Of a DNA stretch of 64,000 bases, positions 1-64,000 are shown piece after piece. The notes under the pieces were generated by a model. The model did no database searches. It was not told the DNA's origin and saw nothing but the letters and a program-made list of their open reading frames with translations. The number at the start of each line of letters is the position of its first letter. Positions within the stretch are counted from its first letter, which is position 1. Source of the stretch: Octopus sinensis (lineage: Eukaryota); contig NW_021832974.1 in the NCBI RefSeq assembly GCF_006345805.1, forward strand, positions 1,363-65,362, written 5' to 3'. A program made the translations under genes and the position numbers.

Positions 1-583
1 CGGTCGGTTATAAAGAAATGCACTCCAATTGAGTTCCTCTGCAGAAGGAAGAGAAGGCGTTTCCGGGATACGGTTGGGTCATCAGAAGATCATGTAAAGA
101 GAGTACGGCTGTTGTTGGAGGCAGGGATTACCAAATTAGTTAGTTCTAACCTATCTTTCTCGGTGATCTTGGAGTTAATAAATAAATTAGTAAAGATAAT
201 GGAGAAACAGTATCAAACGTGCATTTAAGTAGATTAAAAAAATTTGATTAAAAGTTTGAATTTTTTTAAATGAATTAATTCTTATTTTTTGTTGACTCCC
301 ATTAAATAAATCAAATTTCATTTATTTTAAAAATGTAAAGCCTCAAATGAATGATGTGTGATTTTTGTAGCACGTAGAAATATAAAAACTAATAAAAAAG
401 AAAATCGAGTAAATTATATTTTCAGATGATTTTTAGATTATATTTATATTTTTGGTAGTTTTTGCGATGGTGGGTTATCCAACCCGGTGGGCTATAAAAC
501 CGGTGAGAAAAAATAATAAAAATAATCCATCAAATAAACGATTAGTATTTCCAAAAAGTGGTTAAAATGAATAAAACAATCAG

Positions 584-2307
<1,724 letters not shown>

Positions 2308-2379
2308 CTAAATAAACTTATTTATTCAAGTAATGTAAATTATATTAAAAAATCAAATATTTGAATAAAGTATTATTAA

Positions 2380-4158
2380 TAGGGCAATTTTTTTTTAACC
2401 TAAAAACTTCGATTTTTTAACCTAAAAATTTTAACTTTTTAACCTAAAAATAACCAAATTTTAACCTATAAAACAAAAATTTTAACCTAACAAATTTTAA
2501 CTTAAGAATCATTTATTATACAAACATATAACATAATTCTCTATATTTTCAATATTAAAATTCCTGTTATCCCTCATAAAGTTTTTAATTTGAGAGAAGC
2601 ATCGTTCTATGGAAGAGGATGAAGGCTGACACTTTAAAAGCATACAATATTCTTCAGGAGAAATTGATGAATTTGTCATTCTTATAATTTGACATAAATC
2701 ATTTTTTTGTAATCGTTCATTCAAATATTTTTCAATTATATCTGATTCGTCGTCAAATTTTAAATTCTTTAGCTCATTGTAAGCTAACTCTATTGAGGAG
2801 TGAGAACTTTCAAATTTGCACAATAATTCTGCTATTATTAAACTAGTTTTACCTGGAATTGTCGAATAATTTCTAACAATAGAACTTAAGCTTTTTACTA
2901 GAGATTCATCTCTTAGGCTATTTTTTGCAGCCTGAACAATGATTCCATCATCAGGAATTGTTTTGAAAATGTATTAAATCACATGTATTAAATTTTTGCA
3001 TAATAAAATGCAGCAGTTAGCCAAGTACCCCATCTAGTTAAAACTACATGAGTGGAATTCCAATTTCATTGAATAGTCGTTTTCTCTTGTTATTTTTTGT
3101 TATTGCCGCTTGAATTGATGCAATAAGAGAATCAATTTCAGGATAAATAGTCCTGATTTTCATTGAACAATTATGCATCAGATGAGCAACACAAGTTACG
3201 TGAAATAACCTTGGATATAAAAGCTTAAGAACTTTTCCAGCTATAATTATATGTTAAATTAAAACCTGCTAGCATATATTTAGCGGAATCTGTTATTAGG
3301 AGAAGGAAATTTTGTCTTTCAATTAAAACGCATTTAATCGTATCGTCAACAATTTGAATAATTGTTTCTTTGGTAGAAGTTTTGTCAATTTTTACGAAAG
3401 AAATCAAATAAGTTTTATCGGGATTTTTAAGTATCCCCATTAAAACTGCAACAAATTTTTGACTACGAATAGTGACCTCGTCACTTATGGCGAATACAAG
3501 TTGATTTCTAAAAAATTATATATTCATAAACCTAAACTTTTCTTGAAATAATACAATATATTCAGTTTTCAATTGTTTAACGCACATTCTTGCTTTGTAT
3601 TGGGAAGGAAGAGGCAAAGAAGTATTCTTGAATAAATTCTTTAGAGGAGGCATAGTCAATTTATGCAAGGGTATATCGCATTGAATAAATGCTTTAGTGA
3701 CTTGCATTGACCAGTCATCATGGGTAACTCGTCCAAACAAGGCTGATAGAAATTATTCTCTAAAAATTATATTAATTTGTAAAAACTTAATAAATTGAGT
3801 GCTTCTTCGATTCTCGGTGAGAATTCACAAAATGCTTTTTCTCACACCTGACTGTGCATAAGCAAAGTTGACATTGCAACTCGCCATTCTCTCGTAATAA
3901 AAACTCCAGCGGATATTCAATAACAATTTTTTTTGCCTTAAAATACATTGTTTTTGCAGTTCTTGGCATACTAAACACCCACGCGCTATTTTAAATAAAG
4001 TTAAAATTTTTAACTTTATAAAAAAATTTTCTTTAACTTTTTAACTTTATTTTTTTCTTTAATAAGTAACTATTTCATTTAAAAAATACTTTATTTTTAC
4101 TTTTAAGCCAAAATACACATTTTCATATATTTTAACTTTTTTAACTTAAATTGCCCTA
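2380..4158 (-). mobile_element. hAT-superfamily DNA transposon, full length
   Basis: 11-bp TIRs TAGGGCAATTT / AAATTGCCCTA; perfect 8-bp TSD ATTATTAA at 2372-2379 and 4159-4166; subterminal TTTTAACCT-like repeats. Confidence 0.92.
2509..3978 (-). pseudogene. hAT transposase (N-terminal C2H2 Zn finger, DUF659-like core, hATC-like C-terminus) with micro-introns and a few 1-nt frameshifts
   Basis: CQLC...H...H finger, SDEVT, ITDSAKYM, HVTCVAH, TRWGTWL, SSSIERCFS. GT-AG introns at 3241-3265 and 3508-3530 restore the frame; a candidate intron lies at 3760-3786. Confidence 0.8.
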
Positions 4159-4249
4159 ATTATTAATATAATAGATATCTTTTCGGAAACCTTCTCTTTA
4201 TTCTGTCTAAATTTCACTAAACTTAATGTAATTTTTCAAAATACGGCAT

Positions 4250-5100
4250 TCTCCAAACAATTAATTTAAGAAACTGTTTAAATCAGAAAGCAACGGAATT
4301 GCAGCATTTACTGACAATCCCAGGAAATTGGAGTTGGAAATAACTCCTGTAGAAATTCAATGAGCATGTGCTAAGCTTAAAAACAATAAAAATCCAGGAC
4401 CAGAACTGCTTAAGTATGGAAGTAGGAATTTACATGTACTCATAGCGGATCTTTTCAACGGAATGCATATAACAAACGACAATCTGTCCCTGGACAAGGA
4501 GTACAGGTCTCTGCGCAAAAACCGCACAAAACTAAAGGAAAAAGAGAGAACCTCAGGCAAGTAATGAATAGCATACGGAGGTGCTGGCAATTATTGCTTT
4601 ACAAAAAATAAAGCCTCGTACATATAACTATTTATATAGCGGTTCGTGAAAGAAGGTCGACTTCTGAGATTATTTGAGCCATAGATGGCGATATTTCACT
4701 ATTTAAAGTTTCAAAAATGCGACAGGCACATTCGGAATCAATGTGTCAAGAGCTTTTGACTTGATCAATCGTCAGAAATTGATGAATCCCCTTACAGAAT
4801 TCTTTGACAAATCTTCTACCTGGATGATCCGGATACTCTTATCAGAAATCTATCTATTGGTCAGGTTCTAAGACAGATGCTTTAATTTATTTGAAACAAC
4901 AACTAGAACACTTCATGGAGATCCGTTATCTTTTAGGCTGTTTGTCATATATCTAGGAGCTGCATTGAGAGACTTAAAACCATACTATGAAAGAAAGATC
5001 AGTGTGGTGACTTACGCAGATGACGGGGATTTTATTTCCTCTGACAGTAATGGTCTAGAAAGTATATTGAAGATAATGCTAAAAAATTTTTTGGTATCTC
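4250..5100 (+). mobile_element. Degenerate RTE-like non-LTR reverse transcriptase remnant
   Basis: Fragments KLKNNKNPGP..ELLKYG, AFDLINRQKL, GDPLS..LFVIYL, YADD, interrupted by stops and frameshifts. Confidence 0.7.
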
Positions 5101-5777
5101 AATGTGCTTTAAATTTCAAAGTTTTATCGTAATAGAATGAACAAAAATTTAAGTGTAAACATATTTAAGGTAAAAAATGCTTCTTATGTTAGTTTGAAAG
5201 TTTCAAAACAAATAAAGTTTAAGTTTCTCGTAATTTAAATAGAGAAATGCTGTAAATAAAAAGCCAATATATATTGAGGATTTAAACCGAAAGCCTCACT
5301 TTTCTAGTCTCATAAATAGTTTATGAAATGCTTAGATAAATACAAAATCTTTAACAGTAACAAAATTACGTTACAGAACACTTCATTGTTTGGCCAGATT
5401 GTCTCATTGTAGAATTAGGCTTATTCCTCATTACTATACTACTTTCAAAGGGTAATGGGACGTAATCTTCACTTGACAGATGACAATTATTTACCATCAA
5501 GCATTGAGAAATAACTTAGTCGCCACCTAAATCAAAAGATTACGGGCTCACTGTCAAAATTGAAGTACAGTAATGAAAATAAATGGATTCTAATTCTTGA
5601 ATATGCGGTCTATCGCTACAATACAACAATTTACTCACTTTTAAATAAGACGACGTTTAGGCGATATTGGGAAATTTTTGGAATAAACCTGTTACCGATG
5701 ATCGAATGGGTAAAAGGTAAAATATTTTAAGTAATCTTAAGAATCCTTAGTAAAATTCTTTGATTTTGAATATTCTA

Positions 5778-6467
5778 TTAAATCTCCAAGTTAGTTGCAG
5801 ACTTTTTGACATTTTTTTCCAGTCCGACAGCTTCGAAGAGATTATTTACCTCATTCATCATATTCATCATTGTATCTTCTTTTTGTGAAAATATTTTTAG
5901 GTCATCCATGAACAGTAAGTGATTTGTTGTATATGTAATATAACTATGATCTTGGTTATCAATCATCACTTTTGGGTACTTTGCATTCAGAATTCTAAGA
6001 GGATCCATTACCAGGGCAAAGATTTGAGGTGACAAGGAATCACCCTGGAGTATGCCTCTTTCCAATTTTACCTCTCCGATGTCATTATGATTCAGAATTA
6101 GCTTTATTTTCCACTTCGTTACAAGGTTCTTCACAAAATTCACAGTGCAGCAAGGGAGTCCGGGAGGGTTGAGTGTTAAGTAAAGTGCGAGAACGACCTG
6201 GCTCATTCAGTGAATTTCGGTCTACGTGCTCCGCAGAAACTGGCATTCAATGGGCAGTGCGGCGTATTCAAGCACCTATAACAGAAAGTCGTGATCTACC
6301 GAATCAAACGCTTTCTTTACATCAATCCAGGTAGAAAACAAATTATTTCCGTTTTGCTTGTGAATGCACCGGTTAAGAATTGCTTCTTCCTTTGCCCCTT
6401 GACACATCCGCCGAGTTCCCAATTGATTATTGGCAATCAGATTATATGCCTCAATATAATTTCCCAA
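5778..6467 (-). mobile_element. Degenerate R4/RLE-type non-LTR RT fragment
   Basis: WIDVKKAFDSVDH, RGILQGDSLSP, NHLLFMDDLK; carries a ~99-bp insertion at ~6153-6251. Confidence 0.8.
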
Positions 6468-6477
6468 CTTCCTGAAT

Positions 6478-7678
6478 ATGTGGCGGAAAAAACAGTTGAG
6501 TGATCAGACTGTGGAGATTGAGAAGAGGATGACTGGAGTAGAAGGCGTAACAGTCCAAGTCTCGAAATGTTTACTTCAAGAGATCGTTAAATATTCGCCA
6601 AATTGGAAGGCCCCAGACTGCGATGATGTGTATAATTTCTTCCTAAAAAGTTCATATCGCAGTCAATCTTCAAACAGATGCTTAATATCATAAATGGAGA
6701 AACCACTCCTGGAGATTGGTTTTACAGAGGGGTGACACATTTTAAGTTGAACATCCGGTGACCCCAAAAGGCCCTAATGTCGGCTCTCTATAAACTGATG
6801 ACTAAATGTGTAAATACCAAGCTTGGCGATTTTGTGGGAGCTTTCTGCTTTTTCTCTAAAAATTAACTGGGAACAAGGCAGCTGTGTCAGGCGGCAAGAG
6901 TTAAACAAAGTGAATGGCTACAAACTCCATGCTGCATGGATCAACGTTAAAAAAGCATTTAATTCAGTAGATCACGTTTTTCTGATACAGATTTGGGAAA
7001 AGTCTTGTCAAGTTTGTTGAGTCGATGGCTACCAGATTAAGAGTAAAACTAAGGCTAAATGGCAAGTACATTCGAGATGTACGCATCGATAGGGGGATAG
7101 TTTGTCCCCCATGCTATTTATCTTTTTATTGGACCCCTTGAGCCATTTATTATCTCATAACTTCCCGAAGGTCTCTATGGGGCAAGGAAATCAGTGCACG
7201 TTATTTACAACAAATCACCTTCTCTTTATCAATAACTTGAACTTGTCTCGAAAAGTGAAGATGTAATTGTTCGAATGATGGAAGAGGTCAATCGTTATTT
7301 CCGTGCAGCTGGACTGGAGAAAAATTTGGAAAAGTCAGCCACGAATACCCCAATGCTACGGAGGATTTTGTGAATGTCAACAACTCTAGTCACTGGCTGG
7401 CCAAAGGCAATAACTCACCACAAGGCTTATTCTGTCTCGTGCAAGATATAAATTTATTCTTTGCAGAACATAACTCAATGTGTTTCCACTGCATGAAATG
7501 GAAGAAAATCGTCGATCACTGTGCCACTAGATGTGAGAAGATGTTACATGGGGATTATGTCAGGAGGCACGGTGAATTAGGAGATGCTTTCATTTTTGTC
7601 GAGAATTTGGACTCAAGAATGATAAAAAAAACTCAAAACACACTCGATGTGGCGACCAAAAGAAGTTTAATTAATTAA
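6478..7678 (+). mobile_element. Second degenerate copy of the R4/RLE-type non-LTR family, divergent from the first
   Basis: NWKAPD.D.VYNFFLK, AWINVKKAFNSVDH, GDSLSP, GLEKN.EKSATN, CFHC..DHCATRC..RRH knuckle. Confidence 0.75.
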
Positions 7679-8113
7679 TATCTTGATTTGTATTAAATTA
7701 TTAAACATTAGTCATTATTAAAATTAATTTTATTTGGAAAACCTAATGTATTAAATAATTACCAATAATCCTTAATTCTTTTGTTGTTGGTGATTGTTTT
7801 GTTTTTCTAATCATATTTTTTATTGATGATTCAATCTTTATTTTTTGTTTAAAATTGATTAAATATATTGTTGATTTACAGAAGTTCTTATAATCTAGGA
7901 TATTCTGTGATTGAATTGGTTTTATTTTGACAATAATTTAATCTTTTTTTCACCTTCATCATTTATATCTCTTCATTTTTATCATTTAATCTTTTTCCTT
8001 TGGTATTTTATTTTCCATGAATATTTGTTTGGATTGAGGTCTGTTGATTGACTTGACCATTCCAAAAACTTTACTTTATACGCCTGATTGGATTTACGCC
8101 AAATCAATTGTTT

Positions 8114-9131
8114 ATTATTATTATTTGCAACATACGTAGAATCATATTAGTTATAATTTTACTCGTGCAGCATTAAAAACAATCCTTTGAACCAGCCTCC
8201 TCCAACCTCCTCTGTCGTGAGCGAGTTTCCTCAGCTCGTCCAGATCCTCACCACTCCTTAGCCTTTTCTTCACACATTTCAGGTCTCCGTCAAGTGTTTC
8301 CGGCAGCGTAACACGTGGACGTCCACGGAAGCTCGATCCCTCTTTCAGGAAATAGCCCTCCATTGCTATGTTAGCTGGGGCAAGCATGTCCATTCGTAGA
8401 ATATGGCCAAATAACCTCCACCGCATATTAACGATTTCCACACTCAGAGGGCCAGTTCTGCATCTATTGTATAGCGATTCCTGGTTGATTCTTATAGGCC
8501 AGTTCAATCCCAGTAGGGATCTAAGTTGCCTGCGGTGAAAAGAATCGAGTCCACGTTGTTCAGTACTAGACATTCCCCAGGTCGCCGAATTATATGTCAG
8601 GATTGGTTTGACAAAGGCTTCATACATCCTCAGACGAAGTGACGTACAGAGTCGTCGTTTGCCGATCCACTCTTTCTTTATCTTGTTCATCGTGGCCCAA
8701 GCGAGAGCCTTTCTTCTGACAATATCATGGCCGTCCCCAAGTAGAGAACCGAGTTTGTTCGTTTTGCGCCAGGCTTCACTTGAGCTGCTCTCCATCCTCA
8801 TGATTTCAACGATGTCGGTTTTTCCAACGTTCATTTTAAGGAACCATCTGTTCAGCTCAGCAGGTGCCACTTCAAGGAGTCGAAGTAAGGCCGATTTGTC
8901 GTCTGACACGAAGTCGACGTCATCTGCATATACAATTTCGACGATATTGCCAGCATAGAATTTTCGAAGGTCTCGTAGTGCCGTCTCCAGATAGATCACG
9001 AATAGCAACGGCGAGAGGGCGTCTCCCTGAGGGGTACCGACGTTGCACGTGAATTCACGGGAAAACGCCGTGCCGACCCGCACCTTGAGCTTTGTGTTCG
9101 ATAGTAGTACTCTTATCATATTGACAGAGTC
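8114..9131 (-). mobile_element. 5'-truncated RTE-like non-LTR retrotransposon, young insertion
   Basis: Uninterrupted 328-aa RT C-terminal ORF (GTPQGDALSPLLF, YADD, KPILTYNSATW, RWRLFGHILR, RGRPR); (TAA)n tail; 12-bp TSD AATCAATTGTTT at 8102-8113 and 9132-9143. Confidence 0.92.
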
Positions 9132-9385
9132 AATCAATTGTTTATGGATTCCTTTTTTATTTTTTAGTCGATTAATGACTTAATATTGCATCTTAATTTT
9201 TCCCCATTTCAAAAATAATAAATTAATAGTCCTACAAGGAGAATACTAATAATTTATTGGAAAATAAACTAAAAATTGGTCCTCCAGTTTTATTTGTCAG
9301 ATGACTTGACGCATTTAATAGCGTCATTTGCCAATTTCATTACTTCTTCTTTTGTGGGGTGTTCGGCCGGGTAACTAAAATTATT

Positions 9386-9960
9386 TTAGATGAAAATTAT
9401 TTTTTCATGATTTAATGCCTGGCGAGATCCTGAACCAATTGATGATATTTCTTTATAACATGGAGCAAGCATGTCACGATTGATTATTGAAATATAATCG
9501 ATCATTTCTTTATAACATGGCTTTGTAGCCGTAGGAGTGTTACCCCGAGGGACTATTGTGGGGCGATTTGTATGTAAATACAGATCTGGTGACTCCATTA
9601 GAGCGGCCACATTGACCAGATGAATAGCTCTTATATTTGGTTAAGTTTCTAAAAAGAAATGGACACCACAAGAAATGCACCGCTAGCGTGCTTCAATCGA
9701 ATACAAATCTGCCATGACGGACGACACACACGTCGTCCTGGATTGCAAAAATCTCATCGCTATAAGAAGATAATATGAGATTAACTCACTCTTTAACTTA
9801 TGGTGTGACCATACTGTCGGTTTTCTTCGTGCCGAATTCCTCTCAATTTCATGGGGAATGAGGTTAAATAAATTAAAGGCCGGCAGAGTTATTCGGCTGT
9901 CAACAGCTACGACAATACCTCCTGCATATCTGATGGCCATTGCAGTTGTATGGTTTGAAT
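9386..9960 (-). pseudogene. Proteasome beta-subunit-like fragments (gene or pseudogene)
   Basis: AMAIRYAGGIVVAVDSR, DEIFAIQDDVCVVRHG and IGSGS segments resemble beta-type N-terminal strands and the GSG motif. I could not splice them into one frame. Confidence 0.5.
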
Positions 9961-10150
9961 AATCTCTTCATCAAACATCCGTAATTGGTAATAATGACGG
10001 AACGTTTGCAAATATAGTTAAAGTCGGGAGGTCGCGAGCCGAGCGCGCGACCGAGCACTAGACGCGACCAATCAAATTTACTCAATGTCAATCAATGTCA
10101 AAATAACTTATTTTATTGATTAGATCAAGGACAATTATTATTTCTGACTG

Positions 10151-11468
10151 TTATAACTTCTTAAGTCGTTTGGCATGAACTTTCATTACTGATCCATCAC
10201 TATTTTCCACATTGACAAAATTGTTAGACAATTTCGCAACAATAGTGAATGGATCCCCGTATGGATGTTCAAACCTGGTTAATCTCAAGGAAGGATTTGT
10301 CCCATAATCTTTTTGAATGCGAACCTTTTAAGTAATTATAAAATAAATACAATGTCTCCAATGTTTAATTCATATTTAGACACATGCACTCCCATCTTCC
10401 TGTTCATTCTCTTATAATATGGAGAATCCAAGTTAACTTTTGGGAAGTTGAATTCGAATTCATCTTTAGTTGAATTTAAAACATTTACTGTTAATTTCGG
10501 GAGTGTATTGAAGTTCAGCTGCCTCAACATCAGTATTTCCTAAAACAGTATTGAATCCAGGAATTCCACGATATCTCTCAAAGGGCTAACGCCTGCAAAA
10601 AATTTAAGACAAATAATTCACCTGTAGATGAATGAGGTGTTTGATTGTACAAAAACACAGTCTTTCTTATGTGTTTTACCCACTCTTTGGTGTCATCCAA
10701 ACTCATAATTTTTGAAAGGCTCCTTGTGACCGTCTGATTAAATCGTTCAACAATTCCCTGACTCTGGGGATTGTTTGGTCTTCCATGTATTTGTCGAACA
10801 CAAAACTCTTCACATACTTTTGTCACATGAGAATTTTTGAATTCTGTTCCGTTGTCTGATTGGAGAAACTTGCAGGGACCAAAATCCATAAAAATATCAT
10901 TCAGATTATTCGCCACCTCTACTCCACTTTTATTTTTAAGATTCCTTGTAAACGCATATTTCGAATATACGTCTATTACAGACCAAGAAAAATCATTGTT
11001 TTCATTTTTAAATCTACAAAATAAGTTAATTTTATACCGTTTAAGATCAATTAAATCTACTTGAAATCTTTCATTAGGTAAATCAGCAACAATATGAGTT
11101 GAATCATCATATTGTTTTAGTGGAACTGAAAATTTGCAAATATTGCATTCTTTAACAACTTGGCGAATGATCTCTCTTCTCAATATAAAAAATCTTCGCC
11201 TACATAAGGCTTCCAAAGCATTATGTCCGCAATGATTAGCTTCATGAATCTCACGTGCAATTAATTTCATCTCTTCTAAGCTCGTGGAAGCAATTACGAG
11301 CTTGTGTAGGCCGTTTACATCTTTAAGATATAGTTTCCCCTCTTTAATTAGGAAATTTTCTGCTTTCTTTTTGAGTCGATACTTCTTATGTTTGGAAAGA
11401 TCGACCTCCTCATTATTGAGTATAGATCTTAGGAAATTATATTCATCTTGATCTTTTACATTTTTCAT
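10151..11468 (-). mobile_element. Ginger/GIN-like DD35E integrase-transposase gene (no RT) with four micro-introns
   Basis: HHCC Zn motif (H..NH...C..C), FQVDLIDL, QSDNGTEF, GIVERFN (35 residues between D and E). Introns 11014-11037, 10593-10621, 10464-10488 and 10325-10350 extend the ORF to a C-terminal domain; one 1-nt frameshift near 10583. No TIRs found. Confidence 0.85.
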
Positions 11469-11471
11469 AAC

Positions 11472-11891
11472 TCAATCGTGGAAAATTGTTATAATTTTTA
11501 GCCTGTGAGGTTTCATATTCTTGAAAATACGTTTGTATGAGGTCGTCATAATATTTATTGAGAGGAAGCTCATATTCATTCGAGAAGCACTGAGTATGCG
11601 TAAATTCCTCCTAAAATTGACAAAGGGGATATTTTGCCCAAACTTCTTCATAAAACGTGTATTTTTCTGCCCCTTTTCTCTTTTTAAGATCCTCGGGTTG
11701 TTGTAATACAACCTTAAGACGCGATTGAACTTGTCAACCGTCATCTTAGGGTTGTCTTTCAACTCCTCCCACATTCTTGCAAATTCGGTCGGATTGGTGA
11801 TTCGAAAAGAATTCGACATCCCAATCCACATGAGATAAAGACACTTGTTGTTTAATTTTTCAATAAAAAATTCATACAAAAGAGTTTTCAT
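11472..11891 (-). CDS. ETS-domain protein (divergent)
   Basis: LLYEFFIEKL...W....FRITNPTEFARMWEELKDNPKMTVDKFNRVLRLYY matches the ETS pattern LWEFL..L...W...F....VAR.WG..KN.P.M.YDKLSRALRYYY. The C-terminal frame is uncertain. Confidence 0.75.
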   Translation of the reverse strand: MKTLLYEFFIEKLNNKCLYLMWIGMSNSFRITNPTEFARMWEELKDNPKMTVDKFNRVLRLYYNNPRILKREKGQKNTRFMKKFGQNIPFVNFRRNLRILSASRMNMSFLSINIMTTSYKRIFKNMKPHRLKIITIFHD

Positions 11892-13256
11892 TTCAAAATA
11901 CTATTTATATCCGCATAACGCAAAACACGTATTTATATTGTTCGTGGAGACGTAAATTACGGCAATTTTTGCGAATTTACGTATTTTTATTAAAATGGCG
12001 TCACGTCCGGTTTGTTTTAAATGTTAACTCGTAATTATTAAATATAAATGAACTGCGAAGACTCCTTTGTGGTTTATAAAATTTGTTGCAACTGTGATGG
12101 ACAGATGGAATGTGCATCTACACTCCAACAAATGCTAGAGAGGAGCACATTACATAGCGACAACTATTCCCAATGCTATTTGTTTTGTGTCTAGAACTGC
12201 TAGGCAGAGTCCTCACTGCTTAATCCGAACAAATGTCGATCGAGCATAATGAAAAGTATTATAGCACTAACCATCTCATATTCATAGTCGATATTAAACT
12301 GTTCCCTCAGTCTTTGGGATTCCAGTCCTTTCCTGACATTTAGTCAGCGAGGAGCGCTGGAAGGCATATTCTAGGAAGTCTACAGAACCAGAGAAGAGGA
12401 GAAAGAAGGGACAAAAGTTGCATGGAGTGTCACTTCATGTTCACTTCAAAAGCTCGGGATTTAGTCAAACAATTAATTAGCTAATTAGTTTCTTTTCATT
12501 AATTGAGTTTTATGGAAGCCATAATAAAATTGTGATATTTATCAACATTTTAATACAAAAGTTTAACAGATTAAAAACTACTCCGTTTAAAGAAATATTT
12601 CAAATGGTTTTAAGCACACACCTCCAAAACTTCATTACAGTTTTCAAAACCTCATTTGTTTCTGGCAAAGGTTATATCATAATGAAGAGTTTTTATTAAT
12701 AATGTGACCAGGTAGGAGGTCCCCTTTCTGCAACTATGTCGTGCCGAATGGACTCACGGATGGGCAACGTTGACAAGACTTGATTCCAGTTGAAAAATTG
12801 TTTCCTTTGTTGTGTTTGATTTGACTATATTTTGATGCCGGAACGTGACGATTTATAATATAAAACTAATCTAGCTTCGTTTTGGTTAATAAAATTAAAA
12901 AAAAAAAAAACTATATTTTGATTAAATTCAGGAGCATGGACTGCCCTCCCACATTGAAGACTCTCCCATCGTAGAGAGATATGTTCGAACAGCCACAACC
13001 TTCGATCAGTCACATTATTCTCAGTCTTCTCAAATCAAACGCATTCGGACAACGCGGAGGGCTGATGGTTCTCATCGACCAATTGCATCACATCACCGAG
13101 TTGATTCACCAAGTGTGTCTCAGTCAGGGAGGGACCTTCAAATTCTCATTTCCTTCAATTCCGATTTCATATTCGACCATGTAGGACTCCCAATGCATTG
13201 TAGGTCACCCAGCGCTATCAAGTCCAGACTTTCAAATAATAAAAATTCCCAAAAGG

Positions 13257-13443
13257 GAATGCGCCCAACCCGGAAGTACTGCAATACTGGGAGGACGCGT
13301 GGCATGGAGGAAGCAAGCTTCGCAACACACACCAAGGTACAAAAATAAGCATTATATCTTGCCCCGTGTAAGGGCGTCCCAGATATAAAGCTGGAAAGAA
13401 CAGATACTACACTTTGATCTTAGCCAAAAGGCCGAGAAGCGAC
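13257..13443 (-). ncRNA. U2: U2 spliceosomal snRNA
   Basis: Minus strand GTCGCTTCTCGGCCTTTTGGCTAAGATCAAAGTGTAGTATCTGTTCT; branch-point recognition GTAGTA; stems IIa/IIb with compensatory pairs; Sm site ATTTTTG; stem IV CCAGTATTGCAGTAC...GG. Confidence 0.96.
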
Positions 13444-13663
13444 AAAAGGGAAGTAATTTTCTTGAGACAATAATTATTCTAAAAAGCAAATACAGGATTC
13501 TTTATATTTATGCATAGTAATCATCATTATAATTTTAAAATAAATACATATTCATTATATCTGTCTTACAAGATTATAAGAAAATTTACATTATTTTTAT
13601 TTTTTATATTGAGCTAGTTTTTTAATTATTTTTGTTGAATTATAAGATATTCTTACTTCGACT

Positions 13664-14173
13664 TCGGCCTTACTTCGACTCTTGAAGTGGCACCTGCTGA
13701 GCTGAACAGATGGTCCTTAAATGAACGTTGGAAAAACCGACATCGTTGAAATCATGAGGATGGAGGCAGCTCAAGTGAAGCCTGGCGCAAAACGAACAAA
13801 CTCGGTTCTCTACTTGGGGACGGCCATGATATTGTCAGAAGAAAGGCTCTCGCTTGGGCCACGATGACAAGATAAAGAAAGAGTGGATCGGCAACGACGA
13901 CTCTGTACGTACTTCGTCTGAGGATGTATGAAGCCTTTGTCAAACCAATCCTGACATATAATTCGGCGACCTGGGGAATGTCTAGTATGAACAAATGGAC
14001 TCGATTCTTTTCACCGCAGGCAACTTAGATCCCTACTGGGTGAACTGGCCTATAAGAATCAACCAGGAATCGCTATACAATAGATGCAGAACTGGCCTCT
14101 GAGTGTGGAAATCGTTATATATGCGGTGGAGGTTATTGGCCATATTCTTACGAATGGACAGCTTGCCCCAGCT
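13664..14173 (+). mobile_element. Internal fragment of the same RTE family, inverted relative to 8114-9131
   Basis: Reverse complement of ~8380-8893, differing almost only by 1-2 nt indels. Confidence 0.9.
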
Positions 14174-14329
14174 ATAAGATATTCTCTTGGCTGAGTTGGT
14201 AGACATCTTCTATGTTGGTATATCTTTATTGTACTCACGATTTGTCAATTCTATGCTTTTTTTAATTACATCTTTCAATATCAGAGGAATTGCCTCAAAG
14301 ATCAAATTTTATGTAGAGATTTGGAAAGA

Positions 14330-15480
14330 TGCAAAACCAAGCTAGCATGCCTGCAAGAGACGAAGGTATCTGTGGAATGAAATCCCAATTACCGAACTGG
14401 AATTCAATGGCAGGAATTAAGCGCAGAGGTGAACGCTGTATTAATAATCACAGAATGGGATATCGAAATTCTTCTGGAAATCTTATAATCCACATTCAAC
14501 ATTTGTAATACCATTTGTAACATGGCTTTTCAGAAGACAACCTGAATAGATTATAGAACAAACGAACAAGAAAAAAACGAAAAATATATAATTAAATTGA
14601 TTATATTTTGTGCAAACGGTTGCAGAAATAATTATTAGTCGATTCATATTCGTATGAAGGAGCTTTGCTAAACAACAATCATAAGATCAGGAGATTAAAT
14701 CTAAGAAGACATAACAGAATTTTACATTCACAGGAAAACGCAAAGTTATTTATTTTTTCTTATATATCGAAAGGGTTGAGGAACTAATAAATAATCTTGC
14801 ATTCATCAGGAAATATCACCAGCGCTAGACTCATCATCATTAATATTCCCATGGATGACTTACCTCAAATAATGTGGAAAAGAACTTCAGAAGTTATAAT
14901 AATGGGGTTGAAAAAACTACAATGAAAGGAAGGTTTACAAAGGAGCAGACAACTCGACAGAAAAATGAATTTGGTTTATTTTAAAGAGATTTAAGATGGG
15001 CACAGTGAAGTCTGACATCTTGTTCATTAATGAGACTAAGCTGAAGGAAGCAATGAAAGTGGAATTTAAGAGCTAAAGTCTATTAATATACCATAAAAAA
15101 CAAACTCAGTCGCGGGAACAGGAACCTCAGTCTAATACAGAACGATCCTGAAGGTGAGGAACATAAGAATTGTGAAGAAAACTCTCTGTGAACTCATTGT
15201 GCTTGAGTTGCACACGACTACTGGCTGGCTGACCATTGATGGAATGTACTCAAAGTCTCAAGGCGTTATTTAAATGTCATTGGGACGTTCTTTGAAGAAA
15301 ATTCCTTGGCAATCCTAGCCTAGTAATGACTTTCCTTTTGACGATGAGGGGAATGAAGAGCATGGAGTAATGGCGTAGATTAATCTGTCACTCTGGGAGA
15401 GTCGTTGTGTTACTCGATTGATCGTTCAGAATTGTTAAGGAATCCAAATGAGAAAGTTAAAGTTCTCTTCTCGTATCCCA
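14330..15480 (+). mobile_element. Decayed APE-endonuclease LINE remnants
   Basis: ACLQETK (~14350) and ILFINETKL (~15020) motifs amid stops. Confidence 0.5.
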
Positions 15481-16629
15481 GACTGAAATGACACCCATAA
15501 GGAGTGCTTTGCATCCAAGTCCCCGCATAAGGTGACTTCATCGACGGATGACAGTCTAAAGAAATTTGGATTCTTTTCAGATCCTTGAAAACTTTTTATA
15601 AAGAACCTTGTAATGAAATAAAGAATTAAGTTAACGGTGAACTATAATCGGAGATGTTGAAACTAAATGCAATCATTCAAAATAAAAGAAGTTGATCAAT
15701 GGCTACGAAATGTGGGACTACATTTTGTCATATAATTTGGTCTCTCTGCCCTATTGCAATTTCCCCGTAGACACTTTCCTGAACAAACTACATACAAATT
15801 CCATTTTATCAGGCAGTTTCCTAACTTCCGACTTGGGCGCAACCAAATTTGATTAATCTAAAAGATGAGATGTATCTTAATCACCATTGGATATGCCCCG
15901 GTCAATCGATATGCAATTCATGTTAATAAATGGCTCTAAAAACGACCGGTGGGGACGACCTGGCTCTTTCAGTGAATTTCGGTCTACGTGCTCCGCGGAA
16001 ACTGGCATTCAATGGGCAGTGCGGCGTAGTTGAGCTGACCGTTTAGCTCTCGAATACTTTTTCAGCCATCTAACCTTGCGATTATTGTTAATAGCTTTGA
16101 TGCCTACTCGTCTTGCTTAATTTACTTAGATTTACTTATTCTATGCTTTGACATGTCACTGATATGAGTTAATCTTTCCAGTTTCCAAATCAAGTCGAGT
16201 CGACACAAACAGAAATAAATAGCAAAAAAAAATAGCAAAATTAAAGACGAGATAAAACGCCCTTTAGGACACGAAAAAAATATGCTGTTGGACAGCTCGA
16301 CTGAGCACATCCACCCCGCCTAATGTTCCAAAGTGCAATGGTCGACTAGACAGAGGCACAACCGCCTAATTGATCACGGCTGAGCACAACCAAGTAAGTG
16401 CTACCCATTCTTCGCACGTCTCAATTTAATTAAAGTTTTTATCAAAAATCATGTTTCAGATTTATATGCTTATAATTCTAAAATGTACTTATTCAGCATA
16501 TTTTAACTAATTAATTTAACATAAAGCAATATTAGAAACAATCCAAATTATTATATTCTTGGAAAAGAGAATTGAAAACTAGGATAATGTATGTTATTTG
16601 ATGCCTATTAATATCGAGTAGATTTTTTT

Positions 16630-16985
16630 TTCCGAAGGAGGACAGTTTTCATCCTGGGGCTAATTCTCGTTATCGTTCCCCTGCCCGTGAGGCAACGAGT
16701 ACTTCTGGCACGACACAGTTGGAAATGGGGATCTCTTACCTTCCGGGCTTAGCGTGGCGTTACGGGGTCCACCATGTCAGTTGGAAATTCCTTCGGATAT
16801 GGCAACGCTCAGGAGGCACTTAATGCCTTCCGAAAAAGGACTCTTAGCTTCTCAGACCCTGGTACATCGTCGTCTCAGGCCGATCTTGCGGGAAGGATTG
16901 AACCTTTCAGAAGGATCTCCCTCGTTTGGATCGGCGATCACGGGATTAACTATAATTAACTGGCTTGCCCGTATTGGTCTTTAAA
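16630..16985. other. GC-rich structured island, possible ncRNA or SINE-like element
   Basis: ~350-bp GC island in AT-rich DNA with hairpins, RNase P-like motifs on the minus strand and a (TAA)n run at the plus 3' end. Identity unresolved. Confidence 0.3.
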
Positions 16986-17023
16986 TAATAATAATAATCT
17001 GTCTTACTTAGGATGGTCTACAG

Positions 17024-17422
17024 CAGCGGTTCTCAAATGCGGCCCCCAGGATTTTTTTTGCGGCCCGTCTAGAGTAACTAACTTTTTTAATTTTTTAATA
17101 ATGTTAAAATTTAATTATTCATTCTTAAGGTTAAACATATCCATAATTGGTGATTTCATTAATCAATTTGAAGCACGTTTTGGGGTACATTTATATAAAT
17201 TTAATTTTTAGAATTTTAAAGAATTCCTTCCTTTAATGAAAATATTCGTAACTCCATTCAGCGTGGAAATTAAGGATGCGCCTGCAAAGTTTTAACATAC
17301 ATGCGAATCAATATTTAGTAAAATGGAAAATATAAAAATATATAAAATATTTTTTGTGCGGCCCGCGAAGCTAATCTTATTTATCGATTTGGCCCTTGAG
17401 CTAAAAAGGTTGAGAACCCCTG
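17024..17422. mobile_element. hAT MITE (Charlie/Buster-type termini)
   Basis: TIRs CAGCGGTTCTCAA / TTGAGAACCCCTG; 8-bp TSD GTCTACAG at 17016-17023 and 17423-17430; internal GCGGCCC motifs. Confidence 0.92.
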
Positions 17423-17629
17423 GTCTACAGTAATTGATTTTTGATATAAAACTATAATTTGTACCTATGATGACTAACGATGGTCTACTTATGATAATGA
17501 TGACCTATAATCGTACTGAAACTATTACGTTCGAGCATTTTTAATTATTGCTCTTTTAATAATTTAAACATTTTACTTTCTAAAAACCAAGTTAATGCTA
17601 AGTTACTAATTGTTGTTAATTATCTTTTT

Positions 17630-18330
17630 AAGGCTTTAAAATGCGCCTTCATAACATCACTATCTTTAACAAAAATTGTTAGAAAATTTGGCAACAGTCC
17701 CCGTAGGCATGGTTAAACCTTTCCAGACACAGTTTTTGGACGACGAATTTCTACAAATCCGAGTCTTCCGTGACCTTCTTTTTTTGACCTAACCCAGTAC
17801 AGACCGACGTGGAATTGGAATTGGACGTTCTGCATTAGTTCATAGTCGTTCTGTAAACGAACCCTTTAACCTTCAATGTTAAATTAATATTTCAATCGAT
17901 GCACTTTTATCTTTATTCAGTCATTTATAATAAGGAGAATTTAAGTGCATTACAGTATTTTTCTCAATAGTTTTGTAACTCGGAATTCCTCTAACACTTG
18001 CAAAAAAATAAAAGCAAAAATCTACCAGTAGATGAGTGAGGCGTTTGATTGTCTAAAAAACAGTCTTTCGAATCTGTTTTATCCACTCTTTCTTGAAATT
18101 CGAAGCTCTTCAGCTAATAAAGTATCCAGTGTAATTTACAGGTTTTATAAGAAACTAAAAGTCAATGACTCGAGGTTGGATGACAATTATTCTCGGATTA
18201 TTTCGCAACTTTGTTCGATAAATTTATTACCCAAAAGACGATTTTTTGATTAAAGTCTATTGTTCATAGTTATGAAAATTATTAGTGTGTTGCTAAATAG
18301 ACTGATGAATACAAAATTCAGTAATTTACT
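17630..18330 (-). mobile_element. Decayed relative of the Ginger-like integrase
   Basis: Similar to 10150-10700 (PHSSTG followed by an intron at the same position, RGIP, YGD..VAKFSNNF). Confidence 0.65.
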
Positions 18331-20351
18331 CATTTTTCAGTTCCGCAATCAACGACTATAACTAGTTTCTTGTCTTCTCCAATATTTGAGAGAGGGCTGA
18401 TGAAGGATAATGTCTTCGAATTCTCCCATCGATAGTCACATTGGACTCTTCCAACTAAGGAACTGCATATCAATCCTAAAGTTAACCTAGATAACGGCCA
18501 AGTGACATCAAGCAACCGATTTGCAGCAAGACCTCCGCACTCTGGAGATCTGCTTTGATACACAGGAATGAAGACAAGCTACTCTACCAATTTTCCTTAA
18601 AGGGATCGGTCTGGCCACCCCATCTGACTCATCGCGGATATTTCTGTTCTTTCTCAATACAATGAACTGATTGCTTTGCCGTTTGGAGAAAACTGGGACT
18701 CCTCATTCCATCTGTCAATTTTAATAAACATGACTAATCCATGCCAAAGCATACAAAAAATTAAATGAACGCAGGACCAAGGAAAACTGGCCATCTTAAG
18801 AATGAATAGTCAGTCTTGAGCCCTGTGAAACAACGGGCTGCCTGTTGAACCACGAATCAATGAAATTTGCTTACGTTTTGGTCTACCCGTTTCGGCTATG
18901 CAGCGGCTTACGGAGCTATGAGATTGGCTAGCACTCCTCCTCATGTCTCAACGTGATTGGACGCTTCACAAACTGAGAAAGACATGCCTCACCCCAATGA
19001 TGTGAGGACCAAAGTTTGTCTTTGTAACCATTAGAGAAACCCATACTCCTCTACAACTCGGGAGCATCGGCTTGACATGACAGGATTACAAAAAATTACA
19101 AAAAATGGACTCTTTTTACAGAAATCAGGTATGACTAATCTTGTCATAAAGCATGTTGTCGCCCGCAACGCGGCTCGGAATATCGAGAAATGGAGAAAGT
19201 TGTTAAAATAACTGCATACGCTTTGACTTTGTGCAGCGCCAATAATAATTCCAGAACATTCTGGATCCCCGATTTCTATAAAGATCCTGCAGTGTGTTTT
19301 GCAAAATTTTGAAAAACTAAACAAGTATCAACTCACCAACTCCTTTTCCGAAAGTCTTAAAATACAAATTATCTGGGATGTACTAAAAATGCCATGTGTC
19401 AATATCATCGACACTGCATATTCATTTATTGCATAAAATAAGTCCGCCGACTTTGTGTTAGAAAGCATATTTTTTTAACATTATTTAGTCCATAATTGAA
19501 TAAATTACTCCTGCACATACAAGCACACACAGATAACGTACTCCCTCTAAAGTTTAATAAGGATCTAACATTCTATTAAATTTATTGGCGTTGTAAAAAG
19601 TGTTAAAAGATTAATCGATGGGAGGGCCAGCGGCCTGACGGATCGCCAAACTGTTTCCCCGCACATTTGTTGCTGACTTTTGGATTTATCTCCAAGCCAA
19701 CAAATATTTGTGAATAACTTATTCCCTGAATCAAACCATCTTTCTCATTCTCCACATATTTGTATTTCTTTATCTCCTTCCTCCAATATTCTGGGTTTAG
19801 ATTTAGTCCATTGCTGACTGTCACGTGACAATCCCCGCAAGAAAACAAAGATCTAAATATTTTTGACAGCGATTGCTCTTATTCTACAACTGGAGGACTT
19901 GTTCTCACGAAAACAATTTTCCAGGTCTAGTTGGAGCTCTGCACTAACCCGCCTTCGTTTTGTGGATGTGGTGTCTGGTAAGAGCATCCAACCAATAGGA
20001 AGCCGGATGTTAGTGGCAATAGTGGTTAATGATAATCCCCGTCAAACCAATCAGTGATCAAAGGTCTTAACGTCAAACTAGTGAATGAAAGGTCGCCTAT
20101 TGATAAGGCTGCGTGATCACGACTATTGATTGTACTATTGCACCTGCAAAAAATGAGTCCTTGAATGGTTTGATGCGTGTCAAAAATAGTTCGGTCGCGG
20201 TCGGCTCCTGTCGACTTATAAGTCATAGCCGTCAAGTTGTGGCACGAAATGTCGAATCAGAACAACTCGCAGGTTGGTATTGCTATGCTTTGAAATGTCA
20301 CTGATATGAGTTAATCTTTCCAGTTTCCAAATCAAGTCGAGTCGAGCAAGT

Positions 20352-20869
20352 ATGGCACGTGAGTAACCCCTTAGATTGCACGGAACGGAGGCTTCCCCTG
20401 AATGTGAAAATGTGTGGCCTTATTATTGCAGTGAGCAACACTCGGAAACCTCGAAAGAAGCGAGGAATGTTTCCGAAGGACGTCATCCTCAAGCTGAGGA
20501 CGTGGCTGTGTGCGCACATGGAGGTGAGTATTGGCTGCCACGGTCGTAGCATCCCTACCCGACGGAGGACGAGAAGCGCGAGTTGTCTGAGCAAACAAAG
20601 CTGACAATTCTGCAAGTGAACAATTGGTATTGTGCCCCACTCAACTCAGGTTCATCAACGCCCGACGACGGGAGTTGCCTCGAATGGTGAAGGGGGCAGT
20701 CCCCCCAACCTATCCTGTCTACCCTGCCCCCAGTCGTCCTGCCGAATCATTCGAGTACCATCAGTTCGTGGTCCCCCCAGTGCTTCCCTCGATACCCCAT
20801 CCGTACTTCCTGGGGTACCCTGAACCCCCTAGTCAATGGGATTGTTATGACTCTTTTTTATATCGATAA
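20352..20869 (+). CDS. TALE-class homeobox protein (MEIS/PKNOX-like); 5' end uncertain
   Basis: Removing introns 20524-20549 (26 nt) and 20627-20649 (23 nt) gives [49 protein letters not shown]. Confidence 0.92.
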
Positions 20870-20906
20870 TATTAGTGTTAGTACTACATCCGAGATATAG
20901 TCTTGA

Positions 20907-21877
20907 CTAGACTTTTAATATTCCCCCCACCCGCCTCACGACTGCGCTGTCTCGCCTCGATTTGGTCCCTGAGTGGGATGATGTCGTCGGGAATGGTGTG
21001 GAGGAGGAAGGGGGTGTGAGGGCGTGGGATGTGAGGGGGGGAAGTGGGTGTCTCGAGGGGGACTAGAGAGTGAGTCAGTTAATCAACCAAAGTTGGTGAC
21101 ATGTTCGACGCACTCACTCGAAATAGTCAATTTCCTGTCAAAGAAGTACTGATAGGCACACTCGTCCACCACCAGCAGACTCACACTCCCTTCCCTCCCT
21201 TTTATCAGCTCGACCACCTCCTCGTGCTCCATCTTCTCCACATTCACGTCGTTCACCTGCACCACAATGTCCCCCTCCCGCACACCCGCGTCAGCCGCCG
21301 GAGAATTGGCAATGACGTTGGCGATGAGGTGCTTGTCCTCGTTCATCACCAATGTGAACCCGAAAGTGCCACCCTCCTTCGCCCTCACTTCGCAATCTCG
21401 GGCTGAATACTCGGGGACTCCTTCCAATATCTCCTCCCGCTCTTCCACTATTACTTCTTCATTCTCCTTCACTATTCCATCATCCAAACACTCTGATTCG
21501 GGCACTCTCACTCCCTCGGGAACACCCTCAGGCACTCGTTCTAATCCCTCCTCACATTGTTGCACTACTACTTCCTCGGATGTCCCCTCACCCTCGGGCA
21601 CTCTCTCCAGCACTCCTCCACCTTCTCTTCGCAATATTTTTAGGCGCAGCTTCTTTTTGGATTTTTTGATTTTGGAGAGGGCTTTTTTGTAGGACAACTT
21701 GTTGATGTCATATTTATCAATCATCAGCACTTTGTCCCCTTCCTGCAGTCCTGACATTTCCGCCGGACTTTGAGGGACGATGTTCGAGATGCGTTGACTC
21801 TTTGTTTCCTCGTCCTCAATCAGCCCAAACCCGAACCCCTCCTTGCACGCATCCAAGTTGAGTAAAATCTCCGTCAT
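20907..21877 (-). CDS. Two-PDZ scaffold protein (NHERF/PDZK1-like)
   Basis: Two PDZ domains (GFGFGL..SPAEMSGLQEGD; TFGFTL..SPAADAGVREGD..LLVVD); a 25-nt intron joins a Ser/Thr/Pro-rich last exon. Confidence 0.85.
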
Positions 21878-22593
21878 TGGTTGCTACCCGACAATGTTCG
21901 CTCAGAATGTATTTTATTGTATTCCGGCACACCGCCCAACATGTTTGTTTGTAGTTACACAAATATAATTAATAATTATCCTTATTCCGACGCACCTTCT
22001 GACTCCCACTAATCGGGTTCGTGGATTGTGCGTCTCCTTGGAAGCAAACAAGTCTTCTTTTCAGTCAACACTCTCTTCTTTATGCCAGTTGACTACATTT
22101 CCGGCTATAGTGAATTTTTAGGGCATTGGAGAACGGAATAGCTGTTTATTAGAATTTTGATATTTGGTCTCGTTCCATTATGTAAATATTAGGGTACTTG
22201 GTGTCCAGAGAGCATACTTTGTTGTGGAGAGAACCAGGTTGGAGTGGATCCTCTGCATAGAAGAAAGGGGAGTCTGAACAAAACAGGAATAACAATAAAA
22301 TAGATTGAATATTAGTTAATAATAAATGAGGACTGATTAGCATTATTCTTGGTACGGGAAATAACACAAATAAATTGCGGTCGAGACGCAGTGGAGGATG
22401 TCTAGTGGATCGGGTCAACGAAGACAAGCCTGCAAGAAGAGAATGTCAGTGGCGATAGGAAGTGAGATGTACCCGGAAAGTAATAAGAAATGTAAATGTA
22501 GGCGACGTGGAGCAAGTGGATGGAGTGGGTAGGAAGGTGAAGTGTGTGTGGAGAGTGTAGTCATTCGCGTACAGGTCGTGGAGGAGTGAGGAG

Positions 22594-25258
22594 ATGAGAC
22601 TGGACATGTCCAACTACAAGACAGTGCTGCACAACCCGACACTGAGTTACATATTTTTGGGATATGTGCTGAGAAGAGGGAGGGCGAGTGAATTGGTAAA
22701 TGGTGTGCTCACTCAGCTATTCGCACTCCTCGTGGACTGTTTCACCCATTTCCAGCCTGCACACTTTCCCTACGGACTGCCCGTGCTGGCCTACCAGATC
22801 TACTCACTCTTCCTCCACGAGCACTCCCCCCTCCACATCCTCCACAGTGAGGGGGTGGCCAGGGCACTCGACGAAGGACACCTCGAAGGCCTGTTCGACA
22901 CTCCATTCGAGGACAACCTCCACTCCCTCACTCCCCAGTTGGCCATGTTCTTCCAGGAGGGTAATCACCCACTCACCTCAGATAGTGACACGTGGGACAA
23001 GTATCGGGGCACTGAGTTGACGGATGTCCAGGGACTGTTGGGCAGGTGGTGTGAGGGGGAGGGCGGAGTGGCCGTGGCCATGCACACTCTGTTCATGCTC
23101 AAGAAGGTGGGCAGGGTGGGACAGTCAGTGGGACAGTCCAAGGCCCAGTCACTGCGACCCAAACACCCGAAGTACTCGACCCTGTTGAGGAAGGGGCGGA
23201 GGACAAGTCACACGATGGTGGAGGTGGAGGTGAGTAAGGCGGTGTACTGCGGAGTGTGTGGGCGACTGATATGGGGGAATGTGCCGCAGGCGTGGGAGTG
23301 TTTGAGTGAGTGTGTGTGTGAGTGTGCAGACTGTGGAGTGTTGGTGGGGCAGAGGTGTGGGGGGCAGAAGTGCAGTTTGGGAGGGCAGTGTGGGAGACGG
23401 AAGGGGAGTGGAGTGCGTGTGGAGAGTGACTCCGACTTGGAGTACCGGGAGAACTGCCCTCGCTGGAGAGTGTGTTGGGGAGTGAGGAGTACAAGGCACT
23501 CAACTCGACCTCCCGGAAAGTGGAGAACGTGCTGAACGGTGTGTAGTGTGTATTATGTGGAGAGTTGACTCACACGGAACGGTCTCACGTGCGGACTCTA
23601 AAAGTGCTGCATGTCGTGTTCTACCGTCGACTGCAGGAGTGGGACGACCAAGTGGCTCAGTTCATATTCGCCGGACTGCCCGAACTAGTCCGAGTGCACT
23701 GTTGTCTTGTCCTCTCATTCACAGCCGCCGCCGCCCAGGAATTGAGACGAAGGAATCCAGTGGAGGACACACTCCCCAAACTGGCAGGACTGTCCACTCA
23801 TCCTTAGTTCGCCCAGGTTCTCACTCCCAGTCTACAATTTTGTTGCCACCAGAAAGAGGTGCTGAATATGCTGGCCAAACGACTCATTTCCGACCAACAC
23901 TTTGCGGCCATAATATCTGTCAGCCTGCTTTCCCACCACTGTTAGGAGGCCGAACAGAGCAGGCTATGTCGGGGACTCAAACTGAAGGATTTGCTGGTGG
24001 CCCAAATGCAGAGACTGACCAAATATCCCCTCTTTATCGACCAACTCATCAAACACTCCAAAGGGCTAACAACCATCAAGCCACTGGCCACACAACTCCT
24101 CTCCAAGATGAGCGAGCAGACCGAGAGGGCCGAGAACAAACACTTTCTCAGCCAACTCACTGTCGAGGTCAGACAGGAAGGCATCCCCACTCCCTTCCAA
24201 GTTGGTCTCCCTTTCCACTCTAGACGTGGCACGTCCTCGACAAAACACTCCTTCACAAGGGCACAGTCCGCCTTAAGCTTAGCAAAAAGAGTTACGAATG
24301 TCTCCTCCTCCTTTTCGACACCCATTTGGTCGTCCTCTTCAAAGCAGACAACTCTCGCCACGTCCTCCGAACATTTTCTGACAAGTCCGCCCTCAGTCCA
24401 CACCCCATCTCCCCCGTCATCCCACTCTCACAATACCTCGTCGTCCGCATTTTCGCCGCCGGTCATTCTCATCATTCATTCTTAGATAAAAAGTGCTTCC
24501 TCGTCCTACACCAACACAAACTACAACTCCTCACTTTCCACACTCCCTCCACTCTACTCGCCAACAAATGGGTCGCCCTCATCACTCCCGCTCTCCTCGC
24601 CGCCCGCCAGGCCACCCAGGATGTCACTACTGCTCCTTCCAAGGATGCTACTCACGATACTACAATCACTACTGGGGATGATACCGCATTGACTCACGAT
24701 ACTACAATCACTACTGAGGATGCTACTGATATCACTCACGATACTCCACTCACTACTGGGGATGCCCCGATCACTCCATCTGGGGATGCCACTACTGAGG
24801 ATGCTACTGATATCATGCACGATACCCCATTCACTATTGAGGAACCCACTCCCTCCCAGGATACCCCAATCACTACTGAGGATGCACAACTCACTCTCTC
24901 CCAGGATGAACCCTCCCAGGATACCCCAATCACTACTGAGGATGCCCAACTCTCGCAGGATGAACTGACAGGGTCACAGGATATGACTCCTCAGGATGAT
25001 GAGCTGGGTGGCACACTCACGCGACTGAGGAAAATAAACTCATTAGTGGAGAGGTCGGCAGTGCTGATGGCGACGACTGTGTGTCACCCACTCAAAGATG
25101 TGGTGTGCCGACTGAACGACCTCCTCCAAGACATCCAGTCCAACAACCCCGATAACTCCCCACATCTGGTGGTCTCCCTCGACCAACTCACCAACCTTGT
25201 GGGGGCTGTCGAGGTGTTGACTGTCAAGGATAATTCCAGTGAGGACGATAACAATTAG
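22594..25258 (+). CDS. RH(RGS-like)-C1-DH-PH RhoGEF (RhoGEF2/ARHGEF11-12 type) with acidic repeat tail
   Basis: RH-like YIFLGYV..AYQIYSLFL..SPL; C1 H..YCGVCGRLIWG..C..C; DH ELTHTERSHVRTLKVL and QMQRLTKYPL; introns such as 22696-22716 (21 nt). 1-nt frameshift near 23445 in this copy. Possible upstream PDZ-like exons at ~22360-22590. Confidence 0.85.
24640..24980 (+). repeat. Degenerate coding tandem repeat (DTPITTEDA-like) in the RhoGEF tail
   Basis: Recurrent ATCACTACTGAGGATGC and CCCAGGATACCCC units. Confidence 0.75.
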
Positions 25259-25357
25259 TTATTTACAAGCATTGTGTTGAACAACTCCTAATTAGTCAAT
25301 GAAACATGTCGATTGATCGTCGGGCGCGCAAGTTATAGATTGAATTGCCGATAATTG

Positions 25358-26345
25358 ATGTTAGCAATGAGCGTTACTGGCAAACTGACTGTCGCTGCCA
25401 TGATCCTGGCCGCCCTGTCCATCCTCACTGCGGGCATATTCTTCATGTTGGACAAGTCGAGTGTGGCCACTGGTTGTCCCTTCTTGTCATGTGGCAGGAC
25501 TGTACTCCAACCTCACCTCCGACCTCCAATTCGCCTACCAGACTCCACTCACGCCCATTTCGTGGATAAACAACCAGTGGAACGCAGTGATAATCTGGCT
25601 GGCCTTCTTCCTCATCTACGGCCTCTCCACCACATTCCGGCGAATCCACGACACGACGGACTTGAAGGAGCGGGCGAGTTATTTGTACAAGCACCCCTGC
25701 AGAGGAGTGGTTCCCTATGGGGTGTACTCCTCCATTGCAGTCGTGTGTGCTCTGTCCGTGGTATATCTCTTCCTCTGGGACATGCTCTATTTCCGTGCCT
25801 CCGCCGCACTCACACTCCTCTCCGCAGTCCTCGCCCACATTGCCTATTTCCACATGGCCTCCCACACATTCCACGTCCAGACCGTCCTCTTCCACTGTGC
25901 CAAGGCACTCGATGTGTGGCTCCTCAGGATTCTCGGCCTCAACGGGCTTGCCTTGCTGTCCGCCTGGCTGACTTTTCTCGCACTCCTCAACCTGTCGGTG
26001 GCCATGGTGTATGGAGGAGGCTCCCTCTCCCCCCACTCCGCCGGGGAGGTGTGCGGCGGCATTTATTTGGCTTGCATTGTGGCCACTCTCCTGGCCGACC
26101 TGTTCTTCCTTGAAAAGTACACTCGCTATGCCCTCGTCCACTACATTTCCCACATGGTCTCCGGGTGTGGACTCGTTCTCTTCAGACCACATGTCTACGG
26201 GGACTTTCCACTCAGCACTCAACTCGGCATCGCCATCCTCGGGGTCGCCGGCACTGCCTTCGTCGTCAAACTCGCCTTTGCGGTGGTCAGACATTTCTCA
26301 CACCCTCTCCCCACTCCCAACAAACACTTTCTCGACATGTTCTAA
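25358..26345 (+). CDS. Multi-pass membrane protein, possibly TspO-like superfamily
   Basis: A 25-nt intron joins ORFs 25355 and 25461; several hydrophobic segments; 'SD..FAYQTPLTPISWI..W..IIW' resembles the S..Y.T..TPA.W.F.IW motif. Confidence 0.65.
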
Positions 26346-26559
26346 CATTTGATTTGTTGTGCCCTTCCCTTCTATAATAGTATAGTACGTGCAACAACTG
26401 TGTTTATACTACTGTCTTATCGGCTTATCGGGTAAGAGGATTGTCTCCTCTGTCGAAATAGTACATTGCACTGATAGAGGACAATCAATTGGATGACGAA
26501 GTTTGATCGACCTACACGCATATTCTGATTGCTCATAAGCGGAGTGGGACAGCCACACA

Positions 26560-27071
26560 ATGAGTGGAGGACAAATATGTAGAATTTGCCACATGGAGGA
26601 CAGTGGGCTGATTCGTGTGTGTGAGTGCAAGGGGTCATTGGGGTACGTCCACTCGGGTTGCCTGGAGGCGTGGGTGAGCATATCGATGAAGAAGGAGTGC
26701 GAGTTGTGCAAATACCAATTCAAAGTAAAGAAGGGAAGCATTCCCCTGCACAGAGTAATAAGCACTCCTAGTTGTAGTGGCAGTGTCTCGAACTGAGTCG
26801 GAATGAGCAGAAGCGTATCGCGGCATCGGTGACCATCCACGTGATCGGACTCATTTCCCTTTGTTGGGCGGAAGCAATAATAATCCAGTACTTTGTGGAG
26901 GAGAGGGGCAAAGTGGACGCGTCGTGGACATTTTATGCCAAAATAACCCTGGGAGTGATGGGGATCGTGGGGGGACTCATCTTTTGCGGGATCGAGTGTT
27001 CCAAATACTGGGGACTACTCAAGCGCCTCCACCAACGGAATCGAAGGGTGACGGTCGAGGAGTATGTGTAA
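26560..27071 (+). CDS. MARCH-family RING-CH E3 ubiquitin ligase (MARCH1/8-like)
   Basis: CRICH...CECKGSLGYVHSGCLEAW...CELCKYQF; a 23-nt intron leads to two TM segments and a KRL..RNRRVTVEEY tail. Confidence 0.92.
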
Positions 27072-27153
27072 CAATAATATTATTTAATCGATGTGAACGG
27101 CGCTGTTATCAATATATAATTCGAGTTCCGCTCATTGCACTATTCATTCCTCT

Positions 27154-27879
27154 ATGAAGAGGGGCAAGACAGGACGTCTATTCACCGACATAACCAACGT
27201 GGACATCCCCAGTTCCCCCTCAGTCAAGTCGGCAGTCCGCATTCCCAGGCGGAAGAGAGGGGATCGGATGGCCACAGTGATCAGGGGTTCCCCTCCCAAA
27301 CTATCCATCAACCACAATTTCCTTACGCAGAGGACACTGCTGGACTACTTTGGTGTGCACAAGAACGTGGTGTCCCACTCTGTCGACAAACAACAGTCAT
27401 TCTGTCGGAGTGTGGTGGACAAGTTGATTGGGGACTCGGGGAAGGGCGTGTTGAATGGAGGATACGACGTCTATGGCCGACTCAAGACACTTTCCACGCA
27501 CACCATGGCAGGACTGGCCTCCATTCACAATCACATGGACTGCCATATCTCCATTTTCGACTGTCGGTCAATGCCCGAGTTTGTGGGCGGCCACATCATT
27601 AATGCTATCCATGTCACTGACTCTACCTCACTCCTCTCCCTCTTCGAACATTTCCAGACCCTCCACTCCTCCTCTCCCCGCAGATTCTATCTTTTTGTAT
27701 TCTACTGCGAATACTCCTCTCTTCGGGCACCCGTCCTCGCTAGGAAGTTCCTGGCCCTATCCCAGGGTCACTATGTCTTCCTCGACAACGTGTATTTGCT
27801 TGATGGGGGATACAAACTCTTTTATGAATACTACAAAGGTCTCTGCGACCCTCCCCGCTACGTCACCAACACTTCCTGA
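27154..27879 (+). CDS. CDC25: CDC25-type dual-specificity phosphatase (rhodanese fold)
   Basis: IFDCR..EFVGGHI.NA, FYCEYSSLRAP (CX5R), VYLLDGGYK.FY...CDP..Y. Confidence 0.85.
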   Translation: MKRGKTGRLFTDITNVDIPSSPSVKSAVRIPRRKRGDRMATVIRGSPPKLSINHNFLTQRTLLDYFGVHKNVVSHSVDKQQSFCRSVVDKLIGDSGKGVLNGGYDVYGRLKTLSTHTMAGLASIHNHMDCHISIFDCRSMPEFVGGHIINAIHVTDSTSLLSLFEHFQTLHSSSPRRFYLFVFYCEYSSLRAPVLARKFLALSQGHYVFLDNVYLLDGGYKLFYEYYKGLCDPPRYVTNTS

Positions 27880-28940
27880 TTACGTGACTTACCACATTTT
27901 TAATATTCTATTAGTCTTGTTTCCGCTATCGAATTGCCCATTATGCGGATTGCTTTACTCATAAACTGATCGATATTTGATCAATATTATGTTCATTAAG
28001 GTCGACTATAATCCTTCTAATGTGATTAATACTGCGGGTTGCCGCTCTGTTCCCCAATGACTACACGAAGGACTAAGAATATTCAAGTCACGTTGAAGAG
28101 TCTCATGTGTGAGAGGACTGTCTAAGTGTGTGATTGATTGGCCAATTAACAGAGAATGGGCACGTCGATGAACAATTAAATCAGCAGGGGAACTCAGCAA
28201 CCGCCCTAGCAATGCACATAACAAAGACCTGCCATAACAGGTTATTATCATCACTGTCTCATTCATCAGAAACGTGTGCAGCCTCTATTCTGCCTTTAGT
28301 TTGCAAGGATTGTAAATAACTTGCGCGTGTTTTTGTGGTTACGGCCGTCTTTTATCACTAGATTGAAGGATACCTCATCAATTGCTAGATACGTTTTCTT
28401 CAGAGTAAATGAATGCATGTACGCAGATATCCTCTCGATGCATTCGCAGAACGAGTCACTTTCATGTTCACTAGGAATTTTGTTTCAATAATGTGTTGCC
28501 GCATTAAAGCTGTCTCACAAGATTTTTTTGCATTGTTCAAAGCTGTAATCAATGATGTTGCGATTTTACACATTCTTTACGTCTCAATAAATTTTTGAGT
28601 TTGTTTTTAATTACATATTCTTTCAAAACTTCGGGAATCGTTGGCAAGCCCTCGACTCAACTCCTCACTAACATTAATATCAAATATTTTCCAAAAAAAA
28701 TTATCGCAAGAAGACAAACTGACTTTTTCAGCGAATCTGTGTTGCTGTGCTTTGCGGAAAATGTCATTCAATATGCAGCGGGGTGTTGTTGAGCTGCCCC
28801 ATCGGCTCTCGGCTATCCTTTCAGCCACTTACCCTAGCTAGCATCTAACTTTGCTCCTTTTATCATTTTAACAATGTAAATTTAAAGGCCAAATGTTTTG
28901 TCCCGAAATTACAAATTATTTAATCCGTACTGATTAACAG

Positions 28941-29270
28941 ATATTACGCAGATGATGTTATCATCTCAGCATGACAATTACGTGTTTTTTAAAGAATAGA
29001 ATGATTATTTTTATGAGCAGTAATTTAATTTACTTTGGCATTTCCTTAAACCGCCAAATAACTAACTTTATTTTTTGATGTTTCGTCTAAAATCACTATG
29101 TTTCGTCTAAAAATAACTACTTATTCCTTGAATTGAGGTGTAATAGATATTACGCCGATTACATGAAAATTATGTGTTTTAAGAATAGAATGATTATTAT
29201 TTATAGCAGTAATTTAATTTACTTGGCATTGTTTTACACTCTTAAATAATTAACTTTATTTTTTGATGTA
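28941..29270 (+). repeat. Diverged direct repeat pair (~140 bp)
   Basis: GATATTACGC...AAGAATAGAATGATTATT...GCAGTAATTTAATTTACTT...ACTTTATTTTTTGATGT occurs at ~28941 and ~29147. Confidence 0.6.
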
Positions 29271-31330
29271 TTGCTGGCCGGAATCGTCAGATAATTTTTC
29301 TCACGTTGTTGTCTTCTCACTTTCGGTTATTATTTAAGATTTTTTTAGTTTCCCTTCTTTAATCACTGCTTTTTTTTGAGTTAAATTCTTAATTAAATAT
29401 AGTAGAGGAGACTATTTTGTGCTCAAACACTATTTATGAAACTTACCTAAAAACTAAAAAATTTATAGAGAATTTTTATGATGATGTGTTTAAAAGTATA
29501 GACATCATATCTTGGGAAACTTATATGATTCCATGTAGCTTCACTACATCATGTTATTTTTTTTGCTGTGCCCATATAAACGAATTTCTTGTTTACTTCG
29601 AAATCATCAGTGATGGCACTGAGTAAATATAGAACTTGCGATGAAACCGTTGAATAATTAACTACAGGTGCAAAAGCAAATCATCCTTCATCGATTAACA
29701 GCAGATATAACGACGGCTCTTTTGTATATGAAATATCCCAGAATACATTTGTGGTCATTGATGAAAAATCGCATTTTAGATAATTGATGAATTCTGCACA
29801 ATAAATAATTAAGAACTGAGTCTAAAACTTGGGTGCCACAAGTGTTATGTTTTAGAGTTTTATAAAAAAACATGCAAGGAGAGGAGTAATAAATGTATAT
29901 TGGTGAAGACAAGAGAAGGCGACTGGGAAAACGAGATGACTATTCGTCGAACAACACATTTTTATTAGTGAATGTTACATCATGCTGGCCTCTGCTGCGA
30001 CTGTCGCGATTTGCTGTGCCAGGTCATCCAGCAGTCCGTCCCCGCCTGCCCTCGCATTACTAACACTACCGAAAAGCAGGCTTTGTATCTTTCCACAATA
30101 TACCACATAACCGAGAATGGATATCCTTATTATGTCATGACGTGGGGTCCTCACAAGCCTTATATCGTTCATGTTCAGTTTGTGTAGGAGAGCTAACTAA
30201 TACCAGACCACATACATATCAGTCCCGACAGTCGGTTCTCCTTGTATTTGACGACGCCACAACTCTCATATGGACCATATTCGATAATCGCTGTTCGACT
30301 CATTGCTAGGCAATAATGACTGCAATTTAATCACAAAAAATGCCACATTCCTTAGAAATAATATTACACGACCAACCAACTGAGTTCATCAAGCGTGCCT
30401 TAACGTGACTTCATAAACAATAAACAAATTCTGCCGCCATATGTACTCGGTACAGACACCTATGAGGCGATCCCCAGAAGACGAAAGTAGGTGTTGTAAA
30501 CGCATTTCCCCAGCGGGGAAGGCCGATGATTGTTGATTAATTAAAAAAAAACAAAAAGTCATGTCCTCAAATGCTTGTAGATTGATTCTCTGATTAACAA
30601 TTTCCCTTCACTTTGCCACATTGATTGTCTTAAAATGTACTCGCACAGCAAATTAATTTTTTTTAAATTCCTGAAACCAGGAAAGTCAGAAAAGAAAAGT
30701 CACAAAATCCAATTGTGCATGCGCTTCTTTCATCATTTTAAAGTATGTAGGGGAATCTTTATACTTCGTGTTGTTTGCTTTGTCGGAAGTATCGACATAC
30801 TCATCTTTTGCTTCCACTGAAAAGATGGGTGTAAATTTAATGTACAGTCTATGAATGGCCATGTGATAAAACTCACTTAAATATTAAAAAACAACAAAAG
30901 AGGGTTGTGTATTTTCACTTCCCTGTCTCGGTGATTGACGACACATTGATTGTCTTAAAATGTACTCCACAGCAAATTAATTTTTGAATATTCCTGAAAC
31001 CGGAAAAGTCAACAAATAAAAACCACCAAATATTTGTTTCTCTTTCGTGTCTGGGTGATTGACGACATATAATTGAGGTCACTATCGCAGAATTCTTATC
31101 TCAAAAATACAATAAAAATGTAAATGAATTGACAATATCGGGCCTGAGGAAAAGAAGCTGCTGCAATACCGAAATTTGTTTTTCAATAACGGAAAAAATA
31201 AATTCAGCCACTCTAACTCATCCGAAAGAACCGTTAATCACCTTGCCAGCAGGTGTGGGCGAATCCGGCTCCTGTTTGAGACGTCATAATTAAATGGTCA
31301 AATGCCTTCATCTGTATCCATGTCTCCAAT

Positions 31331-31640
31331 ATGGAATTAAGACGTCAAAAAATTAAGACCCATTCAGTCCAATTTGTAACCACCAACGAATTTGAGGAAA
31401 TCCAAGTTGACACAACCCTTTTGACGGATAATGCTATCCCGAATTACATGCCCGAAATGTTTGTTCACGAAAAATCTAACAACAAAATAGAAGTGGGGAT
31501 TAATTCACAAAATTGTCTCAAGCAGTTTGAAGTGAAAAGGTCACACAAATACGACTTGCTGCCAAATGAACTGGGCGCAATCCATTGGGCATGAGTAAAA
31601 ATCGCAAAATTCTTTAAGAACTATCTGTAAGTGCACGGAA
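31331..31640 (+). mobile_element. RLE endonuclease remnant of an R4-like non-LTR element
   Basis: VDTTLLTD....PE.FV.EK....IEVGI.S...LKQ.E.K..KYDLL.NEL. Confidence 0.65.
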
Positions 31641-31933
31641 TAAAGGACGGGGTGAAGGAATATATCTAGACACTGGTTTCGCGGAAGACCCTAGAGAGCA
31701 TGCTAGCCGAGACAAGGTATATTTATCGAAGAAATGGGAAGATTATAAATGATTCGGAGCATGAAAGCGCGAATAGTGGGTTTCTGGACGGTTCTTCCAT
31801 AAAAAGAAAAATTTTCCGGGATTACTACTGGACGACAAATCCATACGATTCGGTATCTGCTTGTACATCTGCCAGCAACACCCGTACCAGTGCAGGTCCA
31901 AAATTTCGTCGAACGCCTTGCAAGCCTTGTCGT

Positions 31934-32374
31934 GAGTTGTCTGAGCAAACAAAGCTACTTCCTGGGGTACCCTGAACCCCATAGTCAGTGGAATTATTAT
32001 GACTCGAATTATTATGAGTGGAATTATCGATAATATTAGTGTTAGTACTACATCCGAGATATAGTCTTGACTAGACTTTTAATATTGCCTCCACCCGCCT
32101 CACGACTGCGCTGTCTCGCCTCGATTTGGTCCCTGAGTGTGATGATGTCGTCGGGAATGGTGTGGAGGAGGAAGGGGGTGTGAGGGCGTGGGATGTGAGG
32201 GGGGGAAGTGGGTGTCTCGAGGGGGACTAGAGAGTGAGTCAGTTAATCAACCAAAGTTGGTGACATGTTCGACGCACTCACTCGAAATAGTCAATTTCCT
32301 GTCAAAGAAGTACTGATAGGCACACTCGTCCACCACCAGCAGACTCACACTCCCTTCCCTCCCTTTTATCAGCT
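31934..32374 (+). repeat. Third, internally deleted partial copy of the TALE 3' end / PDZ 3' end
   Basis: Matches 20580-20602 joined directly to 20805-21210. Confidence 0.92.
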
Positions 32375-32403
32375 TAAAAAGAATCTACACCTTTTTGGTA
32401 TCG

Positions 32404-32688
32404 AATATCCGAACTAGGATGTCAAATATCCGAACTGAGATGTCAGACGTCATTATTGTGGTTTCTAATATCCGAACTGAGATGTCAAAGGTCATTACTG
32501 TGGTTTCTAATATCCGAACTGAGATGTCAAAGGTCATTACTGCGGTTTCTAATATCCGAACTGAGATGTCAAAGGTCATTACTGCGGTTTCTAATATCCG
32601 AACCGAGATGTCAAACGTCATTATTGTGTTTTCTAATATCCGAACCGAGATGTCAAACGTCATTATTGTGTTTTCTAATATCCGAACA
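32404..32688 (+). repeat. 42-bp tandem array, left TIR (~6.5 units)
   Basis: Unit AATATCCGAACTGAGATGTCAAAGGTCATTACTGTGGTTTCT starting at 32425, 32467, 32509, 32551, 32593, 32635. Confidence 0.95.
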
Positions 32689-32719
32689 TGAGTGATTTAT
32701 TAATCAATCTACTAAGTAA

Positions 32720-33450
32720 AGTCAACAAACTAATAAATTCTCCCAGCGAGACGGAGGGAACAGCTGTTGCCACGCATGACAGCCAGCAGGATCCTCTGAA
32801 TGAGGAAAGTAAATTCCCTAGGGTCCTTGGACCGCGAAGAACAAAGATGTCCCAGTTTCTTTAGGAAGTGAGGGTCCCGGAGCCAAAGACGCCGGAAGTC
32901 TCGACAACGATTGGCCAAAACCAAAAGTCATCCATCAAAGACTGATATTTCCGGCACTTCGAAAGCTCAGCCTTATTAGCACGAGACCCAGCAAGAGAGG
33001 CCGATTCGTTGATGAAAGACTTTGAGAAGGTATCCACACAAGTGGAATCCCAGACCAAAGGTCTCCCAGAATAAAACGAGAACAACGTAGAGCCGTCCGG
33101 CCTTTTCCCGTCACCACGGTCGAGACCCTTAGGCTCAAGGACAGAAGGGTAGCCGGCCTTTTCGAGTGAGTCGAGAATGATTCTGTTAATCGCCGAATGG
33201 CGTGGAATACGACCCGCGCTTTTCTTGCAGGAGAGGGCATAGATCCGCACCGGCAGGGGTGGGGACTACAGATCGGAAGTCCGAGGCGGAGGCAAATGCC
33301 AAAACGGAGGGCGTCGGAGTCAAGACAGGTGTCCAAATGGGTCGAAGGAAGGCAGTTAAGCCAAGAGCCAGAATGCGGTTGGCGGCTGGCACGGTAACAA
33401 GCCAGTCTGTGCTGGTTCAGGAGAGCCTCCAACGAGTCCGCATGATGCTT
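32720..33450 (-). mobile_element. Nested 3' fragment of a CRE-like non-LTR element (RLE endonuclease)
   Basis: HPCRCG..HALSC...RH..IN.II..L..AG...LEP.GL.R.DGKRPDG..LVWD.T motifs. Confidence 0.85.
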
Positions 33451-33634
33451 ACTAAGAATTTTATCCCATTCACGTTGGAGGGACCTGTCAGAAGGAACTC
33501 AAGCCCTTTTTCCTTCCAAAGCAAAAGTGCAGAATTAATATCAGAGTCCGAACTGTTATGTCAAATGTCCGTTCCTATATTTTCTGCACAATAGTGAAAA
33601 AATAATATTTATTAATGAAATCAATGTTAAGTTG

Positions 33635-34720
33635 CTAAATATTGTCATCGGGGATTAAATCGTTCATCTCGATAATACTTGGAAAATGTTTCTGCACATG
33701 ATTGCATGTTAGTGAGCAAATTCTTGGTGTTATTGCAGAAATACAAGTGTCTATGCAATTTTCTAAAATTCGTAGCCTGGTTTCTTTTTGGGTGAGTCCA
33801 TTTTCTGAAATTAAAAAATCAGTGGTCGCCATTTTTCTTTTTAGTTCACTCTTAAGCACGCTCCAGCATTCCTCTATTGGATTTAATGGCGCACTGTAAG
33901 GTCCCAATCTTATAATTTCAATATCTCGAAATTCTTCTCCAATCATTTTCTCTAACTGTGAATGTACCGGTGCGTTGTCTATCACAATACAAATTTCTGA
34001 ATATTTTTCATTTGTACTTCTGATCATATCTCTGAACCATTGCTGGCAATCCTCTTTTTTAAAATGTCCGCGTCTTCGTTCCCAATATATTAATTTGTTC
34101 TCATTAATGGCTCCAATTATGTGAATATTTTGTCCCTTGTTTGCTGGAGTCTTTAAAATGCATCTTTTCCCTTTTAACGAACGTCCCTTCGAAAATCAAC
34201 ATTAATAAATTATACTTGAGTTCTTCTTAAAAATAAGTTTACATTAGTTTCGTCCATATAAATTATATTTTTGTCTCGACTTTTTCTATTTATTATTTTT
34301 TCGACATATTCTTTCCTTTTCGTCTTGTTTGCTTCTGAATTCATTAAATTGGTTTCAGTTATAACCTTGCCTTTACCAATATAAAAATACTTTTTTAACT
34401 GTATATAATTTTCCATGTAAATATTTAGCAGCTGTCGAATAATGGATAGAAATTCCAGTTTCATTAAGTAGTCTCGCACAAATTTCGCTTAGAGTGATGA
34501 CAGGATTTTCCTCAACATAGTTTATCATTCTCGATATTTCATTGTCTGTGATTTTTGACCATCTGAATCCTCCACGTTTTTTATTAGGTTGTGAAGCATT
34601 TCGTATCCATTTATAAGCTGTATTTCGCTTAATCCATTCGATTCCGATTCCTGCCACAATATGCATCTGCATCTTCATTTTCATAAGCAGATATAATTCT
34701 CATTTTGGCTTCCAAATTTG
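33635..34720 (-). CDS. Tc1/IS630 DD34E transposase with two micro-introns; extreme N-terminus damaged
   Basis: YMDET, DNAPVH, PYSAPLNPIE (34 residues between D and E). Introns 34366-34390 (25 nt) and 34187-34215 (29 nt) join the three ORFs in frame. Confidence 0.85.
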
Positions 34721-34825
34721 TTTTATTATATGTTTTACTAACACGAGAAGAAGTATTCATAGTTTTAGCAAAAGTATTCATTTCGAACGAACAAAAATCC
34801 ATTTATATTTTTTAGATACGTAATT

Positions 34826-35190
34826 TTGACCTTTGACATCTCAGTTCGGATATTAGAAACCACAGTAATGACCTTTGACATCTCAGTTCGGATATTAGAA
34901 ACCACAGTAATGACCTTTGACATCTTAGTTCGGATATTAGAAACCACAGTAATGACCTTTGACATCTCAGTTCGGATATTAGAAACCACAGTAATGACCT
35001 TTGACATCTCAGTTCGGATATTAGAAACCACAGTAATGACCTTTGACATCTCAGTTCGGATATTAGAAACCACAGTAATGACTTTGACATCTCAGTTCGG
35101 ATATTAGAACACCACAGTAATGACCTTTGACATCTCAGTTCGGATATTAGAAACCACAGTAATGACGTTTGACATCTCAGTTCTGATATT
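34826..35190 (-). repeat. 42-bp tandem array, right TIR (~8.5 units)
   Basis: Reverse complement of the left-array unit. Confidence 0.95.
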
Positions 35191-35893
35191 TGATACCAAA
35201 GGTGTAGTTTCTATTCCCGGCGAAAGGAAAGAAATCAAGAACCTCAACGATACGATTACTAAGAAACTCAAAGCATTCCAAAGAAGATGGGAAAAGCAAA
35301 TCAAAGGGCTTGGAAAAGGAAAATCTGCCCAACGCATGTGGAATGCTCTCAAAAAGTTCGACTCTATTGGAAACTCATGTAATTCGACTTAAAATCAATA
35401 TCCAGATTATTTCCAGACAGACAATTAGTTTTCAACTGTCGAAGAGTGTCAATTTCAAAATAAACTCAATTGATGAAAATTCAAGTTATTACAAAGGTTC
35501 ATTGAATGTCCTTTTAACCATTCAATAAAATTCCTTTGAGTCACCATTTTCGATAATCCGCGTGTATAAAAAAAGTATTAAAAAATATAAATGAGAAAAT
35601 CTGAAAACAATAAATAAAATTGACTTGAAGGAATAAAATCAGAATAAATTTAAAAAATGATGAAATTTAAAATTGTATATTCACAAAATTAAAGTTCACA
35701 ATTATTCTTTCAAAATCAACATACATAAACCAGCAAAGAAAAAACAATAACAAACTAAACAACCATGTGTACCAGCTTAATTAATAAGTTTAATTTATTA
35801 GGCTTACCATTAAAAATAGGCTAATTAGAAAATTCTAAACAAATATAAATTTTACTTATACAAATAAAACATCACCAAAATTTTGGTGCAATA

Positions 35894-36849
35894 TTATATT
35901 TTTGATGTCAGACTGAATTTGGAGTTTTTATCGGATGTCTTATCTCTGTCGTAAATTAAATCCCACCCGAATAAAGAGTACATCTTGAATAGTCTACCAC
36001 TGGATAAGCTATCTATTTGTCTCTCTTCCAAGGACTCGAAAAGATAACAAACAGAATAGAGGACAATTGATATTTCTGGGAGTGCCAAATGTTGTTTCAA
36101 AACTTCTTATCATCTAACTATTCTGACCCAGTTCTAAGACTCCTCGGACTATTTGTAGCAGCTTATTGTTATTTTGTGAATGGGCAAAGGTGACCTGATA
36201 ATTGATATGAGAGGAGTGTGACGGGAGACTATGAGTGAGAAGGGGAATATTTGGAGGACGTGAGAGGAGGGCAACTAAATGTCGGCAGAAGTTGTGTGAG
36301 GACGATGACACACCCATTGAGTGATGACTCGAACACACCCGTGGTTGACACATCCCAACCTCGTTGACAGTGGCAAATGCAGTTGGAATAAAAATACTCG
36401 CCACTGAGTGACCCTTTTCACACTTATTACCCGCGTATGTCAGTCTCACCATCAACGAGGGGTAACACTGGATATCCGGAAGTACACACCACCACTCTCC
36501 TCTTCCCCCCGAGGGCAGAACGTGGGACACACACTCATTGAGGAAAAGGAGAGAGTTCTACATTACTGGAGGGATTTCTATCACACCTTCACAATCCTCA
36601 CATTCCACCCTCTCCACATCCTTTCCCGTATCCACGAGGTCTAGTCACTGTCTGAGAAAATATATTGTACTCGAGAGCGTCCCTGCAGAGTAATATCTCG
36701 ACTCGATTGAGGGTAGTGAACAGAACTGAGTCCCTGCCCTTCAATGACTTCACCACCACTACTTCTTGGCTGTTCCTCTTCATGTGAATCAGAGCACTTT
36801 TAATATCAATCATGTCCATGCTTGGTGTCCGCAAACACATATCCTCCAC
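35894..36849 (-). CDS. Possible unidentified intron-containing gene
   Basis: GC-rich island with consecutive minus-strand ORFs; no recognised motif. Confidence 0.3.
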
Positions 36850-37829
36850 GACCAGTTGGGTGAGTTGGAGGGGATTGACCTCGAGGGAATACTAGTGTTG
36901 ATTGGTAAGGAGTATTTTATTCTCATTATACTTCACCTTTAGTTCATCAAGATTTATTTGATGGCAATGAAATAATACTGGATATGTATTGTACTAACAG
37001 CACAGTTAGAATCATTATTATTCAGCGTTGAATTTCACCTCATTTCTGTGTAATTAGTTTAAGTATTTGTGCATTTTTATTTAGTTCTTACAAATTGGGT
37101 TACTTCAAATTTGATCTCTCTAATCTGACCAACTCTAGCAGAAGTGGCATTGAAGACGCACTGATTATGCCAAGTCCATTATTTAATAATTTGTGATTTA
37201 GGATTTGTGAATATTCATGTTCCGTGACTCATGTTTAATTTATTCATCAATTGATTGCTTCCCCAATAAAAATTGACACACATCAATAAACTGAATTATA
37301 AAACAAACAACTCGCTTTTTTTAACAATATATCTGGTCGCTATAAAGGATTTAGAGAGTGCGTCACAGTGTTTAAATTATGGTCTGGCTGAGTATTCCAT
37401 GTCTTCACCATTTGACTACAACTCTGATTTTTGTGCATTGTGACGTCGTTGGCCAATTGTTCGCTGTTTAAAGGGGAGGGTATTTGAAGTTTAATAAAAA
37501 TATCGAGGGAATTGTTTCGGAAAGTTTAAGGATTACTCAGACATTGTTTCCAGCAGGAGAAGTATCACATTTAAATGAACAAAGACTGACATGACAAAAA
37601 AGAATAGTCGATTATTCAGCAGTTTTCGAGTGCCTGAATGGCAACCAACACATCTTGCGGGAGTAAATTAAATTCCACCAGAAGAGAAAAGAGACCTTCG
37701 ACCACCACTCATTAATTGTAGGAATATATTTAAAATATTGGCCTGTATAATTGATGTGTTAATAAAGGAACTGGACCAATTAATAGAATGGAATCGTCGT
37801 TGATTGGGCAACTAAACAAAATACGATAT

Positions 37830-40177
37830 TATGGGGAGTCCTTGGCACACGAGAAGGACGAAATCAGGAGACTGTTTGCCCAAGTGAGTTATTTGTGGCA
37901 AATTAAATGCACTTGTGCGGTCATGTCGTAGGTCGAACAGGCCACCACCAAAGTGCAAGTCCAGAAATATATTTTGAAGAACAAGAAAATAATGGCAAAG
38001 TGGGGAATGATTTGGTGGAGTTGGTGGGAAACGATCTTTGGAATTGCGCGAAAGTGGAAGGACTGGCCCCCCCGTTTGCAGAACAGGACGTGGACACTTT
38101 CATTTCCTTATTCCTCCACTTGCAAGGCAATGTTGACTACGTTCTCGACTTGGCGAGGAACATTAGTCGGGATGAAAGAACAGCCTTCTGGAGAGTACCC
38201 CTCCTCATCCATTCAGATCTTGGCTACCTCCATTCACGGACATGGGAGTGACCTGCTGTGGGCTGTCAGGTTGTGCGAAAAGGCCTTTAGCGTGGGGATA
38301 TTCGAGGACAGCCCTGCGATGGGGGACGGGAATGACCAATTCGTCACATTTATGGAAATGCTGGGGCTCTGTAGATGAGTGGGTTGACATGCAGGCACTG
38401 AGGACATGACCTGTTTCTACAAAGCAGCACTCGACTCGTTCTTCTGTGCCGTGTCGATGGAGACGTGCCTCTTTCACGACTTTGGTTCATTTCTGCCCCC
38501 CACAAGGACATTCCCCCCACTTCTGAGGTGAGTCACGACTACATTGGCAGCAAAACACAAACTTTGGAGAGAATTGTGAATTGCTTCAATTGCTTGGTGG
38601 GTGACGTGAACGTGGACCTTCTTCCTCCTCCGATTCACAGTTTGATCCGATGCCTGCGTCGTGTGGACAGTCGGAGGCCTCTGTTCTTGCGACTGTGGGG
38701 ACTGTTCCTCAAGCCGACGATGACTCGTCCCCCCCCTCTGTTCCCTCCCCTCCCTGACACCACCAACCTACGAGTAGTCGTGTCCGTGTTGGACGACTTT
38801 GTTGTCTTGTCCTCCTCCCAGCTGCGTTCCAAGTATGGACACATTGGGAATATTGACTTGGTAAGCAGTCCTCCCCATTCCTGAATATGCTCGACCACCT
38901 GGAGGCCCGCCTTGATGGGTGGGCAATGGGGCAGGCCGAGTGTCCCCGCCTATTCGTCATCTGCCAGTCAGACTTGATGCAACTGGTAGTGTGCCTGATT
39001 ATGGCAGATTAGGTGGGTGAGGGATTGTCCACAACATTCCCCCATCCCATTCCCCTCACACACTCCCCACAAATCCACGTCTTCAAACGTGCACAAACAG
39101 AGGAATTAAAGTCGATGGAGCAAGTGAACAGTGAGTGTAGTCCGGATGAATTATTGCTCCATTTCTGTGAGAAGAGACGGGCGGAGAAAGTGCCGAGAGT
39201 GTGTAGTGGGGATGTGTCGAGGAGGGCATTGGAGGTGGGTGTGATTGGGGCGTGGCTGGGAGAAGACAGTCAGCAGATGACAGAACTGTGGGAGACACTC
39301 GCACTACTCCAATCGCCAGAGTATGTTGAGTAACATGTCCCAGTCCTCGCTTGGTTGGGCGACTGGAGGACATTTGCAGAGGATATGAACAGTACGGCAA
39401 GTATTTGTGGGAGACCAAGCAGGAGAGCATAAGAAAGCTGAACAGTCTGCTCAACTCAGTGCGGATGAACGGAATGTATGTGCATGTGAGTAATGACAGA
39501 GAGGACAAACACTGCGACACGAATATAATCACGCTTATCTACCACACCTACTTCACTCGAAAGGCCCATCTCTTCCACGGGTTGTCCCCTGACTTGACAA
39601 TAATCCGATCGAATGTCGACAAGTTCAAAGGACTGACCAGCATGTTGAGGAGTTGAGTGTTCCACTTATCATTCAGGCGACTTGCAGCCACTCGCCGATA
39701 ACCAGGCCGAGAGGATAGTCTTTGGCCATGTCTACAACATGTTCCCTCCCAACACGGACGAGTCCACTCGTCAACACATTAAAAGTCTTCCTCATCACGT
39801 CATCCTCGCTCCCGAGTTGAGGCACTTGGCCCACTGTCCTTGGTTTATGGCTGAGAGGGAGTTATTGCGTATTAATTCGTCCAAAGTAATCATCCCACCC
39901 TACCTAGACCCCCCGAGACAAAATTAAGTGTGTGGTGCAAATGACGCGAGTAATCACTGCCATTCTGGCTACCCACAACACACCCACTTGTGCCGACATG
40001 CTCTTCCCCGCCATTATATACGTCATTTGCAAGGCCAACCCACCACACTTGCTCCACAACTTGCACTTTGTCCGCTCATTCGGAGACCTCACTGGGGAGA
40101 ACAACTACTGCTGGACTCAGTTCTGCATGGCTGTGACCTACATCACAGAGAACTTGACTAATGAAGAGTTGTTTTAA
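37830..40177 (+). CDS. GAPVD1: GAPVD1/GAPex-5/RME-6-like Rab5 GEF (RasGAP-like N-terminus, VPS9 C-terminus); start uncertain
   Basis: EKDEIRRLFAQVEQ resembles the GAPVD1 N-terminus. C-terminal CPWFMAERELLRIN..K.P..K, CADMLFPAIIYVICKANPP..L, GE..YCWTQFCMAV are VPS9 motifs. Many micro-introns. Confidence 0.82.
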
Positions 40178-40183
40178 TAAATG

Positions 40184-41040
40184 TCACATGAAGTAGTCGG
40201 GGAGGTGGGTGTGGTTGGCGGAGAGGGGTGAGTGAGTGAACTGTACATGAGGGAGGGAGTGTGTAGGTGTGTGTCCAACTTCATGAAGGCAGCCATGTTG
40301 CCAGAGCGGTAGGAGTAATTGGGGGCGGAGAAGAGAGTGAGGACACCAATTGTATCCCTGTGAGATGGGGAGAACAGTCATGGCGAGTTGGTGAGCGCGG
40401 GCAATGAAGTGATTGTGGTGGACGAACAGAGTGGTGATGTCGGGACATGCCCCTGGGAGAGGGGAGGGGGAGTCGTCGGGGTCAGAGAATGTAAGTCACC
40501 CTGGAGTGAGTGGAGAGTATACTTCGTGGGGGATGGATTCGGTCGAGAGTGCGAATGTGGTCAATCGAGTCGATGGAGGGAGACAGTGCACGGCAAACAC
40601 TCGGTCGTCGATGACAGGGGGAGGTAGTCGAACACGTCAGTCTCCACACTTGCACGTACTTTTGCGCACACTCGTCGTATAAACCTGCGTTATTTGCCGA
40701 CATTCCCCCGCAGTAGGCTCACCTTCCCCGGGTACCTCCATTCACCACTCACACTACCTTCAGTGCTAACAACAGGCACACTGTCTCCACCGAGTCATGT
40801 CCACGTAGTCACCCAAAAACAGGTACTTTTCCTCACCACTCCTCTCCAACATTTCCAACAAGTCGTACAATGTGCACGTCACCACACACTGTCAGTGGAG
40901 TACTCACCTGTTCCACGTTTAGTTCCCCTGACAATACCTCCTTGCTCTACCACTCACTCACATCACTCACCATGTAACATTCGCACTTCACACACTCCCA
41001 ACACCTCGCACTTCCGCAGTCGGCTCACCCACTTGACACA
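40184..41040 (-). pseudogene. PP2A/PP4-family catalytic subunit copy with many small deletions
   Basis: Collinear fragments KWVSRLRKC, TVCGDVH, YLFLGDYVD, LLRGN, RQITQVY, YDEC, FDYLPLS, LSPSI, SDPDD, ARAHQL, GYNWC, SAPNY and terminal PDYFM, separated by frameshifting deletions. Confidence 0.9.
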
Positions 41041-41158
41041 TCACTTACTTTTTATTATTATTCTTACTTTTTATTAATCACCAAAGCTGAAATAAACAGT
41101 TTGAACCAATTTCATCTGAATGATGCCAACTTTTTGGCCATAAGACTGGGCAGTCTCA

Positions 41159-41900
41159 TTGCGGTGGAAAGTTCTTTTGTCCGATCTGAAGGGACATTCC
41201 GTGAAAGACTCAGAACCACCCACCTACCCCATCAGACTTAGCAGAAATAAACAAAAAATTGCAAAGTGGAGAGAATCTCGACGCACTACAAACAACATGT
41301 CACTGTCCTACGCAGACTACATTATTATTGCTTCTAAACACGCAGACGACATATCAGCTTATTTCAACATCCAGCAACAACTATATTCCGTCGAGAATTG
41401 GCTCATTGAGAACAGGCTACACACTTTATTATCTTCTGATAGAAGACAATCAAATCTACACACGAAGTTATCTCTCTTTGGTTCTGACCTTCCGTTATGC
41501 AAAACCCGACTATCCTCGGACTTACCTTTGATTTAACTACGTCTTTAAAAAGACATGTCTCAAACATTACTGGTACCCAGAAGCTACTCGTCAAACGAAT
41601 TCATAAACAATACATACGACCAGTATTAAGTTACGCTAGTCCACGGTGGCCACCCTGCTTATCTACAAGCTCGACAATGACACTTGAATCAGTACAAAAC
41701 AAGGTCATGCGCACTATATCTGGGTATCTGAAATACTCCAATCGATCACCTACATTGTGAAACATACATTTTACCAATTGATAAACATCTAAATATGAGA
41801 GGAGCACAATTCCTATTTGCATCGCGAAATTCCTATAATCCTTGTTGTGCTCTAAATGTGCTAAACGGAAATGGTCGTTCACTAAAGAATACGCGGCGAC
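41159..41900 (+). mobile_element. Decayed I/Jockey-like LINE RT C-terminal remnant
   Basis: HADDISAYF, PTILGLTFD, IRPVLSYASP.W, LESVQNKVMRTISG. Confidence 0.7.
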
Positions 41901-42196
41901 TCTATATTCCCAGGCCTTGCTAAAATTGATGGTCTGCACAGATGTTCACATCCAATTAAAAACATTCACAATTCAATCTCAACGTAATCTAATGTGAGGT
42001 CGAGGCTACACAACAACACGGAAACGCAAAGGACAAAGAACAAGGAAAACTAAATTAGCTTACGATTAATTAAAAACTATTAAATTGGATAATTCGTAGT
42101 TGGATAATTGAATATAAATATAATCAAGTTGTCAGATATAGTTGAATAGATTGTTTATCGCGCATTCCATGTTTGTAGTATTAATACATTAGTAGA

Positions 42197-45100
42197 ATGG
42201 AAGGAGAAGGTAGAGGAATGTGAAGAGTTTAGAAATCGTGAGTCTATACTCTTACCGATGGGAAGGACAGTTGGCGGTGGTGGTGGCCCGTGAAGGGAAG
42301 GGGGCAGGGACGGACAGTTCGGTGTACCACGTGGGGAGTGGGGAACATGCAGGAATAGTGGTGAAGAAGCCGATAATGGGTGAGGGGAGTGGAGTGAAGA
42401 AGGGGAGGCTGCAAATCCCGATAGTGTGTGAAGTGTCGGACAAGACAAAGACGTGGGCTGTATGGGTGTGAGTGAATGTTGGCAGGAAGTGCGCCGACTG
42501 GAGTTCACTTTCCGGGAGGACTACGGGGAAGAAGCGTGCAAGACGGCAGCTCTGGACTTTCACCACGACCTGCTGCACCCGGACATATTCCAGCGAGGTA
42601 AGTGTGAGTGTGATGGCAGACTATTGCGGATTCATCATCACCATGGTCAAAATACTGCAGCACAGATACCCCGAGATACTGCAAGTGTCCTGCTCATTCC
42701 AAACTCCCTCTGCTGTCCTCAAACACCTCCAAAAGTGTTACCCCAAGAAGGAGTCGGTGGACTCGATGGTGGGGGAGTTGATGGTGGGTCGTGAGGAGGT
42801 GATGGGCTGCCTCGCCTACTTGATTGACCACCAGTTGGTGGAGTGTGTGGGGGAGGAGTACGTCCTGAGGGTGGACTTGGCCCCACTCCTCCAACTGTTG
42901 GAGGACATTCACCCCAGAGGATTGTCCGCCCAAGACATATTCCATCAACTGTCGATGGGAGAGGAGGTGTTGAAGTGTGGGGTGGGGGAGGGGTATATTG
43001 TCGAGAAGGGAGGACAGTACTACATACGCAGATTGGAGGACCAGGAAATACAACTCGTGTTGGAGGCAGTGCAGCAGGCACACCCGAGGGGGATCACTCC
43101 CACTCAAATCATGGACTATTCACACCTCCCGGAGATTGTCGTCCTCTCCTCCCTCCACCTCCTGGAGGAGAAGGGAGATGTCGTCAACAGTGAGGACATG
43201 TACAACCTCGCCCATTCCTTCACTGAGCAGGACTACGAGCTTGTCCGGTCAGCACTGCTGGAGAAGGGGACATACCACCCGGAGACCATCGCCAAGTACT
43301 GTGCATGCTGATTGCAGTGCCACCAACATTCCAGTGACCTCGGTGGCCGCCATCCTGTCGTCGATGGCCATGTGTGGAGACATTGTGTGTTCAGAGGGGA
43401 TATACAGGAGGAGAGCAGTGACGGAGAGGGGGAGGGAGAGAGTGCTGTCCGCCCTTTCATGCAAGAGTGGAGTGTGTCTGAAGGAATTGTGCACGTATGT
43501 GAGTGTGTGAGTGGTAGGGCACTGGAAGAGGGGGAGTTCTACACTCAATTGACAGTGGACAGTCTGGTGGCCGACAACCTGGTAGTCAGGCGGGGGACGG
43601 ACTACTACATGGACAGTCGATGCAGTGACGCGGACATTGCCACAGTCCTCCGAGCATTGGAGAGTGTGTCCCCCCGCGGACTGTCCCCCACCCAGATCGA
43701 CTGCGGACTGGCACAAGTGGTGGTGAATAAGGCACTCGCCCACCTGACTGCCCGGGGGTTTGTCAAGACTTGTGAGGACAAGTACTATTCGCGGAACTTT
43801 GAGGGTGTGGAGTGTGATGAGTGGTAGAGGACTGTCAGGAGATTATCCGTGTTCTCAGGACGTGTGGGGGGGCCACTCTCACTGAAATTGCGGACAAAGT
43901 GGGGATCCAGTCAGAGGTGTTGGTCAAGGACATTCTCCGTCACTTGGAAGGGGAGTCGGTCGAGTTGGTGGGCAAGCTGTACTACTACGGGGGGCAGGAC
44001 CTGAGAAGAGTGCTGTCTTTGCTGGCCGACTGCTACCCGAAGGGAATGTCTGCCACTGAGTTGGGAGTGCCCCTGGACACGTTGGGGCGTCTGAGGGACC
44101 AAGTGTACTGTGAGGACGACGTGTACTACTACCAACCTTGTCTGTCCACGCAGGACTACGAACAAGTGTTGCGAGTGCTGGAGGCCGCCTACCCGAACAG
44201 TGCCACTCTCCTCTCCGTCTGCACGGATACCAAATTGAGTGAGGCACACGTACTGCACATTCTCCACACACTCATCGACCGGCAGCAAGTGGCCCAAGTG
44301 GACACGCACGTCTTCAGGCGGGCATCCTCCATTGCAGGTGCTCTCTCACTATATGTGTAGACAAGTACGTCACGAAGGGAGATGTGCAGGGCGACCCCAC
44401 CATTGCCATCTTCACCGCCCACTACGTCTGCAAGGTGGCCATCGACGTTCTCATGACGGACATCTCCACATACCTCAAGTACAAGTTGGGAGGGGAGTCC
44501 TCCGTCTACACCCTCGGCCGCATTGGCCACCACCGAGTTGTGTCCACCAAGTTCTCCCACGGATACTCACAAGCCTCCGCCATCTCCATCGGCAATGCCA
44601 CCACTCGCCTCCTCGGCACTTTCCCCCACATTCAACACGTCTTCATTCTCGGCTTGGGTGGCGCTGTCACCTCCTCGCATGTCCGCTTGGGCGACGTCGT
44701 CGTCTCACACCCCGCCCACGACAACTCACTCTACTACATGGCCACCAACTTTGCCACTCAACACGACCACTCTGTGTCCTACACTGTCAAACGATGGGCT
44801 TCCCTCAATCCTGTATCCTACTCTCACTATTCCAGACACTCCATCAACTCGCTGCAAGTCTACACACTCCTCACTTTGAGGACTACATCACTCACGGACA
44901 GGCCCTTCTCTCTGATACCTCATACGACTTCCATCGCCCTCCTCCTTTCACCGACCCATTCTACCGACGAACACATCCACTTCCTCGCCCTCGCATTTGT
45001 CTCGGCACTGTCGGGGCAGGTCGATATCTCCACACCGATGACCATTTGAAGGCACAGTTCGTCGAAAAGACGGGCGTGATTGCCTTCGATGACGAATATG

Positions 45101-45258
45101 ACCAAGTCACCGAGTCCATTCACGGCAATTGTGTCGACAGTTTTCTCTTCATTCGCGGAATATCCGACTATGTCGACGGCACTCACAACGAGATGTGGCA
45201 GCCATATGCAGCACTCGCCGCCGCCGCTGTCCTTCGCTACATTCTCGAGAATCTTTAG
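42197..45258 (+). CDS. Protein with ~10 tandem winged-helix-like repeats and a C-terminal PNP/UDP-phosphorylase (MTA/SAH nucleosidase-like) domain
   Basis: 22-23 nt introns join all ORFs in frame. Repeats of type L..L...(H/Y)PRG.S...I......V...L..L...G.V.....Y; C-terminal VFILGLGG, VRLGDVVVS, FD.EYD, FIRGISDY.DG, WQPYAALAAAA. Confidence 0.8.
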
Positions 45259-45796
45259 TCTAATTTATTTAATGTTCTTTCCTTTGTGTCTCACTAACAG
45301 TTTCTCATCATATTTGGCAGACCACTTTGCTTAATTGGTTAATCATTTTCATGCCACATATCCATTAATTATATTGGATTTGGCAGGTTATGATTGATCG
45401 GTAGAGTGCCAACATATCTTATTAATTGATGATCGATAAGATATTATTTAGGCCCCAGATCTACTTTTTTACAAAGATTTAACATCCTTCCTGCAGATTT
45501 TATGGTAGTTTCCTATTCAGAATGAAAATTCATTCAATTATAGCTGTGTAATTTGTTCAGATTTGAAATCATAATGAAAACAAAGTCTACAAAAAATACC
45601 AAAATCGCAATCGTCAATAAAATAGACGTAGTGACAAAATCTCCGTGCTAGTTTATTCCTTAAAATGTATGATCTGCATGGAGCAGTCAATAGTTACTAT
45701 TATAAGCAAGGTCTGCTTCCCTTCCAAAGATAAAGCTTGCATATTTAATGGATGAGGCATACTCCTCTGCCAATTAATCAAACATATATTATAAAG

Positions 45797-46609
45797 TCAC
45801 ATATTGTTTATTTTATCCCTCAAAATGTTCAGTTCATGAGGGGGAATCTGTTTCAACAGCAACAATATTGCAGAGAGCGTGGACGAATACTGGAAATGAC
45901 ACACACACCCATCACCTCCTCACTACTTCTCGTCTCCCTCACGACCGACTCCACGAAAGGCTCGTTCTCGATCACCAACGGGTCAATGTTCGACTGAGCC
46001 CTCAAAACACTGACATGTGACACTACTTTGGTGGGTCTACAGACAGTGCTGTTTCCTCAGTGGCAGTCAAATCATTCAAACACAGTTCAATTTGGTTAAG
46101 CGTGAGGGACTCGGTCGAGTCAGTGGATGGGATGAGTGGTGGGTCGGGAATGACTGCATAGGACAGGCCTGCCGAGTTGGCCAGTGTCTTCTCGATGGGG
46201 GTGATGGCTAGCAATGTGGTGGAGAATTACTTATATCGTCCAGTCGAACCAGGGAAGGGAGATTGCGGATCACAGTGGCCCGATACAGCCTTTCCTCAGC
46301 ACAGGGGTTGCCTTGAGTGAGCAGAGGAATATACCCAGGAGGGACAACTTCTCGAGATTGGGGAGTCCTCGGAGGTGACGAATTTGAGTGAGGTCGGATA
46401 TTGAATTATTGCGGAGGAATATTTCCCTGAGGTTGGGATATGTGGCCAACTGGGCTATACTGCTTATTCTATTACAACTATCAATTGAGGATTAGTAGGC
46501 GTGCCTGAGGGATATCACTCGTAGGTCAGGACTGAGTTGTGTGGGCACTTGCTCGAATCCGTAGCCCCTGCGCCATCAAGTCAATATATAACCAGTAGTT
46601 AACGTGCAT
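45797..46609 (-). CDS. CFAP410: CFAP410/C21orf2-like LRR protein
   Basis: Spliced product VNYWG..ISLSCNRISS..LREIFLRNNSISDL..LRGLPNLEKLSLLGNPC..YRATVIRNLPSLVRLD, plus C-terminal LSAILLLLKQI; includes GC-AG intron 46478-46504. Confidence 0.8.
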
Positions 46610-47419
46610 GTATTATTAATAAACAAAATATGATTAATAAATATTCATAATGGGAGTGATTGCTTTCATGTTGCCGATTAGTACTTTTGATATGCCGCAC
46701 GGAGGAGACCCCTCGGGCGGAAATAAGGGTAGAAATAAGTAGAGTAATCATCCTGCTTCAAGTCAGGGAACCCCTTCGATAGAATGACCACTCCCTCCAC
46801 GGTTGGTGGAGTGCATCCACTTCCAATTAATATCTATGAATTAAATGTGCTTTGGTCGTAATATTCTTAAAATGTATTCGAGATCCATTCTATTAAAAAA
46901 TCTTGGACTTTCCATTTCATGCATTATGAGTGCCCAGGTAGAGAAGTTTTACACTGAGACTGGTTTTACGAATAATTTTATCTTTAAAAAGTAGGAATTT
47001 GTTTATCAAATAATCATACGTTGTTTAGTCTTTTAATTGCGAAAAGTGCTTTTCTTCGCAGTATGCCCTCTGTATTTCCTAATAGAGTGCCAAGTTTGTT
47101 TGTATGTCTCCATTTTTCTTCGTTTTGTTGTTTGCATCGCCTACTATTTATATTCTATTTTTAGCGTTAATTTTTATAAATGTTTTTCCAAATGTGTTGC
47201 CCAATTTATCCTTAATACCTCCTAATTGGTGGTCTGTTGTCGTGATCTATTACTCCTGGCGTCTCGTAGCGATTCCTCCAGATATGTGATGAACAAAATC
47301 GGGAGAGGGCGTTTCTTGGAGGGTGTCCTTGTTTGTTCCAAATACTCCGTATTTCTGTTTTCCCAACTAAATAAATCTTGCTCGGACGGGGTGTTAATAT
47401 TTTTATCATCTTGACTCAG

Positions 47420-47690
47420 CTAATTGAGTCAAATGTGTTAGATAGGTCGATTCTCATTACTTTGTACTCTTCTTTATATTTTTGATATGATTCACAGATC
47501 CATTTGTGACTCTAAACGGCATTGGAATTCACTTTGGCTAGCTTTAATATATTTATGTAGTGAGTTTATTATTCTTTGCAGGGCAATTAGCGATAAGATT
47601 TTGCGCAGTGAGTTGAATAGTATGATTGGTCTTAAGCGGTTTAGCCTTTCTCTTTCCTTTCCCGTTTTATTTAGGATGTTCCTCTAAATA
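47420..47690 (-). mobile_element. RTE-like RT remnant
   Basis: LRPIILFNSLRKILSLIALQRI...ASQSEF. Confidence 0.65.
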
Positions 47691-48010
47691 AACAAAATTA
47701 CGATTTGACAAATGATGTTTTGCTTGATTACAAAAAATCTCCTTCTGCAAAGTGCATTCAGAGCATTATGCCCATAATGGTCTGTTTCATGGATTCCTTG
47801 AGCAATGATTTTCATTTCTTCTGTACTTGTTAAAGCTACAATAAGTTTTTGGAGTCGATTAGTATATCGCAGATATAGCTTTTTGTCAATAAAAATGCAA
47901 TTTTCAGCTTTCTTTTTTTAGTCGGAACTTTTTAATTATCGAATTATCCACGTCTTGCGCTTCAAGGATGATTTTCAGTAAGTTGTACATCTTCAACAAA
48001 CATCCGGGTG
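47690..48010 (-). mobile_element. Third Ginger-like integrase remnant (N-terminal part)
   Basis: KKFRLKKKAEN..KLYL..EEMKIIA..IHETDHYGHNALNALCRRRFF, clearly homologous to 11150-11420. Confidence 0.8.
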
Positions 48011-48561
48011 TGTGACATTAGGATAACGTAATTATTTTAGTGCCACCAAAGTGTCTCTTTTAGTGCTAACCCCAATTATAGTGTCAATAAGGTGAACTAA
48101 GTTCACTGATCAAACACAATGAAGGCAGAAGTACGTATATATTTGAGTCTTCACTTGCGCCAGGCACACAATTTTTTAAGATCATGAGAGAAGAAAAAAG
48201 TTAATTATTTTTAATTAATTCCGAGTTAGAAAGTCTATGAATTACTTTTGTCTCATATTTTCTTTTTATTGACGTGTAGTTGAATAAGACTAGAAAGGGA
48301 GACATCCCAACCGGAGATCCATTCCATACGAGTCCGTATGTGATGAGATGTCCATTTTTTAAAATTAATTGGGAATAATAGATATGAAAGAAATACCTAA
48401 ATCACTTATTATTCAGCAAAATGACGAATTTTATTTTATTAAGTCGCGAGCGCTGATATTGATCGAGCCCTGAAAGTGAACCATAAATCTCAATTTTCGT
48501 CAAAAATAAAAATAATCTATTACATCAAAGTTAACTAAAGTCAATTATTAACAATTAACAA

Positions 48562-49250
48562 ATGCTAATTAACCCTTGCTGTCAATCTCTTTGTTGTCTT
48601 TGCGGCTCTCGTACTGAAAGCCCTGATGAACTTTTCAGCGGTGGAGTAGATGGCTTGAGGCCTGGTCATCTAAAAGACCTAACATCTCCCATTACCGCTG
48701 AAGCTAGACGAAGATTATTACGCTTTACTGTCCTTAAAAAAAACAACGGTGTGAGACCTATCGCCGTAGGAAATATTTTTCGGAGGCCCTCTGCTAAGAT
48801 ACTTTGTAATGCTATTGTTCCCTGTTTTTTTACAAAGTTTTTACCATCGCAAATTGCTGCAAGAAGACTGTTCATTTGATTCGGGAATTAATGGAATTTC
48901 TCGAGCCGTTTATCATAGTTAAACTGGACGTTTCGAACGCCTTCAATTCTATCAGACGTAATCACTTACTAAAGTGTTACCGCGAAATGGTTCCTTTCGC
49001 ATGCCCTCTCGTGCATCTGTCATAGACAACCCAAGAATCCTTATGTTCCACGATGTTCCTATTTTCTCGTCGACCGGGGCCACCAGGGTAATCCCCTGGG
49101 CCCCGTGCTTTTCGTCTTGGACGTTAATTGTATCGCTTACTTTGTTCTAACCCCTATTAACAATTTGTATTTAAATGACGCAACTATTTTTTGGTCCTCC
49201 CGATGCTGTTTTTGACAACCTCCGCCCTATTCTTCTGTTTAATCACGGAG
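48562..49250 (+). mobile_element. Degenerate CRE-like non-LTR RT
   Basis: DGLRPGHLKDL, RPIAVGNIFRR, KLDVSNAFNSIRR, QGNPLGPVLF. Confidence 0.8.
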
Positions 49251-50464
49251 TTAAGAATCTTGCTTAGAAGATCTATTACCATAACAAATAGTAGGGACGA
49301 TAATGAATCTCTCTGCAAATTTCCGTATTCCTTATTTAAGGAGTGATAAATAAATACTCATTCTTTCGTGGCCTGAAACCAGCACCTCTCTTTTTCTCAG
49401 TGGAAAAGGAGCTTCATTTATTTATTAAGATTCAATATAATTTTTTTGATTTAAACCAAATCACCAATTACGAAATTTCTTTTTCGAATGTTTATAGATT
49501 AGATATAAACAGGAAGTAATTCCAAAGTATTTAATTGGAATCGATTAACTATGGTCAACTAAATTATCTAATTAAGTCCAGATCGTCAGTGATTTCCCTC
49601 CCTTCCTTGAAAGAAAAGTTTTCCACAAACTTCCTTTGCTTTTCCATTATTGTGTCAAGGTTTTTGTTCAGCTGTGTTTCTTCTCAGCATTGCACCTCTG
49701 ACTTGATTGGCGACAAAGGCGTCTTTTTTGTCGTTTACCTTAATTCCTTGTTTATGTTCAGTGAGCATACTCTCCTGCGTCCTCTTTAGCACAAACAATA
49801 GGAGGTAATTAAAACTAATTTAATTTGAGTTTATCGATTTCTAGTTTAAAATTAATATATAAACGCATTTTAGAAACAACTTAGGATATGTTCTAAAATA
49901 AATTACTTTTTGAGGCGAGACATTGAATGACAGTGAAAAGATGGACAGAGTGAGGATGGATTGGACGATCTTTAAAACAGAAATACACAATATTAAAATA
50001 TTTACCAAACAATTTTCAAAATTCATACATAACTTTATACATAAAAAACATAAAAACAATTTTCAAAATTCACACATAACTTTATACATAAAAAACATAA
50101 ACATAAAAACAATTTTCAATTTAACATCGGCAATATAATGCCTTCCTCTAATGAAAATTAATTCAGGGATCAAAATTATGGAAAAATCTATCCCTTTGTC
50201 ATTATAATGAGAAGTCGTCAGATAAAACTTCACGAAACGTTGGGAACATGTAGTAGAACATGCATTAAATATGGAATCTTTCCTCCTCTTAAAAGCCGTA
50301 CGAAATAGTTGTTTATAACTAAATAAACAAAATAAATTGTCCCACTCGTGTGTTTACTTTTCTATTTATGAACTTAATTGAGATTAATCGGTTCATGGAT
50401 ATTTAAGCGGAATAGCCCTTATTAATAAACCACTAATTTAATGAAAACAGAAAAAGAAGAAAAG

Positions 50465-52079
50465 TTAATGTCGACCCAACTCCTTATCAACCTAGGAGGA
50501 TGAGTGAGTGAGGAATACAAATTCACTGAGTTGTTTCATGTCGATAAACTGGAACAGGGTCGACGGAAATAGATTCGAATAACCTGCGCATATCATCGTC
50601 GCCCAATGTTTGAATCTGTCCGAATTCTTGAGAAGATAAACAATTCTGTTCCTCATATCAAAGCCATGCTGCATCTGCATCTGAAAACGGTGGCGAGGGT
50701 CCATTTGGAGAGAATACTGAGCTGAGGAATGAGAAGAAGGACACACCCATATGCCGTGGCATGTCCATTCGGGGAGGGGGACGGTGGTCATAGCTAAACC
50801 GCTGGATGACATCGGGGGGCATCATGCGGGGAGGGGCGACGACAGGGGAGACAGTCTAGAGTAAAGAGGGAGATTACAGTGGTGTCTGGTTTGGGGGCAG
50901 TGGGGGGTGGTCTGTCGGCTCGGTACTTGAAGAAGTCGACGTACAACTTTTTGCCCTTTTTGGCGAACTTGTCAGTTCCGTGGAGTTGAGTGACGGCGTT
51001 GATGGCACTTTGGTGGTCGCGGAAGTTGATGTAGCCGAATCCGCGGTGGACTCCGTTGTCCTTCTCGAACTGGGATGAGTGGAAGAGGGCACCTTGAAGT
51101 TGCGCAACTGGCCGAAAGCAGTGAAAAGGGCGACCAACTGTTCGTCGGGGGTATCGCGGTCAAAGTTCTTGACGTACAAATGGTGGTGGAGGCGGGGTCC
51201 TTTTGGAGACTGCGGAGGTGGAGGTCGCGGACAGTTTGTTGAAGTGTGGAGTGACGCGGAGAGTGAACCCGGCGACCTCTTGGCCGTTAAGTTGTGCGAC
51301 GGCCTAGGGTGGTGAGGAGGACTGACGTTCTGGGCGGAGGCCTCGTGGGTGAAGGCGACGAATGCATAGTGGTCGAACACCTGAATGTGGGAAGGGAGGC
51401 TACCCTCGTGCTCTGGATGTCTCCATAGGGGGAAAAGTGTTGGCGGAGAGTGCTGTCGTCCCACTCCCGGAAGCCCACCACCTTCACATTCAGATTGCGG
51501 TGTCTGTTTTCCCGTTTGGTGAATGGCTGACAACTCCTGGGAGTGAGGAATGAAGGGCACAGTTTGCAGTCCCCGATTCGGTGGTTGTCCATCGTCAGAC
51601 AGGCCAACTTGGCGTCCTTTTCTGCCTCGAACTGGACATAGCCGTACCCCAACGACTCCCCCTCTTTGTTGTGCGTTATCTACCACTCACTCTACACTCT
51701 TACTTTGAACGACACGATCGGCCCGAACAGAGAAAACAGTTCTCCGAACGAACTCGACTCCAAGTACTTCGGCAGTCCTTTCACGAACACGTTTCCCGCA
51801 TTCCAGTCCTCCATTTTACTGTACGGACGTGCCCACATCACTCGGATCGGCATCCCGTTTATTTTGTGGTGGTTGTACCGCCCTATTGCCATGTCCCCCC
51901 GCCTCCGTGCTGTTGTAGATCGCAAATGCGTATTTCGTGTTGTGCTTCTTCTTTGAATACCTCACCTTCACTTCCACAAATCCATCGATCATCTTTAGTC
52001 TACTTTCCAGCTCATTTGATGACACATTTATGTCTATATCCCCTATGTACAACGTGTACGACTGACGAGGCACAGCCAT
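50465..52079 (-). CDS. Four-RRM poly(A)-binding-protein-like protein with a divergent C-terminal domain
   Basis: TLYIGDI, GMPIRVMWA, GNVFVKGL, SLGYGYVQFE, LYVKNFD, GFGYINF; RRM1-2 spacing resembles PABP; micro-introns. Confidence 0.75.
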
Positions 52080-53643
52080 GCTACACACGCCTATTCTATT
52101 TTTTTAAATTATTGCATAATTATATTCTATTTATTTATTACTATTCCCTCTTTCATTCACTATAATTTATATTGTACAAAAAACATACGCTAGGAAAGTC
52201 ACTAGGCTGGCCTATTATTATTTATTATACAGTACAATTGGGCTGCCTCGAGTGTGATTGCATTGCATATGTCATAACTTGAGAAATTATGTCATTTTAG
52301 TCACAATTTTCCTGGAAGCATTTCGCCAATTTTCCTTCCGATATTAAGCTTTGCGGTTTACTCAAATGTGCGATTATCATGACTGCGAAATAGTGTTTAT
52401 CCATCACACTCTGTTGTAGTCTATACATGCAAATCATTATAACATGAGCGTGACAGTAGTGACTAAAGTGTTGGAATATCGATCAAACAAGTATAATTCT
52501 TCGTGGCAATTGGTTTAATTTGTTGGCCCGATCTTTGGTCGGGAAAAAACAATCTTTTCCTTTAAAGGAGCAAAGTCGTTTGTTTGAGGTGCGCTAGCTG
52601 ACAACACGTTTGTGGATTATTTTCTAGAATTTCCTAATTTTTTTATTTATGTTCCAATCAACATTGAGACCGGTGCCTTGTCAGTAGTTTTGCCAATCCA
52701 GATCTTTTGGAGCACAGATCTTTAAGAAAACAAATGGTTGTTCTATAAATTTTATTTTCGTTTCCTGAGGTAATTGTAGATTATCATTTTCTCGAGATAC
52801 GTCAATATTTCTAAATATGGCCAATTCTATACTGTCTATTTTCAAGATTTGGTTTATTGTTCAAACATCGTACACCGTTAGAAAACAATTGTCATTAAAT
52901 GCACTGTTCAAAGAAGACTGTGCATACAAATAAAACTAAGAGAAAAATGAACAATAAATATAAAGAACCTCATTTGAAACAGACTTCGAGGCGGGATAGA
53001 ACGTTTGATAATAAACCTCTCAGGATTTTAGACAATTACGGCTGCAAAAATTAAAAATTGATAATCTTATTTTTTGTAAATTGTTTGAAAGTAAAAAAAT
53101 TGCAACTACTTTTAACTGTACAAATCTTGAACCATAATGGATAATTAAAGAATTTTGAACAAAACAAGAACTCAAATTAGAAATCCTCACGTGCGAAAAA
53201 AATTAATGCACTCGGAATGGAATGCAATTCTTTTTAAAAGTTTTTTTGAAAAAAATGATGAATATGGAAAACTCTTTTTTGTAGTAATTCTTCTAAAAAA
53301 GTTGATTCTTTATTAATAGGGAGGTTTTAAAAATCCTTATGTTACAGAAATTTTAATTCAGAGGATGTCTTTCATGAAAATAAATGCTACTCAAATATCA
53401 AATTACTTTTGTATTAAAAATACAACACCAACTCTTCAACCGCTAGAAAAAAGAAAAATAAAAAGACGACTATCAAATAAGTTGTAAAATTTTATGGATA
53501 CGGAAATCACGATAATTGGCAAGAATGTGCTACCAATAAAGAAATTTTAATTCTAAAGATGGATCTAATTACTTTATTATAATATGTCGCGAACTACGAT
53601 GCCGATCATAAATAATGTTCGTTTTTAATTAAATGTCAAACCA

Positions 53644-53892
53644 TGTAGGTCACGCCGGAGTCTCCTTGAAGAGGAGTATCTTGCCTATGAGAAGTGTGTT
53701 AGGAAATTTGAAATACCATCCCCCTTTTGGACGTTGATTAAGAATTCGAGACAAGGAAGAAATAAAAGGAGACGCACTGACACCGGGATCACTTAATTAG
53801 ACGATTACTATTCCTTTGTTCCCGGGGTTAAATAATAATAATGTAGGTCACGCTGTCAACTATGTAGGTCACCTTGGTCGCCAGCGTGGGGC
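53644..53892 (+). mobile_element. Possible LTR remnant with primer-binding-site-like 18-mer
   Basis: TG...CA segment with repeated TGTAGGTCAC, followed by TGGTCGCCAGCGTGGGGC (53875-53892), resembling the tRNA-Lys PBS TGGCGCCCAACGTGGGGC. Confidence 0.4.
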
Positions 53893-55264
53893 GCGACATA
53901 ATATATAGTCATACTAAAGCTCCTAACAACATATAGTTAATCAGGTATAGAAATGGACCTATGAATGTAGAAAAGCGTGAATAATCGGACACCACAACAC
54001 AATTGAATTGTTATTAAAAGACAAAATATAAAATGAGCAGACTATCACTTCTTGGACTGAAATGACCAAACACGTCCAACCTTACAAGAATATTCAAAAC
54101 AAATTAGTGGAAGGAACCCCGTGAAATGACACCCATAAGGAGTGCTTGCATCCAAGTCCCCGCATAAGGTGACTTCATCGACGGATGACAGTCTAAAGAA
54201 ATTTGGATTCTTTTCAGATCCTTGAAAACTTTTTATAAAGAACCTTGTAATGAAATAAAGAATTAAGTTAACGGTGAACTATAATCGGAGATGTGAAACT
54301 AAATGCAATCATTCAAAATAAAAGAAGTTGATCAATGGCTACGAAATGTGGGACTACATTTTGTCATATAATTGGTCTCTCTGCCCTATTGCAATTTCCC
54401 CGTAGACACTTTCCTGAACAAACTACATACAAATTCCATTTTATCAGGCAGTTTCCTAACTTCCGACTTGGGCGCAACCAAATTTGATTAATCTAAAAGA
54501 TGAGATGTATCTTAATCACCATTGGATATGCCCCGGTCAATCGATATGCAATTCATGTTAATAAATGGCTCTAAAAACGACCGGTGGGGACGACCTGGCT
54601 CTTTCAGTGAATTTCGGTCTACGTGCTCCGCGGAAACTGGCATTCAATGGGCAGTGCGGCGTAGTTGAGCTGACCGTTTAGCTCTCGAATACTTTTTCAG
54701 CCATCTAACCTTGCGATTATTGTTAATAGCTTTGATGCCTACTCGTCTTGCTTAATTTACTTAGATTTACTTATTCTATGCTTTGACATGTCACTGATAT
54801 GAGTTAATCTTTCCAGTTTCCAAATCAAGTCGAGTCGACACAAACAGAAATAAATAGCAAAAAAAAATAGCAAAATTAAAGACGAGATAAAACGCCCTTT
54901 AGGACACGAAAAAAATATGCTGTTGGACAGCTCGACTGAGCACATCCACCCCGCCTAATGTTCCAAAGTGCAATGGTCGACTAGACAGAGGCACAACCGC
55001 CTAATTGATCACGGCTGAGCACAACCAAGTAAGTGCTACCCATTCTTCGCACGTCTCAATTTAATTAAAGTTTTTATCAAAAATCATGTTTCAGATTTAT
55101 ATGCTTATAATTCTAAAATGTACTTATTCAGCATATTTTAACTAATTAATTAACATAAAGCAATATTAGAAACAATCCAAATTATTATATTCTTGGAAAA
55201 GAGAATTGAAAACTAGGATAATGTATGTTATTTGATGCCTATTAATATCGAGTAGATTTTTTTT

Positions 55265-55620
55265 TCCGAAGGAGGACAGTTTTCATCCTGGGGCTAATTC
55301 TCGTTATCGTTCCCCTGCCCGTGAGGCAACGAGTACTTCTGGCACGACACAGTTGGAAATGGGGATCTCTTACCTTCCGGGCTTAGCGTGGCGTTACGGG
55401 GTCCACCATGTCAGTTGGAAATTCCTTCGGATATGGCAACGCTCAGGAGGCACTTAATGCCTTCCGAAAAAGGACTCTTAGCTTCTCAGACCCTGGTACA
55501 TCGTCGTCTCAGGCCGATCTTGCGGGAAGGATTGAACCTTTCAGAAGGATCTCCCTCGTGGATCGGCGATCACGGGATTAACTATAATTAACTGGCTTGC
55601 CCGTATTGGTCTTTAAATAA
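55265..55620. other. Copy 2 of the GC-rich structured island
   Basis: Matches 16630-16985 with minor differences (a 2-nt indel seen). Confidence 0.3.
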
Positions 55621-55655
55621 TAATAATAATCTGTCTAACTTAGGATGGTCTACAG

Positions 55656-56052
55656 CAGCGGTTCTCAAATGCGGCCCCCAGGATTTTTTTTGCGGCCCGT
55701 CTAGAGTAACTAACTTTTTTAATTTTTTAATAATGTTAAAATTTAATTATTCATTCTTAAGGTTAAAATATCCATAATTGGTGATTTCATTAATCAATTT
55801 GAAGCACGTTTGGGGTACATTTATATAAATTTAATTTTTAGAATTTTAAAGAATTCCTTCCTTTAATGAAAATATTCGTAACTCCATTCAGCGTGGAAAT
55901 TAAGGATGCGCCTGCAAAGTTTTAACATACATGCGAATCAATATTTAGTAAAATGGAAAATATAAAAATATATAAAATATTTTTTGTGCGGCCCGCGAAG
56001 CTAATCTTATTTATCGATTTGGCCCTTGAGCTAAAAAGGTTGAGAACCCCTG
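55656..56052. mobile_element. hAT MITE, copy 2
   Basis: Same TIRs and GTCTACAG TSD as 17024-17422. Confidence 0.92.
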
Positions 56053-56261
56053 GTCTACAGTAATTGATTTTTGATATAAAACTATAATTTGTACCTATGA
56101 TGACTAACGATGGTCTACTTATGATAATGATGACCTATAATCGTACTGAAACTATTACGTTCGAGCATTTTTAATTATTGCTCTTTTAATAATTTAAACA
56201 TTTTACTTTCTAAAAACCAAGTTAATGCTAAGTTACTAATTGTTGTTAATTATCTTTTTAA

Positions 56262-56960
56262 GGCTTTAAAATGCGCCTTCATAACATCACTATCTTTAAC
56301 AAAAATTGTTAGAAAATTTGGCAACAGTCCCCGTAGGCATGGTTAAACTTTTCCAGACACAGTTTTTGGACGACGAATTTCTACAAATCCGAGTCTTCCG
56401 TGACCTTCTTTTTTTGACCTAACCCAGTACAGACCGACGTGGAATTGGAATTGGACGTTCTGCATTAGTTCATAGTCGTTCTGTAAACGAACCCTTTAAC
56501 CTTCAATGTTAAATTAATATTTCAATCGATGCACTTTTATCTTTATTCAGTCATTTATAATAAGGAGAATTTAAGTGCATTACAGTATTTTTCTCAATAG
56601 TTTTGTAACTCGGAATTCCTCTAACACTTGCAAAAAAATAAAAGCAAAAATCTACCAGTAGATGAGTGAGGCGTTTGATTGTCTAAAAAACAGTCTTTCG
56701 AATCTGTTTTATCCACTCTTTCTTGAAATTCGAAGCCGAATGTGCTCTTCAACTAGTAAAGTATACAGTGTAATTTACAGGTTTTATAAGGAACTAAAAG
56801 TCAATGACTCGAGGTTGGATGACAATTATTCTCGGATTATTTCGCAACTTTGTTCGATAAATTTATTACCCAAAAGACGATTTTTTGATTAAAGTCTATT
56901 GTTCATAGTCATGAAAATTATTAGTGTGTTGCTAAATAGACTGATGAATACAAAATTCAG
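56262..56960 (-). mobile_element. Decayed Ginger-like integrase relative, copy 2
   Basis: Matches 17630-18330. Confidence 0.65.
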
Positions 56961-58980
56961 TAATTTACTCATTTTTCAGTTCCGCAATCAACGACTATAA
57001 CTAGTTTCTTGTCTTCTCCAATATTTGAGAGAGGGCTGATGAAGGATAATGTCTTCGAATTCTCCCATCGATAGTCACATTGGACTCTTCCAACTAAGGA
57101 ACTGCATATCAATCCTAAAGTTAACCTAGATAACGGCCAAGTGACATCAAGCAACCGATTTGCAGCAAGACCTCCGCACTCTGGAGATCTGCTTTGATAC
57201 ACAGGAATGAAGACAAGCTACTCTACCAATTTTCCTTAAAGGGATCGGTCTGGCCACCCCATCTGACTCATCGCGGATATTTCTGTTCTTTCTCAATACA
57301 ATGAACTGATTGCTTTGCCGTTTGGAGAAAACTGGGACTCCTCATTCCATCTGTCAATTTTAATAAACATGACTAATCCATGCCAAAGCATACAAAAAAT
57401 TAAGTGAACGCAGGACCAAGGAAAACTGGCCATCTTAAGAATGAATAGTCAGTCTTGAGCCCTGTGAAACAACGGGCTGCCTGTTGAACCACGAATCAAT
57501 GAAATTTGCTTACGTTTTGGTCTACCCGTTTCGGCTATGCAGCGGCTTACGGAGCTATGAGATTGGCTAGCACTCCTCCTCATGTCTTAACGTGATTGGA
57601 CGCTTCACAAACTGAGAAAGACATGCCTCACCCCAATGATGTGAGGACCAAAGTTTGTCTTTGTAACCATTGGAGAAACCCATACTCCTCTACAACTCGG
57701 GAGCATCGGCTTGACATGACAGGATTACAAAAAATGGACTCTTTTTACAGAGATCAGGTATGACTAATCTTGTCATAAAGCATGTTGTCGCCCGCAACGC
57801 GGCTCGGAATATCGAGAAATGGAGAAAGTTGTTAAAATAACTGCATACGCTTTGACTTTGTGCAGCGCCAATAATAATTCCAGAACATTCTGGATCCCGA
57901 TTTCTATAAAGATCCTGCAGTGTGTTTTGCAAAATTTTGAAAAACTAAACAAGTATCAACTCACCAACTCCTTTTCCGAAAGTCTTAAAATACAAATTAT
58001 CTGGGATGTACTAAAAATGCCATGTGTCAATATCGTCGACACTGCATATTCATTTATTGCATAAGATAAGTCCGCCGACTTTGTGTTAGAAAGCATATTT
58101 TTTTAACATTATTTAGTCCATAATTGAATAAATTACTCCTGCACATACAAGCACACACAGATAACGTACTCCCTCTAAAGTTTAATAAGGATCTAACATT
58201 CTATTAAATTTATTGGCGTTGTAAAAAGTGTTAAAAGATTAATCGATGGGAGGGCCAGCGGCCTGACGGATCGCCAAACTGTTTCCCCGCACATTTGTTG
58301 CTGACTTTTTGGATTTATCTCCAAGCCAACAAATATTTGTGAATAACTTATTCCCTGAATCAAACCATCTTTCTCATTCTCCACATATTTGTATTTCTTT
58401 ATCTCCTTCCTCCAATATTCTGGGTTTAGATTTAGTCCATTGCTGACTGTCACGTGACAATCCCCGCAAGAAAACAAAGATCTAAATATTTTTGACAGCG
58501 ATTGCTCTTATTCTACAACTGGAGGACTTGTTCTCACGAAAACAATTTTCCAGGTCTAGTTGGAGCTCTGCACTAACCCGCCTTCGTTTTGTGGATGTGG
58601 TGTCTGGTAAGAGCATCCAACCAATAGGAAGCCGGATGTTAGTGGCAATAGTGGTTAATGATAATCCCCGTCAAACCAATCAGTGATCAAAGGTCTTAAC
58701 GTCAAACTAGTGAATGAAAGGTCGCCTATTGATAAGGCTGCGTGATCACGACTATTGATTGTACTATTGCACCTGCAAAAAATGAGTCCTTGAATGGTTT
58801 GATGCGTGTCAAAAATAGTTCGGTCGCGGTCGGCTCCTGTCGACTTATAAGTCATAGCCGTCAAGTTGTGGCACGAAATGTCGAATCAGAACAACTCGCA
58901 GGTTGGTATTGCTATGCTTTGAAATGTCACTGATATGAGTTAATCTTTCCAGTTTCCAAATCAAGTCGAGTCGAGCAAGT

Positions 58981-59498
58981 ATGGCACGTGAGTAACCCCT
59001 TAGATTGCACGGAACGGAGGCTTCCCCTGAATGTGAAAATGTGTGGCCTTATTATTGCAGTGAGCAACACTCGGAAACCTCGAAAGAAGCGAGGAATGTT
59101 TCCGAAGGACGTCATCCTCAAGCTGAGGACGTGGCTGTGTGCGCACATGGAGGTGAGTATTGGCTGCCACGGTCGTAGCATCCCTACCCGACGGAGGACG
59201 AGAAGCGCGAGTTGTCTGAGCAAACAAAGCTCACAATTCTGCAAGTGAACAATTGGTATTGTGCCCCACTCAACTCAGGTTCATCAACGCCCGACGACGG
59301 GAGTTGCCTCGAATGGTGAAGGGGGCAGTCCCCCCAACCTATCCTGTCTACCCTGCCCCCAGTCGTCCTGCCGAATCATTCGAGTACCATCAGTTCGTGG
59401 TCCCCTCAGTGCTTCCCTCGATACCCCATCCGTACTTCCTGGGGTACCCTGAACCCCCTAGTCAGTGGAATTGTTATGACTCGTTTTTATATCGATAA
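58981..59498 (+). CDS. TALE homeobox protein, copy 2
   Basis: Same exon structure as copy 1; P>S and D>N differences near the C-terminus. Confidence 0.9.
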
Positions 59499-59535
59499 TA
59501 TTAGTGTTAGTACTACATTCGAGATATAGTCTTGA

Positions 59536-60506
59536 CTAGAATTTTAATATTCCCCCCACCCGCCTCACGACTGCCCTGTCTCGCCTCGATTTGGTCCCTG
59601 AGTGGGATGATGTCGTCGGGAATGGTGTGGAGGAGGAAGGGGGTGTGAGGGCGTGGGATGTGAGGGGGGGAAGTGGGTGTCTCGAGGGGGACTAGAGAGT
59701 GAGTCAGTTAATCAACCAAAGTTGGTGACATGTTCGACGCACTCACTCGAAATAGTCAATTTCCTGTCAAAGAAGTACTGATAGGCACACTCGTCCACCA
59801 CCAGCAGACTCACACTCCCTTCCCTCCCTTTTATCAGCTCGACCACCTCCTCGTGCTCCATCTTCTCCACATTCACGTCGTTCACCTGCACCACAATGTC
59901 CCCCTCCCGCACACCCGCGTCAGCCGCCGGAGAATTGGCAATGACGTTGGCGATGAGGTGCTTGTCCTCGTTCATCACCAATGTGAACCCGAAAGTGCCA
60001 CCCTCCTTCGCCCTCACTTCGCAATCTCGGGCTGAATACTCGGGGACTCCTTCCAATATCTCCTCCCGCTCTTCCACTATTACTTCTTCATTCTCCTTCA
60101 CTATTCCATCATCCAAACACTCTGATTCGGGCACTCTCACTCCCTCGGGAACACCCTCAGGCACTCGTTCTAATCCCTCCTCACATTGTTGCACTACTAC
60201 TTCCTCGGATGTCCCCTCACCCTCGGGCACTCTCTCCAGCACTCCTCCACCTTCTCTTCGCAATATTTTTAGGCGCAGCTTCTTTTTGGATTTTTTGATT
60301 TTGGAGAGGGCTTTTTTGTAGGACAACTTGTTGATGTCATATTTATCAATCATCAGCACTTTGTCCCCTTCCTGCAGTCCTGACATTTCCGCCGGACTTT
60401 GAGGGACGATGTTCGAGATGCGTTGACTCTTTGTTTCCTCGTCCTCAATCAGCCCAAACCCGAACCCCTCCTTGCACGCATCCAAGTTGAGTAAAATCTC
60501 CGTCAT
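59536..60506 (-). CDS. Two-PDZ scaffold protein, copy 2
   Basis: Main-exon protein identical to copy 1. Confidence 0.85.
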
Positions 60507-61222
60507 TGGTTGCTACCCGACAATGTTCGCTCAGAATGTATTTTATTGTATTCCGGCACACCGCCCAACATGTTTGTTTGTAGTTACACAAATATAATTA
60601 ATAATTATCCTTATTCCGACACACCTTCTGACTCCCACTAATCGGGTTCGTGGATTGTGCGTCTCCTTGGAAGCAAACAAGTCTTCTTTTCAGTCAACAC
60701 TCTCTTCTTTATGCCAGTTGACTACATTTCCGGCTATAGTGAATTTTTAGGGCATTGGAGAACGGAATAGCTGTTTATTAGAATTTTGATATTTGGTCTC
60801 GTTCCATTATGTAAATATTAGGGTACTTGGTGTCCAGAGAGCATACTTTGTTGTGGAGAGAACCAGGTTGGAGTGGATCCTCTGCATAGAAGAAAGGGGA
60901 GTCTGAACAAAACAGGAATAACAATAAAATAGATTGAATATTAGTTAATAATAAATGAGGACTGATTAGCATTATTCTTGGTACGGGAAATAACACAAAT
61001 AAATTGCGGTCGAGACGCAGTGGAGGATGTCTAGTGGATCGGGTCAACGAAGACAAGCCTGCAAGAAGAGAATGTCAGTGGCGATAGGAAGTGAGATGTA
61101 CCCGGAAAGTAATAAGAAATGTAAATGTAGGCGACGTGGAGCAAGTGGATGGAGTGGGTAGGAAGGTGAAGTGTGTGTGGAGAGTGTAGTCATTCGCGTA
61201 CAGGTCGTGGAGGAGTGAGGAG

Positions 61223-63894
61223 ATGAGACTGGACATGTCCAACTACAAGACAGTGCTGCACAACCCGACACTGAGTTACATATTTTTGGGATATGTGCTG
61301 AGAAGAGGGAGGGCGAGTGAATTGGTAAATGGTGTGCTCACTCAGCTATTCGCACTCCTCGTGGACTGTTTCACCCATTTCCAGCCTGCACACTTTCCCT
61401 ACGGACTGCCCGTGCTGGCCTACCAGATCTACTCACTCTTCCTCCACGAGCACTCCCCCCTCCACATCCTCCACAGTGAGGGGGTGGCCAGGGCACTCGA
61501 CGAAGGACACCTCGAAGGCCTGTTCGACACTCCATTCGAGGACAACCTCCACTCCCTCACTCCCCAGTTGGCCATGTTCTTCCAGGAGGGTAATCACCCA
61601 CTCACCTCAGATAGTGACACGTGGGACAAGTATCGGGGCACTGAGTTGACGGATGTCCAGGGACTGTTGGGCAGGTGGTGTGAGGGGGAGGGCGGAGTGG
61701 CCGTGGCCATGCACACTCTGTTCATGCTCAAGAAGGTGGGCAGGGTGGGACAGTCAGTGGGACAGTCCAAGGCCCAGTCACTGCGACCCAAACACCCGAA
61801 GTACTCGACCCTGTTGAGGAAGGGGCGGAGGACAAGTCACACGATGGTGGAGGTGGAGGTGAGTAAGGCGGTGTACTGCGGAGTGTGTGGGCGACTGATA
61901 TGGGGGAATGTGCCGCAGGCGTGGGAGTGTTTGAGTGAGTGTGTGTGTGAGTGTGCAGACTGTGGAGTGTTGGTGGGGCAGAGGTGTGGGGGGCAGAAGT
62001 GCAGTTTGGGAGGGCAGTGTGGGAGACGGAAGGGGAGTGGAGTGCGTGTGGAGAGTGACTCCGACTTGGAGTACCCGGGAGAACTGCCCTCGCTGGAGAG
62101 TGTGTTGGGGAGTGAGGAGTACAAGGCACTCAACTCGACCTCCCGGAAAGTGGAGAACGTGCTGAACGGTGTGTAGTGTGTATTATGTGGAGAGTTGACT
62201 CACACGGAACGGTCTCACGTGCGGACTCTAAAAGTGCTGCATGTCGTGTTCTACCGTCGACTGCAGGAGTGGGACGACCAAGTGGCTCAGTTCATATTCG
62301 CCGGACTGCCCGAACTAGTCCGAGTGCACTGTTGTCTTGTCCTCTCATTCACAGCCGCCGCCGCCCAGGAATTGAGACGAAGGAATCCAGTGGAGGACAC
62401 ACTCCCCAAACTGGCAGGACTGTCCACTCATCCTTAGTTCGCCCAGGTTCTCACTCCCAGTCTACAATTTTGTTGCCACCAGAAAGAGGTGCTGAATATG
62501 CTGGCCAAACGACTCATTTCCGACCAACACTTTGCGGCCATAATATCTGTCAGCCTGCTTTCCCACCACTGTTAGGAGGCCGAACAGAGCAGGCTATGTC
62601 GGGGACTCAAACTGAAGGATTTGCTGGTGGCCCAAATGCAGAGACTGACCAAATATCCCCTCTTTATCGACCAACTCATCAAACACTCCAAAGGGCTAAC
62701 AACCATCAAGCCACTGGCCACACAACTCCTCTCCAAGATGAGCGAGCAGACCGAGAGGGCCGAGAACAAACACTTTCTCAGCCAACTCACTGTCGAGGTC
62801 AGACAGGAAGGATCACTCATCCCCACTCCCTTCCAAGTTGGTCTCCCTTTCCACTCTAGACGTGGCACGTCCTCGACAAAACACTCCTTCACAAGGGCAC
62901 AGTCCGCCTTAAGCTTAGCAAAAAGAGTTACGAATGTCTCCTCCTCCTTTTCGACACCCATTTGGTCGTCCTCTTCAAAGCAGACAACTCTCGCCACGTC
63001 CTCCGAACATTTTCTGACAAGTCCGCCCTCAGTCCACACCCCATCTCCCCCGTCATCCCACTCTCACAATACCTCGTCGTCCGCATTTTCGCCGCCGGTC
63101 ATTCTCATCATTCATTCTTAGATAAAAAGTGCTTCCTCGTCCTACACCAACACAAACTACAACTCCTCACTTTCCACACTCCCTCCACTCTACTCGCCAA
63201 CAAATGGGTCGCCCTCATCACTCCCGCTCTCCTCGCCGCCCGCCAGGCCACCCAGGATGTCACTACTGCTCCTTCCAAGGATGCTACTCACGATACTACA
63301 ATCACTACTGGGGATGATACCGCATTGACTCACGATACTACAATCACTACTGAGGATGCTACTGATATCACTCACGATACTCCACTCACTACTGGGGATG
63401 CCCCGATCACTCCATCTGGGGATGCCACTACTGAGGATGCTACTGATATCATGCACGATACCCCATTCACTATTGAGGAACCCACTCCCTCCCAGGATAC
63501 CCCAATCACTACTGAGGAAGCACAACTCACTCTCTCCCAGGATGAACCCTCCCAGGATACCCCAATCACTACTGAGGATGCCCAACTCTCGCAGGATGAA
63601 CTGACAGGGTCACAGGATATGACTCCTCAGGATGATGAGCTGGGTGGCACACTCACGCGACTGAGGAAAATAAACTCATTAGTGGAGAGGTCGGCAGTGC
63701 TGATGGCGACGACTGTGTGTCACCCACTCAAAGATGTGGTGTGCCGACTGAACGACCTCCTCCAAGACATCCAGTCCAACAACCCCGATAACTCCCCACA
63801 CCTGGTGGTCTCCCTCGACCAACTCACCAACCTTGTGGGGGCTGTCGAGGTGTTGACTGTCAAGGATAATTCCAGTGAGGACGATAACAATTAG
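61223..63894 (+). CDS. RH-C1-DH-PH RhoGEF, copy 2 (frame intact where copy 1 is shifted)
   Basis: GTACCCGGGA here versus GTACCGGGA in copy 1; 6 extra nt at ~62812. Confidence 0.87.
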
Positions 63895-64000
63895 TTATTT
63901 ACAAGCATTGTGTTGAACAACTCCTAATTAGTCAATGAAACATGTCGATTGATCGTCGGGCGCGCAAGTTATAGATTGAATTGCCGATAATTGATGTGAG

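Follow-up and report, generated by a model that had tools for sequence, protein, structure and literature searches.

Decay of pseudogenes through small deletions has been described for deletion-biased genomes, for example those of Drosophila and Caenorhabditis. Unprocessed pseudogenes of this type share with the PP2A-type relic described here a native context, retained introns, many disabling deletions and the lack of retrocopy hallmarks. Ordinary pseudogene decay carries an excess of 1–2 nt indels, whereas the relic has no such excess and its deletions peak at exactly 7 nt; a preference for glycine codons and a high ratio of deletions to apparent substitutions set it further apart. Deletions of 5–14 nt also lie in the range typical of the scars left by polymerase theta or microhomology-mediated end joining (MMEJ). 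The relic overlaps with these scars in deletion size, but four of seven junctions allow 0 or 1 nt of microhomology, and no clear templated inserts were identified. The catalytic subunit of PP2A (PP2Ac) is essential, and PP2A-type catalytic subunits are normally indispensable.

Dicyemids are inhabitants of octopus kidneys. Among animals, introns as short as those found at this locus have been reported only in dicyemids and myxobolid myxozoans (PMC13644364), the median intron of Dicyema sp. being 27 bp (PMC6543705). The genome of Dicyema japonicum has a GC content of 36.7%, 49% repeats and many LINEs (PMC6736024).

Origin of the contig and anatomy of the relic

The relic is located on contig VCDQ01008775.1 (65,362 bp) of assembly GCA_006345805.1, which was deposited and annotated as Octopus sinensis; the window analysed is a stretch of 64,000 nt of this contig. 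The genes in the window are compact, and their introns, of the GT-AG type with one GC-AG, measure 22, 22, 23, 27 and 40 nt. Animal-type genes for ALDH, RhoGEF+C1, PDZ, CDC25-like and VPS9 proteins are present, the overall GC content is in the mid-30s per cent, and many transposon ORFs (reverse transcriptase, integrase, DDE transposase) were found. In its tiny GT-AG introns, GC content, transposon abundance and octopus host, the contig is like dicyemid genes, whereas its G-to-C skew flip is unmentioned for dicyemids in PMC13644364, PMC6543705 and PMC6736024. For the reverse transcriptase of the window, the nearest relatives carry annotations in O. sinensis only and not in other octopuses, and the relatives of the relic show no preference for cephalopods, the top matches anywhere being about 50% identical. 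The introns of 22–40 nt and the compact animal genes indicate a dicyemid contaminant. Judged by introns, GC content, transposons and host, the contig probably derives from a dicyemid co-assembled with the octopus, an assignment drawn from introns mostly below 30 nt, an animal-type gene set and a cephalopod-host assembly. The case also draws attention to parasite contigs whose genes a reference assembly lists as those of an octopus. The 264-aa PDZ protein encoded at 21083–21877 has been entered as an octopus protein in NCBI nr and UniRef.

On the minus strand from 41041 to 40184, tblastn with human PP2Ac and frameshift-aware protein-to-DNA alignment to seven references (subfamilies PP2A, PP4 and PP6/Sit4) revealed a collinear gene for a PP2A-type catalytic subunit (Table 1), in agreement with the original prediction of a collinear PP2A sequence with retained introns and short gaps. 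The portion of the human query that is visible in the PDB alignment agrees with it, and the tblastn matches of this query are spread over all three minus-strand frames. PP2A references outscored those of PP4 and PP6, and the nearest solved structure to the stitched relic is the PP2A catalytic subunit (E=2e-60, as against 1e-31 for PP1). Pfam Metallophos (PF00149) matches the stitched pieces at 4e-16, and every one of the 3018 database relatives of the stitched relic belongs to PF00149. The relic is collinear with human PPP2CA (PDB 2IE4/3P71 chain C) across residues 12–309, and the PP2A hallmarks GDVH, GDYVD, LLRGN, RQITQVY, SPRG, RAHQL, SAPNY.YR.GN and a terminal DYF(L/M) can still be read. 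Unlike PP2Ac, it has no open reading frame, and about 49 core residues are gone, including neighbours of the catalytic and metal sites.

Table 1. Coordinates of the PP2A-type relic, its parts, its 14 core gaps and the convergent neighbour, as positions in the window; a slash within a motif marks the junction
Feature	Position	Strand	Details
Whole relic	40184..41041	-	ATG 41041-41039; stop 40186-40184; ATTAAA 40178-40173 just 3'
N-terminal block KWVSRLRKCEVL, 5' of 40-nt intron		-	~18 nt short relative to PP2A; out of frame with ATG
40-nt GT-AG intron after ..GVCE	40947..40986	-	
Block SKEVLSGELNVEQVSTPLTVCGDVH	40872..40946	-	then 5-nt gap (GQ) 40872/40871
Blocks LYDLLEMLE and RSGEEKYLFLGDYVD	40799..40870	-	in-frame 9-nt gap ~40844; then 7-nt gap (RG + 1 nt)
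22-nt GT-AG intron, ALK/VRY region	40736..40757	-	5-7 nt gone at border
Blocks LLRGN, (S)RQITQVY, YDECAQKY, VQVW, TDVFDYLPL, IDDRVFAVH	40586..40716	-	gaps within: 7 (HE.), 7 (GF), 6 (G.), 7, 7 nt; then 7 (GG + 1) at 40586/40585
Block SPSIDSIDHIRTLDRI, 5-nt gap (QE) 40535/40534, then IPHE	40523..40583	-	
22-nt GT-AG intron (gtatactctccactcactccag) following PHE	40501..40522	-	
Blocks G..DL, TFSDPDD, SPRG, PDITTLFVHHN, HFIARAHQLAM, intron remnant, GYNWC	40343..40500	-	gaps within: about 9+1, 7, 14, 6, at least 5, 14 nt
Intron remnant without GT	40358-40378	-	between HFIARAHQLAM and GYNWC
LTLFSAPNYSYRSGNMAAFMKLD (69 nt, longest intact block), C-rich tail with further frame change, terminal PDYFM	40187..40341	-	
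Core gap 5 nt, GDVH/GQ	40872/40871		possible microhomology 0 nt
Core gap 9 nt	~40844		
Core gap 7 nt, GDYVD/RG.	40799/40798		possible microhomology up to 7 nt, single specific codon choice
Core gap 7 nt, RGN/HE	40702/40701		possible microhomology 0 nt
Core gap 7 nt, QVY/GF	40679/40678		possible microhomology exactly 1 nt
Core gap 6 nt	40656/40655		
Core gap 7 nt	40642/40641		
Core gap 7 nt	40613/40612		
Core gap 7 nt, VH/GG	40586/40585		possible microhomology at most 2 nt
Core gap 5 nt	40535/40534		
Core gap 7 nt	40471-40461		
Core gap 14 nt	40449-40444		
Core gap 6 nt	40412/40411		
Core gap 14 nt, WC/HDRNV	40342/40341		
Junction DRI/QE of the 5-nt core gap 40535/40534			possible microhomology exactly 1 nt
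Junction PLS/A.			possible microhomology up to 6 nt, single specific codon choice
3' exon of convergent VPS9-domain gene, intact	39932..40177	+	Pfam VPS9 7.7e-22, one frame; assembly-quality control

Three complete tiny GT-AG introns are retained, and two extra C-rich intron-like stretches keep their AG end but have lost the GT. The conserved C-terminal tail (DYFL in the family) is also kept, the relic terminating in ...LPDYFM directly before its stop codon. Introns, stop codon and ATTAAA in place, together with the stop of the VPS9 gene 6 nt from that of the relic, indicate a native locus and not a retrocopy. At 40170–40190 the convergent VPS9 gene (+) and relic (-) share a short AT-rich, palindrome-like stretch, which gives AATAAA in one direction and ATTAAA in the opposite one, so that the two transcripts would overlap in antisense.

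The locus is best read as an unprocessed pseudogene, a dead PP2A-type copy that suffered size-restricted DNA deletions in its native context, probably in a dicyemid (probability roughly 0.55). Family homology is combined with disabling lesions, introns and native flanks are kept, and neither a poly(A) tract nor a target-site duplication was found. On this reading, a divergent and redundant PP2A-type paralogue would have lost constraint, and DNA-level deletions would then have built up or come as one burst. The deletion process would have yielded a narrow size class instead of the usual 1–2 nt indels, the candidates being end-joining repair of breaks and a copying process that skips parts of its template. 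As PP2Ac is essential, a second functional gene must exist; none was seen, and the protein collections contain no close relative.

Sizes and junctions of the missing segments

About 17 short segments (at least 17) of 5–14 nt are absent from the relic, with a mode of exactly 7 nt. Fourteen core gaps were common to all seven references, their sizes being those listed in Table 1. Beyond this core set, bases are also missing directly behind the start codon, from the N-terminal helix (about 18 nt), at the edges of two introns, close to GPMCDL (about 9+1 nt) and from the C-terminal tail. Every gap that the original prediction had listed was recovered in the protein-to-DNA alignments. In the alignments with the seven references, only 0–2 leftover bases lie between adjoining retained blocks, and indels of 1–4 nt are missing with one possible exception. 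A hand check showed that G-Q, R-G, H-E, G-F, G-G and H-D-R-N-V are truly missing and not diverged. Where the deletions begin and end, and how many substitutions the relic carries, was deduced from distant homologues.

GDVH, GDYVD, RGN and AVH are kept, but the adjoining G(Q), RG, HE and GG have been lost. The length of at least 11 gaps is not divisible by three, and retained pieces occur in each of the three frames. With essential residues lost and the frame shifted repeatedly, no active phosphatase could be translated from the relic, and the broken motifs and the broken frame place it among pseudogenes rather than phosphatases. The damage to all three metallophosphatase motifs that had been pointed out earlier is real, but it is at chance level: conserved positions make up 24 of 42 in the deleted core versus 111 of 184 in the retained core, which shows no enrichment of conserved residues among those deleted.

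For comparison, background indels were taken from near-identical duplicates, since the window has too few decayed transposon copies. Lengths of 7 or 14 nt account for 9/14 core gaps, as against 2/12 background indels of at least 3 nt (p=0.02). All 14 core gaps are at least 5 nt long, compared with 9 of 43 background indels (p=1e-7), a background in which the 1–2 nt differences may be assembly errors and to which the contig pair VCDQ01008487.1/VCDQ01000570.1, possibly of another organism, contributes. Glycine was preferentially lost, with 14 of the 49 deleted residues versus 8 of the 177 retained ones (p=8e-6), and 12 of 19 invariant glycines have disappeared, about evenly in both gene halves. 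Proline, the reverse-complement codon class, and all other residues show no loss bias. The bias for glycine together with the unaffected proline points to a preference for GG on the sense strand; both the sizes and the glycine bias come from one locus in a probable contaminant contig. Neutral decay predicts neither the 7/14-nt excess nor the missing 1–4 nt indels nor the loss of glycine codons.

The deletion pattern is odd, and if the relic is merely a decayed duplicate, its interest is local. If the sequence is real, it would document a mutational process that is confined to a very narrow range of sizes (7 nt, no 1–4 nt events) and has a sense-strand preference, which would bear on intron and genome shrinkage in dicyemids and on the break-repair pathways that they have retained. 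It is quite unlikely, on the pattern at hand, that dicyemids possess a new route of gene inactivation or DNA deletion which removes heptanucleotide-sized pieces at intervals of about 30–40 nt with a preference for sense-strand GGN, be it a processive strand-specific event at a transcribed locus or a dedicated silencing of redundant copies.

The retained blocks measure 14–69 nt, 35 nt on average (CV 0.40). They are spaced more evenly than a Poisson process allows (p=5e-5), but the significance falls to p=0.04–0.09 with a resolution floor of 12–14 nt, and the evenness is only suggestive of a real regularity. Such spacing would suit a single processive event, in which the locus was recopied once with low fidelity, about 7 nt being skipped in every 30–40 nt, and the damaged copy replaced the original. 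Break-induced or template-switching replication, or conversion by the cDNA of an unspliced transcript made by a jumping reverse transcriptase, are candidates for this event. The narrow sizes with 7 and 14 nt predominant, the fully kept order and orientation of the blocks and the few signs of substitutional decay are in keeping with it. Against it, the evenness of the spacing does not hold up once a realistic resolution floor is set, neither templated insertions nor a poly(A)/target-site signature were found, and both the introns and the native surroundings on the 3' side have survived. Skipping of heptamers is not documented for any known polymerase, and the glycine-codon bias would be left unexplained; a single recopying event is therefore regarded as unlikely.

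The original prediction had proposed intense MMEJ from gaps that seemed to collapse at direct repeats. The microhomology was bounded by enumerating all codon choices at seven junctions whose deleted residues are invariant in the family. At five of the seven junctions the possible overlap was 0, 0, 1, 1 and at most 2 nt, and longer repeats were obtained only with hand-picked codons. The mean across codon choices was about 0.6 nt, which is the chance value, and direct repeats of at least 2 nt at most junctions are not supported; these figures are a bound and not a measurement. Microhomology is thus not obligatory, and the basis given for intense MMEJ is not upheld.

Several other sources of a seven-base signature were considered and rejected. 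No autocorrelation peak at lag 7 indicated a 7-base periodicity that could cause slippage, and a hairpin formed by the G-rich 5' half with the C-rich 3' half gained nothing in folding energy over shuffled sequences (z=+0.47). Tandem repeats of 7 nt could have collapsed only at GDYVD/RG, and nearly so at QVY/GF if the Phe had been replaced; elsewhere this is impossible. By hand check, splice-like GT..AG or IRE1-like CNGNNGN heptamers did not match the constrained deleted segments. Deletions aimed at the locally rare base were also dismissed, the deleted pieces being G-rich in the 3' half and ordinary in the 5' half, with glycine codons common to both.

Retained sequence and the search for an intact copy

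In the retained core, 117 of 184 positions (about 64%) are identical to human PP2Ac, compared with a median of 78% for 72 full-length relatives, which indicates that the copy was divergent already. Among the retained positions that are at least 90% invariant in these 72 family members and human PP2Ac, 87/111 are unchanged. Several of the 24 changed positions lie at gap edges, leaving about 16 apparently real substitutions, mostly conservative ones (V>L, F>L, R>K, W>F, C>S). Many substitutions follow the local base skew (5' half, C>G; 3' half, loss of G), and no stop codon occurs within the retained blocks. The stop-free blocks, the invariant positions kept and the conservative, skew-following changes suggest that the relic has spent little time under neutral substitution despite its approximately 17 deletions.

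An intact paralogue or allele, which the original prediction had proposed to look for, was not found among 5.8 billion proteins: the stitched 245-aa query gave relatives at 48–54% identity, none of them above about 50–55%, and an 87-aa exon query with consensus residues filled in retrieved only generic PP2A relatives at 72–76% from the same 5.8 billion proteins. The best-identity protein match sits in an unrelated compact genome. Two junction-spanning ORFs had no exact record in the protein collections, to which assemblies built from public read sets contribute. The missing intact product weakens both the cryptogene and the artefact readings, although dicyemid data may be absent from these collections.

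Reports exist of developmentally controlled DNA elimination in dicyemids. In the literature searched, with partial coverage for DNA elimination, no report on dicyemid DNA elimination, skew or codon usage was found. Programmed micro-excision, by which the locus would be the somatic form of a gene of the germ line, or a cryptogene restored by insertional RNA editing could account for lesions that are stereotyped in size and limited to one gene. Both had been put forward earlier, and both are very improbable here. No boundary motif common to the junctions was seen by eye, the junction bases differ, and the deletions wreck rather than create a reading frame; likewise, no intact product appeared in the collections named above. 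The relic is a nuclear-type gene with spliceosomal introns, which speaks against a cryptogene, and we know of no mechanism for the insertion of arbitrary heptamers into RNA. The proposed intact form elsewhere found no positive evidence in either protein search.

Neighbouring genes, assembly errors and base composition

The genes around the relic are intact, as had been stated originally. The VPS9 gene covers profile positions 14–101 of 104 in one frame, and the neighbour with a Rhodanese/CDC25-like domain covers positions 8–100 of 102, also in one frame. The RhoGEF DH domain and the RRMs, which lie in islands of the same composition, are intact except for tiny introns.

The errors of the assembly itself are of another kind. 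At 13664–14174, part of the LINE reverse-transcriptase ORF of 8372–8894 recurs in inverted orientation; over 525 nt the two differ by 15 one-base gaps and one mismatch, and 13664–14174 looks like an unpolished stretch of long-read consensus. A direct duplication of 9.9 kb (15484–25361 and 54122–63997, 38.6 kb apart) is 99.4% identical with 24 mismatches and 13 indels, 10 of which are 1–2 nt. On VCDQ01008487.1 and VCDQ01000570.1, a common AT-rich region of 21 kb shows 99.2% identity and 30 indels, 21 of them of 1–2 nt; it represents either uncollapsed haplotypes or a duplication. Multi-base deletions are thus gathered in one locus, unlike the 1-nt indels at 13664, as the original prediction had it.

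These observations bear on an assembly or polishing artefact, in which the real gene would be intact and the consensus would have dropped short segments. Such an artefact is conceivable in an unplaced 65-kb contig of a long-read assembly that is locally unpolished and, if it is a contaminant, may have low coverage, and the loss of a normally indispensable catalytic subunit would favour it. Against this, the demonstrable errors of the contig are 1-nt indels and not losses of 5–14 nt, the VPS9 exon 6 nt away and the genes with the same skew are clean over hundreds of codons, and the lower identity of the retained core marks a copy that was divergent beforehand. No consensus-calling cause is known for 17 multi-base losses within 860 nt. 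As the errors of this assembly are mainly 1-nt indels and the neighbours are intact, an artefact at the relic is rather improbable, and the unprocessed pseudogene is preferred.

Additional features accompany the two duplications. The 9.9-kb duplication reaches the window end and contains the PDZ gene and most of the RhoGEF/C1 gene, and an extra 419-nt piece of it is found at 31956–32374. The 21-kb region on the other two contigs holds a reverse-transcriptase ORF of 360 aa.

The GC-rich islands of the window (20000–28000, 36000–46600 and 50600–52200, also 58000–64000) correspond to genes, each with a plus strand that is rich in G to the left and in C to the right, and the GC skew in these islands reaches +0.67 and -0.64 per 200 nt. 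This skew is symmetric under reverse complement, so whichever strand a gene lies on, its sense strand is G-rich in the 5' part and C-rich in the 3' part. Within the relic, third codon positions show the skew most strongly, with 51% G in the 5' half and 60% C in the 3' half; the tiny introns share it. AT-rich genes, for example ALDH at 584–1699, have no skew flip. No description of a gene-by-gene G-to-C skew flip was found in the literature searched, and one so extreme seems to be undescribed so far.

Further elements were noted elsewhere in the window. The upstream region 41100–42000, taken by eye for a reverse-transcriptase remnant, gave no Pfam match. A long gene on the plus strand at 42200–45260 encodes repeated winged-helix (HTH_69) units, and its C-terminal part is nucleoside-phosphorylase-like by eye, unconfirmed by Pfam. 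A remnant of a DDE_3 (Tc1/mariner-type) transposase at 33635–34027 lies inside an element at 32413–35085 with inverted terminal repeats of about 270 nt, which are composed of tandem units of about 42 nt.
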